The notes: generated by a model not told the origin, from the sequence alone. A stretch of 64,000 nucleotides of DNA from Candidatus Omnitrophota bacterium (GCA_016201795.1 JACQCF010000020.1:5651-69650); one strand, 5' to 3'. Shown: positions 1 to 64,000, counted from the first letter of the stretch. A program made the numbers and translations.

Positions 1-1
1 C

Positions 2-949
2 GACCACGCCGAGGTGAATGCGCTTAGAAAAATTGGCTCGAGGGCACAAGGAGCAACGCTTTATGTGACCTTGGAACCTTGTTCACATTGGGGCCGCACG
101 CCGCCATGCACAGAGGCTATCATCAAGGCCGGAGTCAAGAAAGTTGTCGTCGGTGTTTTGGATCCCAATCCCAGGATCCACGGAAAATCGGTTCACCTAT
201 TACGCAAGGCCGGCATTAAGGTAGAAGTTGGATTCTTGCAGGAAAAGCTATGGTCCATGAATGAGGTTTTCAATAAATATATTACCAAGCGCATGCCTTT
301 TGTGGTGGCCAAGTGTGCGCAAACCATCGACGGAAAGATTGCCACCGCCACCGGTCAATCCAAATGGATTACCTCGCCCAAATCCCGAGAGCATGCCCAT
401 CGCAAGCGCAATGAGTTTGATGCGATGATGGTGGGTATTAATACGGTGCTGCAGGATGATCCGCAATTGAATCCGACCAGAAAAAATAAGCGTCTTAAAA
501 AAATTGTGGTCGATTCTTCATTGAGAATACCTCTTAAGGCTCGATTGCTGCATACGACCAACCCTTCAGATGTGATCGTGGCAACCACCGCACGGGCCTC
601 AGAAAAAAAAATTCAGCAATTGACCAACAAAGGCGTTCAAGTTTGGGTAGCTCCGGCTAGAGGCGAGCACAGCCACGTTGATCTAAAATGGTTGTTTAAA
701 GAATTGGCCAAAAACGAAATGGCGTATGTGCTTATCGAGGGGGGCGGACGTTTGATTGGCCGCGCCTTAAAAGACAGGTTGGTTGATCGGATGATGATTT
801 ATGTGGCACCCAAAATCATCGGCGATCAAAATGCGCTCAGTGCGATGGCGGGATTAAATGTTCAAAACATCAACCAGGCTCTTGAGCTAAAAAATGTTAG
901 GGTACAAAAAATAGGGGATGATTTCTTAATCGAAGGCTATCTCACGTAG
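2..949 (+). CDS. ribD: Riboflavin biosynthesis bifunctional deaminase/reductase RibD (5' end outside window)
   Basis: Frame is open from base 2 and translates as DHAEVNAL... with the CMP/dCMP-deaminase H-A-E and PCxxC zinc motifs (TLEPCSHWGRTPPC). A reductase domain follows (ATGQSKWITS...). riboflavin synthase lies immediately downstream. Confidence 0.85.
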   Translation, partial: DHAEVNALRKIGSRAQGATLYVTLEPCSHWGRTPPCTEAIIKAGVKKVVVGVLDPNPRIHGKSVHLLRKAGIKVEVGFLQEKLWSMNEVFNKYITKRMPFVVAKCAQTIDGKIATATGQSKWITSPKSREHAHRKRNEFDAMMVGINTVLQDDPQLNPTRKNKRLKKIVVDSSLRIPLKARLLHTTNPSDVIVATTARASEKKIQQLTNKGVQVWVAPARGEHSHVDLKWLFKELAKNEMAYVLIEGGGRLIGRALKDRLVDRMMIYVAPKIIGDQNALSAMAGLNVQNINQALELKNVRVQKIGDDFLIEGYLT

Positions 950-994
950 TTCCTCCCCCTTAATGGGGGAGGTTAGGTGGGGTAGAGGGAATTT
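950..994. repeat. GC-rich palindromic intergenic element (CCTCCCCC-N5-GGGGGAGG hairpin plus GGGGTAGAGGGAAT tail)
   Basis: Perfect 8-bp stem 952-959/965-972 (loop ttaat). Related copies at 1881-1978 and 7902-7987. Confidence 0.6.
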
Positions 995-1579
995 ATGTTC
1001 ACAGGAATCGTTGAACAGTTAGGAACAGTTAAAGCCATTGAAGAGAAGCAGAATTTAATTGTTTTATGGCTGGATGCTGGTGCGTTAGCAAAACAAATCC
1101 GCTTAGGTGATAGTGTCGCCATCAACGGTGTTTGTTTAACCGCCAGCCGGAAAAAAGGACAACTCATTGCTTTTGATTTGATGAAAGAGACCATTGAAAA
1201 AATTTCGCTCAAAGGGATTCAGCTTGGCAGCGGCGTTAATTTGGAATTGGCCCTCAAAGCCAACAGCCGCTTTGGCGGCCATTTTATTACCGGCCATGTG
1301 GATGAGCTGGGGTCCATCAAGAATATTGAAAAGGCTAAAAATTGGGTGAGCATCACCATCGGTATTTCCAAACGCCATCGCAGATATATAGTGCCCAAAG
1401 GATCGGTCGCCATCGACGGAGTGAGTTTGACCGTCGGCAAGGTGGCCAAGAACAGTTTTAGCGTTTATTTGATTCCTTATTCTCTGAGAATCACGAATTT
1501 AGGTTCTAAAAAAATCGGTGACAGCGTTAATATTGAAACGGATATTTTAGCCAAATATGTTTTAGCCAATAGATCATGA
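995..1579 (+). CDS. ribE: Riboflavin synthase alpha subunit
   Basis: MFTGIVEQLGTVKAIEE N-terminus and the internal duplicated lumazine-binding repeat (GDSVAINGVCLT / GSVAIDGVSLTV). Confidence 0.85.
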   Translation: MFTGIVEQLGTVKAIEEKQNLIVLWLDAGALAKQIRLGDSVAINGVCLTASRKKGQLIAFDLMKETIEKISLKGIQLGSGVNLELALKANSRFGGHFITGHVDELGSIKNIEKAKNWVSITIGISKRHRRYIVPKGSVAIDGVSLTVGKVAKNSFSVYLIPYSLRITNLGSKKIGDSVNIETDILAKYVLANRS

Positions 1580-1872
1580 GTGACGCAACCTGCCATATTG
1601 GCGTTTTGTACCTTGAACTTTTTATTCCCCAGAGCCAATCGCTTAAAGACAAACGTCATGTGGTCAAAAGCCTCAAAGACAAAGCCCGCCAGAAGTTTAA
1701 CGTTTCCGCTGCGGAAATTGGGAGTTTAGATAAATGGCAAATGAGTATTTTTGCTTTTGCCATGGCCGGCAATGACAAGCGTCACATTGACCGAAGCCTG
1801 CAGGCGATCGTTGGATTCATTGAGTCCAATTATCCTGTCCATATTAGCAGTCAGAAAATGGAATTTGTTTGA
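1576..1872 (+). CDS. DUF503 (YlxP-like) protein
   Basis: 98 aa, GVLYLELFIPQSQSLKDKR motif typical of the DUF503 family. Start overlaps the ribE stop (ATGA). Confidence 0.6.
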   Translation: MSDATCHIGVLYLELFIPQSQSLKDKRHVVKSLKDKARQKFNVSAAEIGSLDKWQMSIFAFAMAGNDKRHIDRSLQAIVGFIESNYPVHISSQKMEFV

Positions 1873-1880
1873 TTGGAGTT

Positions 1881-1978
1881 TTCCTCCCCCTTTGTGGGGA
1901 GGATTAAGGAGGGGGAATAAAAGCGATGTTGCTTATTTATCACCCTCCCCTTACCCCTCCCATCGAGGGAGGGGAATA
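1881..1978. repeat. Two tandem GC-rich palindromic elements of the same family
   Basis: Hairpin 1 is CCTCCCCC 1883-1890 / GGGGAGG 1896-1902. Hairpin 2 is CCCCTCCC 1954-1961 / GGGAGGGG 1967-1974. Both carry the GGGGGAAT(A) flank motif. Confidence 0.6.
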
Positions 1979-2042
1979 TGTACCAAGGATTGACGGACAA
2001 TGAGGGCGATGTTAGAATATCGCCTTGTTATGTTAAGTGATA

Positions 2043-2116
2043 CGGGGCGTAGCGCAGTTGGCTAGCGCGCTTCGTTCGGGACGAAGAGGTCGACGGTTCA
2101 AATCCGTCCGCCCCGA
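2043..2116 (+). tRNA. tRNA-Pro (anticodon CGG)
   Basis: Cloverleaf: acceptor CGGGGCG/CGCCCCG, anticodon stem CTTCG/CGAAG with loop TTCGGGA (CGG), T-arm GACGG-TTCAAAT-CCGTC, discriminator A, no encoded CCA. Confidence 0.85.
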
Positions 2117-2154
2117 TTTTTGTACGGGTGGGGTAACCCCACCCCTATCTATAT

Positions 2155-4933
<2,779 letters not shown>

Positions 4934-4937
<4 letters not shown>

Positions 4938-5821
4938 AAGAACTGATTGGCGAATTTATCAATTACATGGCCATCGAGCGCGGGTTAGCTAAAAATACAC
5001 TGTTGGCTTACACCAGAGACCTTCAGAAATATACCGGCTATTTGTCAGAAAGAAAGATTCAAAACTCCGACGGTATAAGCCGGGATCATATCAGTGCCTT
5101 TATGATGGATTTAAAAAAGCACGGCATGTCCACGGCTTCTATTTGTCGGCACCTGGCGGCGGTAAAGATGTTTCATCGTTTTCTGGTGCGGGAAAATTTA
5201 GCCAAAGAAGACCCTACCACTCTGGTGGACACCCCTAAGCTTTTTAAGCGTGTGCCCGAGGTGCTCACTCAAAAAGAAGTGGAATCTATTTTGCAGGTGG
5301 CCCCAAAGGCCCGCTCGACGGGCAAACGTGACTATGTGATCCTGGAACTCTTTTATGCCTCAGGCATGCGGGTTTCGGAATTGGTGGATTTAAAGACCAC
5401 CAGTATCAATTTGGACGTCGGCTTTGTGCGTGCTTTAGGTAAAGGCAGCAAGGAAAGGATTATTCCCATCGGCAAAAAGGCCCGCGAGGCCCTGGGTTAT
5501 TATGGCGAAAAGATACGACCGAAATTGGCCAATGCTTCTTCAGGTGATATTTTATTTTTAAGCCGGTTGGGCAAAAAATTAAGCCGTCAGTCGGTGTGGA
5601 AGATGATTAAAGATCATGTACGTTTGGCGGGTATCAAGAAAAATATCAAACCGCACACCTTACGGCATACGTTTGCGACCCATCTTTTAGAGCACGGGGC
5701 GGATTTGCGCTCGGTTCAGGAAATGCTGGGCCACGCGGATATTTCCACGACGCAGATTTATACCCATGTCGACCGCGAACGCCTCAAAAGGGTGCATAAA
5801 CAATTCCATCCGCGCGGATAG
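4934..5821 (+). CDS. xerD: Tyrosine recombinase XerC/XerD family
   Basis: N-terminal SAM-like core-binding domain. C-terminal catalytic R...HxxR...Y signature (TLRHTFATHLL, GHADISTTQIYTHV). Confidence 0.85.
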
Positions 5822-5827
5822 ATTTTT

Positions 5828-6601
5828 ATGAGTGATTTATTATCCAGGTTAGATCGAAAATTATTGAAGATAGTCGCTGACAGCGGACGGTTAGCCGATC
5901 AGTTGGGCTTTCGTGCTTATTTAGTCGGCGGGCCGGTGAGGGATTTGCTGTTGCGGCGCTCCAACGCGGATTTGGATATTGTCGTCGAAGGCAGCGGAAT
6001 TCGTCTGGCGGAAAATTTTGCCGCCAAACACCGCGGGGCCAAGCTTGTACGTTATCCTGCCTTCAAAACAGCCACGGTTCATTTACCCGCGGGACGTCAG
6101 GTGGATTTTGCCACGGCGCGCAAGGAAACCTACGCCCGTGGCGGGGCTTTTCCCAAGGTTGAGTCTTCGGATATTGACGATGATCTTTTGCGGCGGGATT
6201 TCACGGTCAATGCCATGGCCATTGCCATCAATCCTGCGTCGTGGGGTCAGGTGGTTGATCCTTTCGGGGGCAGGAAGGATTTGCGTTCTAAGAAAATCCG
6301 TGTTCTGCATGAGAAAAGTTTTATCGATGACCCTACGCGGATTTTGCGGGCCGCACGTTTTAAGACTCGATTGGGCTTTATCATCGAAAGGGGAACGATG
6401 AAACTTTTAAAAGCGGCGGTGGCTGCCAAAGCCCTTGATACCATCAAACCGCAGAGGTATTTAAAAGAGTGCAATAAAATTCTTAAGGAAGAGAAGTCCC
6501 GGCTAGCCATTCAATGTCTTCAATCATGGAATGCTTGGAAGCCCCGCCTGAGCCCGCGGGGTAAAGGAGTTGCTTATGGTACGCATCGAAAAGATCAATG
6601 A
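5828..6601 (+). CDS. Poly(A) polymerase/CCA tRNA nucleotidyltransferase head-domain protein (short, 257 aa)
   Basis: GGPVRDLLL...DLDIVV...RRDFTVNAMA motifs of the class II nucleotidyltransferase head. Lacks the C-terminal body/tail of a full CCA enzyme. Confidence 0.65.
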   Translation: MSDLLSRLDRKLLKIVADSGRLADQLGFRAYLVGGPVRDLLLRRSNADLDIVVEGSGIRLAENFAAKHRGAKLVRYPAFKTATVHLPAGRQVDFATARKETYARGGAFPKVESSDIDDDLLRRDFTVNAMAIAINPASWGQVVDPFGGRKDLRSKKIRVLHEKSFIDDPTRILRAARFKTRLGFIIERGTMKLLKAAVAAKALDTIKPQRYLKECNKILKEEKSRLAIQCLQSWNAWKPRLSPRGKGVAYGTHRKDQ

Positions 6602-6929
6602 GTTAATCAAACGTGAAATCAGCCATATGATTCAATTCGGGGACATCAACGATCCCCGTGTCAGTCTCGTGACCATTATGGGGGTGGATGTCAGCAAAGA
6701 CCTCCATTATGCCAGAGTGAAGTTCAGTGTTTTAAGTGATGATCCGGCGGTGATTAAAAATGCCACCAACGGACTTAACAGTTGCCGCGGGTTTATCCGC
6801 AAACTCATCGGCGAGCGTGTGGTCATGCGCTACACACCGGAGCTTCAGTTTATTTTTGACAAAGGCATACAATATGCCGCCCGTATTGATGCGGCTTTGG
6901 AAGAAATTAAAAAGAATACCACGGGGTAA
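6576..6929 (+). CDS. rbfA: Ribosome-binding factor A
   Basis: MVRIEKINELIKREIS...VSKDLHYARVKFSVL typical RbfA KH-like domain. Start ambiguous (6570 or 6576). Confidence 0.8.
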   Translation: MVRIEKINELIKREISHMIQFGDINDPRVSLVTIMGVDVSKDLHYARVKFSVLSDDPAVIKNATNGLNSCRGFIRKLIGERVVMRYTPELQFIFDKGIQYAARIDAALEEIKKNTTG

Positions 6930-6938
6930 GGAAAGGCC

Positions 6939-7901
6939 ATGAGCTCTCCTAAATACATCTGGGCAGAAATCAAAAAACACCGCCGTTTTCTGGTCACCAC
7001 TCATTATAATCCTGATGCGGATGCGGCATCGTCGGCATTGGCGATGGCGATCGTGCTCAGGGCCATGGGTAAAAAAGCGGTGGTGGTTAATCAAGATGCC
7101 TTGCCCGCGTGGCTGAGGTTTTTGCCAAAGGCTCAAAATTTTCACAAAAAGACGGATTTGAAACAGCCTCTTTTTGATGCTCTGATTGTTTTAGACTGCG
7201 GAGATTTGGAACGCATCGGCGGGGTGCGTCAATGGCTTGGTGATGAGACTATTATTAACATCGACCATCACGTCACCAATAATTTTTTCGGTTCTGTTAA
7301 TTTAGTCTATCCCCGGGCGTCCTCCAGCTGTGAAATTCTTTTTGATTTGTTTAAAGCAGCCAGGGTCAAGTTGAATAAGGATCTGGCGGCATTATTGTAT
7401 GCCGGTATCATGACGGATACAGGCTCTTTTCGTTATGACAACACCAATGTCAAAACTCACCAGATTGCCGCTACACTTATGAAATTTCATCTATCCGCGC
7501 CGGATTTATATCAGCGTCTTTACGTTGGTATTCCCTCGGTGGATATGAAGGGTTTTGTGGATGTGATTCATAGTGCCAAGCTTTTTTTAAAGAACAAAGT
7601 TTATTGCGTCATGCTGCCTAAAAAAGTGATGGATAGTTTTTCCAAAAAGTTTGATCTTAAGGAGAAGATTTTCGGATTTTTGCGTTTGGTAGAAGGCATT
7701 GAGGTGGTGGTGATTTTGAGTGAATTAACCCCTCGCCAGACGCGGGTTAATTTACGCAGTCAAAACCATTTTGATGTGGCTAAGTTAGCCTCCCAATTTA
7801 ACGGCGGAGGCCATGCCAAGGCCTCCGGAGCCAAAATAGAAATTGGTTTAGAACAAGCCAAGAAAAGAATTTTGGCGGCCATCAGGAAAAGTTTATTATG
7901 A
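6939..7901 (+). CDS. nrnA: DHH-family oligoribonuclease/pAp phosphatase NrnA
   Basis: DHH motifs (TTHYNPDADAASS, IDHH) and DHHA1 GGGH motif near the C-terminus (FNGGGHAKASGA). Sits in the conserved rbfA-nrnA-truB-ribF context. Confidence 0.8.
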   Translation: MSSPKYIWAEIKKHRRFLVTTHYNPDADAASSALAMAIVLRAMGKKAVVVNQDALPAWLRFLPKAQNFHKKTDLKQPLFDALIVLDCGDLERIGGVRQWLGDETIINIDHHVTNNFFGSVNLVYPRASSSCEILFDLFKAARVKLNKDLAALLYAGIMTDTGSFRYDNTNVKTHQIAATLMKFHLSAPDLYQRLYVGIPSVDMKGFVDVIHSAKLFLKNKVYCVMLPKKVMDSFSKKFDLKEKIFGFLRLVEGIEVVVILSELTPRQTRVNLRSQNHFDVAKLASQFNGGGHAKASGAKIEIGLEQAKKRILAAIRKSLL

Positions 7902-7987
7902 TTCCCCTCCCTTGGTGGGAGGGGTCAGGGGAGGGGGAATTCCTTAAGGTCACCCCCACCCTAACCCTCCCCACAAGGGGGAGGGAA
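7902..7987. repeat. Two GC-rich palindromic elements of the CCCTCCCC/GGGGAGGG family
   Basis: Hairpin 1 is CCCCTCCC 7904-7911 / GGGAGGGG 7917-7924. Hairpin 2 is CCCTCCCC 7965-7972 / GGGGAGGG 7978-7985. Same GGGGGAATT / GAGGGAATAT flanks as the copies near 950 and 1881. Confidence 0.6.
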
Positions 7988-8007
7988 TATTATAGCGGGA
8001 AGAAGAT

Positions 8008-8673
8008 ATGAAAGAAGGAATTTTGATCATCAATAAACCAGGCGGCATTACCTCCCATGATGTGGTCTCTTTTGTCCGTCGTAAATTTAACATGCGCCGG
8101 GTTGGCCACGCGGGAACCCTGGATCCTTTAGCGACCGGCGTTCTTATCATCCTGCTGGGCCCATCGACGAAGTTGTTTGACCGTTTTGTGGCCTTTGATA
8201 AATCTTACCATGCCACTTTGCGGCTGGGGCTTAAAACCACCACCGCCGATATCATGGGTAAGACCATCGAACAAAAATCAGCCCAGGGCATTGATCAAAA
8301 AAAAGTGGAAGATGTTTTTAGAAAATTTATCGGTGAGATTGAGCAAGTGCCGCCCATGGTTTCCGCCCTCAAACATAAAGGCGAACGTTTATATAAAATC
8401 GCCTGGAGGGGCGAACAAGTCGAGCGCACTCCCCGCAAAGTGCGCATTGATGATCTGCATGTATTAAAATTTGCTTCTGGGCAGGTTGAATTTTTCATGT
8501 CCTGTTCCAAAGGAACTTATGTCCGTCAGCTGGCGGAGGATGTGGGTGAGGCTTTAGGCTGTGGGGCCTGTATTTCCCAAATTGAACGCACGCGCGTGGG
8601 GCAATTTGATATTAAAGACGCGGTCAGTTTAGAGAATCTCAATGAAAGTCATATACGGTCTTGGACCAATTAA
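8008..8673 (+). CDS. truB: tRNA pseudouridine-55 synthase
   Basis: GHAGTLDPLATGVL catalytic-Asp motif. N-terminal ILIINKPGGITSHDVV. Confidence 0.85.
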   Translation: MKEGILIINKPGGITSHDVVSFVRRKFNMRRVGHAGTLDPLATGVLIILLGPSTKLFDRFVAFDKSYHATLRLGLKTTTADIMGKTIEQKSAQGIDQKKVEDVFRKFIGEIEQVPPMVSALKHKGERLYKIAWRGEQVERTPRKVRIDDLHVLKFASGQVEFFMSCSKGTYVRQLAEDVGEALGCGACISQIERTRVGQFDIKDAVSLENLNESHIRSWTN

Positions 8674-9631
8674 TCCCCGCCAAAAATCGGCGGGATTAAC
8701 CCCGCTAGTCCCGCCAGGGCGGGACGTAGCGGTGGTTAAATTCAAAAAAACAGCGGCAGCGATTGGTATCTTCGACGGCGTTCATCGTGGCCATCAGCTG
8801 TTAATCAAGAGCATGGTCGCCCGGGCCAGGAAGCTCAAGGCCAGAGCCATGGTCATCACCTTTTTTCCTCATCCGGCCCACGTACTTCGTCCTGACGTAT
8901 TTTTGCCGTATCTGATGTCTCTGGAGCATCGTTTGCGGCTTTTTGAAGCGTTAGGGGTGGATGTGGTTTTAGTCATCCGTTTTAATAAACGTTTTGCCAA
9001 AATTGATCCGCATTATTTCATTGAAAAAATTTTGGTTGGACAGCTGGGGGTGAAGTCTATTTTTGTCGGCCAAGATTTTCGCTTCGGCAAAGACAGAAGC
9101 GGCGACATACGATTGTTCAAAAGGCTTTCTCAAACACTTGGCTATCGCATGCACGCGGTGAAGGCCTTAAAACAAGGCGGCCAGGTGATTAGCAGCAGCC
9201 GCTTGCGTCGCTTGATTCCGCAAGGGAAATTAAAGCAGGCCAAAGCATTGTTAGGTCGTCCGGTTTCTGTGTTAGGGCGTGTGGTGCGCGGGGCCTCAAG
9301 AGGTAAATCCTTAGGCTATCCGACGGCCAACGTGCATTATACCTGTAACGTTTTGCCGCCCTGCGGGGTTTATGCCGTGCGGGTGGTCTGGAAAAAGAAG
9401 CCTTTCTACGGTATGGCTAATTTAGGCCGAAGGCCTTCATTTAAGGAAAAAGGCGCTAAAGTGCATCTAGAAGTACACATTTTTGATTTTAACCGTACGC
9501 TCTACGGCCAGGAAATTTTGGTTGAATTCCTTCGCAAGATCCGCGATGAGAAATCTTTCGTTTCTAAAGAAGACCTTATCCGCCAGATTCAAAAAGACGA
9601 AAGGATTATTCGTGAATTACTGCATGTTTAG
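8642..9631 (+). CDS. ribF: Bifunctional riboflavin kinase/FMN adenylyltransferase
   Basis: IGIFDGVHRGHQ nucleotidyltransferase motif and C-terminal riboflavin kinase (GRVVRGASRGKSLGYPTANV). True start probably downstream of the truB stop, a GTG/ATG near 8720; not resolvable by eye. Confidence 0.8.
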   Translation: MKVIYGLGPINPRQKSAGLTPLVPPGRDVAVVKFKKTAAAIGIFDGVHRGHQLLIKSMVARARKLKARAMVITFFPHPAHVLRPDVFLPYLMSLEHRLRLFEALGVDVVLVIRFNKRFAKIDPHYFIEKILVGQLGVKSIFVGQDFRFGKDRSGDIRLFKRLSQTLGYRMHAVKALKQGGQVISSSRLRRLIPQGKLKQAKALLGRPVSVLGRVVRGASRGKSLGYPTANVHYTCNVLPPCGVYAVRVVWKKKPFYGMANLGRRPSFKEKGAKVHLEVHIFDFNRTLYGQEILVEFLRKIRDEKSFVSKEDLIRQIQKDERIIRELLHV

Positions 9632-9715
9632 TGTTTTTCGTGCACAATTCCAAATAAATTTTTATAAGAATTCATAACTATATTATTTCCAAATAGATAG
9701 GACTTTTCCATTCAC

Positions 9716-9743
9716 TTGACAAGTAAGCAGTATGTGGTATCTT
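9716..9743 (+). promoter_or_regulatory. Putative sigma70 promoter for the giant secreted protein gene
   Basis: TTGACA (9716-9721), 16-nt spacer, extended -10 TGgTATCTT (9735-9743). AT-rich upstream region contains two TTCCAAATA direct repeats (9648-9656, 9687-9695). Confidence 0.35.
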
Positions 9744-9807
9744 TTCTTATATGTCTTATAACCTGTCCCCAAAAAATCTAATGAACAAATCATGAGGGAG
9801 ATTAAGT

Positions 9808-12800
9808 ATGTTTTTTCATAACAGAATAGTTTGCCGCTTTAAACGTTGTATTTCTTCTCTAGCATTACTTTCCTTTCTTTTAGGCTCATGCGTTTTGCCT
9901 AACAGAGCTTCCGCGCAAATGTTCACTTATGGGAATCTTCCTGCCCCCGGCAGTATGCTCAACAGCAGCGCTCATTTTGTCCCGGTTATGATCAAGGGTT
10001 TGAAAATCTATGGGGATGATCCTTTAAAATTTGATTTTATCTTAGACAGCGGCAATGCTAAAGTTTCTGAAGCTGATTTTCAAAATGAGGGAATCAAACT
10101 GGCCAAATATTTCCTGGCCGGATTGACCGTTCCGGAAAAAGATCTGTGGGTCAACCTTTCTCCTTATGAAAAAGATCGCATTGTTCCTGAGTCCTTTGGT
10201 CAGACTCTTTTAGGCCGTGATTTGCTGGCTCAGGATTATATCCTCAAACAATTATCTTCTTCTTTAATTCATCCGAATAAAGATTTAGGGAAAACTTTTT
10301 GGAATCAAGTCTATACAAAAGCCAAACAACTCTATGGAACAACCAATATCCCGGTCAACACCTTTAATAAGGTATGGATTGTCCCGGATAAAGCCAATGT
10401 GTGGGAAAACAACGGCATGGCTTTTGTGACCTCCAGCCACCTGAAGGTGCTTTCTGAAGAGGATTACCTGTCTCTTTCTAAAAATATCGATAATCAAAAG
10501 TTTGGTATGAATCAAATCTCTCAGAATGATGTGAAGGCCATCAGTCGAGCCTCTGCGGATGTGGTGCGTCAATTGCTTTTGCCGGCCATTGAAAAAGAAG
10601 TCAATGAGGGAGAAAACTTCGCCAATTTACGCCAGATTTACAATGCCATGATTTTGGCGGTCTGGTATAAGCAGGCTTTAAAAGACAGTCTTTTGTCCAA
10701 GGTGTATGTGAATCAGAACAAAACCACCGGTGTAGATGATCAGGATAAGCAAAGCAAGCTCAAGATTTACCATCAGTACCTGGCGGCCTTCAAGAAAGGC
10801 GTGTTTAACTTTATCAAGGAAGAGCCAGACGAAAATAATACTGTAATACCCCGCAAGTATTTTTCCGGCGGGGCCGACTGGGCGATGATAGCGCAGGTTG
10901 AGCAAGTTGAGCGCGGACCTTTGACGGGTTTGTCTCCTACAGAGCAGGCGACAGTGGTAGGCAACGTTGGTCGGACAAGATTATTCACGTGGGGAGCCGG
11001 AGTTATCGGGGGCAAGCGGGTCGATGATGCGATGGTGGTCTCATCAGCTGAGGAGGCCGTTTATACACAACTTACTGAGACTCAAATTCCAGCGGTGTTT
11101 GGTGTGGATTTTGCACCGCATGGTTTCAAATCAGATCAATTTTGGGTCGCTGAGGTCGATCCTACCCAAGGAAAACTTATAAAACCATCTTCCATCAATC
11201 TTTTTAAGAATACTTCAACTTTGGTGGGAGTCAATGTGGCTATCTTGCAGGCTATAGCTGCAGCAGGCTATTCAGGGTTATTGGAACATATTCTTGGTAA
11301 GGTATCGAAAGATTTTGGTAAGGAAATTGATGCTGTAGCTGTTAAAGTCGGTAGGGAGTCGTTGGAAATATTGGCAAAAAAGTTGGATGTTGTCATTGTT
11401 GTAGGAGGTAATGAGGGGTCCTTTCGAGACGAGTCAAAAGATATGCCTCTTGGCTTGATTATGAATCCGACTGGTAAAAACGGAACGTTTATGTATTTTG
11501 GGGATTCAGTGGAAGTAACCAATGGGGTTAAACTTAAAATTGGAAAACCCGGAACTTATTCGATGGTGACTTTAGTACCTTTAATGATGCCTTCCACAGA
11601 TGGGTATCGCATTTCGTTGGCTGTTGACAAATTCAATCTCAACAAACCATTTCCTAAGATTGATCCGGTCATCACAAATGCCAATAGCTTACGTCATGTC
11701 CTAGAACAGTTGGCCGAATATATGGAGGCTGCAGATGCAGACGCTTTCATCAAACAAATGGTATCGCAATATATTGTTGTTACCCTTAATCGTCCTAAAC
11801 ATGATCAGCTAAAAGCTCAGGCCAAAGAGCTGGGGTTTTCCGTATTAGATCGGGAAGATGGAGATCCGCTTCTTTTTATTCGTGCCATGTTGGGAATTCC
11901 CGGTAAAGACGGTAAAAAATTACTGGCCATTTCAACTGGCGGTGCCAATGAACACATCATGTCTATGGTTTTTGCAGCATTGTATGGAAAAGCGTTGATG
12001 ACTACTACTTATGCTGCGACAAAAACATTGAAAGCGGTTGATAAAGAATATGCTCCAGGTGGTGCACAATCAGGACAAGGAAATTTGGAGAAAGCTAGAA
12101 ACTATTCTGCGGATGATCTGAAGAATTACAGTGACGTTAACACTGCCTTGGATAAAATAAGACATGCCGGATTCGATGTCCCGCAGGCTCCAGTTACTTC
12201 AGAGCAGTTAAAGGCGCAGCTCTTAACTCCGACTTCAGAAGAACTCAGTATGTTGAAAGAGGGCAAAATTCCTTCTTCGTTAGTTATTGCCTCTATTACA
12301 GGTTCTAATAAATTAGATTGGGGAGTATTACAGCCTTATATTCAGCCAGTGAGATGGGTGGAATCATCGGATGGTTCCGGTAAAGTGATTGTTAGTGGAT
12401 TTTTAATCAATAACGAAGGGAAAGTGAATTTCTTCAGAGCTAGCTTAAAAACAGATGACGTTATTAAATCACGTTATTCTATTGTAGCTCATAATGATCT
12501 TTTGCCTAATCCTTTAGTTGCTCAATATGAAAAAACACGAACAGCGTACATGACTATGCTGTATGCAGGCGAAATCGATGTGGATATTATTGGCAACCAT
12601 GTTAAAAATATCCACAGCCTTTTAAAGAATGAAGAGACTGCCCAAGACAGTTTGAAAACATTAGACGATGCTTTTGCTGCTGTACAAAGAGATATTAGGC
12701 TTGAAGCAGAAGTGGTACGTGCTGTTCGTGAAGTGGAGAGATATATTCTCGGTAACCCTAGTGTGCAAATGGAAGATGGGACCATGCATGCCGTGGTACA

Positions 12801-14283
12801 ACCTGCTAGTGCAGCGATGACGACTAATGTGCCACCAGAGCAGGAACGATTAAGGAGGATTGTGGGGAGTATTGCCGCACCGACGAAAGGTTTTTTGGCG
12901 GCGGATGGGACTACAGATACTATTGAAAAAGAAATAGTAAGAGCGATGGGTTTAAAGACACTGGATGAATTAAGGGCTCAGTTTAATGAAGGTCAGCGTT
13001 TTGCTTTGCGTGAGCAGGCGCGCAATGTGACTTTTACCTCGGCAGCATTGCCGTATACGGTGGGTGGTGTCATTGTTTATGATGAAGCGGCTAAATATAA
13101 GGATGCTCAAGGTCGGAATTTGATCGATGAGCACGTCATAAAAAGAGGAGTAGGAGTTATCCACAAAGCAGATCGTGGTCTAAAGCCCGATGAAACCAGT
13201 CCTTTGCCTAGCAGGGAAGGTCTTGATAGAGAGAAGCTTCCCAAAGACGCAGGGCTGGATGATTTAAACACTATTTTAGATGTATTCCCTAATTCAGTTG
13301 CGACCAAGTTCAGGGTAACATTTACTATCGATGGAGATAGCTTGCCCACTCAGGCAAATATAGAAGCGAATGCGAAAGCTTTAGCCCGACATGCGTATGA
13401 TACACAAAAGTCCGGTAGAGCGCCAACAATCGAGCCCGAAATATTGATTAACGGAGACCACAGTATCGATAAGAGTAATGAAGTCATGATTCGTGTACTC
13501 AAGGGGATTTTTAAGGCATTAAAGGAAAAAGGGGTATGGCTGCCCGGAGTTGTCCTTAAGACAAGTATGGTTTTATCAGGGAAAACCGCACAGAATCGAG
13601 CTGATTACAAAGAAGTGGCAAGACAGACGGTCGATGTGCTTAAAAAGACGGTTCCTGCTGAATTGGGAGCGATTGTATTTTTATCTGGTGGGCAGTCAAC
13701 AGAAGAGGCATTGGGGAATTTAAATGCCATTGCCCAGGAAGCCAGAACACAGAAAGCTCCATGGCGGTTAACGTATTCTTATTCTCGTGCCCTCAAACAG
13801 CCAGCATTAAAGGTATGGGCTGGGAAGGCAGAAAATATTCCTGCTGCCCAGAAGGTGTTTAATCAGACTCTTTATAGAGCGCAGGCAGCTAGCTTAGGAG
13901 TGTTAGAAGAATTTGATGCGTTGATGGCCAAGATTGGTATCGATGCTCTTTTGGCAGGACAAGATGAGTATAACAAAATGTTAGCGGCCAATGCTCAAGC
14001 TTATAATTTGGGGGAGTTGGTGAAGAATTTTGATGCGGCACAGGTAACTTCAGCTACAGCTATCCAACGCCAGGGTGGTATCGACCTGCGTCCTGATTTG
14101 TTTGACCTGCAAATCAAACGTGATGACAAAGGTATACCTTTACCTGTCAGTCAACAGCCCATTGGCAGCATGAAGATTCAAGGTTTTATGCCTGTAACCA
14201 TTGATTTTAAACCAGTTAATTTACCTTTATTATTGGGTGCCGCTAATAATCAGGAGGATAAGCAGCAGCTAACATTTAAATAA
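9808..14283 (+). CDS. Giant (1491 aa) signal-peptide protein with C-terminal class I fructose-bisphosphate aldolase domain
   Basis: Sec-type signal (RFKRCISSLALLSFLLGSCVLPNRASA|Q). Residues ~1040-1390 align motif-by-motif with eukaryotic-type class I FBA: KGFLAADGTTDTI (ILAADESTG), IEPEILINGDHSI (EPEILPDGDH), VVLKTSMV (Schiff-base Lys of LLKPNMV), IVFLSGGQSTEEALGNLNAI (FLSGGQSEEEA), WRLTYSYSRALKQPALKVWAGKAEN ([25 protein letters not shown]). The N-terminal ~1000 aa has no family I recognise. Confidence 0.8.
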   Translation: MFFHNRIVCRFKRCISSLALLSFLLGSCVLPNRASAQMFTYGNLPAPGSMLNSSAHFVPVMIKGLKIYGDDPLKFDFILDSGNAKVSEADFQNEGIKLAKYFLAGLTVPEKDLWVNLSPYEKDRIVPESFGQTLLGRDLLAQDYILKQLSSSLIHPNKDLGKTFWNQVYTKAKQLYGTTNIPVNTFNKVWIVPDKANVWENNGMAFVTSSHLKVLSEEDYLSLSKNIDNQKFGMNQISQNDVKAISRASADVVRQLLLPAIEKEVNEGENFANLRQIYNAMILAVWYKQALKDSLLSKVYVNQNKTTGVDDQDKQSKLKIYHQYLAAFKKGVFNFIKEEPDENNTVIPRKYFSGGADWAMIAQVEQVERGPLTGLSPTEQATVVGNVGRTRLFTWGAGVIGGKRVDDAMVVSSAEEAVYTQLTETQIPAVFGVDFAPHGFKSDQFWVAEVDPTQGKLIKPSSINLFKNTSTLVGVNVAILQAIAAAGYSGLLEHILGKVSKDFGKEIDAVAVKVGRESLEILAKKLDVVIVVGGNEGSFRDESKDMPLGLIMNPTGKNGTFMYFGDSVEVTNGVKLKIGKPGTYSMVTLVPLMMPSTDGYRISLAVDKFNLNKPFPKIDPVITNANSLRHVLEQLAEYMEAADADAFIKQMVSQYIVVTLNRPKHDQLKAQAKELGFSVLDREDGDPLLFIRAMLGIPGKDGKKLLAISTGGANEHIMSMVFAALYGKALMTTTYAATKTLKAVDKEYAPGGAQSGQGNLEKARNYSADDLKNYSDVNTALDKIRHAGFDVPQAPVTSEQLKAQLLTPTSEELSMLKEGKIPSSLVIASITGSNKLDWGVLQPYIQPVRWVESSDGSGKVIVSGFLINNEGKVNFFRASLKTDDVIKSRYSIVAHNDLLPNPLVAQYEKTRTAYMTMLYAGEIDVDIIGNHVKNIHSLLKNEETAQDSLKTLDDAFAAVQRDIRLEAEVVRAVREVERYILGNPSVQMEDGTMHAVVQPASAAMTTNVPPEQERLRRIVGSIAAPTKGFLAADGTTDTIEKEIVRAMGLKTLDELRAQFNEGQRFALREQARNVTFTSAALPYTVGGVIVYDEAAKYKDAQGRNLIDEHVIKRGVGVIHKADRGLKPDETSPLPSREGLDREKLPKDAGLDDLNTILDVFPNSVATKFRVTFTIDGDSLPTQANIEANAKALARHAYDTQKSGRAPTIEPEILINGDHSIDKSNEVMIRVLKGIFKALKEKGVWLPGVVLKTSMVLSGKTAQNRADYKEVARQTVDVLKKTVPAELGAIVFLSGGQSTEEALGNLNAIAQEARTQKAPWRLTYSYSRALKQPALKVWAGKAENIPAAQKVFNQTLYRAQAASLGVLEEFDALMAKIGIDALLAGQDEYNKMLAANAQAYNLGELVKNFDAAQVTSATAIQRQGGIDLRPDLFDLQIKRDDKGIPLPVSQQPIGSMKIQGFMPVTIDFKPVNLPLLLGAANNQEDKQQLTFK

Positions 14284-14325
14284 GTTTTAATCATAATTTA
14301 GTAAAAAACTCTAAAAGCCTTCACT

Positions 14326-14358
14326 GTCCCGCCTCGGCGGGATAGCGAGGGTTTTTTA
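14326..14358 (+). terminator. Rho-independent terminator after the giant protein gene
   Basis: GTCCCGCC-TC-GGCGGGAT hairpin, followed after a short GC-rich spacer (10 nt) by a T6 tract (14352-14357). Confidence 0.5.
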
Positions 14359-14375
14359 TTTACAAATTTTGTTTA

Positions 14376-14404
14376 TTGACAATGGAGGGGTGTTTGCTTA
14401 TACT
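14376..14404 (+). promoter_or_regulatory. Sigma70 promoter of the dcw operon (PmraZ)
   Basis: Consensus TTGACA (14376-14381), 17-nt spacer, TATACT (14399-14404). Confidence 0.6.
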
Positions 14405-14412
14405 GCCTTCAA

Positions 14413-14437
14413 GTGGAGCAAAGTGGAGCAGGGTGGT
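14413..14437 (+). promoter_or_regulatory. Putative MraZ operator (three GTGG[A/T] direct repeats at 10-bp periodicity)
   Basis: GTGGAgcaaaGTGGAgcaggGTGGT directly downstream of the -10 element. Same architecture as the TGGGN triple direct repeats bound by E. coli MraZ in its own promoter. Confidence 0.5.
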
Positions 14438-14444
14438 TTAAACT

Positions 14445-14885
14445 ATGTTTTACGGCGAATACAATCATGGCATTGACAATAAAGGCCGGCTGATTTTGCC
14501 TTCGCGGTTTCGCGAGGTGGCCAAAGAGCACGGCATTGAGAAGTTTTTTGTCACCCGCGGCCTAGACCGCTGCATTTTTATGTTCAGCGACCAGCAGTGG
14601 CAGCTGGAAGAGCAGAGGTTTAAGAATTTGTCGTTTACCAAGCAGGAAGCGCGGCATTTTAACCGTTTGTTTTTCTCCGGTGCCGTCGAAGTTGTTCCCG
14701 ATAAACAGGGGCGGTTCATTATTCCGCAGTATTTGAAAGATTTTGCCGGCATTAAAAAAGATGCCGTTGTCATCGGCCTTTCTAACCGTATTGAGATTTG
14801 GCAGACGCAGAGCTGGCAAGAGTTCTTTTCCAAAACCAGCGTTGACTTTGAGAAGACCGCGGAAAATATGATGAATTTGAGTTAG
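14445..14885 (+). CDS. mraZ: Transcriptional regulator MraZ
   Basis: Duplicated DxxxR motifs (IDNKGRLILPSRFRE; VPDKQGRFIIPQYL), 146 aa. Confidence 0.9.
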   Translation: MFYGEYNHGIDNKGRLILPSRFREVAKEHGIEKFFVTRGLDRCIFMFSDQQWQLEEQRFKNLSFTKQEARHFNRLFFSGAVEVVPDKQGRFIIPQYLKDFAGIKKDAVVIGLSNRIEIWQTQSWQEFFSKTSVDFEKTAENMMNLS

Positions 14886-15787
14886 TGGCCATGGACCAGA
14901 GAGCGCATATTTCAGTCATGCCCCAACAAGTCATGTATTGGCTGAATGTCCAAAGCGGCGCTGTCATCGTCGATGGTACCTTGGGTTTAGCCGGGCACGC
15001 CGCTTTAATAGCCCGGGCCTTAGGAACAGACGGGCATTTGATTGGTATTGACCGCGACAGCTCTTCTTTAACCGAAGCTAAGAGGCGTTTGGCGTCTTTT
15101 TCTTTAAGGATTGATTTGTTGCAGGCCTCCTTTGGTGACGTCAAGCGAATCTTAGCTGAGGTTAAAGTTAGGGCCCTCAACGGGGTTTTGTTGGATCTTG
15201 GTCTATCCAGCTTTCAGTTGGACGACGAACAACGCGGATTTAGTTTTCTTAAAGACGGGCCGCTAGATATGCGCATGGATCAGACACAAGGAGTCACGGC
15301 CGCGGATTTGGTCAATACGCTTAAAGAGGACGAGCTGGCGCGGATCATTGAAGAATTTGGCGAGGACCGTTTTGCCCGGCGCATTGCCAGGGCCATCGTC
15401 CGGCGGCGTACTCAGGAAAAAATTGTTACCACAGGCCAGTTAGCGAAGGTTGCTTTAAGCGCCTTGCCGGCGGGTTACAGCCGCGGGCGCATTCATCCGG
15501 CGACGCGCACGTTTCAGGCCTTGCGTATGGCGGTTAATCGGGAACTGGAAACTTTAAAAGCAGCGCTGGCAGGCTGGTTTGAGGTGTTAAAACCTTCGGG
15601 AAGAATGGTGGTGATTTCATTTCATTCGCTCGAGGACCGTATCGTCAAAAATAGTTTTAAGGAATTGGCCCAACAGGGCCGGGGAAAAATTCTGACGAAG
15701 AAACCGGTGGAACCTTCGCAGGAAGAATGTGAACTTAATCCCCGGGCCCGAAGCGCCAAACTAAGAGCGGTGGAAAGGGTTATATGA
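14885..15787 (+). CDS. rsmH: 16S rRNA (cytosine1402-N4)-methyltransferase RsmH (MraW)
   Basis: HISVMPQQVMYWL...DGTLGLAGHA SAM-binding N-terminus and DLGLSSFQLD motif. Confidence 0.9.
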   Translation: MAMDQRAHISVMPQQVMYWLNVQSGAVIVDGTLGLAGHAALIARALGTDGHLIGIDRDSSSLTEAKRRLASFSLRIDLLQASFGDVKRILAEVKVRALNGVLLDLGLSSFQLDDEQRGFSFLKDGPLDMRMDQTQGVTAADLVNTLKEDELARIIEEFGEDRFARRIARAIVRRRTQEKIVTTGQLAKVALSALPAGYSRGRIHPATRTFQALRMAVNRELETLKAALAGWFEVLKPSGRMVVISFHSLEDRIVKNSFKELAQQGRGKILTKKPVEPSQEECELNPRARSAKLRAVERVI

Positions 15788-16167
15788 GTTTAAAAGTCTG
15801 GGTTAAGTTTATGTCTTTTGTGACCGTTACGGCCCTTATTTACATTCATATGCAGATGCAGATTTTTGACTTGGCTTATCAGGGCAAGGACAGAGAAGGG
15901 CGTACGCACGAATTAAGAGACCGCAGCGGTCTTTTAACCCATCAAGTCCTCACCTTAAAGTCCGCCAATCATCTGGGTAATCAGCTGTTAGAAAAAAACA
16001 GCAGCTTACAATTTATGGGTCATGATCGCGTCATGACATTAACAGGACCGAGCTCGATCGTCAGTCAGCTGCCAGCGTCCGTTAAAGGTAAGAATGAAAA
16101 TTTTTTACTGTGGAACCTTTTGTCTTTCTTAAGCCCCCAGGAGGCCAAAGCCTGGGACCGTCAATAA
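15784..16167 (+). CDS. ftsL: Cell division protein FtsL-like small membrane protein
   Basis: 127 aa with a single N-terminal TM (FMSFVTVTALIYIHMQMQIF) followed by a coiled-coil region. Position between rsmH and ftsI. Confidence 0.55.
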   Translation: MSLKVWVKFMSFVTVTALIYIHMQMQIFDLAYQGKDREGRTHELRDRSGLLTHQVLTLKSANHLGNQLLEKNSSLQFMGHDRVMTLTGPSSIVSQLPASVKGKNENFLLWNLLSFLSPQEAKAWDRQ

Positions 16168-16180
16168 ATCGAGGCAGGAA

Positions 16181-17890
16181 TTGTTTCTTAGAAAATACCC
16201 CTCTCGTTTAGCCATTGTTTTTGTGGTTTTGCTAGCGGGGTTTTTGTACTCCATTACTTTTCTTCTTTACATTCAAATTTTCCGCTCTTCGTATTTAGCC
16301 CATTTAGCCCAGAAACAGCATGAACATTTAATCACCATCGACCCTAAACGCGGCACCATTTATGACCGTAACTTAAGGCCGCTGGCGATGAACCTGCCGG
16401 TTTATTCCGTTTGCGCCAACGCCCGCGTTCTTGCCCAGCGCCATGATAAAGCTGACGTGATTGCTCAATTGGCCAAGGTATTAAACATTCCTTCCTCGGA
16501 CATTGCCGCCAAGATCGACAAGAATAAATTTTTTGTTTGGATTGAGCGTAAAATTCCTCAGGACGTTTATCAGAAATTAAAAGATTTAAAACTGGCTGGC
16601 ATAGGTTTTATTAAGGAAAGCAAAAGATTTTATCCCAACCAGACCTTAGCCGCCCATCTGGTGGGTTTTGCCGGTGTGGATAATAACGGCCTGGATGGCC
16701 TGGAGCGGGATTATGACAAATATTTAAAAGGTAAAGAAGGCCGCTCGATGATTTTACGGGACGCTCACCAGAGGGAGTTGTTGTTAGAAAAAGATTATAT
16801 CGCGCCGGTGGATGGCCTGGATGTGGTTTTAACGATTGATGAAACCATTCAATTCATTGCGGAGCGGGCACTCGATAAAATGTATCACAAATATAATGCC
16901 AAAGGGGCGAGCATCATTGTGATGGATCCTAAAACTGGTGAAATCCTCGCTTTTGCCAACCGTCCGACGTATAATTTAGAAGATGCTTCTAAGAGTTCGC
17001 CGGAGTCCCGTACCAATCGCGCCATTGTCTTTACTTATGAACCGGGATCGGTGTTTAAGATTGTCACGACCTGTGCGGCATTGCAGGAGGGGGTTGTTAA
17101 AGAAACCGATATGATCAATTGCGAGCACGGCGCCTATCGGGTGGCCAATCACATTTTGCATGACCATGAACCCTTGGGCACTATCACATTTAGACAGGTC
17201 ATTGAGCTCTCGAGCAATATCGGCACCACCAAAGTTGCTCAACGTTTAGGGCCCCAAAGGGTGTATAATTATGCGCATCATTTTCGTTTTGGTATGCGCA
17301 CCGGCATTGATCTTCCTGGAGAGGCCAAAGGCAATTTAAAACCGGTGCGTCTGTGGTCTAAAACATCCATTGGCGCGGTACCCATCGGCCAGGAAGTGAC
17401 AGTGACTCCCATTCAGCTGTTGGGGGCCATTGCGGCCATTGCCAATGACGGCGTTTATATGCGGCCCTTTGTGGTTAAATATATTAAAGACAGCCATGAT
17501 CAAATGATCAAAGAGACTAAACCGCAGATTTTGGATAAAGTGATCTCTTCCCAAACCGCGGCGCGTGTCAAAGCTATTTTACGGGGAGTTGTTGAGATCG
17601 GAACGGGCAAAAAAGCGCAGATTAAAGGTGTTAGCGTCGGTGGTAAAACCGGGACAGCTCAAAAGGTTGTCGCTGGCACCTACTCGCATGCGCATTTTTA
17701 TGCGACGTTTGTGGGATTTGCGCCGGTGGAAAACCCAAGGCTGGTGGCCGTGGTGGTGTGTGATGAGCCTCATCCGGCCTATTATGGCGGAACAGTGGCT
17801 GCTCCCGTCTTTAGTGAAGTGATAGGAGATGCTTTAAAATATCTCGATGCCCGACAAATGGCAGGCGCTGTTAGTGATGATCAAGGATAA
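16181..17890 (+). CDS. ftsI: Peptidoglycan D,D-transpeptidase FtsI (PBP3)
   Basis: N-terminal TM, PBP dimerisation domain, transpeptidase motifs SxxK (GSVFK), SxN (SSN), KTG (GKTGTA). Confidence 0.9.
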   Translation: MFLRKYPSRLAIVFVVLLAGFLYSITFLLYIQIFRSSYLAHLAQKQHEHLITIDPKRGTIYDRNLRPLAMNLPVYSVCANARVLAQRHDKADVIAQLAKVLNIPSSDIAAKIDKNKFFVWIERKIPQDVYQKLKDLKLAGIGFIKESKRFYPNQTLAAHLVGFAGVDNNGLDGLERDYDKYLKGKEGRSMILRDAHQRELLLEKDYIAPVDGLDVVLTIDETIQFIAERALDKMYHKYNAKGASIIVMDPKTGEILAFANRPTYNLEDASKSSPESRTNRAIVFTYEPGSVFKIVTTCAALQEGVVKETDMINCEHGAYRVANHILHDHEPLGTITFRQVIELSSNIGTTKVAQRLGPQRVYNYAHHFRFGMRTGIDLPGEAKGNLKPVRLWSKTSIGAVPIGQEVTVTPIQLLGAIAAIANDGVYMRPFVVKYIKDSHDQMIKETKPQILDKVISSQTAARVKAILRGVVEIGTGKKAQIKGVSVGGKTGTAQKVVAGTYSHAHFYATFVGFAPVENPRLVAVVVCDEPHPAYYGGTVAAPVFSEVIGDALKYLDARQMAGAVSDDQG

Positions 17891-17893
17891 ACC

Positions 17894-19366
17894 ATGATCT
17901 TGAAGGATTTGTTAAAAGATATTTATTTGAAACCTTTACCTCGGGCGTGTGAAGGTCTTGTGATTGAAACGATTAGCTGCGACTCCCGTTTAAGGCAGCC
18001 TCAAGGATTGTTTGTGGCTTTGGATGGCTTTCAGTTTAAAGGAGAGGATTTTATTCAACAGGCGATCGTGCAGGGGGCCGTGGTGGTCGCTAAAAAAGGA
18101 TCCAGCAGAACTTTGTCAAATTACACTATAGCTGATTCCGTTTGTCTTTTAGACGTGGAGGATCCAAAATTATTTTTGCGGCAAATCACTTTGCGTTTTT
18201 TTGATTCCCCTTCCCGCAAAGTGAGAACGATCGGAGTGACGGGTACCAACGGCAAAACCACGATCACTTATCTTTTAGAAAGCATTCTTCAAGCCAAATC
18301 CAAAGCCTGCGCCGTCATCGGCACGGTCAATTACCGCTTGGCCGGCCAAACGTTGCCGTCGAAAAATACCACCCCCGGCTTTTTAGAGAATCAAAGTTAT
18401 CTGGCTCATTTGGCTTCTTTAAAAATTCCTTATTGTGTCATGGAAGTTTCCTCGCATGCGCTTAAGCAAGGCCGTGTGGATGGGATTGATTTTGCCTGCG
18501 CCATTTTTACTAATCTGACCCAGGACCATTTGGATTATCATAAAGACATGGAGAGTTATTTTAAGGCTAAGGCGATTTTGTTTGAAAATCTGAGCGACTA
18601 CACCTCAGTGGTTATTAATCAGGACGATCCTTATGGGGGGCGCCTGATGCGTTTGTTTAAAGGAGAGGTTATCACGTATGGTATAAAAACTGCCTCGGAT
18701 GTGAAAGCTGTCGGGATTAAGTCTTCCTTAAATGGTACTCAAATGGATATTGTTTTTCCGACGGGAAAGATGGCCATTAATACGCGTTTTATCGGTGAGC
18801 ATAATGTGTATAATATTTTAGCTGCCTGTGCGTGCGCCTGGAGGGAGGGTATTGATCTGGATAGAATCCGTCAAGGGGTGGAGGCCTTATCCTGTGTACC
18901 CGGACGGCTTGAGCCGGTGGATGCAGGCCAGGATTATTTTGTGTTTATCGATTATGCCCACACCGAAGATGGTTTGGTTAACGTGCTTAAAAGCTTAAGG
19001 ACGGTTAGCCGCAATAAAATCATTTTAGTTTTTGGCTGTGGGGGTGACCGTGACCGTGGCAAGAGGCCTCAAATGGGACGGGCCGCCTGCACACTAGCGG
19101 ATTATGCCATTGTCACCAGCGACAATCCACGCAGTGAAGACCCGATGGCCATCATCGACGAGATCAAGGCGGGATTCACGCGGCCTAACTATGAGGTCAT
19201 CGTTGACCGTAAAAAAGCTATTGCCCGCGCGCTTGAAATGGCTGGAGCCGGACAAATTGTTCTTATTGCCGGTAAAGGTCATGAAGATTGTCAGATTTTG
19301 AAAGATCGCACCATCGAATTTAATGAACGTAAGATCATACAAGAATTATTGAAGACGGCATCTTAA
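17894..19366 (+). CDS. murE: UDP-MurNAc-L-Ala-D-Glu:meso-DAP ligase
   Basis: Mur ligase P-loop GVTGTNGKTT and the DNPR motif (TSDNPRSEDP) diagnostic of MurE. Confidence 0.9.
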   Translation: MILKDLLKDIYLKPLPRACEGLVIETISCDSRLRQPQGLFVALDGFQFKGEDFIQQAIVQGAVVVAKKGSSRTLSNYTIADSVCLLDVEDPKLFLRQITLRFFDSPSRKVRTIGVTGTNGKTTITYLLESILQAKSKACAVIGTVNYRLAGQTLPSKNTTPGFLENQSYLAHLASLKIPYCVMEVSSHALKQGRVDGIDFACAIFTNLTQDHLDYHKDMESYFKAKAILFENLSDYTSVVINQDDPYGGRLMRLFKGEVITYGIKTASDVKAVGIKSSLNGTQMDIVFPTGKMAINTRFIGEHNVYNILAACACAWREGIDLDRIRQGVEALSCVPGRLEPVDAGQDYFVFIDYAHTEDGLVNVLKSLRTVSRNKIILVFGCGGDRDRGKRPQMGRAACTLADYAIVTSDNPRSEDPMAIIDEIKAGFTRPNYEVIVDRKKAIARALEMAGAGQIVLIAGKGHEDCQILKDRTIEFNERKIIQELLKTAS

Positions 19367-19369
19367 ATA

Positions 19370-20680
19370 ATGTTTACCATTGATGAGCTTATCAAAGCAA
19401 CCCAGGGACGCTTAGTTCAAGGACCGGCCAAGGGTTCTGTAAGGTCTGCGTGTATTGACTCCCGCCTTATTAAGAAAGACCAGCTGTTTATTGCCATCAA
19501 AGGAGATATTTTTGACGGTCATGATTTTATCACGGATGTCGTCGCTAAAGGCGTGCGTGTTTTATTGGTCCATAAGCCCGTTGCTATGACAAACCCCGGG
19601 GTTAGTGTCATTGCGGTTCATGATACGACTCGCGCTTTGGGGCATCTGGCCCGTTTTCATCGTCTGCGTTTTAAAGTGCCGGTGATCGCTTTGACCGGCA
19701 GCGCGGGTAAGACGACCACCAAAGAGATGATTACCGGTGTGCTCAACAAGAAATACCGCGTGTTAAAGAATGAAGGCACACAGAACAACCATATCGGCGT
19801 GCCCATGACGCTTTTGCGGTTGAGGCCTTCGCATGAAATTGTTGTTTTAGAATGCGGCACGAATCAGCCCGGAGATATTGCGTGGCTGGCGGATATTACG
19901 CGGCCAACGGTAGTTTTATTTACTAATATCGGTGAATCACATTTGGAAAAGCTTAAAAATAAGCAGGGCGTTCTTAGAGAAAAATGGAATTTGACTAAAT
20001 TTATGGATCGAAAGGGAGCGGTTATTTTTAATCAGGATGATCCTTTATTAAGAAAAACGGTTGAGCGTTTTGATGGACGCCTCATCGCTTTTAGCCTGCA
20101 CAATAAAATCAAGCAGAAGCTGCCTTTTAGATTCTCGAGTTCAAATCGTTGTTCCAATGCATTAGCCGCCTATGTTTGCGGACGATTATTTCATGTTCCT
20201 CATATCGACATTTATAAGACTTTAGATAGTTTCAAATTTCCCTCAGGCCGGGAAGAAGTGATCCATCTTAAAGACCGTTGGCTTATCAATGATACGTATA
20301 ACGCCAACCCTGTGTCTATGCGCTCGGCGATAGAAATGCTCAATGATTTTGCCACCCCCCATCAACGCATCATGGTGGCGGCGGATATGCTGGAGCTAGG
20401 ATCTCAATCCAGGAAATTGCATGAATCCATCGGCAGTGTCATTGCTCAATCAAAGATTAATGTATTAATTACCGTCGGTCATCTGGCCCGGCACATGGCT
20501 TTACAAGTAAAGAAAGAAGCCAGGCAGCTCTTAGTTTTTACATATAATGATATTGAATCTGCGGCTAAAGAACTCATCAAAATATTCGTACCAGGGGACG
20601 TAGTTCTCATTAAAGGTTCCCGCGACATGAGGATGGAACGTTTGGTCGAACACCTTAAACATTCAAATCATTCAAATTAA
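19370..20680 (+). CDS. murF: UDP-MurNAc-tripeptide:D-Ala-D-Ala ligase
   Basis: Mur ligase family, P-loop ALTGSAGKTTTKEM. Position after murE. Confidence 0.9.
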   Translation: MFTIDELIKATQGRLVQGPAKGSVRSACIDSRLIKKDQLFIAIKGDIFDGHDFITDVVAKGVRVLLVHKPVAMTNPGVSVIAVHDTTRALGHLARFHRLRFKVPVIALTGSAGKTTTKEMITGVLNKKYRVLKNEGTQNNHIGVPMTLLRLRPSHEIVVLECGTNQPGDIAWLADITRPTVVLFTNIGESHLEKLKNKQGVLREKWNLTKFMDRKGAVIFNQDDPLLRKTVERFDGRLIAFSLHNKIKQKLPFRFSSSNRCSNALAAYVCGRLFHVPHIDIYKTLDSFKFPSGREEVIHLKDRWLINDTYNANPVSMRSAIEMLNDFATPHQRIMVAADMLELGSQSRKLHESIGSVIAQSKINVLITVGHLARHMALQVKKEARQLLVFTYNDIESAAKELIKIFVPGDVVLIKGSRDMRMERLVEHLKHSNHSN

Positions 20681-20690
20681 GGGATAGGAC

Positions 20691-21779
20691 ATGTTTTATT
20701 TTTTTTCGGATTTTTCTTATGTGTGGCCGTTCTTAAATATTTTCCGTTACATCACCTTTCGCGCCGGCATGGCGGGTTTCACGGCTTTTATTCTCTGCGT
20801 GATTTTTGGTCCTGTTTTTATCCGTGCCTTCAAACAGCGCAGCATCCAGGAAATCGCCAAACGCAAAGACGCCCCGGGATTGGATTCATTTCAAACCGAC
20901 AAGGAAGGAACGCCGACGATGGGAGGAGTATTTATCGTTGGAAGTATTTTAGTTTCCGTGCTGTTATGGGGCAATTTAACTAATTCTTTTCTTCTCATGA
21001 CATTTTTTATATGTTTGTGTTTGGCGATTTTAGGCGGGGTGGATGATTATGTGAAACTCAAAGGTATCGGCAAGCACCGTGGGATCAGAGGTAGGGTAAA
21101 ATCTCTCTGGCAGATCCTTATCGCTTTATTGGTGGCGGTATTTTCCTACCTGCATCCGGATATCACCACCTGTTTGGATGTGCCGTTTTTTAAGAATTTA
21201 ATCATTGATTTGGGCGCGTTTTTTGTATTTTGGGTGGTCTTGGTGGTGGTCAGTGCCTCCAATGCCGTGAATCTGACCGACGGGCTCGATGGCCTGGCCA
21301 TCGGCTGCGTGTTGATGGTCGCTTTTACGTTGGGGACTTTAAGTTATGTGACCGGTAATGTCGCCATGAGCGATTATCTTCTCATTCCTCATGTTCCCGG
21401 CGCCGGTGAGCTGACTGTTTTTTGCGCGGCGATGATGGGGGCTTCCTTGGGGTTTTTGTGGTTTAATTGCCATCCGGCTACCATCTTTATGGGGGATGTA
21501 GGGTCTCTAGCTTTGGGCGGCAGTTTGGGCATGATTGCTATTTTTATCAAGAAGGAATTGTGGTTGATTGTTTTGGGTGGGGTTTTTGTCGCAGAAGCCG
21601 GTTCGGTGATTCTTCAGGTTCTTTCTTTTAAATTGACAGGCAAACGTATTTTTAAAATGTCGCCGTTTCATCATCATTTACAATTATCTGGCTGGAATGA
21701 AAACAAGATCATCGTGCGGTTTTGGATTGTCGCTATTATTTTGGCCATGCTCACGTTGACGACATTAAAAATTCGCTAA
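20691..21779 (+). CDS. mraY: Phospho-MurNAc-pentapeptide translocase
   Basis: 10-TM polyprenyl-phosphate transferase with NAVNLTDGLDGLA and HHHLQL (HHH) motifs. Confidence 0.9.
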   Translation: MFYFFSDFSYVWPFLNIFRYITFRAGMAGFTAFILCVIFGPVFIRAFKQRSIQEIAKRKDAPGLDSFQTDKEGTPTMGGVFIVGSILVSVLLWGNLTNSFLLMTFFICLCLAILGGVDDYVKLKGIGKHRGIRGRVKSLWQILIALLVAVFSYLHPDITTCLDVPFFKNLIIDLGAFFVFWVVLVVVSASNAVNLTDGLDGLAIGCVLMVAFTLGTLSYVTGNVAMSDYLLIPHVPGAGELTVFCAAMMGASLGFLWFNCHPATIFMGDVGSLALGGSLGMIAIFIKKELWLIVLGGVFVAEAGSVILQVLSFKLTGKRIFKMSPFHHHLQLSGWNENKIIVRFWIVAIILAMLTLTTLKIR

Positions 21780-21780
21780 T

Positions 21781-23016
21781 ATGATGAATTTAAAAAATAA
21801 AAAAGTCACCGTTATTGGCGCTGCCAGAAGCGGTTTGGCGGTGGCTGATTTAGTTCTTCGATGCGGCGGTATCCCAAAAATTTCGGAATCTAAGCCTCAT
21901 GTCTCCATTCCTTGTGGAATTACCGTCGAGACAGGAGGGCACACCCAAGCATTCATTCAAGACAGTGATTATGTTATCTTAAGCCCGGGGGTACGCATCG
22001 GCAGCCCGCCAGTGCAATGGGCCGAGGATAAAGGCATTGAAGTCATGGGGGAAGTGGAGCTTGCTTTCAGGTTTTGTCCATGCCCCATCGTTGCGGTCAC
22101 CGGCAGTAATGGCAAAACCACCACCTCAACCTTGATCGCTGAAATTTTAAAGAAAGCAGGACGTTCAGTGTGTCTGTGCGGCAATATCGGCAGTCCTTTT
22201 TCCAACTATGTTTTCAATCTTAAACCGACGGATACGGTGGTGCTGGAAATCAGTTCTTTTCAGTTGGAGTCGATGATTCATTTTAAACCCCATGTGGCCC
22301 TTTGGCTTAATTTCAGCCAGAATCATTTGGACCGCCATAAGGATTTGACGAAATATTTCCAGGCCAAGAAAAAAATTTTTGCCAATCAAGACAAAAATGA
22401 TTTTGCCGTCTTAAATTTCGCTCAGGAAGAATTTCACGATTTAGCCAAAGGCTTGAAATCCAAAGTATTGTTTTTCAACGGCCCTGATGTCTGCTCGGAT
22501 ATTACCAATCCGAATGATTTAGCCGCTTTGACGGCTGCCAAGGCTTTAGGGGTGTCTGAAAGTATTAGCCGTCAGGTATTTTTGGAGTTTAAAGGGGTGG
22601 AGCATCGTTTGGAATTAGTCAGGACTTTGCACGGCGTGGATTATATTAATGATTCCAAGTCTACCACTGCCGAGGCCAGCCGATGGGCGCTGGAGCGTAC
22701 ACATAAGCCGATCATTATGATTTGCGGCGGCCGTCATAAACAGATTGATCTTTCTGTGCTCAAAGGTTTGGTTGGCCGCAAGGTCAAACAAATGATCGCC
22801 ATCGGGGAGGCCAAAGATCTTATACAACAAACCTTCAAGGATGTAGTGCCGGTGGCCACATGTTCATCGTTTAAGGAGGCTATTAAAGCCGCGCAGCAAA
22901 AAGCCCAAGAAGGCGACGCGGTGGTACTATCTCCCATGTGCGCCAGCTTTGATATGTTTAACGATTATGAACATCGAGGGAAAGTTTTTAAAGAAATCGT
23001 GAAGGATCTCAAGTGA
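21781..23016 (+). CDS. murD: UDP-MurNAc-L-Ala:D-Glu ligase
   Basis: N-terminal Rossmann VIGAARSG and Mur ligase P-loop VTGSNGKTTT. Confidence 0.9.
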   Translation: MMNLKNKKVTVIGAARSGLAVADLVLRCGGIPKISESKPHVSIPCGITVETGGHTQAFIQDSDYVILSPGVRIGSPPVQWAEDKGIEVMGEVELAFRFCPCPIVAVTGSNGKTTTSTLIAEILKKAGRSVCLCGNIGSPFSNYVFNLKPTDTVVLEISSFQLESMIHFKPHVALWLNFSQNHLDRHKDLTKYFQAKKKIFANQDKNDFAVLNFAQEEFHDLAKGLKSKVLFFNGPDVCSDITNPNDLAALTAAKALGVSESISRQVFLEFKGVEHRLELVRTLHGVDYINDSKSTTAEASRWALERTHKPIIMICGGRHKQIDLSVLKGLVGRKVKQMIAIGEAKDLIQQTFKDVVPVATCSSFKEAIKAAQQKAQEGDAVVLSPMCASFDMFNDYEHRGKVFKEIVKDLK

Positions 23017-23020
23017 ACAT

Positions 23021-24115
23021 ATGAAAGAAACCCGGGTTAATTTAACTGTCATTGTTTCGGCTTTAATCTGTATTGGGATTGTGATGATCTATAGCGCCAG
23101 CTGTGTCAATGCGCTGCAGAATTATCAGGATAGCTTGTATTACCTCAAACGCCATTTGCTGTTTTTGGTCATGGGTTTGGCGGCCTGCGTGTGGGTGATG
23201 AGCATGGATTACCGTCAAATTCAGCCGCATGCGCGCCTTCTTTTAGGGATAAGTCTTTTTCTTTTGGTTTTGGTGCTCATTCCGCATATTGGCAAAGAAA
23301 GTTATGGGGCTCGCCGCTGGTTTAAATTAGGTGTTTTTCATTTTCAGCCCTCGGAGCTGGCCAAATTAGCGGTGATCATTTACACGGCGGACTTTTTAAG
23401 CCGCAAACAACAGCTGATCCGTGATTTTAAGCAGGGATTCTTGCCGCCGATTTTAGTCATGGGGGTCGTTTGTTTATTAACGGTCAAACAGCCGGATTTG
23501 GGGACCACGGTTGAGATGGCGGTCGTGGTCTTGGGGCTCATGTTGATTGCCGGAGCCCGTCTTTGGCATTTGGCCGCTATCACTGCGGCGGCTATACCCC
23601 TCGTGGTTTATTTAGTAGCTAAAGAACCTTACCGCATGGCGCGCATCATTGCGTTTTTAGATCCATGGCAGGACAGCCAGGGCATAGGTTTTCAGCTGAC
23701 CCAGTCGCAAATTGCGCTCGGCTCCGGTGGAATTTTTGGTGTCGGCTTGGGACACAGCCAGCAGAAATTATTTTATTTGCCGGCGGCGCACACGGACTTT
23801 ATTCTTTCGATTATCGGCGAAGAATTGGGATTGGCGGGAGCTTTGGCGGTTATCGTGCTGTTCGTGTTGTTTATCTGGACGGGTATTCGTTTGATCCGTC
23901 AGACGCATGAAAGTTTTGGATATTTCTTGAGCATCGGCATTATTTTAATGCTGGGGCTGCAAGCCATGGTCAATGTGGGGGTCAGTATCGGTGCTTTTCC
24001 GACCAAGGGGTTGCCGCTGCCGTTTATCAGCTACGGCGGCTCTGCTCTTATTTTTCATTTGGTGGCCATTGGCCTGCTTTTAAACGTCTCTAAGACGCAG
24101 GACCAGAAATTTTAG
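23021..24115 (+). CDS. ftsW: Peptidoglycan glycosyltransferase FtsW (SEDS family)
   Basis: 10-TM SEDS protein. RRWFKLGVFHFQPSELAKLAV and TDFILSIIGEELG motifs. Confidence 0.85.
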   Translation: MKETRVNLTVIVSALICIGIVMIYSASCVNALQNYQDSLYYLKRHLLFLVMGLAACVWVMSMDYRQIQPHARLLLGISLFLLVLVLIPHIGKESYGARRWFKLGVFHFQPSELAKLAVIIYTADFLSRKQQLIRDFKQGFLPPILVMGVVCLLTVKQPDLGTTVEMAVVVLGLMLIAGARLWHLAAITAAAIPLVVYLVAKEPYRMARIIAFLDPWQDSQGIGFQLTQSQIALGSGGIFGVGLGHSQQKLFYLPAAHTDFILSIIGEELGLAGALAVIVLFVLFIWTGIRLIRQTHESFGYFLSIGIILMLGLQAMVNVGVSIGAFPTKGLPLPFISYGGSALIFHLVAIGLLLNVSKTQDQKF

Positions 24116-24123
24116 GATATGCG

Positions 24124-25173
24124 ATGAGGATTGTTATTGCCACTGGCGGAACAGGGGGGCATATTTTTCCAGCTCTACAGACGGCCTGTGTTTTAAGAGA
24201 CCGCGGCCATGAAGTGATTTTTGCCGGCGTCCTAGCCTTAAGTGAAGAAAAAGTTAAGGCGCAGGGGTTTAAAACTATAGTGATCAAGGCGCGTGGATTG
24301 ACCAATCGATCTTTGACCGGTTTACTTCAGTTTAGCTTTTTCATGTTGCAAGCCATAGGTAGCGCCATCCAAGCGCTTGGGCAAACGCAGCCTGATAAAG
24401 TCATTGGCTTTGGCGGTTATGGGTCCTTTGCGGTTGTTTTGGCCGCGCGCCTGCTTCATATACCGACGATGATCCACGAGCAAAATATGGTACCTGGCAA
24501 AGCCAATCGTCTTTTGGCGAAGGTGGTCAAAAAGGTGGCGATCAGTTTCCTTGAAACTCAAAACTATCTTAATCCCCATAAGATCGTCTTGACAGGGTGC
24601 CCTTGCCATCAACAGAGGTCTTTAGAGAGCAGAGAGAATTTACTTCAAAAGTTTTCGCTAGAGGCCGATCGTGCGACCATCTTGCTCTTAGGGGGCAGTC
24701 AAGGAAGTCAAAAACTCAATGAGGTGTTCTTCGCCATGATGTCGAGCGGGGGGCAACACAGACCGGTGCAGGCGATTCATATGACAGGAGCTAAAGAGTA
24801 TTTACTTTACACGACGAAATATCAAAACAGTTCTTTGCCGGTGAAAGTTTTTGAATTTATAAGTCCCATTGAAGAAGCGTATGCGATTGCTGATGTGGTC
24901 ATTGCCCGCGCCGGGGCAGCCACCGTCTGGGAATTGGGATTTTTTGCGAAACCTTCCATTTTAGTGCCGTATCCTTTGGCTGATGGGCATCAAAAATATA
25001 ATGCGCAACTTCTCGTGCGAGGGGGATTGGCTCAAATGATTGAACAGAAAGATTTGACCGCGGATATTTTAAAAAAGGCGGTGCAATCTTTGTTGGAGAC
25101 GAAATTCGACCGTCAAGCGCTTTTCAGCAATCATCCGGACCAGGAATTGGCGCTGGCCGTGGAGAACCTATGA
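24124..25173 (+). CDS. murG: UDP-GlcNAc:lipid I GlcNAc transferase
   Basis: GT28: MRIVIATGGTGGHIFPAL N-terminal glycine-rich loop and C-terminal ARAGAATVWE motif. Confidence 0.9.
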   Translation: MRIVIATGGTGGHIFPALQTACVLRDRGHEVIFAGVLALSEEKVKAQGFKTIVIKARGLTNRSLTGLLQFSFFMLQAIGSAIQALGQTQPDKVIGFGGYGSFAVVLAARLLHIPTMIHEQNMVPGKANRLLAKVVKKVAISFLETQNYLNPHKIVLTGCPCHQQRSLESRENLLQKFSLEADRATILLLGGSQGSQKLNEVFFAMMSSGGQHRPVQAIHMTGAKEYLLYTTKYQNSSLPVKVFEFISPIEEAYAIADVVIARAGAATVWELGFFAKPSILVPYPLADGHQKYNAQLLVRGGLAQMIEQKDLTADILKKAVQSLLETKFDRQALFSNHPDQELALAVENL

Positions 25174-25967
25174 ACCGTGCCCTTCAAGTTTTCGTGTTGG
25201 TGAGCCTGTGGTTGGCTGTACAGACTTTTCATGCCCGGGCTGCCAAAGAGTGGGAAATGATTAAAGGGGATAATTTTATTGTGTATTATCGGCCTTCTGA
25301 TGTGCCCGAAGATTTCGCCAGGACGGTCATGGATTCGGCCCAAGAAGAATTCGGGAATGTGACGACGAATTTAGGGATTACACGTTATCAAGGATGGAGT
25401 GGGGATAAGCGCGCTTCGATTTATATTTACAGGGACGAAAATGATTATGTGCAAAACGGCGGCCAGGCAGGCTGGTCGCATGGGGCGGCGCTGGTACAAA
25501 CCAAAATGATCAAGACTTACCCATCGGATGCAGGATTTTTTGATTCGCTTTTGCCGCATGAGCTGGGGCATATCATTCTTCATGAATACGTTGGGCCTTA
25601 CGCTGATGTCCCTTTGTGGTTCGATGAAGGGGTGGCTATGTATCAGGAAAAAGCCAAGCGTCTGGGCACTAATAAGATTGTTCAAGAGGCCTTAGCAAAT
25701 GGTCAATTTATTCCTTTATCAGAGCTGACAGTTATGCGATTATATAACAATTCCGATCAAAAGACGGTAGAGCTTTTTTATGCGGAATCGGCCAGCATCG
25801 TCAATTTTATGATCACCCAGTTGGGAGAAAGTCATTTTTATAAACTCTGTCACGAATTAAAAGAGCATACGCCTTTGGTGGATGCTTTGCCTAAGATTTA
25901 TATGCATATCCAAGATTTGGATGATTTGAATAAAAGGTGGGTGAATTATTTAAAGGATCGCTCATGA
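25170..25967 (+). CDS. Secreted HExxH zinc-metallopeptidase-like protein inserted in the dcw cluster
   Basis: Signal peptide (VFVLVSLWLAVQTFHARA) and HELGHIILHE...E gluzincin-type motif. No homology to canonical dcw genes. Confidence 0.5.
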   Translation: MNRALQVFVLVSLWLAVQTFHARAAKEWEMIKGDNFIVYYRPSDVPEDFARTVMDSAQEEFGNVTTNLGITRYQGWSGDKRASIYIYRDENDYVQNGGQAGWSHGAALVQTKMIKTYPSDAGFFDSLLPHELGHIILHEYVGPYADVPLWFDEGVAMYQEKAKRLGTNKIVQEALANGQFIPLSELTVMRLYNNSDQKTVELFYAESASIVNFMITQLGESHFYKLCHELKEHTPLVDALPKIYMHIQDLDDLNKRWVNYLKDRS

Positions 25968-27340
25968 AGAGCAAGCATTATCATTTTATTGGCATCGGCG
26001 GTATGGGGATGGGGACGCTGGCATTATTATTGTTAGCCAAAGGGCATAAGATCAGCGGTTCAGATCTTAAAGACAATGAACTGATAGCTCAACTGTGCAA
26101 AAACGGGGCGACGGTCGCCATGGGCCATCAAGCCAGTAATATTCAAAATCCTGATTATGTGGTTTATTCTTCGGCGATTCCTATAAACAATCCCGAAAGG
26201 ATTGAATCAGTCAGCCGTCAATTATCTTTGCTTAAACGTGCTCAAGTGTTAGCCCAACTGGTCAATGAACAGGTCGGTATCACCATTGCCGGCGCGCACG
26301 GCAAAACCACGACGACCTCGATGGTCTCGTATCTTTTGCTCAATGCTGGACTTAAACCTACCACCGCCATCGGGGGCATCATTAACGGTCATACCTACAA
26401 TGCGCATTTGGGGGAAGGTAAATATTTCGTGGCGGAGACGGATGAAAGCGACGGCACGTTCTTGTATTTTCGCCCCCGGTATTCGATTATCACCAATATT
26501 GATTTTGAGCATGTGGATTTTTATAAAGATTGGCAGGGAATTTTAGAAGCTTATCGTAAATTTATTAACTGTACCGTTGAAGGCGGGTGCGTGATTGCCT
26601 GCAGCGAAGACCAACGGCTTAAAATTCTGGTGAAAGAATCTAAAAAGCAGGCCGTCTTTTACGGATTCGATCACACTTGCGATGTGTGGGCCAAAAATAT
26701 TATCACGGATGGTTTTCATTCGCAGTTCGAGTGCCATACAAAGACGGCCAAGCTGGCTGATTTCGAATTGATGGTACCGGGCCGCCACAACGTGCTTAAT
26801 GCCTTAGCGTGCATTGCTTTAGGTCTACAGCTGGGTGTTTCTGTTGAGATGATGCAAAAGACGCTCAAAGAGTTTAGCGGTGTCAAGCGCCGGTTTCAAC
26901 TTAAATGCCAGATGGAGGATATTATGGTCGTCGATGATTACGGACATCATCCGACAGAAATTGTCGCTACCCTCCAAGCGGCGAGGCTGTTTCATAAAAA
27001 ACGTTTGGTGACGGTTTTTCAACCTCACCGGTATTCCCGTACCAAATTTTTGCTGAATGAATTTGCCCACAGCCTGGCCCTTACCGACTGGTTAATCATT
27101 ACGGATATTTACGCGGCCAGTGAAAAGCCCTCTGCAGGGGTGGGGATTAAAACTTTACTAGAGACCTTGCAGAAGGCCATGGGCAACCGGGTTGTTTATT
27201 TAAAGAAAGAAGAGATCTTAAATCACCTGGCTGATTTTGTACAAAACGGGGACTTAGTTTTATTTTTAGGAGCAGGAGACATTTATCATTGTTGCGATGA
27301 GCTGGTTAATATTCTAAATAAAAAGAAAGTGATGGTATGA
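25964..27340 (+). CDS. murC: UDP-MurNAc:L-Ala ligase
   Basis: MKSKHYHFIGIGGMGMGTLA N-terminus and P-loop IAGAHGKTTTTS. Start at internal Met overlapping the upstream stop (ATGA). Confidence 0.9.
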   Translation: MKSKHYHFIGIGGMGMGTLALLLLAKGHKISGSDLKDNELIAQLCKNGATVAMGHQASNIQNPDYVVYSSAIPINNPERIESVSRQLSLLKRAQVLAQLVNEQVGITIAGAHGKTTTTSMVSYLLLNAGLKPTTAIGGIINGHTYNAHLGEGKYFVAETDESDGTFLYFRPRYSIITNIDFEHVDFYKDWQGILEAYRKFINCTVEGGCVIACSEDQRLKILVKESKKQAVFYGFDHTCDVWAKNIITDGFHSQFECHTKTAKLADFELMVPGRHNVLNALACIALGLQLGVSVEMMQKTLKEFSGVKRRFQLKCQMEDIMVVDDYGHHPTEIVATLQAARLFHKKRLVTVFQPHRYSRTKFLLNEFAHSLALTDWLIITDIYAASEKPSAGVGIKTLLETLQKAMGNRVVYLKKEEILNHLADFVQNGDLVLFLGAGDIYHCCDELVNILNKKKVMV

Positions 27341-28290
27341 GTTCGTCGGGTTTTGGCAACATTGGTGTTTTGATGGGTGGATGTTCTTCCGAGAGAGAGA
27401 TTTCTTTGCGCTCCGGATCCGCGGTGGCGCAAGCTTTAGCCGCCGCCGGTTACGCTGTCCAAACCATTGATATCACCACCAATGACCGGCTCAAAATCAT
27501 CGCAATGATTAAGCATAGAGGAATTGAGGCGGCCTTCCTTGCCTTGCATGGCCGTCTGGGGGAAGACGGTGTGATCCAATCGATTTTAGAAGAGATTGAT
27601 ATTCCTTATACGGGTTCAGGGCCCGCGGCCAGTCAAAAAGCGTTTAATAAAGTTACGGCCCAGACGGCTTTTCAAAATGCGGGCCTTGCTGTGCCGGAAA
27701 ATTTTTTTATTACCGACGGAGAAGAGGTGAGTTTTAAAAATGTTTTTGGCGTGCTTAAAAGATTGCCCTTGGTGGTCAAGGCTGCCTGTGAGGGCTCCAG
27801 CATTGGCGTTTATATGGTCCGTCATCCCTCGCAGTGGGAAGCCACCCTTAAAGACGCTTTGGCTTTCGGCTCCTATGTGATTGTGGAAAAATTTATCAAA
27901 GGCCGGGAAGTGACAGCCGGCATTTTTGACGGCGAGGCCCTGCCTTTGGTAGAAATTATCACCCAGAGCCCATTTTTCGATTTTAACGCGAAGTATCAAA
28001 AAGGTTTGACGGATTATGTGGTGCCTGCCCCATTGCCGCAAGAGTTAACCCAAAAGATTCAGTCTATGGCACTTTCGGCCTATGATGTTTTAGGCTGTGA
28101 AGGGTTTGCGCGGGTGGATATCCGTATCGATGAATCCGGCCAGCCGTATATTTTAGAGCTCAATACGATTCCGGGATTTACGGAAACCAGTTTGTTTCCT
28201 AAAGCCGCGGCGAAGGTCGGCTACAGTTTTTTGCAAGTGTGCGAGAAATTATTAGATTTAGCCTATGGCCCCTCGTCCTTAGCAAAATAG
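27337..28290 (+). CDS. ddl: D-alanine--D-alanine ligase
   Basis: IGVLMGGCSSEREISLRSG N-terminal motif and ATP-grasp domain (LELNTIPGFTETSLFPK). Confidence 0.9.
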   Translation: MSSSGFGNIGVLMGGCSSEREISLRSGSAVAQALAAAGYAVQTIDITTNDRLKIIAMIKHRGIEAAFLALHGRLGEDGVIQSILEEIDIPYTGSGPAASQKAFNKVTAQTAFQNAGLAVPENFFITDGEEVSFKNVFGVLKRLPLVVKAACEGSSIGVYMVRHPSQWEATLKDALAFGSYVIVEKFIKGREVTAGIFDGEALPLVEIITQSPFFDFNAKYQKGLTDYVVPAPLPQELTQKIQSMALSAYDVLGCEGFARVDIRIDESGQPYILELNTIPGFTETSLFPKAAAKVGYSFLQVCEKLLDLAYGPSSLAK

Positions 28291-28349
28291 TGCGCAAGGG
28301 ACTCGGGACTATGGTGAGGATGTGATTAATTTTTTTAAGTTGACGAACC

Positions 28350-29120
28350 ATGGCAAAAAAGTCCAGCGTTAAAATTCCAGCCATTGTGATCATTCGTTTG
28401 ATTGTTTTTCTTTTGATCGGTTGTATTTTCTTTTGGATTTACAGCCGTGCAGCGGATTTTTTAACCGGCGCTCCTTTGTTTGATGTCAAACAGGTGCTGG
28501 TGGATCAATCGATTAGTTTCATTGACCACCGGCCTTTAAAAGCGCTCAAAGGTCAAAATATTTTTAGCGTCGATCTAGCCAAACTTCATCGTCATATTGC
28601 CGCCGAGTATCCTCAAATCGCCATGCTCAGAATTGTGCGTCAATTGCCAGATACGATTAAGGTATTGGCCAAAAAAAGAGATATTCTCCTGCAGGTTCAG
28701 GTCCACGGCAAATATTTAGTGGTGGATACCGAAGGCGTGAGTATGTTCTATACATCTCAAGCTTTGGCGTTTCCTGTGGTACGGGGAGTGCCCTTTGAAA
28801 GAAATAAGGTGGTTTTGGGTGTGGCCTCTTCCATTAAAGAATTAAATCTGGTGGTAGAACTTTTCGGGCAGTTAAAATTGTATCCACATACCAGGCAGCT
28901 TAAAGTCATCATGGTGGAAGCAGGGAATGTCTCGAAAATAGAGTTGACGGTTATGCCCCATGTGCAGATTATCATTGACCAGGAGGATTTAGCCGCCAAA
29001 ATCAACATGTTAGAACTCCTTTTACAAAAGGGTAAAATCAATTGGAGTCAGATTAAATACATCGATGTTCGTTTTAAAGAACCTATCATCAGTGAAAATA
29101 ATCCCAAGGAAAAACAGTAA
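28350..29120 (+). CDS. ftsQ: Cell division protein FtsQ/DivIB
   Basis: N-terminal TM followed by POTRA plus FtsQ-type domain. Positioned between ddl and ftsA. Confidence 0.75.
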   Translation: MAKKSSVKIPAIVIIRLIVFLLIGCIFFWIYSRAADFLTGAPLFDVKQVLVDQSISFIDHRPLKALKGQNIFSVDLAKLHRHIAAEYPQIAMLRIVRQLPDTIKVLAKKRDILLQVQVHGKYLVVDTEGVSMFYTSQALAFPVVRGVPFERNKVVLGVASSIKELNLVVELFGQLKLYPHTRQLKVIMVEAGNVSKIELTVMPHVQIIIDQEDLAAKINMLELLLQKGKINWSQIKYIDVRFKEPIISENNPKEKQ

Positions 29121-29128
29121 GGTCCGAT

Positions 29129-30361
29129 ATGTTTAAGAAGATGGCGCGCAGTCAATATTTTTGTGGGCTGGACTTAGGCTCGCAGACGATCAAAGCGGCG
29201 TTGGTCAGAGCCCAGGATGAAAATAACTTGGAATTGTTAGGCGTATTCGAATCACCGGCGATTGGACTCAAAGAAGCCTCTATCAGCGATTTGACGGAGC
29301 TGTCCCAAACCATTGCACGGACCATGAAAGGTGTTTGCCAGAGGGTAGCGGTTAAACCAACAGGAGTTCATTTAGGCATCAGTGCCGATTTATTGGCATT
29401 CCGCCGATCGTCGGCGGTGATTCCTCTGGTAGATACCGGCACTAAAATCATTGCTCCTTCGGATCTTCAGAAGGTTAATCATCAGGCCAGGCTCCTGGGG
29501 GCAGGTATCGACGAGGAGATCGTGCACAGTTTTGAACAGTCCTATAAAGTCGATGATGTCAATGTGGCTCTCAATCCACAGGGGCTTTATGGACGTAAAT
29601 TAGAATCCCATTTTTTGCTTTTAACCGCCAATAGCGGGCGTTTACGCAATATGACCAAGGCTGTTCATCAGGCTGGTTTCGACGTACACCGTGTCTCGCT
29701 TTCAAGTTTTGCCGCCAGTCAGGTGGCTTTAGATGAATCTTTAAAGAAAGAAGGCTGCGCGCTTATTGATATCGGCGCTCACATGAGCAGTGTTTTGTTT
29801 TTTAAAAACGGTGTTTTGGGGGATATTCAATTCATTCACTGGGGCGGACATTTCGTGACTCAAAGTATTGCCGACCGCTTGAGTTTAACCATTGATTTAG
29901 CCGAAGAAATCAAAAAGACGCATGCGGTGGCTGCCAAATTAACGGTTCAGGAATCCTCGGGGGACATTTTAGTCAAACGGGAAAAAGGTTATGTTCCCAT
30001 CCGGCGTCAAAGCGTGTGTGAGGCGGTGGAGTGGGAAATTGAAAATTTGCTGACGCATCTGGAAACTGTTTTGAAAGGCTCGCCGCTCTATCATCAGCTC
30101 AATAAAGGAGTGGTGATTGTCGGCGGAACAGCCCTGTTGCCGGCGTTGATGGAGCGTATTGAGGAGAGGACAAATCTGGCGGTAAGCCTTGGGATTGCCA
30201 CCAAAGGTCTGCAGAATCCTTCCATTTTTGCCGGCGCCATCGGTTTGGCGCAGATGAATTATGCGCAGAAAAAAAGCGAAACATTCAATGTGTACACTAC
30301 CAAACATTGGGCGCAAAGAATTTGGGGCAGGTTTGAGGAATTATGCCAGGAATATTTCTAA
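29129..30361 (+). CDS. ftsA: Cell division protein FtsA
   Basis: Actin-fold ATPase (GLDLGSQTIKAALV phosphate-1 motif; VVIVGGTALLPAL). Last gene of the cluster, with no ftsZ downstream. Confidence 0.85.
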   Translation: MFKKMARSQYFCGLDLGSQTIKAALVRAQDENNLELLGVFESPAIGLKEASISDLTELSQTIARTMKGVCQRVAVKPTGVHLGISADLLAFRRSSAVIPLVDTGTKIIAPSDLQKVNHQARLLGAGIDEEIVHSFEQSYKVDDVNVALNPQGLYGRKLESHFLLLTANSGRLRNMTKAVHQAGFDVHRVSLSSFAASQVALDESLKKEGCALIDIGAHMSSVLFFKNGVLGDIQFIHWGGHFVTQSIADRLSLTIDLAEEIKKTHAVAAKLTVQESSGDILVKREKGYVPIRRQSVCEAVEWEIENLLTHLETVLKGSPLYHQLNKGVVIVGGTALLPALMERIEERTNLAVSLGIATKGLQNPSIFAGAIGLAQMNYAQKKSETFNVYTTKHWAQRIWGRFEELCQEYF

Positions 30362-30724
30362 TCAGGCGTCTTTCTGACGCTGATCATTACGGCGGTGGCT
30401 TAAATTAAAATCGATATTCTTAAGAACGCTGCGTAACCTCAAGAGGCTGCTGAAAATATATAGAATCCAGAACGAGTTAAACAAAAGAAGAATCACAATG
30501 AGCAGAGAATTGACCGATTGTGCCATTAAAAGTTTTTCTAAGACAGTGCTTTTTTGAACATCGATGGTGACATCGATAATTTTAAGAGCATTAATGAAAG
30601 CAACAACGAAGATGGCCACCAGGATGATTTCAAAAAAGAGCATGTAGAAATGACGGACAATCCATTGCGCCGAGCGGTTGTCCCATTGACGAATTTTGTT
30701 CATGAAATCATTAAATGCCATCAC
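30362..30724 (-). CDS. Hypothetical small membrane protein (2-3 TM), convergent with ftsA
   Basis: 120-aa ORF with hydrophobic helices (IILVAIFVVAFINAL; LLIVILLLFNSFWILYIF). Stop abuts the ftsA stop. Confidence 0.4.
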   Translation of the reverse strand: MMAFNDFMNKIRQWDNRSAQWIVRHFYMLFFEIILVAIFVVAFINALKIIDVTIDVQKSTVLEKLLMAQSVNSLLIVILLLFNSFWILYIFSSLLRLRSVLKNIDFNLSHRRNDQRQKDA

Positions 30725-30897
30725 CAGGCTCCTTCAGCAGGTTTTGCGGGGCTAATTTTTTCAATTTCATTGTATAACCCTTTAATAGTGGAGCAATAAG
30801 AATTTTGGAATTTTTTTATTTGTGCGCCTGCCCCTCGCCTTAGGGCTCGGGACACGGCTTGAATTTTTTCTGATGTTATTTTTATAAGGAAAATTCT

Positions 30898-30971
30898 GCG
30901 CCTGTAGCTCAATTGGATAGAGCACTAGTCTTCGGAACTAGGTGTTGGGGGTTCAAGTCCCTCCAGGCGCG
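30898..30971 (+). tRNA. tRNA-Arg (anticodon TCG)
   Basis: Acceptor GCGCCTG/CAGGCGC, D-arm TAGCTCAATTGGATAGAGCA, anticodon stem CTAGT/ACTAG with loop CTTCGGA (TCG), T-loop GTTCAAGTC. Confidence 0.85.
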
Positions 30972-31023
30972 TTAATGAGCACATGATTTATGGAGGTATG
31001 CCGACATAAATCATAAGTGCGAA

Positions 31024-31082
31024 TTAACCCCGCAACATCCTGCTTATCGGCAGGCGGGTTTTGCGGGGTTAATATTTTTTTC
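31024..31082 (+). terminator. Rho-independent terminator downstream of tRNA-Arg
   Basis: Long hairpin TTAACCCCGCAA...TTGCGGGGTTAA (inner CCTGC-ttatc-GGCAGG) followed by a T7-8 tract. Confidence 0.65.
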
Positions 31083-31144
31083 ACTTTACTTTAAAATAAG
31101 TTTTGGCTATAGTTTTTCACAGTGTAGGAAAGAATTTTCTTGTC

Positions 31145-32245
31145 ATGTCCACCGAAGTTGTCTTACATAATACACCTCTTCTCGAGGAACACATCGCTCT
31201 TGGCGCCAAGATGGTTGGCTTTGGCGGATGGAACATGCCTTTGCAGTATGAGGGGATCCTTACCGAATGGGACTATAACCGCAGGACCTGTTCACTTTTT
31301 GACTGCTCGCACATGGGCGAGTTTATCATCAAGGGCGATGCCGTCGAAAGCGGTTTGGATGGTATCGTCACTCAGCGCCTCACGGATATACCCCCTAAAA
31401 CCTGTCGTTACGGGGCAATGCTCAACGCGCAGGGCGGTGTCATTGATGATCTGATTGTCTATCGCAAAGCTCCCCAGGAATGGATGATTGTCGTCAATGC
31501 CGCTAATAGTGAGAAGAATGCTAAACATTTTAAGGATCATTTAACCTCGAAGGCGGTTTTTCAGGACATTTCTTTTGAGACAGCTAAACTGGATCTTCAA
31601 GGACCATTATCGCGGGATATTTTAAAGACTTTAGTACCGGGTATCGCGAAATTGGAGTACTACACTTTTGATGAATTCACTTTGCTTAAGGAAAAATGTT
31701 TGATCAGCCGCACCGGCTATACCGGCGAGTTGGGCTATGAAATTTATTATCCCTGGGAAAAGTCAAAAGAATTGTGGCAGGCAATTTTAAAAAATGATAA
31801 AGTCAAACCCACTGGGTTAGGCGTGCGTGATGTTTTGCGTATTGAAATGTGCTACAGCCTTTACGGCCACGAATTGGATGAAACCATTTCGCCTCTGGAG
31901 GTCGGTCTGGATAAGTTCATTGACTTTGACAAAGATTTTATCGGCAAAGAAGTTCTTTTAAAACAAAAGGCTCAAGGGTCGCGCCGAGCGATCGGCTGTT
32001 TCACCTCTGAATCCCGACGGAGCCCGCGCGCCGGACACAAAATTTTTAATGAAGCAGGCCGCATCGTCGGCGAGGTGACCAGCGGCACGTTTTCACCGGC
32101 GTTGCAGTCAGGCATCGGCCTTGGATTTGTAGAAAAACCAACTAATACCATCGGGCAAAAGCTCTTTTTCGGGGATGAAAAAACAAAAGCCGCAGCGGCC
32201 GTAGTCAAAAGGCCTTTTTACAAGAGCGGTTCTTTAAAGCATTGA
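31145..32245 (+). CDS. gcvT: Glycine cleavage system T protein (aminomethyltransferase)
   Basis: MSTEVVLHNTPLLEEHIALGAKMVGFGGWNMPLQY canonical GcvT N-terminus. Start taken at internal Met 31145. Confidence 0.9.
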   Translation: MSTEVVLHNTPLLEEHIALGAKMVGFGGWNMPLQYEGILTEWDYNRRTCSLFDCSHMGEFIIKGDAVESGLDGIVTQRLTDIPPKTCRYGAMLNAQGGVIDDLIVYRKAPQEWMIVVNAANSEKNAKHFKDHLTSKAVFQDISFETAKLDLQGPLSRDILKTLVPGIAKLEYYTFDEFTLLKEKCLISRTGYTGELGYEIYYPWEKSKELWQAILKNDKVKPTGLGVRDVLRIEMCYSLYGHELDETISPLEVGLDKFIDFDKDFIGKEVLLKQKAQGSRRAIGCFTSESRRSPRAGHKIFNEAGRIVGEVTSGTFSPALQSGIGLGFVEKPTNTIGQKLFFGDEKTKAAAAVVKRPFYKSGSLKH

Positions 32246-32255
32246 GGAATAATTT

Positions 32256-32645
32256 ATGGAGATCATGGATCATTATCTGTACACCAAAGAGCATGAATGG
32301 ATTAACATCGAAGACAATATCGGCACCATTGGCATTACCGACTATGCCCAGAGCGCTTTAGGCGATATTACTTACGTGGAATTTCCGCAGCAAGATCAGG
32401 AGGTGGATCAATTCGAGCAGTTTGTTTCCGTTGAGTCGGTGAAGGCCGCCTCAGATATTTTCTCTCCTATGTCCGGCAAAGTCATAGAAGTCAACCAGAA
32501 GCTTGAGGACAATCCGGCTTTGGTCAACAAAGACTGCTATATTAAAGGCTGGATTGCCAAGATTGAAATCAAAGATATGGATGAGTCGAACAATTTGATG
32601 TCCGCCGAGGAATACCGCAATTATTTAGAATCTCTCGAGCACTAA
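32256..32645 (+). CDS. gcvH: Glycine cleavage system H protein
   Basis: 129 aa lipoyl domain; lipoyl-Lys motif SVESVKAASD. Confidence 0.9.
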   Translation: MEIMDHYLYTKEHEWINIEDNIGTIGITDYAQSALGDITYVEFPQQDQEVDQFEQFVSVESVKAASDIFSPMSGKVIEVNQKLEDNPALVNKDCYIKGWIAKIEIKDMDESNNLMSAEEYRNYLESLEH

Positions 32646-32685
32646 TGGTCCGGCATTTAGCCTTACTACAAGAGAAAGTTTTGTT

Positions 32686-34050
32686 TTGAATCCCTATATC
32701 ACTAATACAGCATCAGAAGTCAAGGATATGCTGGGCGTCATCGGGGTAAAGTCCATCGATGATCTTTTCGTAGATATCAAACCACAGCATGTCCCTAAGT
32801 CTTTTCATCTGCCTTCTGGTCTTTCGGAATACGAAGTCCTGCGCCGCCTGACGGAGCTTTCTTTAAAAAACAACGTGTATTTAACCCCTTTTATAGGGGG
32901 CGGCTATTATGATCATTATGTGCCGGCAGCGGTGGGGATGCTCATTTCCCGGGGAGAATTTTACACGGCCTACACACCGTATCAGCCCGAATGCGCCCAA
33001 GGGACATTACAAGGGTTGTTTGAATTCCAAAGCCACATGTGCGCTTTGACGGGCATGGAAGTTGCTAACGCCTCGCTTTATGACGGCGGAACCGCGCTGT
33101 ACGAAGCCATGATGATGGCCATTCGTATCACAGGCAGAGATAAAATCATCATGGATGGCGGGGTCAGTCCCATTTACCGTAAAATTTTAAGAACGTACAC
33201 GCATCATTTGCATTATCAATTTGAAGAAACTCCCGTTGTGCACGGCAGCGAATCAGTCCCTGCAGGGGGCCAAACCAGCCGCCAGGAGATTGAAAAACGT
33301 TTGGATAAAAATACCGCTGCGGTGATTTTGCAAAACCCTAACTTTTTCGGCGCCATTGATGACTTTACGGACATCATTGAAAAAGCGCACGCCGTCGGGG
33401 CGCTGGTCATTGTCAGCGTTTATCCGATTTCCCTGGGGCTTCTAAAAACGCCGGGGGATATGGATGCGGATATTGTCACGGGAGAGGGCCAGTCGCTGGG
33501 GCTGCCTTTGAATTTCGGTGGGCCGTATTTAGGTTTTATGTGCGTCAAAAAACAATACGTGCGCAAAATGCCGGGCCGTATCGTCGGAGAAACCGTGGAT
33601 GCACAAGGCCGTCGCTGTTTTGTCAATATCCTGCAGGCGCGGGAGCAACATATCCGACGGGAAAAGGCCACCTCCAACATTTGTACCAACGTATCTTTGT
33701 GCGCTTTGCAGGCGGCCATTTTTATGTCCATCGTTGGCAAAGGTGGTTTAAAAGAAATGGCGCAATTGAATCTGGACAAAGCCGAATACGCAAAACAATG
33801 TCTAGAGAAAGTCAAAGGGGTCCAGGTCCAACGGTCCTGGCCGACATTTAATGAATTCACCATTTGTTTACCGCAGGATGCCTCCCAAGTGGTGGCGCGC
33901 ATGATGGACAAGGGATTTGCCGCGGGTTTTGACCTGGGGCGTTATTACAAGGGTATGGAAAAATATTTGTTGGTGGCGGTCACCGAGAAACGTACCAAAG
34001 AAGAAATCGACCGTTACGCCAAAGCATTGGCGGAAGTGTTATGCAATTAA
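32686..34050 (+). CDS. gcvPA: Glycine dehydrogenase (decarboxylating) subunit 1
   Basis: GcvP N-terminal half (YTPYQPECAQGTLQ motif). Followed by overlapping gcvPB. Confidence 0.9.
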   Translation: MNPYITNTASEVKDMLGVIGVKSIDDLFVDIKPQHVPKSFHLPSGLSEYEVLRRLTELSLKNNVYLTPFIGGGYYDHYVPAAVGMLISRGEFYTAYTPYQPECAQGTLQGLFEFQSHMCALTGMEVANASLYDGGTALYEAMMMAIRITGRDKIIMDGGVSPIYRKILRTYTHHLHYQFEETPVVHGSESVPAGGQTSRQEIEKRLDKNTAAVILQNPNFFGAIDDFTDIIEKAHAVGALVIVSVYPISLGLLKTPGDMDADIVTGEGQSLGLPLNFGGPYLGFMCVKKQYVRKMPGRIVGETVDAQGRRCFVNILQAREQHIRREKATSNICTNVSLCALQAAIFMSIVGKGGLKEMAQLNLDKAEYAKQCLEKVKGVQVQRSWPTFNEFTICLPQDASQVVARMMDKGFAAGFDLGRYYKGMEKYLLVAVTEKRTKEEIDRYAKALAEVLCN

Positions 34051-35492
34051 TTTTCGAAAAATCAGTTAAAGGCCGTCGGGGTTTTCGTTTTGGAACTTGT
34101 GATGTTCCCGTCAAAGCGCAGGTGCCTGTCAAGTACGCGCGCAAAGACGATGCCCCGCTGCCGGAAGTCTCGGAACTGGATGCGGTGCGTCATTACACGC
34201 ATTTATCCCAGCAGAATTTTTCTATCGACACACATTTCTATCCGTTGGGTTCCTGCACCATGAAATACAATCCGAAATTCACCGAAACCATTGCGCGTCT
34301 GGCGGGTTTTACAGATTTGCATCCTCTTTTGCCGCAATTAGCCTCGGGGGAGAAGTTAACGCAGGGGGCTTTGCAGGTTCTTTACGAGCTCGAGCAATGG
34401 ATGTGTGAAATAACAGGTTTTTGTGCCTTTACCTTACAGCCTTTAGCCGGCGCGCACGGAGAGTTAACCGGCATTATGCTCATGGCCGCTTATCATAAAG
34501 CCAAGGGCAATACCAAGAAAAAATATGTCATTATTCCTGATTCCGCCCACGGCACCAATCCTGCCAGCGCGGCGGTTGCCGGCTATGAGACTATTTCGAT
34601 ACCTTCTAACAAAGACGGCGGCATGGATTTAGAGGCGCTTAAAAGCGCCATCAGCAACGAGGTGGCAGGTTTGATGATGACCGTGCCCTCGACCTATGGC
34701 GTTTTTGAGTCGAACATTGAGGAGATTGCCAGGCTCATCCATTCGGTGGATGGCATTATGTATTACGACGGGGCGAATCTTAATGCGGTTTTGGGCCGTT
34801 TCCGTCCCGGCGATGTGGGCTTTGATGTGATGCACATCAATACGCATAAAACTTTTACCACTCCTCACGGCGGCGGCGGGCCAGGGGCTGGGCCGGTGGG
34901 GGTTAATGCCAAGCTTGAAAAATTTTTGCCGATTTCGCGGGTCATTAAAAAACCTGACGGTACTTATGCGCTTAATTATGATTATCCCGATTCCATCGGC
35001 TACATCGCTTCTTTTTACGGCAATTTCGCCTTGTTAGTCAGAGCTTACGCGTACATGCTGATGTTAGGCCAAGAGGGGCTGCAACAGACGACAGATCATG
35101 CGGTGTTAAACGCCAATTACATTATGACCAAACTTAAAAAACATTATAAACTTTGTTTTGATCGCCTGTGCATGCATGAGACTGTTTTCTGTGCCGCTTT
35201 CCAGGCCCAGAGGGGAGTGCGCGCCATTGATGTTGCCAAATTTTTGATCGATCAAAAAATCCATCCGCCAACCGTGTATTTTCCTATCAGCGTTCCTGAG
35301 GCTATTATGATTGAGCCGACGGAGACGGAATCCAAACAAACCATGGATCATTTTATCCAGAAGATGATTGAGGCTGATGAGTTGTCCAAAACCAATCCTT
35401 TGGCGTTCAAAGAATTTCCTAAGACAATGCCTATTTCCCGACCGGATGAAGTCAAAGCCGCGCGGGATGTGAAAACTTCATATTTTAGATGA
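34041..35492 (+). CDS. gcvPB: Glycine dehydrogenase (decarboxylating) subunit 2
   Basis: PLP-binding region HINTHKTFTTPHGGGGPG (Lys of HxNxHKTF). Confidence 0.9.
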   Translation: MQLIFEKSVKGRRGFRFGTCDVPVKAQVPVKYARKDDAPLPEVSELDAVRHYTHLSQQNFSIDTHFYPLGSCTMKYNPKFTETIARLAGFTDLHPLLPQLASGEKLTQGALQVLYELEQWMCEITGFCAFTLQPLAGAHGELTGIMLMAAYHKAKGNTKKKYVIIPDSAHGTNPASAAVAGYETISIPSNKDGGMDLEALKSAISNEVAGLMMTVPSTYGVFESNIEEIARLIHSVDGIMYYDGANLNAVLGRFRPGDVGFDVMHINTHKTFTTPHGGGGPGAGPVGVNAKLEKFLPISRVIKKPDGTYALNYDYPDSIGYIASFYGNFALLVRAYAYMLMLGQEGLQQTTDHAVLNANYIMTKLKKHYKLCFDRLCMHETVFCAAFQAQRGVRAIDVAKFLIDQKIHPPTVYFPISVPEAIMIEPTETESKQTMDHFIQKMIEADELSKTNPLAFKEFPKTMPISRPDEVKAARDVKTSYFR

Positions 35493-36217
35493 TGCAAATC
35501 AAAGACATTTCCTTTGACACTGCGCAGGAAAACATTCTTTTCGATGAATTGTTGTTGCAGTTGGCCGAGAAACAATCCACTGGTGAAGTGTTGCGTTTTT
35601 GGGAATCTCAAACGGTGTTTATTGTTTTAGGACGTATCGGTAAAGAACAGGATGATATTTGGCTGGATCAAGCGCGTCAAGATAACATTCCTGTTTTTCG
35701 CCGTACCTCCGGCGGCGGCACGGTGGTGCAGGGGCCAGGGTGTTTGAATTTTACTTTTGTTTTGAATAAAGAGCGGCATGCGGACTTGGGGGATTTGCGC
35801 AAATCCTATGCCTGGATTAGCGCTAAAGTCATCGACGCCCTTCAAACCTGTGGTGTGAAAGCTGTTTTCAGGCCGATTTCCGATATCGCCTTAACCCATA
35901 ACCAGAAGAAAATTTCAGGTAATGCCCAGCATCGCGGCAAACATTTTATCCTGCATCACGGTACCATTCTCTACGATTTTGATTTGAATCTCATCAGCCG
36001 CTATTTGAAAATCCCCCAAGAGATCCCCGCTTACCGCCAAAGCCGCTCTCAGGCGGATTTTGTGACTAATATTCATATCCAGGCAAGGCCATTCAAGCAG
36101 GCTTTAGCCGGCATTTTTGGTCTTCATCTGAGCCAAGAGCCACCCCAACCTTCTTCCCAAGAGCTTTTAGCCCTGGCAGATCTTCTTCAAAAGCGTTCGG
36201 TGGTTGTTGACTTTTAA
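35489..36217 (+). CDS. Lipoate-protein ligase/octanoyltransferase family protein (BPL/LPL catalytic domain)
   Basis: RRTSGGGTVVQGPGCLNF and KISGNAQHR (lipoyl-AMP-binding Lys) motifs. Sits right after the gcv operon, consistent with H-protein lipoylation. Confidence 0.7.
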   Translation: MMQIKDISFDTAQENILFDELLLQLAEKQSTGEVLRFWESQTVFIVLGRIGKEQDDIWLDQARQDNIPVFRRTSGGGTVVQGPGCLNFTFVLNKERHADLGDLRKSYAWISAKVIDALQTCGVKAVFRPISDIALTHNQKKISGNAQHRGKHFILHHGTILYDFDLNLISRYLKIPQEIPAYRQSRSQADFVTNIHIQARPFKQALAGIFGLHLSQEPPQPSSQELLALADLLQKRSVVVDF

Positions 36218-36262
36218 GAAAACCAGTGAATATTTATATAAATATGATACTATCAGTCAGTT

Positions 36263-36994
36263 ATGAATTTAGAAGCAGCCAAAATTTTAATTATTATCCC
36301 TGCCTTTAACGAAAGCGGTAATATCACCCGTACTATCGCGGATATTAAAAAGCAAAATCTACCGGTGGATATTTTAGTGATTGATGATGGCTCCACGGAT
36401 ACGACGGCACAAGAAGCCTGCCAAGCGGGAGTTCAAGTGATTTCTCTGCCGTTTAATGTGGGTATTGGAGGAGCGGTGCAAACAGGGTTTCAATACGCCC
36501 TGCACTATGGTTACGATATGGCCGTGCAGTTCGACGGTGACGGCCAGCATGATGCGAGTTTTTTAAGGAAAGTCATCGCACCTATTCTGGAAGATCAGGC
36601 GGACATGGTTGTCGGCAGCCGTTTTATCGAGAGTGATGGCGGTTTTAAATCTTCTTTGACCCGTCGGATAGGAATCCACTTTTTTGTGCGTTTGATCAAT
36701 ACGATGACCGGATTAAACATTACGGATCCCACCTCTGGTTTTCGCGTGCATAATCGTAAGATCATTGCGGCCTTTGCGCACGATTACCCTCAGGATTTCC
36801 CCGAACCTGAGGCGATTGTGGCGGCTAAGCGTCTGGGAGCGCGTATCAGTGAAACAGCGGTTCTGATGCGCCAACGCCAGGGTGGACAAAGTTCGATTCG
36901 CCAGTTTAAAAGCCTGTATTACATGGTCAAGGTGACCTTTGCTATTTGTTTACACTTGATCCGCCGTCAACCCTTCGATGAAACTCAGGGTTGA
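36263..36994 (+). CDS. Family 2 glycosyltransferase (polyprenol-phosphate sugar transferase-like)
   Basis: IIIPAFNESGNI...VIDDGSTDTT (DxD region) GT-A fold, ~240 aa like DPM1/GtrB-type enzymes. Confidence 0.7.
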   Translation: MNLEAAKILIIIPAFNESGNITRTIADIKKQNLPVDILVIDDGSTDTTAQEACQAGVQVISLPFNVGIGGAVQTGFQYALHYGYDMAVQFDGDGQHDASFLRKVIAPILEDQADMVVGSRFIESDGGFKSSLTRRIGIHFFVRLINTMTGLNITDPTSGFRVHNRKIIAAFAHDYPQDFPEPEAIVAAKRLGARISETAVLMRQRQGGQSSIRQFKSLYYMVKVTFAICLHLIRRQPFDETQG

Positions 36995-37033
36995 TCCTGA
37001 GCGTAATCGAAGGATCAAGAAAGCAGGTAACAG

Positions 37034-37402
37034 ATGAATATTCATGTTCTGGCTATTATTTTATCTTCGACGATTTTTTTGTTGGTGGTGGATTTGGTGC
37101 GTCGGCATAAGCTGACATTTAAGTATGCCCTGGCCTGGCTGTTGGTTTCAGCATCGGGTGTTTTTTTTGCAATTTTTCATAAATTTCTTTTTAAAGTGTC
37201 GGCTTTATTGGGTTTTGAACTGCCCAGCAATTTTATTTTTTTCACGCTGTTTGGCGTGTTTGTATTTTTAAGCCTTGTGCTGACGGTATTTTTATGCCAG
37301 CAAAACAGCCGCAATGATACAATGGCGCAAAAAATAGCCCTGTTGGAATTTGAAGTCAAAGGGTTGAAACAAAAATCACCCCAGCGCAAAGATATTTCAT
37401 GA
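37034..37402 (+). CDS. Small polytopic membrane protein (DUF2304-like)
   Basis: 122 aa, 3-4 TM helices plus a C-terminal amphipathic tail. Sits between two GT2 genes, as DUF2304 genes usually do. Confidence 0.4.
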   Translation: MNIHVLAIILSSTIFLLVVDLVRRHKLTFKYALAWLLVSASGVFFAIFHKFLFKVSALLGFELPSNFIFFTLFGVFVFLSLVLTVFLCQQNSRNDTMAQKIALLEFEVKGLKQKSPQRKDIS

Positions 37403-38382
37403 CAGTCAGCGTCATCGTGCCTGCCTATAACGCTTGCAAAACTATTGGTCAAACCCTTAAGGCTTTAGCCCAGCAGGATTATGCAGAAGCCTTCGAGATT
37501 ATAGTGGTCGATGATGGCTCCAGCGACCAAACCGCAGAGGTTATTCATTCTTTTGCCAACGCACGTTATGTTCATCAGCCTCACGCGGGACCGGCGGCGG
37601 CGCGCAATCATGGTGCCTCTTTAGCCAAGGGGCGTATGTTGGCTTTTACTGACGCTGATTGCATTCCTCATAAAGATTGGCTTTCCCAGTTAATGGGAGG
37701 GTTTGTGGCCGGCGATGTAGCGGTGGTTATGGGCAGCTATGGCATTACTAATAGCGAGAATCTTTTAGCCTATTGTGTTTATCGGGAAATTCTTTTTCGC
37801 CACCAGCATTTATTGCCTGATTTTCCCAAAGTTTTTGGCAGCTACAATGTTTGCATTCAACGTCATGTGTTCGAACACGTCGGAGGTTTCAGTACGGCCT
37901 ATCGGTATGCCAGCGGGGAGGATAATGATTTAAGCTATAAAATCATCGAGTCCGGCTGGCGTATTTATTTTGAGCGTAACGCCCTGGTGGATCACTTTCA
38001 TCCCACTCAAATCGGGATATATCTTAAAGAACAGTTTCGCCATGGTCTCTGGCGGGTGATGTTGTATGCCAGCCATCCGGCCATAGTCACCGGCGACGGA
38101 TATACCTTCTGGAAAGATATGACCGAGGTTCCCTGGAGCCTGTGGTGTTTGTTAGGGGTGTTCCTAAGCGCTTCGGGTGTCGTTAGTTTTAAAGCAGTGG
38201 TATATTTTCTGGTTGTTCCTTTGCTTATGTTTGAAATTTTTTTTGCGCGTCCCATGCTGCGCAACAGTCGCGAAGAATTTTTTTGGGGATTTATGATGTT
38301 TTTGCGCGCCTTCAGCCGAACTCTGGGTTTTTCGACGGGAATTTTGCTATTCTTGGGTAAAAAAATTTCAAATAAACTTTGA
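37399..38382 (+). CDS. Family 2 glycosyltransferase with C-terminal membrane segments
   Basis: VSVIVPAYNACKTIGQTL...VVDDGSSDQTAE, DAD motif (FTDADCIP). C-terminal TM helices. Confidence 0.7.
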   Translation: MTVSVIVPAYNACKTIGQTLKALAQQDYAEAFEIIVVDDGSSDQTAEVIHSFANARYVHQPHAGPAAARNHGASLAKGRMLAFTDADCIPHKDWLSQLMGGFVAGDVAVVMGSYGITNSENLLAYCVYREILFRHQHLLPDFPKVFGSYNVCIQRHVFEHVGGFSTAYRYASGEDNDLSYKIIESGWRIYFERNALVDHFHPTQIGIYLKEQFRHGLWRVMLYASHPAIVTGDGYTFWKDMTEVPWSLWCLLGVFLSASGVVSFKAVVYFLVVPLLMFEIFFARPMLRNSREEFFWGFMMFLRAFSRTLGFSTGILLFLGKKISNKL

Positions 38383-38444
38383 AACGCCAGAGCACTATGT
38401 TAAGATGGAAGCATAATATTATATAGATAAAAATTAGGTCTATT

Positions 38445-39023
38445 ATGTCTAAAGAGACTGTTGAAGAAAAGTGGAAAGTGCTTCAAAAATCCGCAGCCAC
38501 CCCTGTTTCCTTGAAGCAAGAATCATCTGCCCACAAATTTTTTAGTTTTTTTTCTATTGCCGAGCTCAATAGAATTTTATGGATCGCGACGGCGGTTTGC
38601 GCTGTTATTTTAATCGTTGAACTGTATTGGGGTTTTTTTCTGCTGAATAAGAAGATGGACTTTTCTGAGGAAGTCAAAACAAGTTCTCATCAACAAGAAA
38701 CCAATCTTCCTCAGGTTAAGGATGTTAAATATTACATCGACAGCCTCGGCAATCGCAATATTTTTAAACCTTATGACATTGAGCTTGGCAAAGCCGCGGT
38801 AGGAGAGCCGAATTTAGCCAGGCTTTTGTCCAAATATAAACTGGTGGGCGTGGCCTGGCTCGATCTTCCGGAATCGGCTTCGATCATGGTGGAAGATACC
38901 CGCACCAAAGCGACGCATTTTCTAAAAACCGGCGAACAATTAGAAGGCGTAACGGTCAAAACCATCTATACGGATAGAGTGGTCTTTAGTTACGAGAATG
39001 AGGAAATAACCATTAAGCTATGA
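38445..39023 (+). CDS. PilP/GspC-like secretin-associated protein (N-terminal TM plus periplasmic beta-domain)
   Basis: Single TM (ILWIATAVCAVILIVELYWGFFLL). C-terminal domain with the YKLVGV...GEQLEGVTVKTIYTDRVVF pattern typical of PilP/GspC HR domains. Stop overlaps the secretin start. Confidence 0.4.
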   Translation: MSKETVEEKWKVLQKSAATPVSLKQESSAHKFFSFFSIAELNRILWIATAVCAVILIVELYWGFFLLNKKMDFSEEVKTSSHQQETNLPQVKDVKYYIDSLGNRNIFKPYDIELGKAAVGEPNLARLLSKYKLVGVAWLDLPESASIMVEDTRTKATHFLKTGEQLEGVTVKTIYTDRVVFSYENEEITIKL

Positions 39024-40666
39024 TCAAACGCATTTTTAAACCCAGATTGATTTGGTTGGTAGGGGCGTTTGTGATCATGCCGATGATTTTTTTCAAGCTT
39101 TACGCTTGGTCTCAGGAGGCGGCCTCTGCCGTGGCTCAGGCAAATGCCGGCGTCGAGCTTCCCAAGCCGATCATTTTAACCGAGCCCAAGGAGCCTCTGG
39201 AAGACCGCATGATACGTAAAATCACGCTGGATGTGCGTGATATGAACGTCGTCGACGTCATTAAATTCCTGGCCCAAAAAGGTGAATTTAACGTGGTGAT
39301 TTCGGCTCCTGTAGACGGCCGTACCACCGTGCTTTTGCATGCGGTCGCCATTAAAGACGCGCTGGATATCATTGCGGTATCAAATAAATTGGCCTATCAC
39401 GTTCAAAATGACATTGTGCAGGTGATGACCGCTGCCGAATATGAAGCGATGTATGGTAAACAATTCAGCGATAAGACCGAGGTGAGTATTATTCATTTGC
39501 AATACTCCAAGCCCAGTTATGTGCTGGCTGCTTTGGATAATATGAAAAGCAATATTGGTAAGATCATTATCGATGAAGACACCGGCACCGTAGTTTTGGT
39601 CGATACCCCGCCGTCTATTATGGTCATGAAGAAAGCTATTGAACAGATTGAACGTCCTCTAGATACGCTCGTCTACGATTTAAAATATGCCAAGGCGGAT
39701 GTGGTGGCGGAAAAATTGCGCTCCCGTATTGATGCCAAGGCGGTGGGTTCCATCACGGCGGATGAGCGCTCCAATCAAATCTTGGTGCGCGTGTTCCCCG
39801 GCCGTCACGATGAGGTAGAAAAAGTGATCCGCAGTCTGGATGAGCCGACCAGAGAGGTTTTGATTGAGGCTCGCATATTGCAGGTGATTTTAAAACCCAA
39901 TTATGACGCGGGTATTGATTGGTCAAGCCAGATTTTTAATAATGGCAAGAACAAATTTTCTTTTAAGAATATCGATTTGAATGAATCAGGCCTTGCGGCC
40001 GCTAGTGATAATTTGGCATCGACTTTCAGCAGAATTGCTGTTGGTAATGTCAACACTCAGGATTTCATGATGGCGTTGCGTTCTTTACAGCAGGTCAGCG
40101 ACACCAAAATTCTCTCCAGCCCTCAAATTTTGGTGACCAATAACGACGAAGCCAAAATTCATATCGGAGACACGGTTCCTTACATCATTTCCACCACCAA
40201 TGGTACCGGAGATAATGCGATCAAAAGCGAGGATGTGCGTTTCATTGACGTTGGTTTGAAATTGAATGTCACTCCTACCATTAACGACGACGGCATGGTG
40301 ACAATGCATCTGCGTCCGGAAATTTCTTCCGTGGTCGGACGCATTACCTCTCAAGCGGGCGGTATCCCTCAGGTGAACAAAACGGAAGTGGAGACTGCGG
40401 TCATGGTACATGATGGTATGACGATTATCTTAGCAGGCTTACGCAAGGAAGATAAATCGCATACGAAAAAAGGTTTCCCTGTGCTCATGGACCTGCCTTA
40501 TCTGGGTAATTTCTTTTCGCGCACCTCTGATAGTATTACATCGACGGAAATCGTAATTTTAATCACCCCGCACATTGTTAAGGGTACGGATGATTACACG
40601 AAAGTGACCGGCACGATCAAACCGCCCAAGAAGTATGAGGAGAATCTTCAATCATCGCCACCGTAG
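39020..40666 (+). CDS. gspD: Type II secretion/type IV pilus secretin (GspD/PilQ family)
   Basis: N-terminal TM/signal, N0/N1-like domains, C-terminal secretin domain (KILSSPQILVTNNDEAKIHIGDTVPY...PVLMDLPYLGNFFSRTS...IVILITPHIV). Confidence 0.85.
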   Translation: MIKRIFKPRLIWLVGAFVIMPMIFFKLYAWSQEAASAVAQANAGVELPKPIILTEPKEPLEDRMIRKITLDVRDMNVVDVIKFLAQKGEFNVVISAPVDGRTTVLLHAVAIKDALDIIAVSNKLAYHVQNDIVQVMTAAEYEAMYGKQFSDKTEVSIIHLQYSKPSYVLAALDNMKSNIGKIIIDEDTGTVVLVDTPPSIMVMKKAIEQIERPLDTLVYDLKYAKADVVAEKLRSRIDAKAVGSITADERSNQILVRVFPGRHDEVEKVIRSLDEPTREVLIEARILQVILKPNYDAGIDWSSQIFNNGKNKFSFKNIDLNESGLAAASDNLASTFSRIAVGNVNTQDFMMALRSLQQVSDTKILSSPQILVTNNDEAKIHIGDTVPYIISTTNGTGDNAIKSEDVRFIDVGLKLNVTPTINDDGMVTMHLRPEISSVVGRITSQAGGIPQVNKTEVETAVMVHDGMTIILAGLRKEDKSHTKKGFPVLMDLPYLGNFFSRTSDSITSTEIVILITPHIVKGTDDYTKVTGTIKPPKKYEENLQSSPP

Positions 40667-40685
40667 TTGAAGCGGAGAAAATTTT

Positions 40686-41447
40686 ATGGGCAAACACGCC
40701 CGTTCTAAAATTCAAAACCTTGCGATGGCAGTTATTGTATTAGTTTTCGGCGTAGGTACCAACATGGGTGCTCGAGCTCAAGATATCGAAGGCATGCCGC
40801 CGCCGGCCAATACCGATTCTGCTTCGCAAGCACAGCAGGAGCGCGAACAATTTGTCAAAGAACTCCGTCGCCTGGAGAATCTCAACAGAAAATATGCCAA
40901 GGAAATCGAAGATATCAAAACGCTTTTAACCGAGAAAGACGAGGATTTTCAAAAGCGGATGCAACAATTGGAAGACAAGCTGGCCCAGCAGCAGGATGAG
41001 AAAAATAAACAGGCGCTGGTGCAGGAACAAAATCAACAAACCACCAAAGAATTGGAAGACAAAACCAATGAAATGCTTTCCGAAGACAGTGATTTGGACA
41101 TTGACGATGAGCATTTTAAAGAGGAACTCGCCAAAGCTCATTACAACATGGGCAATATTTATTTTGAACGCGGGGAATATCAAAGAGCGGTGGTGGAATT
41201 CTACCAAGCGGTTGATTTAACCCCCAAGGATGCGGATACTCATTACAATTTAGCCTTTGTCAGCGGGGAATATTTGGGTGATCAGGAGACGGCCTTGAAG
41301 CATTATCAGTTGTATTTGTATTTGAATCCTAACGCCGACGATGCCAATGCAGTGAAAGAGAAGATCATGCAGGCCAAACTTCATTTGCGCTCCAAATTGA
41401 ATTCGCCGTTAGATAAAGACAATGGTAATTATAATGTGACTCGTTAA
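40686..41447 (+). CDS. Secreted coiled-coil/TPR-repeat protein
   Basis: Signal peptide, Q/E-rich coiled coil, C-terminal TPR units (AHYNMGNIYFERGEYQRAVVEFYQAVDLTPKDADTHYNLAF). Confidence 0.6.
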   Translation: MGKHARSKIQNLAMAVIVLVFGVGTNMGARAQDIEGMPPPANTDSASQAQQEREQFVKELRRLENLNRKYAKEIEDIKTLLTEKDEDFQKRMQQLEDKLAQQQDEKNKQALVQEQNQQTTKELEDKTNEMLSEDSDLDIDDEHFKEELAKAHYNMGNIYFERGEYQRAVVEFYQAVDLTPKDADTHYNLAFVSGEYLGDQETALKHYQLYLYLNPNADDANAVKEKIMQAKLHLRSKLNSPLDKDNGNYNVTR

Positions 41448-41485
41448 CACCTTAAGCAGCGCGACACAGATGGGTTTTCAAATCT

Positions 41486-43060
41486 ATGATTCTGCAGTTG
41501 CCAAAAATCGGCTTGGCTCTTGGCCTGGCGTGTGTGTTAACCAGCGCCGCGCAGGCCAATAATTTATCCATTACCAATGTTGCTTTAGCCTCTCGTGATC
41601 CGGCTACCAAATCCCTGGTCATTAAATTCGACGTTAGCTGGAATAATTCCTGGCACAATAAAATTAATCACGATGCCGTATGGCTGACGGTACGATTAAA
41701 TGGCACCCAGGATGCCACCACTCATAAGAGGCTTTGCCAAATTTTAGCTTCCGGTCTTAACCCCGCAGGTTCTTCGACGGGAACAGCCGACAAGCTGGAA
41801 TTTTATGTGCCATCTGATAAAAGAGGAGTGTTTTTGCGTCGTTCTTCTAACGGAAATGTCGCCAATATGGCCACTCAGGGGGCGCAATTAACCGTCGATT
41901 ACAGCAGTTGTGGTTTTTTGGACACTGACCAGGTGTATGCCAGCGTGTTTGGTCTGGAAATGGTCTTTATTCCTCAAGGTGATTTTTATACCGGTGATTA
42001 CAACACCAGCACGGCTTCCTTAAATCAGGGTTCCGCGGATAACAACCCTTGGCATATCATCAGTGAAAACGCCATTCCCGTCACTAATTCGGCTTCTGGT
42101 AGCTATTACTATGTGTCCAATAATAATGCCGGCGAATATGCAACGGGAACCAGTTTTAATATTGCGGCCGCGTTTCCCAAAGGTTACGCTCCATTTTATG
42201 TGATGAAATATGAATTAACCGAAGGGCAATGGGTAGAGTTTATCAATTCTTTGGGATCGTCCGCCCAGCGCGCTAATCGCGATATAACGGATAATGAGCA
42301 TAAAAATTCCGACACTGTCATGGCTCGCAACACCATCAGTTGTGCCGGTAGCCCTTTGGTCTGTTCCACTCAGCGTCCTTGGCGGCCGGTGAGTTTCTTA
42401 AGTTGGATGGATTTAGCCGCCTTCTTAGACTGGGATGCGCTTCGGCCTATGACGGAGTTGGAATTTGAAAAAATTGCCCGCGGTCCGCTTTTACCGGTGC
42501 AAGGAGAGTATGTTTGGGGTACAGGGGATATCGCCGCCGCCGTTCATATGAGCGGTAATGAGGATGGCACAGAGACAATAACGGATGCCAACGCCAACGC
42601 CAATTATAACAATACGACCTTTAGCGGAGGAGATGCTTCCCAGGGCGCATCATATCAAATTGGTCCTTTGCGGGTGGGGATTTTCGCGTCCAACGCCACC
42701 ACCCGCGTGATGGCAGGAGCCAGTTATTACGGGGTCATGGACATTTCCGGTAATCTTAAAGAACGTGTGGTGACCATCGGTAATGCCGCTGGGGGGACAT
42801 TTGATGGACAGCATGGTGATGGCGTTCTTTCTTCCATGACAGGTTTTGAGGGTAACGCTGACACCGCCCACTGGCCGGGGTTAGATGCAATCTCTGGCCG
42901 CGGAGTGACAGGGGCCAACGGCTCTGGTTTTCGCGGCGGCTCTTGGTCGGATAGCGGTAATTTATTAAGAATTTCTGATCGTACAGAAGCGGCTTTAACG
43001 TTAACAGAGGCCACCGCTAGTTTTGGTGGTCGCGGAGTTCGCACTTATGATGGCAATTAA
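41486..43060 (+). CDS. Secreted FGE/SUMF1-domain (sulfatase-modifying-factor-like) protein, paralog 1
   Basis: Signal peptide. C-terminal region has SUMF1/FGE hallmarks (YVMKYELTEGQWVEF; RPVSFLSW; RPMTELEFEKIARG; FRGGSWSD). About 45% identical to the downstream paralog across the full length. Confidence 0.65.
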   Translation: MILQLPKIGLALGLACVLTSAAQANNLSITNVALASRDPATKSLVIKFDVSWNNSWHNKINHDAVWLTVRLNGTQDATTHKRLCQILASGLNPAGSSTGTADKLEFYVPSDKRGVFLRRSSNGNVANMATQGAQLTVDYSSCGFLDTDQVYASVFGLEMVFIPQGDFYTGDYNTSTASLNQGSADNNPWHIISENAIPVTNSASGSYYYVSNNNAGEYATGTSFNIAAAFPKGYAPFYVMKYELTEGQWVEFINSLGSSAQRANRDITDNEHKNSDTVMARNTISCAGSPLVCSTQRPWRPVSFLSWMDLAAFLDWDALRPMTELEFEKIARGPLLPVQGEYVWGTGDIAAAVHMSGNEDGTETITDANANANYNNTTFSGGDASQGASYQIGPLRVGIFASNATTRVMAGASYYGVMDISGNLKERVVTIGNAAGGTFDGQHGDGVLSSMTGFEGNADTAHWPGLDAISGRGVTGANGSGFRGGSWSDSGNLLRISDRTEAALTLTEATASFGGRGVRTYDGN

Positions 43061-44681
43061 GCGCATGGCATTAACGATACTGGTTGTTGTTGGTTTGATG
43101 ACGCTAGCTATGGCTAATGATTTGCAGTTGAGCCATTTGAATGTGGTCAGTACAAATACAGCCGCGCAAACCATGACCTTCAGTTTTGATTTAACGCAGC
43201 AAAACAGTTGGCGTACCACCACCAATTATGATGCCGTGTGGATTTTTATGAAATATTCCACCAACGCAGGAATAACTTGGCAACATGCCACTATGGCCGC
43301 CAACGGTATCAATCCCACCGGATTTTTAGCGCCGGATCATTTTGAAATCGATGTCCCACCGGATCAAAAAGGATTTTTTTTGCATCGTAGTGATTATGGC
43401 TCTGGAACTATTTCACCTCAAGGGATTCAATTTGTCTGGGATTATCGCCAGGACGGTCTCACCACAGCCACAGCCCAAGCCGCCAACACTCTTCATAAAA
43501 TTTTTGGCATTGAAATGGTCTATATTCCAGCCGGCGCTTTTTATGCGGGGGATGGCAACAGTTCCGCAGATTATCATTTAAAGGCTGGCTCCGCGGATAA
43601 TAATCCCTGGTATATTCAAAGTGAAAATGCCATTACCACCACCAACGCAGTTTCCGGCGGTTATTATTATGTCGCCAGCAGTGCTAATGGCGAGAACAAT
43701 ACGGGTGATATTTTTTTAATTCCCGCTTCTTTCCCCAAAGGTTACCACGATTTTTATTTAATGAAATATGAATTAACACAAGGCCAGTGGGTGGGATTTT
43801 TTAACACTCTCTCCCATGCGGCTAAATTGAATCATGACATTACTTCCGCCGATTTAGGAGGTAAAAATTCTCAAGGGGCGGTTTATCGCAATACCATTGC
43901 TTGGGATTCTTCTAATGTTTCTTCCCCAGCGACGACCTCGAGGCCTTGGCGTCCGGTCAGTTTTGTCTCCTGGCCGGATGTGGCGGCCTATGCGGCGTGG
44001 GCAGCGCTGCGTCCTATAACGGAATTGGAATTCGAGAAAGCCGCTCGCGGTAAAGACATTGCCCCTGTACCGGATGAATTGGCCTGGGGGACTGCTTCTT
44101 ACACGGCGGTGACTTCTTCAGATATCGTTCCTTCCAATAGCGATGAAAATGGAACTGAAACCATTCAAAACAGCGCGGCCAATTTGAGCCGTAATTCATT
44201 GGGATTTACTTCCGGTGATGGCAGGGCCTTGGGGCCTGCTCCTAATCAAAGCGGGCCTTTGCGGGCAGGGATTTTTGCGGCTACTTCTAATAATAGAATC
44301 AACAGTGGAGCCGGATTCTACGGCAATATGGAGCTTTCCGGAAATTTGGCAGAGCCAATGGTTACGATCGGCCGTGTGCAGGGCCGCCAATTTTTGGGTA
44401 CCCATGGCAATGGGCAATTGACGACGCTGGCAGGGTTTGAAGGTTTTGCTCCTAATACGGATTGGCCGGGCATTGATACCGCCAATGCCAGCCGGGGAAT
44501 AAGACAGACCGTGGGCATCGGTTATCGCGGGGGCGATTTCGCCTCTTCTAATATTCGTACTTATGAGCTGTCTTCGCGGACGTATGCGGCTAAAGACCCT
44601 GATAGTCAGGGATGTTTTCAGCGTTATGATGCCAACTGCGCTGTTTTCTATGGTGGTCGCTTGGGCCGAACAGCCCCTTAA
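43047..44681 (+). CDS. Secreted FGE/SUMF1-domain protein, paralog 2
   Basis: Signal peptide (MMAIKRMALTILVVVGLMTLAMA). Motifs YLMKYELTQGQWVGF, RPVSFVSW, RPITELEFEKAARG, YRGGDFAS. Start overlaps paralog 1 stop. Confidence 0.65.
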   Translation: MMAIKRMALTILVVVGLMTLAMANDLQLSHLNVVSTNTAAQTMTFSFDLTQQNSWRTTTNYDAVWIFMKYSTNAGITWQHATMAANGINPTGFLAPDHFEIDVPPDQKGFFLHRSDYGSGTISPQGIQFVWDYRQDGLTTATAQAANTLHKIFGIEMVYIPAGAFYAGDGNSSADYHLKAGSADNNPWYIQSENAITTTNAVSGGYYYVASSANGENNTGDIFLIPASFPKGYHDFYLMKYELTQGQWVGFFNTLSHAAKLNHDITSADLGGKNSQGAVYRNTIAWDSSNVSSPATTSRPWRPVSFVSWPDVAAYAAWAALRPITELEFEKAARGKDIAPVPDELAWGTASYTAVTSSDIVPSNSDENGTETIQNSAANLSRNSLGFTSGDGRALGPAPNQSGPLRAGIFAATSNNRINSGAGFYGNMELSGNLAEPMVTIGRVQGRQFLGTHGNGQLTTLAGFEGFAPNTDWPGIDTANASRGIRQTVGIGYRGGDFASSNIRTYELSSRTYAAKDPDSQGCFQRYDANCAVFYGGRLGRTAP

Positions 44682-44690
44682 TACAACGGC

Positions 44691-47297
44691 ATGTCTAAAC
44701 AGGGTTTAAAATTGAACACACCAAACCATCGGCGGATATTTCTTGTCTTGGGAGCTTTTGGGGTATTTGGTTTTATTGTCTCTCAAGCTCTGGCGCAATA
44801 CAGCGGCGGCAGTCAAACCTTCACCGCTGAGGATACCATCGGCAGTGATATTTACAAAGGCGGCGCGCAAACCACCTCCACGTTTGCCAGCTCTGCTTCC
44901 ATTGGGTCTTTGTCCTATGGGACAGCGACTAAACTTGTCTTTACTACTTCTCCCTCAACCACCAAACACTTCTTGAAGTTTGAACGTCAGCCGGTGGTGG
45001 CTATTGAAGATGTCAATGGTAATGTGGTCGCCGGCGATAACAGCACACAGGTCACTATACAAATCCTCAACAATCCTGGCGATGGGGCTCTCTTGGGTAC
45101 GGCCACCATCACAGCTGCTCATGGTTTGGCGCAGTTTACGGATTTGCAAATTAACCGTCCAGGTCAGATGTATACTTTAAAAGCGACGGCGGCTGGCTTG
45201 ATTGACGGTATTTCTGCTAATTTTGATATTTTATCTGGTACAGGGGCCAAAGCTGTCGCCGTCTGGGACAATGCAAGTAGTGCTTTTAATATTTATACCT
45301 GGGTTGAATCGGACAACCAACGTGTTGCATTAGCTGCGGGTAATACATGTACTATTACAATTTTTAAAGTCAATGGCACTACTGAAACGGCGCCGTCCAT
45401 GAGTCTAGATACCACCCAAAATTGGTTTAAATCTGATACTGAATGGACTCCAGTAACGCCTGCAAATTCTTACTTTATCGACATCTCTATTACCAGCGCT
45501 GCTGCCTGCAGCGCTAATGCCGGTAATATTTGTCAGACGTATCAGCCTTTGGATCTTGTGAAATCCACCGTTGAAGCCATTAAAACAAAAACTGACACCA
45601 TCAACTGGCAGGATATCGGGGTTATTAAAGGCAGCACCAACACCATCAACTGGCAGGATATCGGGGTTTTAAAATCAACCGACAGCGCCATTAAGACTGT
45701 CACCGATACTATACCGACCACCATTAACTGGACTGATATTGACCGTATGACTAAAGCGGCCGTGAATTGGACGGATATTTCCCGCCAGTCTTTAGTAGGT
45801 GTTAACTGGAATGATATGATGGTATTAACCACTATCGGTATTAATTGGAGAGACTTCAATACTCTGACCAAAGCGGGTGTGAATTGGAATGATTTAGGGG
45901 TGTTGACGACCAAAGGTGTTAATTGGACAGATTTTCAGAAATTTGCTAGCCTTGGCATAAACTGGACCGATATGGATAAGCTTTTCAAAGCCGGAGTCAA
46001 CTGGAGTGATTTTGCTTTGATGGGTAAAACTAGTATTAACTGGTATGACGTAGCCATTATGTCCGGTGCCAGAATCAATTGGTCGAGTCAAATTAACTGG
46101 TTTAGCCTGGCGGCCTTGACGACTTCGATGGTGAACTGGAATGATTTGGCGGTTCTGTCCATTAATCACATCAACTGGGATGATTTTGGAGTATTAAGCA
46201 AGACAGGGGTCAACTGGTCAAGCGTGGGGGTTTTATCAACGGCCAATATCAATTGGGCGGATATTCAAACATTATCCAAGGCAGGTGTTAACTGGGGCGG
46301 GATCGCTACTTTAGCCAATAGTGGAGTCAATTGGACTAACATTGCTCAGTTGTCTTTATCCAATGTCAATTGGACCGCCTTCGATGTTCTGGGGGCGGCA
46401 GGCGTTAACTGGACCGATATTGCCTCTCTGAGCCTGAAGGGAATTAACTGGACGGATATCTCGACTTTAAGTACCCGGGGAGTTAATTGGGATAATCTCA
46501 GAACTATCTCTACCAGCGGTGTGAACTGGACGGATTTGAATGCTATGACCACCTCTGGTATTAACTGGTTGAGCTTCGGGTCTTTATCTAACGCCGGGAT
46601 TAACTGGGCTGGTATTGATATCCTTTCTGATGCCAATGTTAATTGGTATGGCGTTGGACAAATGTCGACGAACAATATCAATTGGAGTAATTTTAGCGAA
46701 TTATCCACCGCCAATATCAACTGGGAGGATGTGAATGCGCAAAGCCGTGGGGGAATCAACTGGATTGATTACGCCTCCATGACCCACGGCGGGGTTAACT
46801 GGTTTGATCCCGCACTGCAGAGTACCGCGCATATTAATTGGGCAGGGATAAATACCTTAATGAGCAGGGTGGGCTCTATTAATGATGTCTCGAAAAAGGG
46901 CAAGACCAGCGCGGATGCTGCCTTAGGGTATACTCAGGATATTTTGCGTGATTTAGGGCTCAATGGTGTCACGCCGGATGTCTATACCAAATTGAAACTC
47001 CTGGAAAATTCTATTGAGGACATCAAGACATCAGCCCAAGATTTAACCAGCGGCCAGGGCAATTCAGGCAATATGGCTAAACAGATGATTGATAAACTCA
47101 ACAACATATTGGCCAGACAGGCCAAAGCAGCTGGTTTGCAAGAAACGATGAGTGTATCTCAACTGTCTGCTAAAGAATCCAAAGATACACAGAAGGTTAA
47201 CGAAAAATTGGAAGAAATCACGGCCAAGGTCAATGCCTTGCGTGAGGCGATGCAGGTTCAAGATGTGGTCGTCAAGGCCTGGTATGAAAGTGAATAA
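44691..47297 (+). CDS. Large membrane-anchored/secreted protein with N-terminal Ig-like region, ~37 tandem 13-residue N-W repeats and a C-terminal coiled coil
   Basis: N-terminal signal/anchor (IFLVLGAFGVFGFIVSQALA). Repeat consensus S-x-x-G-[VI]-N-W-x-[DN]-[IFL]-x-x-[LM], about 37 copies. C-terminal coiled coil (KLNNILARQAKAAGL...EEITAKVNALREAMQ). Confidence 0.75.
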   Translation: MSKQGLKLNTPNHRRIFLVLGAFGVFGFIVSQALAQYSGGSQTFTAEDTIGSDIYKGGAQTTSTFASSASIGSLSYGTATKLVFTTSPSTTKHFLKFERQPVVAIEDVNGNVVAGDNSTQVTIQILNNPGDGALLGTATITAAHGLAQFTDLQINRPGQMYTLKATAAGLIDGISANFDILSGTGAKAVAVWDNASSAFNIYTWVESDNQRVALAAGNTCTITIFKVNGTTETAPSMSLDTTQNWFKSDTEWTPVTPANSYFIDISITSAAACSANAGNICQTYQPLDLVKSTVEAIKTKTDTINWQDIGVIKGSTNTINWQDIGVLKSTDSAIKTVTDTIPTTINWTDIDRMTKAAVNWTDISRQSLVGVNWNDMMVLTTIGINWRDFNTLTKAGVNWNDLGVLTTKGVNWTDFQKFASLGINWTDMDKLFKAGVNWSDFALMGKTSINWYDVAIMSGARINWSSQINWFSLAALTTSMVNWNDLAVLSINHINWDDFGVLSKTGVNWSSVGVLSTANINWADIQTLSKAGVNWGGIATLANSGVNWTNIAQLSLSNVNWTAFDVLGAAGVNWTDIASLSLKGINWTDISTLSTRGVNWDNLRTISTSGVNWTDLNAMTTSGINWLSFGSLSNAGINWAGIDILSDANVNWYGVGQMSTNNINWSNFSELSTANINWEDVNAQSRGGINWIDYASMTHGGVNWFDPALQSTAHINWAGINTLMSRVGSINDVSKKGKTSADAALGYTQDILRDLGLNGVTPDVYTKLKLLENSIEDIKTSAQDLTSGQGNSGNMAKQMIDKLNNILARQAKAAGLQETMSVSQLSAKESKDTQKVNEKLEEITAKVNALREAMQVQDVVVKAWYESE
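45590..46860 (+). repeat. In-frame tandem 39-bp (13-codon) repeat array encoding the G[VI]NWxD repeats
   Basis: Degenerate at DNA level but invariant AAYTGG (N-W) core recurs every 39 bp. Includes one perfect 28-bp direct duplicate (CACCATCAACTGGCAGGATATCGGGGTT at 45596 and 45641). Confidence 0.7.
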
Positions 47298-47299
47298 TT

Positions 47300-48607
47300 A
47301 TGAACAAAATGTTTGATCCCCCCAGATGGATGACCGTGATCATGGGGCTTACGTTTCTGTTGGGGACAGCACCTCTAGCTTTGGCGGACGTGTATATTAA
47401 TGTGATGGCTGTTAACGGCATGCCGGAGACCAAAGAGAGTCCCATCAAATTTAATTTACCCGGTGATATAACAGCCCAGGATATTCTTGATACTAATGGT
47501 CTTGATTTAGATTATAACGTGAATGACGCTAATTATTATGTGCATGGCAAGGTCACGCTCAAGCCCAAAGAGTCCAAAATTTTTCGTATCCGTGTCCGCG
47601 ATGTCTGGCGATTAACACCCCAACACGTCAATGATATTAAGAATAAAATCGAGCAAGGCTATGAGCAAATAGGAAAGCTCAAAGATCCTCAAGCAGGAGG
47701 GCTTCTTCGAAACCGGCTTCTTGAGAAACTCGATTTTGTTCAAGCACAAAGCACAAAGGCAGACAGTGTTGAGAAGCGTATGGATGCTTTCCGCGCTTAC
47801 ACAAAAGAATTGCAGCGCATTGAATATAATGCCCTGGCCGTCGATTACTGGCGCTCAGACCCCCATGCCGTTGCACAGGACAAAATAATCCGTTTTAATA
47901 TAGAAATTGAGAATCCATTCGACACCGAAAAACCCTATAAACACAAACATTATTTACCCGCCGAGGTCAAACCCGAGAATCTTGTTGAGTTTGAAGGCTT
48001 TGAAGTTCGTTTTGATCAGGCCAGAGGCCAGGTCTTTTTATTTAAAGAGGAACAGCTTAAAGCTAAAGAAAAAAAGAAATATACGATTGGTGTTAAAGAC
48101 GTGTGGTTGATTCCTTCTAAAGACATTAATGATTTACACAGCCGGGCCAATGACGTTTATGATTTTTTAAAAGATTCCAAGTTCGATTCCAGTGCCAAAA
48201 CTCTTTTCGATCATATGAATGTGCTGTTGGCCGATATTGAAGCTTCACAGGCACAGAAAAGAGGAGTCATGGAGCATATCAGCATTTTCCGTAATAATCA
48301 AAAGACCTACGATAGCGCCAAGGCCGACGTGGAAAATCTGGAGAAATTGTTGTCCATGTACCGTGAGGGCATAGAGAAAACCAGAGTGCAGAATATCCTA
48401 CAGAAGGTGCGTTCTCTTAGAGGGCCAGCGGATATTGCCAAAGCTGTCTTTCATAAAAAACCTACTGAAACTACCACCTGGAAATTAATCAAGTGGATTT
48501 TAGTTTTTGTAGCCTTTTTAACTATCCTGAATTTTGTGGTCTGGATGATACGTTCAAAAGAGAAGAAAACGCCCGGGACTCAATCCCCTGGAGAGAAAAT
48601 AGCATAA
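47300..48607 (+). CDS. Hypothetical secreted protein with C-terminal TM anchor and an internal duplication
   Basis: Signal peptide (VIMGLTFLLGTAPLALA). Internal repeat (FRIRVRDVWRLTPQHVNDIKNKIEQGYEQ vs YTIGVKDVWLIPSKDINDLHSRANDVYDFL). C-terminal TM (WKLIKWILVFVAFLTILNFVVWMI). 2-nt gap from the repeat protein and 12-nt gap to the ATPase alpha gene. Confidence 0.5.
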   Translation: MNKMFDPPRWMTVIMGLTFLLGTAPLALADVYINVMAVNGMPETKESPIKFNLPGDITAQDILDTNGLDLDYNVNDANYYVHGKVTLKPKESKIFRIRVRDVWRLTPQHVNDIKNKIEQGYEQIGKLKDPQAGGLLRNRLLEKLDFVQAQSTKADSVEKRMDAFRAYTKELQRIEYNALAVDYWRSDPHAVAQDKIIRFNIEIENPFDTEKPYKHKHYLPAEVKPENLVEFEGFEVRFDQARGQVFLFKEEQLKAKEKKKYTIGVKDVWLIPSKDINDLHSRANDVYDFLKDSKFDSSAKTLFDHMNVLLADIEASQAQKRGVMEHISIFRNNQKTYDSAKADVENLEKLLSMYREGIEKTRVQNILQKVRSLRGPADIAKAVFHKKPTETTTWKLIKWILVFVAFLTILNFVVWMIRSKEKKTPGTQSPGEKIA

Positions 48608-48619
48608 AGCGGTGAGGCT

Positions 48620-50158
48620 GTGATGGGTGCAAAGCAGTTACAATATACGGAAGCCGGCGTCGTCAAAGCTGTTCGCGGCTGTATCGTTCTTGTGAGAGGT
48701 TTGCACCATTGTATTAATGGACAGCTGATGACCTTCGGTTATGGCACCATGGGCATGGTGATTGGTTTTAATGAACAGGAAGCCCAGGTTCTGATTATTA
48801 AAGAAACCGAGAAAATTAAAGCCGGGGATAAGGCCATTGCCTCCATTGAACCGTTTGAAATGCCGGTCGGGGAAAAATTCATTGGGCGCATTGTGAATGT
48901 CTTGGCAGAGCCCCTGGACGGTTTAGGCCCTATTGCCTATGATCAAATGTATCCCATTTTTTCTGAAGCCCCGCCGATTCTGGCGCGTCAGCCTTTAAAT
49001 AAAACGTTGGAAACAGGCATTAAAGTTTTGGATGTTATGACTCCCATCGGTCTTGGCCAGCGTGAGTTAATCCTGGGGGATAAGGGAACGGGCAAAACAA
49101 CTTTTGTGACGGATACGATTCTCAATCAAAAACATACCGGCCTCATATGCATTTATGTGGCCATCGGTAAACCCAAATCCGCTCTGGCTAAAATCGTGCA
49201 GTTGTTTAAAGACCACGATTGTTTCAAGTACAGTTTGATTATTTGTGCCGGGGCATCGTCTGTGCCCGGCCAACAGTATTTGGCGCCGTATGTCGCCTGT
49301 TCAGTGGCAGAATATTTTTTGCATCAGGGCAAGAATGTTTTTATTGGATTTGATGATTTGACCAAACACGCCTGGTGTTATCGGGAAATTTCGCTGTTGC
49401 TGGGCCGCCCTCCCGGACGCGACTCTTATCCCGGAGATATTTTCTATCTGCATTCGAAGATGATCGAGCGCGCCTGTTATCTGGATGAAAAACACGGGGG
49501 TGGGTCCATGACTTTTTTCCCCATTGTGGAGATCCTCGAAGGTGACCTGACGGCTTTTGTGCCTTCCAACCTGGTTTCCATGACCGATGGACAAATTTAT
49601 TTAAGCAGTTCGCTTTTTGGCGAAGGCCAAAAGCCCGCCTTGGATTTGGGTTTATCTATTTCCCGTGTTGGCTCCAAAGTACAATGGCCGGCGATCAAAT
49701 CTCTTTCCGGCCCTTTACGTTTGGAATATTTGCAGTATAGGGAATTACTACGCATTTCCAAACTCAAAACCACCGGCTATTCTGATGAAACTCTGGAGAA
49801 GCTCAAACGCGGGGCGATTTTGACCGAAATTTTGCGTCAGGATAAGGACAGGCCCGTGATACAGGAGATTCAAGTGATGATTTTTTATGCCTTTACCAGG
49901 AAAATGCTCGATGAATTAACCATTCCCGAAGTCAGGATTTTCCAGGATGAAATCCTTGAGTATACGTGCAAGAATAATCCGGATTTATTAACACTGTTAA
50001 AAGAAAAGCGCAGGCTTGATCCGGATATTGAAAAAGGCATCAGCAGCGTCGTTGGCGCTTATGTGCAAGCATTGATGGGGCAACGTAAGCAGCAATCTTT
50101 GGATCAGCGGGATGATGAGGCGGCCGAGCTTCAGCCGGCGCAGGCCAAAGGGGTCTAA
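48620..50158 (+). CDS. F-type ATPase alpha-subunit homolog (divergent)
   Basis: Alpha-type N-terminal beta-barrel, P-loop GDKGTGKT (canonical GDRQTGKT). Long colinear match to AtpA: CIYVAIGKPKSALAKIV, YLAPYVACSVAEYF, LLLGRPPGRDSYPGDIFYLHSKMIERA. Confidence 0.8.
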   Translation: MMGAKQLQYTEAGVVKAVRGCIVLVRGLHHCINGQLMTFGYGTMGMVIGFNEQEAQVLIIKETEKIKAGDKAIASIEPFEMPVGEKFIGRIVNVLAEPLDGLGPIAYDQMYPIFSEAPPILARQPLNKTLETGIKVLDVMTPIGLGQRELILGDKGTGKTTFVTDTILNQKHTGLICIYVAIGKPKSALAKIVQLFKDHDCFKYSLIICAGASSVPGQQYLAPYVACSVAEYFLHQGKNVFIGFDDLTKHAWCYREISLLLGRPPGRDSYPGDIFYLHSKMIERACYLDEKHGGGSMTFFPIVEILEGDLTAFVPSNLVSMTDGQIYLSSSLFGEGQKPALDLGLSISRVGSKVQWPAIKSLSGPLRLEYLQYRELLRISKLKTTGYSDETLEKLKRGAILTEILRQDKDRPVIQEIQVMIFYAFTRKMLDELTIPEVRIFQDEILEYTCKNNPDLLTLLKEKRRLDPDIEKGISSVVGAYVQALMGQRKQQSLDQRDDEAAELQPAQAKGV

Positions 50159-50163
50159 AATAT

Positions 50164-50466
50164 ATGGCTCAAAACAGAACCAATTTTCGCTGCACCATTC
50201 TCAGTCCCCAAAATTTAATATTTGAAGACGATGTGAACAGTTTGTTTATTATTGGCGATAGAAGCGAATATGAACTGTTAGCGTATCATTATCCTTTGGT
50301 TGGTCTTATTCAAAAAGGAGATATTATCATAGACGCCAAGCGCCGTATTTCGATACGTTCCGGCATCTTACGATTTTTCGCCAATGAATGTACGATCTTA
50401 ATTGAGGACACCGAGCATACGTTTGCCTCTGGCCGGCGTTCTTTGGATGAGGTGATTAAACTTTAA
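50164..50466 (+). CDS. F-type ATPase epsilon-subunit homolog (short, beta-sandwich only)
   Basis: 100 aa. Pattern L.ILSPQ...FE..V..L.I.G..SEYELLAYHYPLVGLI..G.I...  ...RISIRSGILRF...CTILIED matches the AtpC N-terminal domain. Lacks the C-terminal inhibitory helices. Confidence 0.6.
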   Translation: MAQNRTNFRCTILSPQNLIFEDDVNSLFIIGDRSEYELLAYHYPLVGLIQKGDIIIDAKRRISIRSGILRFFANECTILIEDTEHTFASGRRSLDEVIKL

Positions 50467-50485
50467 GTAAAGCGAAGGCTTTGGT

Positions 50486-50704
50486 ATGTTAGCCGACACA
50501 TTTATTATTCTTACGGTCATGTTTATTGCGGTCATGGGGCCATCGGTGGTGGTGGCCATTTTAGGCTATGCGGTCATCAAAGCTTTAAGCCGTAATCCGT
50601 CGGCCGCTTCCAAAATTTTTATGGGCATGGCGATCATGCTGGTGTTTGTCGAGGCCATTGCGGTGGTAGCGATTTTAATCATTTTTCAGATGTTTGGTAA
50701 GTAG
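50486..50704 (+). CDS. F-type ATPase c-subunit (proteolipid)
   Basis: 72-aa helical hairpin with RNP polar loop and conserved TM2 carboxylate (MLVFVEAIAVVAILI). Confidence 0.7.
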   Translation: MLADTFIILTVMFIAVMGPSVVVAILGYAVIKALSRNPSAASKIFMGMAIMLVFVEAIAVVAILIIFQMFGK

Positions 50705-50710
50705 GCGCTT

Positions 50711-50938
50711 ATGGGATTTCGTTTATGGTATGAAGGCATTCTTTTTATGGTGTCGTTCGGGCTGATTGTCGGTTTGCCGTGTTTTTTCGTGGCGGTTTTA
50801 GGATCAAAAATGATCAATGATTTGGGTTATTTTCCGACCAAGGCGGCTAAGATTCAGCTGAATATGTCATGGAAAATTTTTATGGTCGAGGTTGTTGCAT
50901 TTTTGATGCTGATCGTTTTTTTTCATATTTTTAGCTAA
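50711..50938 (+). CDS. Second c-subunit-like hairpin protein (c' paralog or AtpZ/AtpR-like)
   Basis: 75-aa two-TM hairpin with a glutamate in TM2 (IFMVEVVAFLMLIV). Divergent from the upstream c-subunit. Confidence 0.4.
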   Translation: MGFRLWYEGILFMVSFGLIVGLPCFFVAVLGSKMINDLGYFPTKAAKIQLNMSWKIFMVEVVAFLMLIVFFHIFS

Positions 50939-50947
50939 TCAAGGGGC

Positions 50948-51709
50948 TTGTTGATGGATTGGAATGTATTTTTTATTCGTTTTTTGGTTTTGATGCTGGT
51001 GGTTCCGGGCATTATTATTTTCGTTTTGAGGATGGCGCTGGGTAAGGGGGTTGATGACGCCAGACAGCGTTTAGACCGTGACGCTGAGGCCGCTCGCCAG
51101 CGCGAACGCGATCTCAATGAGAAAATCAAAGAGGCCGATGCCGAGCTGCAGCGCCGTCAGAAAATGCTGGATATGATGGAGCGCAAGATGCGTCAGGAGC
51201 TGGAGGAAAAGGCCAGTAAAGAAAAAGAAGAGTTGATCCAAAAGGCGCGCGCGGAGGCGGAAGAAATCATTACGAAAGCTCAAAATGCCAAAGAAGCTAT
51301 TCGCCATGACATTGAGAAAACCATGGAAATTAGAATGGTTGATTATTCACTGAAAGTGATGAATGATGTCTTGAGCCATACGGTCAAAGAAACGGTGGAT
51401 CGCCAGCTGTTTGTCGAATTTGTGGAAAAATTGAAAAATGTCGACATGAGCCATTTGGGGCCGGATGTCAACAGTGCGGATGTAATCAGCGCTCATCCTC
51501 TGGGGCCCTTAGCGCTTGATGAAATCAGCAAAGTGTTTAAGGAAAAAATATTACGCGATGTCCTATTGAATCCGAAGATTGATAAAACCATCATCGGTGG
51601 CGTCATTTTGCAGTTTGAGAGCCTTCTGTTGGATGGCAGCTTGCAGAATGCCTTTAAGACCTCGGCCAATGCCATTAAAGCCCAGGTGGAGAAACAGTAT
51701 CCTACCTAA
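50948..51709 (+). CDS. F-type ATPase b-subunit/delta(OSCP)-like fusion (peripheral stalk)
   Basis: N-terminal TM (FLVLMLVVPGIIIFVL), long charged coiled coil like AtpF. C-terminal GGVILQFESLLLDGSLQNAFKTSANAI resembles the conserved C-terminus of delta/OSCP (GGxxVxIGDxxxDxSVxxxL). Confidence 0.5.
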   Translation: MLMDWNVFFIRFLVLMLVVPGIIIFVLRMALGKGVDDARQRLDRDAEAARQRERDLNEKIKEADAELQRRQKMLDMMERKMRQELEEKASKEKEELIQKARAEAEEIITKAQNAKEAIRHDIEKTMEIRMVDYSLKVMNDVLSHTVKETVDRQLFVEFVEKLKNVDMSHLGPDVNSADVISAHPLGPLALDEISKVFKEKILRDVLLNPKIDKTIIGGVILQFESLLLDGSLQNAFKTSANAIKAQVEKQYPT

Positions 51710-51721
51710 AGGTATTGTTGT

Positions 51722-54026
<2,305 letters not shown>

Positions 54027-54028
54027 AT

Positions 54029-55732
54029 ATGTATAAGCCAGTTGCCAATAAGATCATCATCGATGTTTTAGTGAAAACCGGCCTTTTAACCAGCCAAGAC
54101 GCCGAACGTTATATCGTTTTAGCCAAAGCCGAACGCCGTAACCTTGATAGTTATTTAATTCGTCACGGTATTCTCACTGACCGTCAAATCGTTGAAGCTC
54201 TTGCCCAACAGTTGAAGCTGGATATTGTTGATTTAAAAGACATCGAGATTCCCTCCAGCGTGATTGAAAGGGTGCCGGTGAAATTTGCTTCCTTTTATGA
54301 ATTTATGCCGATTGCCATCGAAGGCAATCGTTTGAAATTAGCCATCTCCAGCCCTCTGGACGTTCGTGTGGTGGATGATATCCGCGCGCACCTGGGGCTT
54401 GAACCCAGGGAAGTGCTGGCCTTAAAATTTGATATCAATGAGGCCCTCAAAAAATATTATGGTTTGGCTTCAGAAACAATCGATAAAATTCTCACCCAGG
54501 AACCTCAACATAAAGATCACGCCCACACGCAAGCCTGGGTGGAGGATATCGAGAAAAAAAGCGAAGATCCATCGGTGGCCAAACTGGTCAATCAGATTAT
54601 TTTGGAGGCTTATCAGAAGAGAGCCACCGACATTCATCTAGAACCTTACCGCGATAAAGTGCGCCTGCGTTACCGTATCGACGGGGTTTTGATCGACGCC
54701 AATTTGCCGCCGGAGGCCAAACTTTTTCTTTTGCCGATGCTTTCACGCATTAAAATTATGTCGAATTTAAGCATCACCGAAAAACGCCTGCCGCAGGACG
54801 GCAGCGCGGTGGTGCGTACCAAGGATCAGGATTTGGATTTGCGTATTTCCACCATTCCAACCCTACGGGGGGAAAGCATGGTCATTCGTATTCTGCCCAC
54901 TCAAAATATGCGTACGACGTTGGAAAGTTTGGGGCTTAATGAACATAATGCCGCACAACTGCGCGGTTTAATCGCTCAACCTCACGGTATTATTTTTGTG
55001 ACCGGGCCAACCGGAAGCGGCAAGACCACCACCCTTTACGCCTGTCTTAATGAGCTTAACCGCGATGAGCGCAAGATCATCACCATTGAAGACCCCATTG
55101 AATATGAAATGGAAGGAATTACCCAGATTCAAATCAGTCCGCGGCTGAATTTTGGTTTCGCGCAAGGGTTGCGCAGTATCTTGCGTCATGATCCGGACAT
55201 TATCATGGTCGGGGAAGTGCGCGATTTAGAAACAGTACAGATTGCCATCCGCACGGCGCTGACCGGTCATCTGGTGTTTTCCACCCTGCATACCAATGAT
55301 GCCGCCAGCGGTATCACACGCTTGATTGACATGGGGGTTGAACCTTATTTGGTGGCTTCTTCCGTCGAGGCTTTTGCGGCTCAGCGTTTGGTTCGTTTAA
55401 TTTGTCCTCAATGCAAAACACAAGATAGCGGTATCACGCCGCTGGTGCGCCAGGAGATGGCGCAATCTTTGTCTTTGCCCTCGGTGGATTTTAAAATTTA
55501 TAAAGGCCGCGGCTGCGACCATTGCCATGGTACAGGTTTCTGGGGCCGCAGTGCGATTTATGAAATTTTACCTATGAATGAAACGATTCGCGCCATGTTA
55601 AGCCACCAGCCCCGTGTAGCCACTATCAAGAAAGCCGCCATCAGCGGCGGCATGCAAACATTGCGCCAAAACGGCTGGCAGTGCGTCCTGAAGGGTTTGA
55701 CAACACCAGCGGAAGTGATGTATGTGACTTAA
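54029..55732 (+). CDS. gspE: Type II secretion/type IV pilus assembly ATPase (GspE/PilB family)
   Basis: N-terminal GSPII_E_N domains, Walker A VTGPTGSGKTTT, Asp/His boxes, tetracysteine Zn motif CPQC...CDHC. Confidence 0.85.
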   Translation: MYKPVANKIIIDVLVKTGLLTSQDAERYIVLAKAERRNLDSYLIRHGILTDRQIVEALAQQLKLDIVDLKDIEIPSSVIERVPVKFASFYEFMPIAIEGNRLKLAISSPLDVRVVDDIRAHLGLEPREVLALKFDINEALKKYYGLASETIDKILTQEPQHKDHAHTQAWVEDIEKKSEDPSVAKLVNQIILEAYQKRATDIHLEPYRDKVRLRYRIDGVLIDANLPPEAKLFLLPMLSRIKIMSNLSITEKRLPQDGSAVVRTKDQDLDLRISTIPTLRGESMVIRILPTQNMRTTLESLGLNEHNAAQLRGLIAQPHGIIFVTGPTGSGKTTTLYACLNELNRDERKIITIEDPIEYEMEGITQIQISPRLNFGFAQGLRSILRHDPDIIMVGEVRDLETVQIAIRTALTGHLVFSTLHTNDAASGITRLIDMGVEPYLVASSVEAFAAQRLVRLICPQCKTQDSGITPLVRQEMAQSLSLPSVDFKIYKGRGCDHCHGTGFWGRSAIYEILPMNETIRAMLSHQPRVATIKKAAISGGMQTLRQNGWQCVLKGLTTPAEVMYVT

Positions 55733-55736
55733 CACC

Positions 55737-56942
55737 ATGCCTTCTTATTTGTACAAAGCTAAAAAAAATTTTGCTGAGACCGTCACCGGCCGCATGGAGG
55801 CCCAGACCCAGGAAGAAGCTCTGGATTTGATTCATCAGCTGGGGCTGGTGCCGGTATCATTGGAAGAAGTAGCTGGAGGTATTTTAGTCAGAGACATACG
55901 TCCTCGTCGCATTAGCCTCAAAGAAATTTATTATTTTACTAAACAATTGGGAGGCCTTATTAAATCCGGCGTAGCTTTGCTTAAAAGCCTTGAGGTTATT
56001 AGCACCCAGACTAAAAATGTTTATTTGGCCAAAGTCATCAGCGATATCGCCCTGGCGGTCAAAAGCGGCCGTTCGTTTTCTCTGACTTTAAGCGATTATC
56101 CCGAAATTTTTTCTCCTTTATATGTGGCCATGGTTCAGGCGGGGGAAGAAATTGGGCATTTGCGCGGTGTGCTTTTGGATGTAGCTGAATTTCAAAAGAA
56201 ACAGCAGGAATTTTCTTCTAAAGTAACCGGCGCCCTGGTTTATCCGCTACTCATGCTGGCGATAGGTCTTTTAACAGTCTCCTTTATCCTTACCTTTGTT
56301 TTGCCTAAAATCGCCGTCATCTACGCAGATACTTCCCAGAGCCTGCCATGGCCGACTTTGGTGATTACGCAAGTCAGCTATTTTTTTCAAACTTTTTGGA
56401 TTTTTTTGGTGATGGTCGTCGTCATCGCTACGATCATCTTTAACCGCTGGTACCAGAGGCCGTCGGCAAAAATCATCATTGGTCAATGGTTTTTGCATAT
56501 GCCTTTTTTGAGAGAGTTGGTTGTCAAGACGGATTTAGTCCGTTTTACCCGCACGACGCATTTGCTTCTTAACAGCGGTTTGACGTTGGTGCGCTCGATG
56601 GAAGTGGCGCTTCCAACCATCACTAATCCATTGTTAAGAGAAGATTTATCCAACTGCGTGGGCGGTTTAAAATCGGGAGAAAGCTTGGGGAGTTGTCTGA
56701 AGCAGTCTTTACTGGTACCGGATATGATCCGGCAAATGCTCTCTGTAGCGGAAGAAAGTGGATCTTTGCAAGAGTCCTTGGGGGACATTGCCGAAGCTTA
56801 TGAAGCAGAGATCAATGAAACCATCCGTTTGATCACCACTTTGCTGGAGCCGGCTATGATCCTGACGGTGGGGCTGGTGGTGGGGTTTATCGTTTTTGCC
56901 ATGCTGCTGCCGATTTTTTCCATGGATATCCTAGCCCGTTAG
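55737..56942 (+). CDS. gspF: Type II secretion/type IV pilus inner-membrane platform protein (GspF/PilC family)
   Basis: 401 aa, two GspF-type repeats with 3 TM helices. Adjacent to gspE. Confidence 0.8.
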   Translation: MPSYLYKAKKNFAETVTGRMEAQTQEEALDLIHQLGLVPVSLEEVAGGILVRDIRPRRISLKEIYYFTKQLGGLIKSGVALLKSLEVISTQTKNVYLAKVISDIALAVKSGRSFSLTLSDYPEIFSPLYVAMVQAGEEIGHLRGVLLDVAEFQKKQQEFSSKVTGALVYPLLMLAIGLLTVSFILTFVLPKIAVIYADTSQSLPWPTLVITQVSYFFQTFWIFLVMVVVIATIIFNRWYQRPSAKIIIGQWFLHMPFLRELVVKTDLVRFTRTTHLLLNSGLTLVRSMEVALPTITNPLLREDLSNCVGGLKSGESLGSCLKQSLLVPDMIRQMLSVAEESGSLQESLGDIAEAYEAEINETIRLITTLLEPAMILTVGLVVGFIVFAMLLPIFSMDILAR

Positions 56943-57061
56943 TGTTTCGTGACATTTTATGTGGAAAGTCTTTACATGATCGATTTTTTGGTTAAAACTG
57001 ATAGTCAGGATACTTTCAGTGATCCCGTCGGTATTGCGTGGAAGCGTTGAGGTATAATACA

Positions 57062-57472
57062 ATGAAACATAGAGGCGGTTTTACTTTGGTGGAAATTATG
57101 CTGGTGGTGATTATTATCGCGGCTTTATCGGCGATGATTATCCCGCGTTTGGTTGGCCGCGGGGAGCAGGCCAAAGTCAAAATCGCCAAAAGCGATATTG
57201 CAGCCAATATCCCCACGGCTTTAAAGCTTTATGAGTTAGATAACGGTATTTTTCCAACCACCGCCCAGGGTTTAAACGCTTTGCGCGTTAAGCCGACTAA
57301 CAATCCCATCCCTCAAAATTGGAACGGGCCTTATCTGGAAAAAGGTCCTATTGATCCCTGGGGCCGGTCGTATGTTTATGTATCCCCTGGCGAGCACGGC
57401 TTGGATTATGATCTTTCCTCTAAAGGCAAAGATGAAACCTCCGACAAGGACGATGTCGTCAATTGGCAATAA
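57062..57472 (+). CDS. gspG: Major pseudopilin GspG (type IV pilin-like, prepilin leader)
   Basis: MKHRGG|FTLVEIMLVVIIIAALSA class III signal with G-F-T-L-x-E. GspG-type motifs (QAKVKIAKSDI, GPYLEKGPIDPWGRSYVY). GAGG RBS 9 nt upstream. Confidence 0.8.
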   Translation: MKHRGGFTLVEIMLVVIIIAALSAMIIPRLVGRGEQAKVKIAKSDIAANIPTALKLYELDNGIFPTTAQGLNALRVKPTNNPIPQNWNGPYLEKGPIDPWGRSYVYVSPGEHGLDYDLSSKGKDETSDKDDVVNWQ

Positions 57473-57854
57473 AGAAAAAGGGTTTACGTTTGTTGAGGTC
57501 ATGGTCGCGCTGGTGATTCTCTCGGCCGGCATTGTCATGATTTATAAGAGTTTTTTTCTATACGCGGATTACCTGTCTTATTTAACCTGTCGCCTGCACG
57601 CCACCCAAATGATGGAGAGCAAAATTGCTGATATCGAACGTTCTTTTCGCCAAAGTCAGGGATCTTCTTTTGACACAGGAGCCATGACAGAGACGGTTAA
57701 GATCAATCATAAACGGGTTGATTTTAATTACACGATTAATACGACTTCCTTATTGGGCCTGGAGGGTGTTTATCGTATGGATATCACCCTGGCCTGGCAT
57801 GACGGACATCGTTTGATGCAATTGTCCCGTGCGAGTTTATTAACCAAAATATGA
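57453..57854 (+). CDS. Minor pseudopilin (GspH/GspI-like)
   Basis: Prepilin-type N-terminus KEKG|FTFVEVMVALVILSAG. Start taken at internal Met overlapping the gspG 3' end. Confidence 0.6.
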   Translation: MSSIGNKEKGFTFVEVMVALVILSAGIVMIYKSFFLYADYLSYLTCRLHATQMMESKIADIERSFRQSQGSSFDTGAMTETVKINHKRVDFNYTINTTSLLGLEGVYRMDITLAWHDGHRLMQLSRASLLTKI

Positions 57855-58444
57855 AACCTAAACCCAGGGCATTTACTTTAGTGGAAGTATTGTTAGCCGC
57901 TGCTCTGGTGGCGATGGTCGGGATGGCTATTTTCCAGGCCTTTGCCAATGGTTTGAAATTATGGACTAAAGCGCAGCGTTTAAATCGGGAAGCCGAAGTG
58001 GCTATTTTTTTGGATAGAATGGAGCAAGATTTAAGATCAACCCCTCTCATTTCCGGAATCAGTTTTAAAGGTATAGCCACGCAGATTTCTTTTCCGGCAG
58101 TGGTGATGACCAGGGCTGACAGAAAATCTTCGATGGCCTCGGAAGTGTTTATTGATCAAATCGGGGCTGTGCAGTATCGTTTTGATGCCCTTGAGCATAC
58201 GATTTTTCGACGGCAGACCAATTACGCGCAGGCACTCAAAGGTCAATGGGGTCAAGAATTGCCGGTCGTCGGTGGTATTGATGAGTTCAATTTTTATTAT
58301 GAAGTCGCGTCCGATAAAGGATTTTTGATGAAGCCGCAGAGCGATGAAGTGATCCCTTCGGGTGTTATGGTTAAGATGCATTTTAGCGATGACAGCGGGG
58401 AGCATCATCTCAGGCGCTATTTTAGGATACCGGTGGGCGGTTAA
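57851..58444 (+). CDS. Minor pseudopilin (GspJ-like)
   Basis: Prepilin-type N-terminus PRA|FTLVEVLLAAALVAM. Start/stop overlap with flanking genes. Confidence 0.6.
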   Translation: MKPKPRAFTLVEVLLAAALVAMVGMAIFQAFANGLKLWTKAQRLNREAEVAIFLDRMEQDLRSTPLISGISFKGIATQISFPAVVMTRADRKSSMASEVFIDQIGAVQYRFDALEHTIFRRQTNYAQALKGQWGQELPVVGGIDEFNFYYEVASDKGFLMKPQSDEVIPSGVMVKMHFSDDSGEHHLRRYFRIPVGG

Positions 58445-59475
58445 TGGCAACGAAAAATATGCTACTTAAACAGCGTCAGGGATTTGTGCTTATTTTTGCC
58501 CTGTGGGTTTTGGGGTTTTTGACTGTTTTGGCACTAGGGGTTGCCGCCGGTGTTCGCCAGAAAATCGTTTTGCTGCAAAAGCTTGATGAACGAAGCCGCA
58601 TGCACCATGTGCTGGAAGGGGCAGTGAAATATAGCGCGGCCTATCTGATCAATCAATTAAGCACGTCCGGATTTATCTACAACCCTGCTGTTAAAATGCA
58701 TTTGCATAATAACCCCCATCAATTTGGTCAGTTTGATCTAGGGGGGGATACAGCTTCGATCAGTTATACCTTGGCTGATGAAGGGTCTTCTCAAGAGCGG
58801 TTTGGCGTGGTTGATGAAGAACGGAAAATCAATCTTAATACGACCAATACAATCATTTTACAACGATTGATTGAGAGAGTTCTGGTTGTGAAACCTGATG
58901 AGGCCAAAGAATTAGCCCAAGCCATTTTAGATTGGCGTCACTACGGTCAAAGTCAGGTCAAAGGGTTTTTTAGCGATGAATATTATGAGAATTTAGAGTA
59001 TCCTTATGCGAAAAAGGATGCGGATTATGAAACCCTTGATGAGTTATTGCTGGTCAAGGGTATGACCAAAGACAAATATGAAAAGCTGATGGATGATGTG
59101 ACGATTTATGGCCAGGGCAAGGTCAATATCAATACAGCCCCGGCGCAGGTATTATATGCTTTAGGTCTACAGGATGCGCTCATCGATAAGATTCTTGAAG
59201 TCCGTCGGGGGAAAGATCAGAGTGAGGGGACCATGGATGATCATATATTTTTCAAAACTTTTGATGTGGCCAGTGAAGTCAATGCGATCATTAAACTTGA
59301 AGACGGAGAAATTCATGCCATCGATGCGTTAAATATACAAAATCTACTGACCACCAATTCCTATTATTTTTCTGTTTTGTCCCAAGCTCATTTAGCGCAC
59401 CGTCGCTCATCCCAAAAAATACGTGTGGTGATTTCTTCCAGAGAAAACAAGATTGTCTATTGGAGTCAGCGGTGA
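58444..59475 (+). CDS. gspK: Type II secretion minor pseudopilin GspK
   Basis: N-terminal hydrophobic segment QRQGFVLIFALWVLGFL. GspK hallmarks: RKINLNTTN, KVNINTAPAQVLYAL (HhH-like INxNTA). Confidence 0.7.
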   Translation: MATKNMLLKQRQGFVLIFALWVLGFLTVLALGVAAGVRQKIVLLQKLDERSRMHHVLEGAVKYSAAYLINQLSTSGFIYNPAVKMHLHNNPHQFGQFDLGGDTASISYTLADEGSSQERFGVVDEERKINLNTTNTIILQRLIERVLVVKPDEAKELAQAILDWRHYGQSQVKGFFSDEYYENLEYPYAKKDADYETLDELLLVKGMTKDKYEKLMDDVTIYGQGKVNINTAPAQVLYALGLQDALIDKILEVRRGKDQSEGTMDDHIFFKTFDVASEVNAIIKLEDGEIHAIDALNIQNLLTTNSYYFSVLSQAHLAHRRSSQKIRVVISSRENKIVYWSQR

Positions 59476-59564
59476 GTTAAAGGCAGTATCCTTCTATCAA
59501 AATAATTGTTTTTTGCATGGGGTAGAGAATTTTTGGCTATAATAAATTGAACTTAAACTAAGGA

Positions 59565-61007
59565 ATGTGCATGTTCGGCGCCGACCAGCGTATTTTAAGC
59601 TTTTCACTTAATGAAACTATTATCAAACTTGCTCAGGTGAGCTCTGGTGGACTCGTCGAGAAAATAGCCTGGGCTTTAGCGGCAGAGGCCTCGCCGGAGG
59701 TTTTGGGTCAGACTCTCAAAATACTTTTGAATGGGTTTGACCATAAGGCTATGGTCGTTTGTGTGATTCCCGCCAGCGCCGTTACCTCCAAAACTATTGA
59801 AGTGCCTTCTTTGGATCCTCAGGAAATCAAATCGATTCTCAATTTGCAGGTTAACCGCCATACGCCTTATTCGCGCCAAGAGGTTCTGGTGGGTTCCATC
59901 AATTTGGGGTTGGCCTCTGCCCATCAGACCAAGGTGCTTTTGGTCATTGCCCATCGCCATGTCATCAAAGACCGTCTGACGGTTTTAGAAAAGGTATCGC
60001 TTAATCCTGATAAAATTCTTTTTGTTCCCGAAGGTATTGGTCGTTTGTACGCCGGGGGATTGAATTTAAAGAAGGATTCATTGCCGGTGGGAATCATTGA
60101 TGTGGCTTTAACATCGGTTAATTTCATAGTGGTCTGCCGTGGCTCGGTGGTTTTTTGCCGCAGTATTCCTATCGGGATCAAACAGATGATCGAAAGCCAG
60201 GAAGCTGTGCTTAAGCTTTTGGAGGAAATCAATAAATCCATCGCCGCCTCCAGCGGTGAAGACGCTCAAGCCGCGGTAGCCTCTTTTGTTGTCACCAGCG
60301 ATCATGAAGTGGTCAGAAATATGTTACCCCTTTTGCAGGAAAGCCTCAAAGCCGAGGTTCGTTTAAGTCCTTATGTGAACTTGATCCAAGCCGGATCAGT
60401 CAAAAGTAAATTGCAACAAGATTTTGCCGACGACTCTTTCCTGGATGTCATCGCACCGGCGCTCACCCTTGCCAAATGCGAAGTCAATCTTATGCCCGAG
60501 GAAATGGTTCTCAAAAAGACTATCGAGAAACAAAGTCAGGAAGCGACCAAGGCAGGAATCGCAGCGGTACTCATGATGGTTTTGTTAGGTAGCATTATTT
60601 TTGGTAGGATTTATTTTAAAGATATATTTTTGAATAAGAATTTAAGAGAACAATTTGCCGGTCAAGCACAAGAAGTGCAAAAGCTCCAGGAGAGTTTAAA
60701 TAAAACGAAAATTGTGCGGCAGTATCTGCAAAGTCGCATGATCAGTTTGGACATTATCCATGAGCTTTATAGAATCACTCCCGTTCAAATTTATTTAAAT
60801 ACTGTTGCCCTGGAAGAAGACGGAACATTGACGGTCAGCGGCATTTCCGATTCTATGTCGCAGGTGTTTTCTTATGTGAAAGCTTTGTCTGATTCGTCTT
60901 TGTTTAAGAATGTGAAAACGAAATCTACGACGACCAAGAAAGATAACGGTCAGGACGTGGCTGCTTTCGAGCTGAGCTTAAAAGTGGAAGAATCCCTCAA
61001 GGAGTAA
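59565..61007 (+). CDS. GspL-like / PilM-PilN-fusion assembly protein (cytoplasmic actin-like domain, TM, periplasmic domain)
   Basis: 480 aa. N-terminal actin-like fold as in PilM/GspL, one TM near residue 330 (IAAVLMMVLLGSIIF), coiled coil and periplasmic domain. Confidence 0.55.
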   Translation: MCMFGADQRILSFSLNETIIKLAQVSSGGLVEKIAWALAAEASPEVLGQTLKILLNGFDHKAMVVCVIPASAVTSKTIEVPSLDPQEIKSILNLQVNRHTPYSRQEVLVGSINLGLASAHQTKVLLVIAHRHVIKDRLTVLEKVSLNPDKILFVPEGIGRLYAGGLNLKKDSLPVGIIDVALTSVNFIVVCRGSVVFCRSIPIGIKQMIESQEAVLKLLEEINKSIAASSGEDAQAAVASFVVTSDHEVVRNMLPLLQESLKAEVRLSPYVNLIQAGSVKSKLQQDFADDSFLDVIAPALTLAKCEVNLMPEEMVLKKTIEKQSQEATKAGIAAVLMMVLLGSIIFGRIYFKDIFLNKNLREQFAGQAQEVQKLQESLNKTKIVRQYLQSRMISLDIIHELYRITPVQIYLNTVALEEDGTLTVSGISDSMSQVFSYVKALSDSSLFKNVKTKSTTTKKDNGQDVAAFELSLKVEESLKE

Positions 61008-61562
61008 ATGGTGATTATCAAATTTATTTCCGGACTTTCCGATCAGGGCAAGAAACTATTGGTGATTGCTTTGATGATCGTGGTGGCTGCCTTGTTTGAT
61101 CGTCTTTTGATTGATCCTACCATGTCGTGGCTTTCGACCATTGATGAACAAATCCGCAAAGAAGAAGAGGCTATCAAACAGAATGTACATTTTTTAAGTT
61201 ATAAGGACAAAATTTTAAGAGAAAGTCAGGCGGTTGACCCCTATGTGACTCACCATCTGCCCAAGGAAGAGGAGATCATTGCCGCTTTTTTAAAGAAAAT
61301 CGAAATAGTGGCGACTAAAGCCAATGTGACGCTAGTCAAAGTAACGCCTTCCGCAGCTCAACAGGAGCCCTATGATTTAAAATATTCCGCGGATGTAGAA
61401 TGCTCTGGTCAATTGACCGATGTGGTGACCTTCATGCATTTGGTGAATAGCTCCAATGAATTAACGAAGGTCGTTAAGTTTAATCTGGGCTCCCCTAAAG
61501 CAGAGACAGATGAAATTAAAGCCACCATGACCATCTCCAAAATCATTGTCACTCAACGCTGA
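61008..61562 (+). CDS. GspM/PilO-like bitopic assembly protein
   Basis: 184 aa, N-terminal TM (LLVIALMIVVAALF), coiled coil, ferredoxin-like periplasmic domain. Directly follows the GspL-like gene. Confidence 0.5.
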   Translation: MVIIKFISGLSDQGKKLLVIALMIVVAALFDRLLIDPTMSWLSTIDEQIRKEEEAIKQNVHFLSYKDKILRESQAVDPYVTHHLPKEEEIIAAFLKKIEIVATKANVTLVKVTPSAAQQEPYDLKYSADVECSGQLTDVVTFMHLVNSSNELTKVVKFNLGSPKAETDEIKATMTISKIIVTQR

Positions 61563-62251
61563 TGTTACCGACACCAAAACGAATTAAAATTTTTTGTTGG
61601 GCGATATTGTCTCTTTTAGTTTTTTATCCTAACCTGGGCCGTGGCGCCACCATTCGTGATTTATATGAAGCCGCCGTGAATGCCTACACTCAAAGGCAGT
61701 ATGACCACGCCATTGAGCTTTATCAAGAAATCACCAAAGCAGCGCCGCAATTTGCTCCCGCCTACATTGGCCTGGGTCTGGCTCTTAAAGCCAAGGGAGC
61801 GGATATAGAAGAAGTTTTGTATTATTACAAAACAGCCACGGAAAAGGATTCCACCAACGCTCAGGCCCTAGAACAGTTGGGGCGGTTATATTATTCCATC
61901 AATCGATTAGACAAAGCCGAGGTTTGCTTTCAGAAGGCTTTAAAAATCGACCCCCACATGACCAATGCGAAGTTATCTTTGGCATGGATTGGTTTAGTGG
62001 GCAAAAAACCTAACCCACCGCGCGCCATTATCTATTTTCAAGATGTGCTCAAGAGTTCACCAACACCCAACGCTTATTTTGGTTTAGGGATAGCCTATTT
62101 CGCGGATAATCAAAGAGAAAAAGCCTTAGATATGATTACGCAGTTAAAGGGTATGGGTCAGGACGATTTAGCCGGTAAATTAGAAAAGGCCGTACGTGAA
62201 AACCAAAAAGTCATTTTAGATGAGAATACCCCTTCAGCTCAAAAACTTTAA
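61562..62251 (+). CDS. Secreted TPR-repeat protein
   Basis: Signal peptide and at least four TPR units (AYIGLGLALKAKG; AQALEQLGRLYYSINRLDKAEVCFQKALKIDP; AYFGLGIAYFADNQREKA). Confidence 0.65.
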   Translation: MLPTPKRIKIFCWAILSLLVFYPNLGRGATIRDLYEAAVNAYTQRQYDHAIELYQEITKAAPQFAPAYIGLGLALKAKGADIEEVLYYYKTATEKDSTNAQALEQLGRLYYSINRLDKAEVCFQKALKIDPHMTNAKLSLAWIGLVGKKPNPPRAIIYFQDVLKSSPTPNAYFGLGIAYFADNQREKALDMITQLKGMGQDDLAGKLEKAVRENQKVILDENTPSAQKL

Positions 62252-64000
62252 TCTGCGTTCGGCCTGTTAAATCGCTAGCAGAGGTAAGCGGTTTAAAGTG
62301 TTGTAATCCCACCCCATCAAAAAAGAATAATTTCACCAAAAGTGAATTGGCCAAGCTTCTGTCCATTAAACGGGCCATCATTCGGCCGTCTTGAGAGTAT
62401 AAAACAACGGCATATTTTAAGTTAGCCTGCGGATTGGTTTTCTCGAGAATCTGTCCGTTATTAAGATAAACGACACTGGCCAGTATACCATGGCCGTAAA
62501 GAGGAGAGTTGATGGCTGCCTGCATGGTCGATGGATTGATGAAGAGATTTTCGTTAAAAAATAAAATTTTATCATTTTGAGCAAGCAATGCCAGGGGTGG
62601 ACTGTAATGGGTTTGGCCACCGGCTAAATCCCACAGGAAGTCAAGGTAGGCGGCGCTGTTGCGTGCGGGTACAGAAGCCAACAGCGACGGATTATCATTG
62701 AGCATTTCCATCCGCTGGATATTCCAGCGCCCCATGAAAGCCAGTCCTAAATTTTCATCCACCAGCTCATTGTACAAAAGCACATAGCTATGCGGGAATC
62801 CGCCGCGGATGAGCGCAAGCAGGGTTTGGACATCCTCGTCATTGTGAAAGACAGCTTGAAGCAACCCCCGCGCTTCCTGGTTAGTTTTGGAGGCTATCGT
62901 TGAAAGCAAAGCCACGGCCCGGGATGTTTTAAGACCTTTGGCTGTTAGAAAGTCCACCGCCTTATTGCCGCTTACATTGATCATACGCAGCAAACCCGCT
63001 GCCTGATCTTCATCGGTGCTTAAAAGAATATTAGCCATCCAATAGCCGGTGGCGCTTTCGTTTAAAGAGGCCCCGTCGAACATCACCCGTCGATGTGCGA
63101 TGGCTTTAATGAAATGTCCCGGCGGCCACCAGGTGTTGACAATACTGTCCGGGGGAGTTTTATTTTTGATATCCACCAGAGCTTTTTCCCAGGCGGAATT
63201 GAAAATGGGGGTTAAAACCACCCGTATGTTGTGCCCCGCATTGATCAAAACAAACAATGTCAGAAGAATAACGGCACCGGCGCCAAGCCAGGGGATTTTC
63301 CGTGATGACAGCCATTGAACAAGGGTTTCAAGACCCAGCGCTAGAAATAAAGACAGCCCGATCAAGGCAAAGATTACAAAACGCTCGGCGGAAATTGTTA
63401 AGAGGGCAGATATCGCAAAAAATAGGCTAAGAGCAAGGACTTTAAGAGTGTGATGGACGGGGCGATTTTTTAGTGCCTGATATATCGTATACAGAAAACT
63501 GATCATAGCCGCGGATAAGAAAAAAAGCCCTCCGCTATCGGATATAACATCTTGCATTGAAGATTTTTTAAGCTCACCGACTTCCATAAATAAATTCGGC
63601 CACAGGCTAAGTCCTTGAACGGTGAATTTTTGTAGTTGCTCTAACCCTTCTTTTAACAGGGGTAGAAAATCGTTGAAACCAAACAACAGACCGATACCTA
63701 AAATGGTTGTGCCGACGATAGCGGCCCCTAGAAGGGTATAGTAGCGTGCAGATAAGATATTTTTGTGTAGAAAAGAATAAACACCACCAGCCCCCAGAAT
63801 AACCAGGGCTGTGGCCAGCATAAAACCCCAGCCTGGCCAGATAGCGGCAAAGGCGGTAAGAACCAGAGCTAAGACAACAGCGTAACCCCAAAGATTCTCT
63901 CGATGAGAATCGCCGATCGCTTTCAACAGAACAGTCAAAACAAGAAGACAAAACAGAAGATTATAAGGATCCGTATCGTACCAGCCTAAAGAAGATCTTT
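62211..64000 (-). CDS. Large polytopic membrane protein (N-terminus beyond window; possibly GT-C-type glycosyltransferase-like)
   Basis: Reading frame stays open to the window edge, so the TTG at 63938 in the ORF track is not the real start. About 9 TM helices followed by a ~300-aa soluble domain. Function not assignable from sequence alone. Confidence 0.4.
   Translation of the reverse strand, partial: RSSLGWYDTDPYNLLFCLLVLTVLLKAIGDSHRENLWGYAVVLALVLTAFAAIWPGWGFMLATALVILGAGGVYSFLHKNILSARYYTLLGAAIVGTTILGIGLLFGFNDFLPLLKEGLEQLQKFTVQGLSLWPNLFMEVGELKKSSMQDVISDSGGLFFLSAAMISFLYTIYQALKNRPVHHTLKVLALSLFFAISALLTISAERFVIFALIGLSLFLALGLETLVQWLSSRKIPWLGAGAVILLTLFVLINAGHNIRVVLTPIFNSAWEKALVDIKNKTPPDSIVNTWWPPGHFIKAIAHRRVMFDGASLNESATGYWMANILLSTDEDQAAGLLRMINVSGNKAVDFLTAKGLKTSRAVALLSTIASKTNQEARGLLQAVFHNDEDVQTLLALIRGGFPHSYVLLYNELVDENLGLAFMGRWNIQRMEMLNDNPSLLASVPARNSAAYLDFLWDLAGGQTHYSPPLALLAQNDKILFFNENLFINPSTMQAAINSPLYGHGILASVVYLNNGQILEKTNPQANLKYAVVLYSQDGRMMARLMDRSLANSLLVKLFFFDGVGLQHFKPLTSASDLTGRTQIKVFELKGYSHLK

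Follow-up and report, generated by a model that had tools for sequence, protein, structure and literature searches.

The window analysed here, a 64,000-nucleotide stretch of DNA from a Candidatus Omnitrophota bacterium, carries at 44691..47297 an open reading frame for 868 amino acids plus a stop codon, as the original prediction had it, and the product is identical to the NCBI MAG protein HY209_05345 (Candidatus Omnitrophica bacterium). This gene, called here the fibre gene, and all other features given below lie on the + strand. Upstream are a GspC/PilP-like gene (38445-39023), a secretin gene (39020-40666) and the gene of a PilW/Tgl-like TPR protein (40686-41447). Two genes of the FGE-sulfatase fold (41486-43060 and 43023-44681), which gave partial PF03781 matches and no specific NCBIfam match, stand between the TPR and fibre genes. 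The gene of a 435-aa protein, proposed to be a membrane anchor (47300..48607), starts 2 nt past the fibre stop codon, and the rest of the T2SS/T4P-like machinery follows at 54029..61562, comprising GspE/PilB with MshEN, GspF/PilC, at least two pseudopilins, a GspK-like protein, a PilM-PilN fusion and PilO. A promoter and terminator scan of the fibre operon gave nothing interpretable.

The same slot is occupied by the fibre gene in about 38 Omnitrophota species, in the order GspC-like gene, secretin, TPR, usually two FGE-like genes, and fibre. Among the Omnitrophota loci L003-L040, 37 have a fibre gene, and in 34 of these the GspC-like, secretin and TPR genes were found upstream of it; in the remaining three the upstream DNA is missing or, in one case, gave no match. 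A GT2 gene also precedes the fibre gene in nearly all 37 loci, and about 30 of the loci L003-L040 (38 in all) have both FGE1 and FGE2 between the TPR and fibre genes. The genome scan for relatives used an alignment of six sequences as the query, and a metagenome scan with the single fibre protein found one relative. With a 52-aa profile or the repeat only as the query, most matches were short fragments and the giant proteins escaped detection; the filter for candidates seems to prefer short sequences.

Domain order and repeat array of the fibre protein

The protein begins with a probable Sec signal peptide (residues 1-35; 44691..44795), in which a basic n-region and the hydrophobic stretch IFLVLGAFGVFGFIV are followed by SQALA and, after the presumed cleavage point, QY. 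An A-x-A-like site before [YF]-x-G-G-S is kept among the fibre homologues. Because of this conserved site and the n/h/c layout, we read the N-terminus as a Sec signal peptide that looks cleavable. The N-terminal anchor that had been predicted is not supported, and anchoring is better explained by the downstream gene. A Gly/Ser/Thr-rich linker with a conserved YxGGSxxG motif (residues 36-78; 44796..44924) was modelled by AlphaFold with low confidence. It leads into an Ig-like beta-sandwich domain (residues 79-181; 44925..45233; pLDDT ~80-89), for which the Foldseek matches were BbgIII, the Sap S-layer protein and titin Ig domains, and then into a second, all-beta sandwich (residues 185-290; 45243..45560; pLDDT ~75-89). 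Taken together, residues ~78-290 (pLDDT 75-89) matched tandem Ig-like domains (7nit, 8s80, titin) with a Foldseek probability of 0.99-1.0. Distant sequence relatives carry PF18565 or Invasin_D3 at domain 1, and the Ig-type Pfam scores of the 868-aa protein itself are under threshold. An Ig-like domain near the N-terminus had been expected and is thereby supported; the assignment to the bacterial Ig-like (Big/invasin-type) fold concerns this N-terminal part only. At the other end, the C-terminal domain (residues 725-868; 46863..47294) is helical, again as anticipated, with AlphaFold helices at 741-867 (pLDDT 55-79), and it closes with the motif VVVKAWYESE (47265-47294). The domain and its terminal VVVK[TA]W[FY]E motif are conserved in the fibre family.

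Between these parts lies the repeat array. The protein contains 33 NW dipeptides, where 2,000 composition shuffles gave an expectation of 3.4 and never more than 10, and 32 of the 33 fall within residues 301-724. The array consists of two 15-mers, 29 full 13-mers and one truncated unit, giving 32 Asn-Trp motifs; the tandem repeat of the original prediction is thus real, but its figure of about 37 copies is wrong, 37 being the total Trp count of the protein. The array opens at residues 297-341 (45579..45713) with the 15-residue units IKTKTDTINWQDIGV and IKGSTNTINWQDIGV and a degenerate KTVTDTI segment. The two units, which are of the ancestral type, follow the pattern TDTINWQDIGV[IL]K, the Asn being residue 305 in the first and 320 in the second. 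A proximal sub-array of nine full 13-residue units (residues 342-458; 45714..46064) is separated by a truncated 6-residue unit, GARINW (residues 459-464; 46065..46082), from a distal sub-array of 20 perfectly spaced 13-residue units (residues 465-724; 46083..46862). This "stutter" is kept across orthologues as MSGxxVNWxxxINW, and in most of the orthologues that bear it 9-11 units precede it (range 3-16). The distal sub-array is the part that has grown to hundreds or thousands of units in relatives.

The 13-mer consensus in the fibre protein is x-x-G-[VI]-N-W-x-D-[ILFV]-x-x-[LM]-[ST], in line with the invariant Asn-Trp and the hydrophobic +10/+13 positions first described for it. Across 3,423 units from 36 arrays, G3 is present in 86% and D8 in 83%, and three aliphatic positions are conserved; the value of 100% for N5 and W6 is built in, since the units were chosen by 13-residue NW spacing. 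The DNA of the units is only ~60-78% identical and Tandem Repeats Finder called no repeat in it, so the degeneracy claimed for the 39-bp units is genuine, and selection of the repeat at the protein level is supported. The 28-bp duplicate reported at the array start was recovered as a perfect stretch of ~28-29 nt within a pair of 45-nt units (45579-45623 and 45624-45668) that are 84% identical.

Comparison with described families and giant proteins

Pfam and NCBIfam gave nothing above threshold on the fibre protein, a three-unit profile found chance-level matches only among PDB sequences, PHROGs gave no match to the Asn-Trp repeat, and a full-text literature search for the repeat motif strings found no paper. 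The 13-residue Asn-Trp repeat is therefore outside the described families, as had been proposed. Several weak matches were rejected, all of which we treat as artefacts of periodicity or composition. On the fibre protein these were DUF7476, the best match of all (E=0.023; 15 bits, where the cutoff is 27), and NPV_P10. Lysostaphin_N (PF25533), whose N-terminal repeats also have a period of 13, scored 27 and 22 bits on the homologues P0002 and P0011 against a cutoff of 60 and did not match the 868-aa protein; these two matches most likely reflect the shared periodicity only. Ntox33 reached 43 bits in total on the homologue P0003, but through repeated matches to profile positions 5-33 alone, none of which passes by itself, and it too did not match the 868-aa protein.

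The period is strictly 13 and not the 5, 6 or 9 of the short-period beta-solenoids, and the Pfam families of pentapeptide, hexapeptide LbH and RTX nonapeptide repeats were absent from the fibre protein even at E <= 10. Nor did Pfam or NCBIfam match YadA, Hep_Hag, HIM or an autotransporter anchor on it, and its C-terminus is helical and ends in VVVKAWYESE, unlike that of a trimeric autotransporter adhesin. The string G-[IV]-N-W-x-D-[LIF]-x-x-[LM] resembles [VI]-N-x-x-D-[LF]-x-x-L, the pattern of a dockerin from the second half of its Ca2+ loop into the exiting helix, and dockerin tails such as KVNAVDFSILLYNWGK are present in L057 and similar loci. However, only the equivalents of loop positions 9 (N) and 12 (D) are conserved in the repeat; the ligand positions 1, 3 and 5 have no conserved acids, position 12 of the unit is L or M, a full EF-hand would need a longer unit, and Dockerin_1 gave no score on the fibre protein even at E <= 10.

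RTX adhesins (LapA, SiiE, MpIBP) and trimeric autotransporter adhesins combine domains at the tip with a long extender of tandem repeats and an anchor close to the cell, and the number of repeats sets their reach. Adhesins of the LapA type are tethered via an outer-membrane channel, being retained in the TolC-like LapE. The fibre protein resembles these stalk adhesins in having a tip, a repeat extender and a proposed anchoring region, with a reach that repeat number would govern. It differs in that their extenders are built of Ig-like domains of ~100 residues whereas its unit has 13, and in that its associated channel is a secretin and its proposed anchor a separate bitopic membrane protein. 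An RTX T1SS signal and an autotransporter barrel were absent from it in Pfam and NCBIfam.

The 868-aa copy is a dwarf member of a family of giant proteins. Variation in array length between MAGs, which the original prediction had put forward for checking, proved extreme: the array has 31 units here, 42 in P0003, at least 227 in L062 (a relative whose AtpA is 84% identical) and at least 294 in L005. Nearly all relatives are far longer than 868 aa, several orthologues reach at least 4,000-5,000 aa, and the longest orthologue seen, in L002, has 582 + 16,204 aa (~16,800 aa). Many protein matches of the first search are "partial" or lie on short contigs, and nearly every fibre ORF of the genome scan reaches the end of the retrieved locus; these loci break short-read assemblies because of the repeat.

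Giant genes of Omnitrophota have been reported next to T2SS-like loci with gspD, gspE, gspF and pilin-like genes, in the classes "Archaeovorin" (HEAT, TPR and enzyme domains), dockerin/TSP3 and multi-enzyme (10.1101/2023.11.21.568195; 10.64898/2026.06.07.730766). The giant proteins of West-Roberts et al. 2023 share with the fibre protein the phylum, the type of gene neighbourhood and the proposed role in contacting other cells, and the fibre gene does adjoin a T2SS/T4P-like locus with gspD, gspE and gspF. The fibre protein has 868 aa, and its longest orthologue ~16,800 aa, against the at least 30,000 aa of the Archaeovorin and dockerin types, and Pfam found no HEAT, TPR, dockerin or TSP3 content on it. 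The published giant loci are described with rcpC, PPIase and downstream pilZ and transporter genes, whereas the fibre locus has FGE-fold genes, the proposed membrane anchor gene and an F-type ATPase operon. The sections consulted of West-Roberts 2023 and of 10.64898/2026.06.07.730766 hold no description of a 13-residue Asn-Trp repeat.

Conformation of the repeat unit

Two AlphaFold runs, the second with an in-register alignment of 36 non-overlapping windows (pLDDT 47), gave one helix of 8-9 residues and no strand per unit. The pLDDT was 30-57, and because of this low confidence no tertiary arrangement is established. A prediction that is unconfident or not a solenoid means only that no known fold was recognised, and it does not by itself remove the novelty of the repeat. 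Direct-coupling analysis of 3,420 three-unit windows found couplings at i+3, i+4 and i+7 and not at i+2, which indicates a helix. The strongest non-trivial couplings were p8-p11 (separation 3), p10-p1' (4), p11-p1' (3), p8-p2' (7), p11-p2' (4), p9-p13 (4) and p7-p10 (3). Couplings such as p10-p1' may mark unit subtypes or lineages and not contacts. An acidic residue also swaps between p8 and p11 inside single arrays: in L022, D or E stands at p11 in 79 of the 86 units without D8 and in 4 of the 208 units with it. By the textbook rules of helix capping, N5...D8 would be the N-cap box of a helix, I4/L9 its hydrophobic staple and the Gly its C-cap. The Asn-Trp unit is most likely one short alpha-helix, for which AlphaFold and the couplings provide moderate support. 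Position 10 is G, N or D in 61% of the 3,423 units and position 11 is mostly Val. Residues of these kinds do not favour a helix, and a conformation that is mixed or not helical is still conceivable.

The original prediction had seen in the 13-mers a Trp ladder and hence a beta-solenoid or beta-roll; such a fold, which would be a tight one, could be likened to the 14-residue left-handed beta-roll of YadA-type adhesin heads and might be oligomeric, with the C-terminal helices as a coiled-coil stalk. Tight coils of 12-15 residues exist (TmAFP, LpAFP, YadA head), and such a fold would suit the strict period, the invariant Asn, which could make an Asn ladder, the turn-like frequency of G, N and D at positions 3, 7/8 and 10, the common beta-branched residues I/V4 and V11, and the couplings between the same positions of neighbouring units at p3 and p7; low AlphaFold confidence for a monomer would be expected if folding needs oligomerisation. 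We nevertheless consider it unlikely, as the computational evidence gave no stacked beta-strand: both AlphaFold runs predicted zero strands per unit, the dominant couplings are at i+3, i+4 and i+7 and not at i+2 or purely at i+13, and the p8/p11 acid swap points the same way. In addition, 4-5 large hydrophobic residues including Trp would be hard to fit inside a 13-residue coil, and no YadA, Hep_Hag or autotransporter anchor was matched. Less probable still, in our view, is a repeat region that has no stable tertiary structure, its nascent helices being strung flexibly together to serve as a bristle or entropic spacer. A pLDDT under 50 over the whole array in both runs, including that with the 36-window in-register alignment, and the extreme tolerance of copy-number change would fit such a chain. 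However, the strong position-specific conservation over the 3,423 units (N5 and W6 invariant, G3 and D8 above 80%, three aliphatic positions) and the compensatory changes inside arrays are typical of packed structure and not of disordered linkers.

The downstream protein and the proposed fibre

By its sequence, the 435-aa downstream protein, which gave no Pfam, NCBIfam or PDB match, has a signal peptide (with LALA before the site and DVYINV after it) and an ectodomain with an internal duplication, residues 31-177 resembling 196-351; at its C-terminus are a membrane helix and then a basic tail. An anchor-like gene follows the fibre gene in L001, L060 and L062; in the indel-rich L061, two shorter ORFs (300 and 231 aa) stand after it. 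In L042, L045, L046, L049-L052 and L055, which come from CPR, Planctomycetia-labelled and other MAGs, the fibre C-terminal domain and the anchor are fused as one polypeptide. The C-terminal domain is colinear with the pre-anchor region of these fused homologues (blastp E-values of 1e-16 to 4e-4 for the fibre protein and 1e-10 to 7e-19 for the anchor). In L042, for example, fibre residues 297-867 align to 2265-2852 and anchor residues 31-425 to 2855-3067 of the same ORF, after which comes the membrane helix. Two strand-like segments adjoin each other in the fusions, and the split point of the two Omnitrophota proteins falls exactly between them. Because of this fusion, the signal peptide and the C-terminal membrane helix, the product of 47300-48607 is probably the membrane anchor of the fibre, onto which the fibre C-terminus would dock.

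The locus is best read as coding for a surface fibre that varies in length and bears Ig-like domains at its tip. As a whole, the model of a cell-surface fibre made of two proteins, in which the gene supplies the secreted subunit that forms shaft and tip, is one we hold with slightly better than even confidence. After Sec export the signal peptide would be removed, and the two Ig-like domains would form the distal tip. The shaft would be made of 2 x 15-residue and 29.5 x 13-residue Asn-Trp units, each with a helix that would start at W6 and run to about A2 of the unit that follows, N5 with D8 capping it and G3 ending it. The C-terminal domain, ending in the beta-strand-like VVVKAWYE, may dock by strand pairing onto the ectodomain of the downstream protein, itself presumably held in the cytoplasmic membrane by its C-terminal helix. 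The fibre is encoded next to a dedicated secretin, a GspC-like protein and a TPR, pilotin-like protein, and probably relies on that secretin for getting to or through the outer membrane; that it passes through the secretin we conjecture from synteny alone. Its length would be set by the number of units after the conserved stutter, 20 here and hundreds to more than 1,000 in relatives. With regard to the protein as a candidate T2SS substrate, the signal-peptide-like N-terminus is seen. An alpha-helical inner-membrane anchor in a diderm, set against a fibre at the surface, was counted against the model. From the architecture and the host-dependent lifestyle reported for the phylum, we infer that adhesion to other cells may be the purpose of the fibre.

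The tethering is what separates the two-protein fibre from a substrate that a T2SS-like system would release, untethered, as matrix, coat or S-layer-like material, the downstream gene then encoding a chaperone or an unrelated membrane protein. T2SS substrates are normally released, the gene lies inside a T2SS-like locus, and in Omnitrophota the fibre and downstream proteins are separate polypeptides with a signal peptide each. Yet the colinear fusions, with a membrane helix after the fused domain, argue for a tethered assembly, as does the position of the split point, and release therefore seems improbable to us. The tightly conserved slot between the secretin/TPR genes and gspE/F could also indicate a protein that belongs structurally to the pilus or secretion machine, for instance a periplasmic ruler or alignment protein. 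We judge this very improbable, because a length of 868 to ~16,800 aa among related organisms is hard to reconcile with a fixed component, the Ig-like domains of the tip are similar to those known from surface proteins, and fused homologues are found in CPR MAGs.

A bolder extension of the two-protein fibre, which we regard as doubtful, is that the Asn-Trp unit represents a new fold class, with capped mini-helices in a rod that current predictors cannot model, and that single genes yield cell-surface filaments of tens of nanometres to micrometre scale, which a separate anchor protein would tether at the inner membrane and which would thread through a secretin of their own. Such filaments would be a new way for diderms to display giant fibres, by which ultra-small Omnitrophota would reach host or prey cells. 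No described family has a repeat of strictly 13 residues, apparently helical, in which Asn-Trp is invariant, and AlphaFold2 does not fold it. Much of the sequence of giant Omnitrophota proteins is unannotated "dark matter", and the Asn-Trp repeat, in arrays of hundreds to more than 1,000 units, accounts for one whole class of these proteins. The fusion links the fibre to a membrane protein and synteny links both to a secretin, so the assembly model is testable, and the 868-aa copy, complete with both ends intact, is small enough to express and solve.

The undescribed KTDTI[ND]W repeat proteins of CPR and other MAGs, found in this study, are related to the fibre protein. Their C-terminal part is homologous to and colinear with the fibre C-terminal domain plus the downstream gene, and the fibre array opens with two units of their 15-residue type. 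The locus thus has the elements of their fibre and anchor module, namely the units at Asn 305 and 320, the helical C-terminal domain with a VV.x[WY].E-type motif, and the adjacent anchor. These proteins differ in keeping units of 15-16 residues with a longer super-repeat (...EIGTGNIAAIKTKTDTI...), in being single polypeptides with the anchor fused, and in often having SH3b or dockerin domains at the end. The [AT]KTDT[IL]NW 15-16-mers form long arrays in the non-Omnitrophota homologues, and runs of 13-spaced units are confined to Omnitrophota-type loci among the loci compared. Short runs (~10 units) of the Asn-Trp repeat also occur in Glug-domain proteins.

Repeat array and its length variation

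The fibre gene (44691-47297, forward strand) encodes a protein of 868 aa with 33 Asn-Trp (NW) dipeptides, compared with 3.4 expected and a maximum of 10 in 2,000 composition shuffles, and 32 of them fall within residues 301-724. The repeat array is real and well above chance. It opens with two 15-residue units, TDTINWQDIGV[IL]K (Asn at 305 and 320), and a degenerate KTVTDTI segment, and continues with a proximal sub-array of nine full 13-mers (residues 342-458), a truncated unit of six residues, the stutter (residues 459-464), and twenty 13-mers with a spacing of exactly 13 throughout (residues 465-724). The consensus of the 13-mer is x-x-G-[VI]-N-W-x-D-[ILFV]-x-x-[LM]-[ST]. The original prediction had counted about 37 copies, a figure equal to the total Trp count of the protein; the array itself stands, but with 29 full 13-mers, one half unit and two 15-mers. 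As had been proposed, the 39-bp units are degenerate in DNA (60-78% identical to each other, with no repeat reported in the array by Tandem Repeats Finder), and the perfect 28-bp duplicate at the array start was found again as a common stretch of about 28-29 nt in a 45-nt pair at 45579-45668 that is 84% identical.

The protein is identical to HY209_05345 from a Candidatus Omnitrophica MAG. A first protein search found about a dozen homologues of the same architecture, all of those with a source name being from Omnitrophota and many marked "partial" or lying on short contigs, and the remaining matches cover the N-terminal Ig-like region only. With a three-unit in-register profile, 382 of the 1.84 billion representative proteins searched were matched at E <= 1e-3 and 145 at E <= 1e-10, mostly short fragments but including two proteins of 2,809 and 2,304 aa; P0118, P0139 and P0192 carry looser G[IV]NW repeats of 14-16 residues. 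Glug-domain proteins unrelated to the fibre family (P0035, P0088 and P0091) have about ten canonical 13-residue G[IV]NWxD units as well, so the repeat behaves as a mobile module outside that family.

A genome scan with one genome per GTDB species gave 57 loci, of which about 38 hold full orthologues, all of them either labelled Omnitrophota or lying on contigs that have the same locus under an automatic label, for instance "uncultured Planctomycetales". On the TPA MAG contigs of L003, L005, L006, L010 and others the Omnitrophota-type locus is complete and its proteins match those of the window at 60-80% identity, and automatic labels on such contigs ("uncultured Planctomycetales", "Candidatus Saccharibacteria") are probably wrong. 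In almost every case the orthologous ORF, with 100-300 units, extends as far as the stored locus or contig does, and its length is thus a minimum: at least 4,153 aa with 294 NW motifs in L005, 4,037 aa with 279 in L008, 5,290 aa with 304 in L022 (OY759724.1, a complete 3.36-Mb chromosome), 3,505 aa with 240 in L029, and 2,760 aa with 212 in L040. In L002, the ORF of P0018, a homologue of 582 aa, precedes a called ORF of 16,204 aa, which has 255 NW motifs in its first 3,334 residues, spaced nearly always by 13. Because the sole break between the two ORFs is a 1-nt frameshift at a GGGG run inside a repeat unit (about 11730-11750 of the locus), the L002 gene would encode about 16,800 aa; the frameshift might stem from misassembly, mark a pseudogene or reflect phase variation.

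Length polymorphism of the array between MAGs, raised in the original prediction, is borne out by these giants and by two complete short versions, the window protein with 31 units and P0003 with 42 units in 1,292 aa. The L062 protein, whose C-terminus is nearly that of the window protein (...VVVKTWYESE), has at least 227 perfectly spaced units in an array that leaves the locus; its neighbouring AtpA and anchor proteins are 84% and 63% identical to those of the window. Among its mostly giant relatives, the window copy is a dwarf. The stutter, MSGxxVNWxxxINW, is conserved among orthologues and is preceded by 9-11 units in most of them (range 3-16), and the large expansions sit after it. In the L002 and L022 arrays, unit identity is highest at lags 6 and 12 (0.68-0.74, compared with about 0.5-0.6), a sign that in some giant orthologues six units make up a super-repeat of 78 residues, one that the window array lacks. 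A DTS..xTLFGKI motif missing from the window protein stands, in one to four copies, between array and helical C-terminal domain in many homologues, P0003, P0061, P0064 and P0074 among them.

Conformation of the 13-residue unit

The period of the Trp residues had been taken as a ladder in a beta-solenoid. In the AlphaFold2 model of the full protein, built on 13 aligned sequences, the array (residues 294-745) was instead predicted as one helix of 8-9 residues per unit with a four-residue linker, at a low pLDDT of 30-49. A second run, in which 36 non-overlapping in-register 8-unit windows were aligned for depth, again gave a single short helix per unit, with a pLDDT of 47 at which no tertiary arrangement can be claimed. 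Outside the array, two beta-sandwich domains (residues about 78-290) were modelled with a pLDDT of 75-89, and tandem Ig-like domains were the only matches of the model in Foldseek, in agreement with the predicted N-terminal Ig-like domain. The supposed C-terminal coiled coil can be kept as a helical C-terminus (residues 741-867, pLDDT 55-79).

Over 3,423 units from 36 arrays picked by 13-residue NW spacing, the consensus is K-[AT]-G-[IV]-N-W-x-D-[LIF]-x-V-[LM]-[ST]; G3 and D8 are conserved at 86% and 83%, and N5 and W6 are invariant, although this is built in by the selection. Mean-field direct-coupling analysis of 3,420 three-unit windows (effective number 1,877) placed among the strongest non-trivial couplings, with primes marking the following unit, p8-p11, p11-p1' and p7-p10 at a separation of 3, p10-p1', p11-p2' and p9-p13 at 4, and p8-p2' at 7. 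Separations of 3, 4 and 7 are characteristic of a helix that begins near position 7 and extends into the following unit. An acid at p8 or p11 swaps within arrays: in L022, D/E stands at p11 in 79 of the 86 units lacking D8, compared with 4 of the 208 with D8, so the coupling is not a lineage artefact. We take the motif to be textbook helix capping, with N5 presumably as the N-cap and D8 at N3, I/V4 and L/I/F9 as the hydrophobic staple, and G3 as the C-cap. As a caveat for the helix, position 10 is often G, N or D and position 11 is mostly Val. On balance, the unit is probably helical, and a beta-solenoid shaft is the distinctly less probable reading. Less probably, the array is an unstructured spacer; the low pLDDT of both models would suit this reading, and the strong position-specific conservation and the compensatory acid swap speak against it.

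Proposed downstream anchor and gene fusions

The next gene (47300-48607, forward strand), starting 2 nt past the fibre stop codon, encodes a protein of 435 aa, the proposed anchor. Its putative signal peptide (...LALA before DVYINV) precedes an internally duplicated ectodomain, whose residues 31-177 and 196-351 each match the single domain copy of fused homologues, and the protein closes with a C-terminal membrane helix and a basic tail. Fibre and anchor homologues are joined in one ORF in L042 (Planctomycetia-labelled), in L045, L046, L049 and L050 (Gammaproteobacteria-labelled MAGs), and in L051 (Falkowbacteria), L052 (Curtissbacteria) and L055 (Saccharibacteria). These ORFs consist of arrays of 15-16-residue IKTKTDTI[ND]WxDVT units, a helical domain homologous to fibre residues about 725-868 and, directly after it, an anchor-like domain with a membrane helix; their modules had no match in Pfam, PHROG, NCBIfam or PDB. 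In the L042 ORF the fibre alignment ends at residue 2852 and that of the anchor, whose first aligned residue is 31, begins at 2855, so that the Omnitrophota proteins are split exactly between strand-like segments, VVVKAWYE (fibre) and DVYINVMAV (anchor), that are contiguous in the fusions. The terminal VVVK[TA]W[FY]E motif is kept across the family.

This classical gene-fusion evidence argues for one assembly of both window proteins, the fibre C-terminus being nearest the membrane, and the N-terminal anchor of the original prediction is not upheld. Large proteins with KTDTI[ND]W 15-16-mer arrays are also found in L041, L043, L044, L053, L057 and L058 (CPR and "Bdellovibrionales"-labelled MAGs), with dockerin-like EF-hand tails (e.g. 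DINKDGKVNAVDFSILLYNWGK) and no anchor domain. From the alignment of both consensus sequences, the 13-mer appears to derive from this more widespread unit, which opens the window array.

Genomic setting and proposed function

Upstream of the fibre gene lie genes for a GspC/PilP-like protein, a secretin, a PilW/Tgl-like TPR protein and two proteins of the FGE-sulfatase fold; downstream, the anchor gene is followed by an F-type ATPase operon and then by GspE/PilB (with an MshEN domain), GspF, pseudopilins, a GspK-like protein, a PilM-PilN fusion and PilO. The order GT2, GspC-like, secretin, TPR, (FGE1, FGE2), fibre is kept in 34 of the 37 fibre-carrying Omnitrophota loci L003-L040, the exceptions being two short contigs (L010 and L015) and L028, with no upstream match. 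The downstream order is present in all loci with a captured C-terminus (L001, L060, L061 and L062), L061 being indel-fragmented and its post-fibre ORFs assigned by position only. Omnitrophota giant genes adjoining T2SS-like loci have been reported (10.1101/2023.11.21.568195; 10.64898/2026.06.07.730766), and the passages on giant genes in these two sources do not describe a 13-residue Asn-Trp repeat.

Starting from the observed domain order, repeat family, fusion link, synteny and copy-number range, we suggest that a putative signal peptide is cleaved, that the neighbouring secretin takes the fibre across the outer membrane, and that the C-terminal domain binds the partner anchored in the membrane. 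The helical array would form a shaft, its length depending on how many units follow the stutter, with the Ig-like domains as the distal tip, and the purpose might be contact with other cells, matching the host-dependent lifestyle reported for the phylum. Less probably, the protein is a released T2SS substrate or a component of the machine itself. Its site beside a T2SS-like locus would suit either; the fusions to a membrane helix speak against the former and the wide length range against the latter, and we favour the anchored surface fibre.

The protein showed no membership of the pentapeptide, hexapeptide or RTX repeats, dockerin/EF-hand, Lysostaphin_N or the trimeric autotransporters; it shares only generic Ig-like tip domains and a site beside a T2SS-like locus. 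Searches of Pfam and NCBIfam gave no match above threshold and a full-text search of a paper library found none containing the motif strings, which agrees with the earlier view that the repeat lies outside known families. It may resemble repeat-extended adhesins in function but differs in its predicted 13-residue helical unit, its separate membrane anchor and its link to a secretin. We classify it as a repeat-stalk surface fibre from an undescribed repeat family. The original fibre reading was reasonable: it was right about the novel repeat, the tip and the C-terminus, and wrong about the beta-solenoid and the N-terminal anchor.

The two paralogous proteins with partial FGE-sulfatase-fold matches (41486-43060 and 43023-44681), encoded between the TPR and fibre genes, occur as a pair in about 30 of 38 Omnitrophota loci. 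In type IX secretion, structural rings are made of FGE-fold lipoproteins (PorK/GldK), and by analogy the role of the window pair may be structural and not enzymatic. The F-type ATPase operon (48620-54026; alpha, epsilon, b/delta fusion, gamma and beta) is nested between the fibre/anchor genes and gspE/gspF wherever captured (window, L001, L060, L061 and L062); no a-subunit gene was recognised within it, and a small c-like gene was called in L001, L060 and L061. The GspE/PilB ATPase (54029-55732) has an N-terminal MshEN (c-di-GMP-binding) domain, and its L001 and L060 orthologues have an extra fused PilZ domain; this domain content suggests that the machinery is under c-di-GMP control. Elsewhere in the window, a 1,491-aa ORF (9808-14283) combines a class I fructose-bisphosphate aldolase domain and a weak GlpX-type FBPase-like stretch with long unannotated regions, and is unusually long for a multi-domain metabolic protein.
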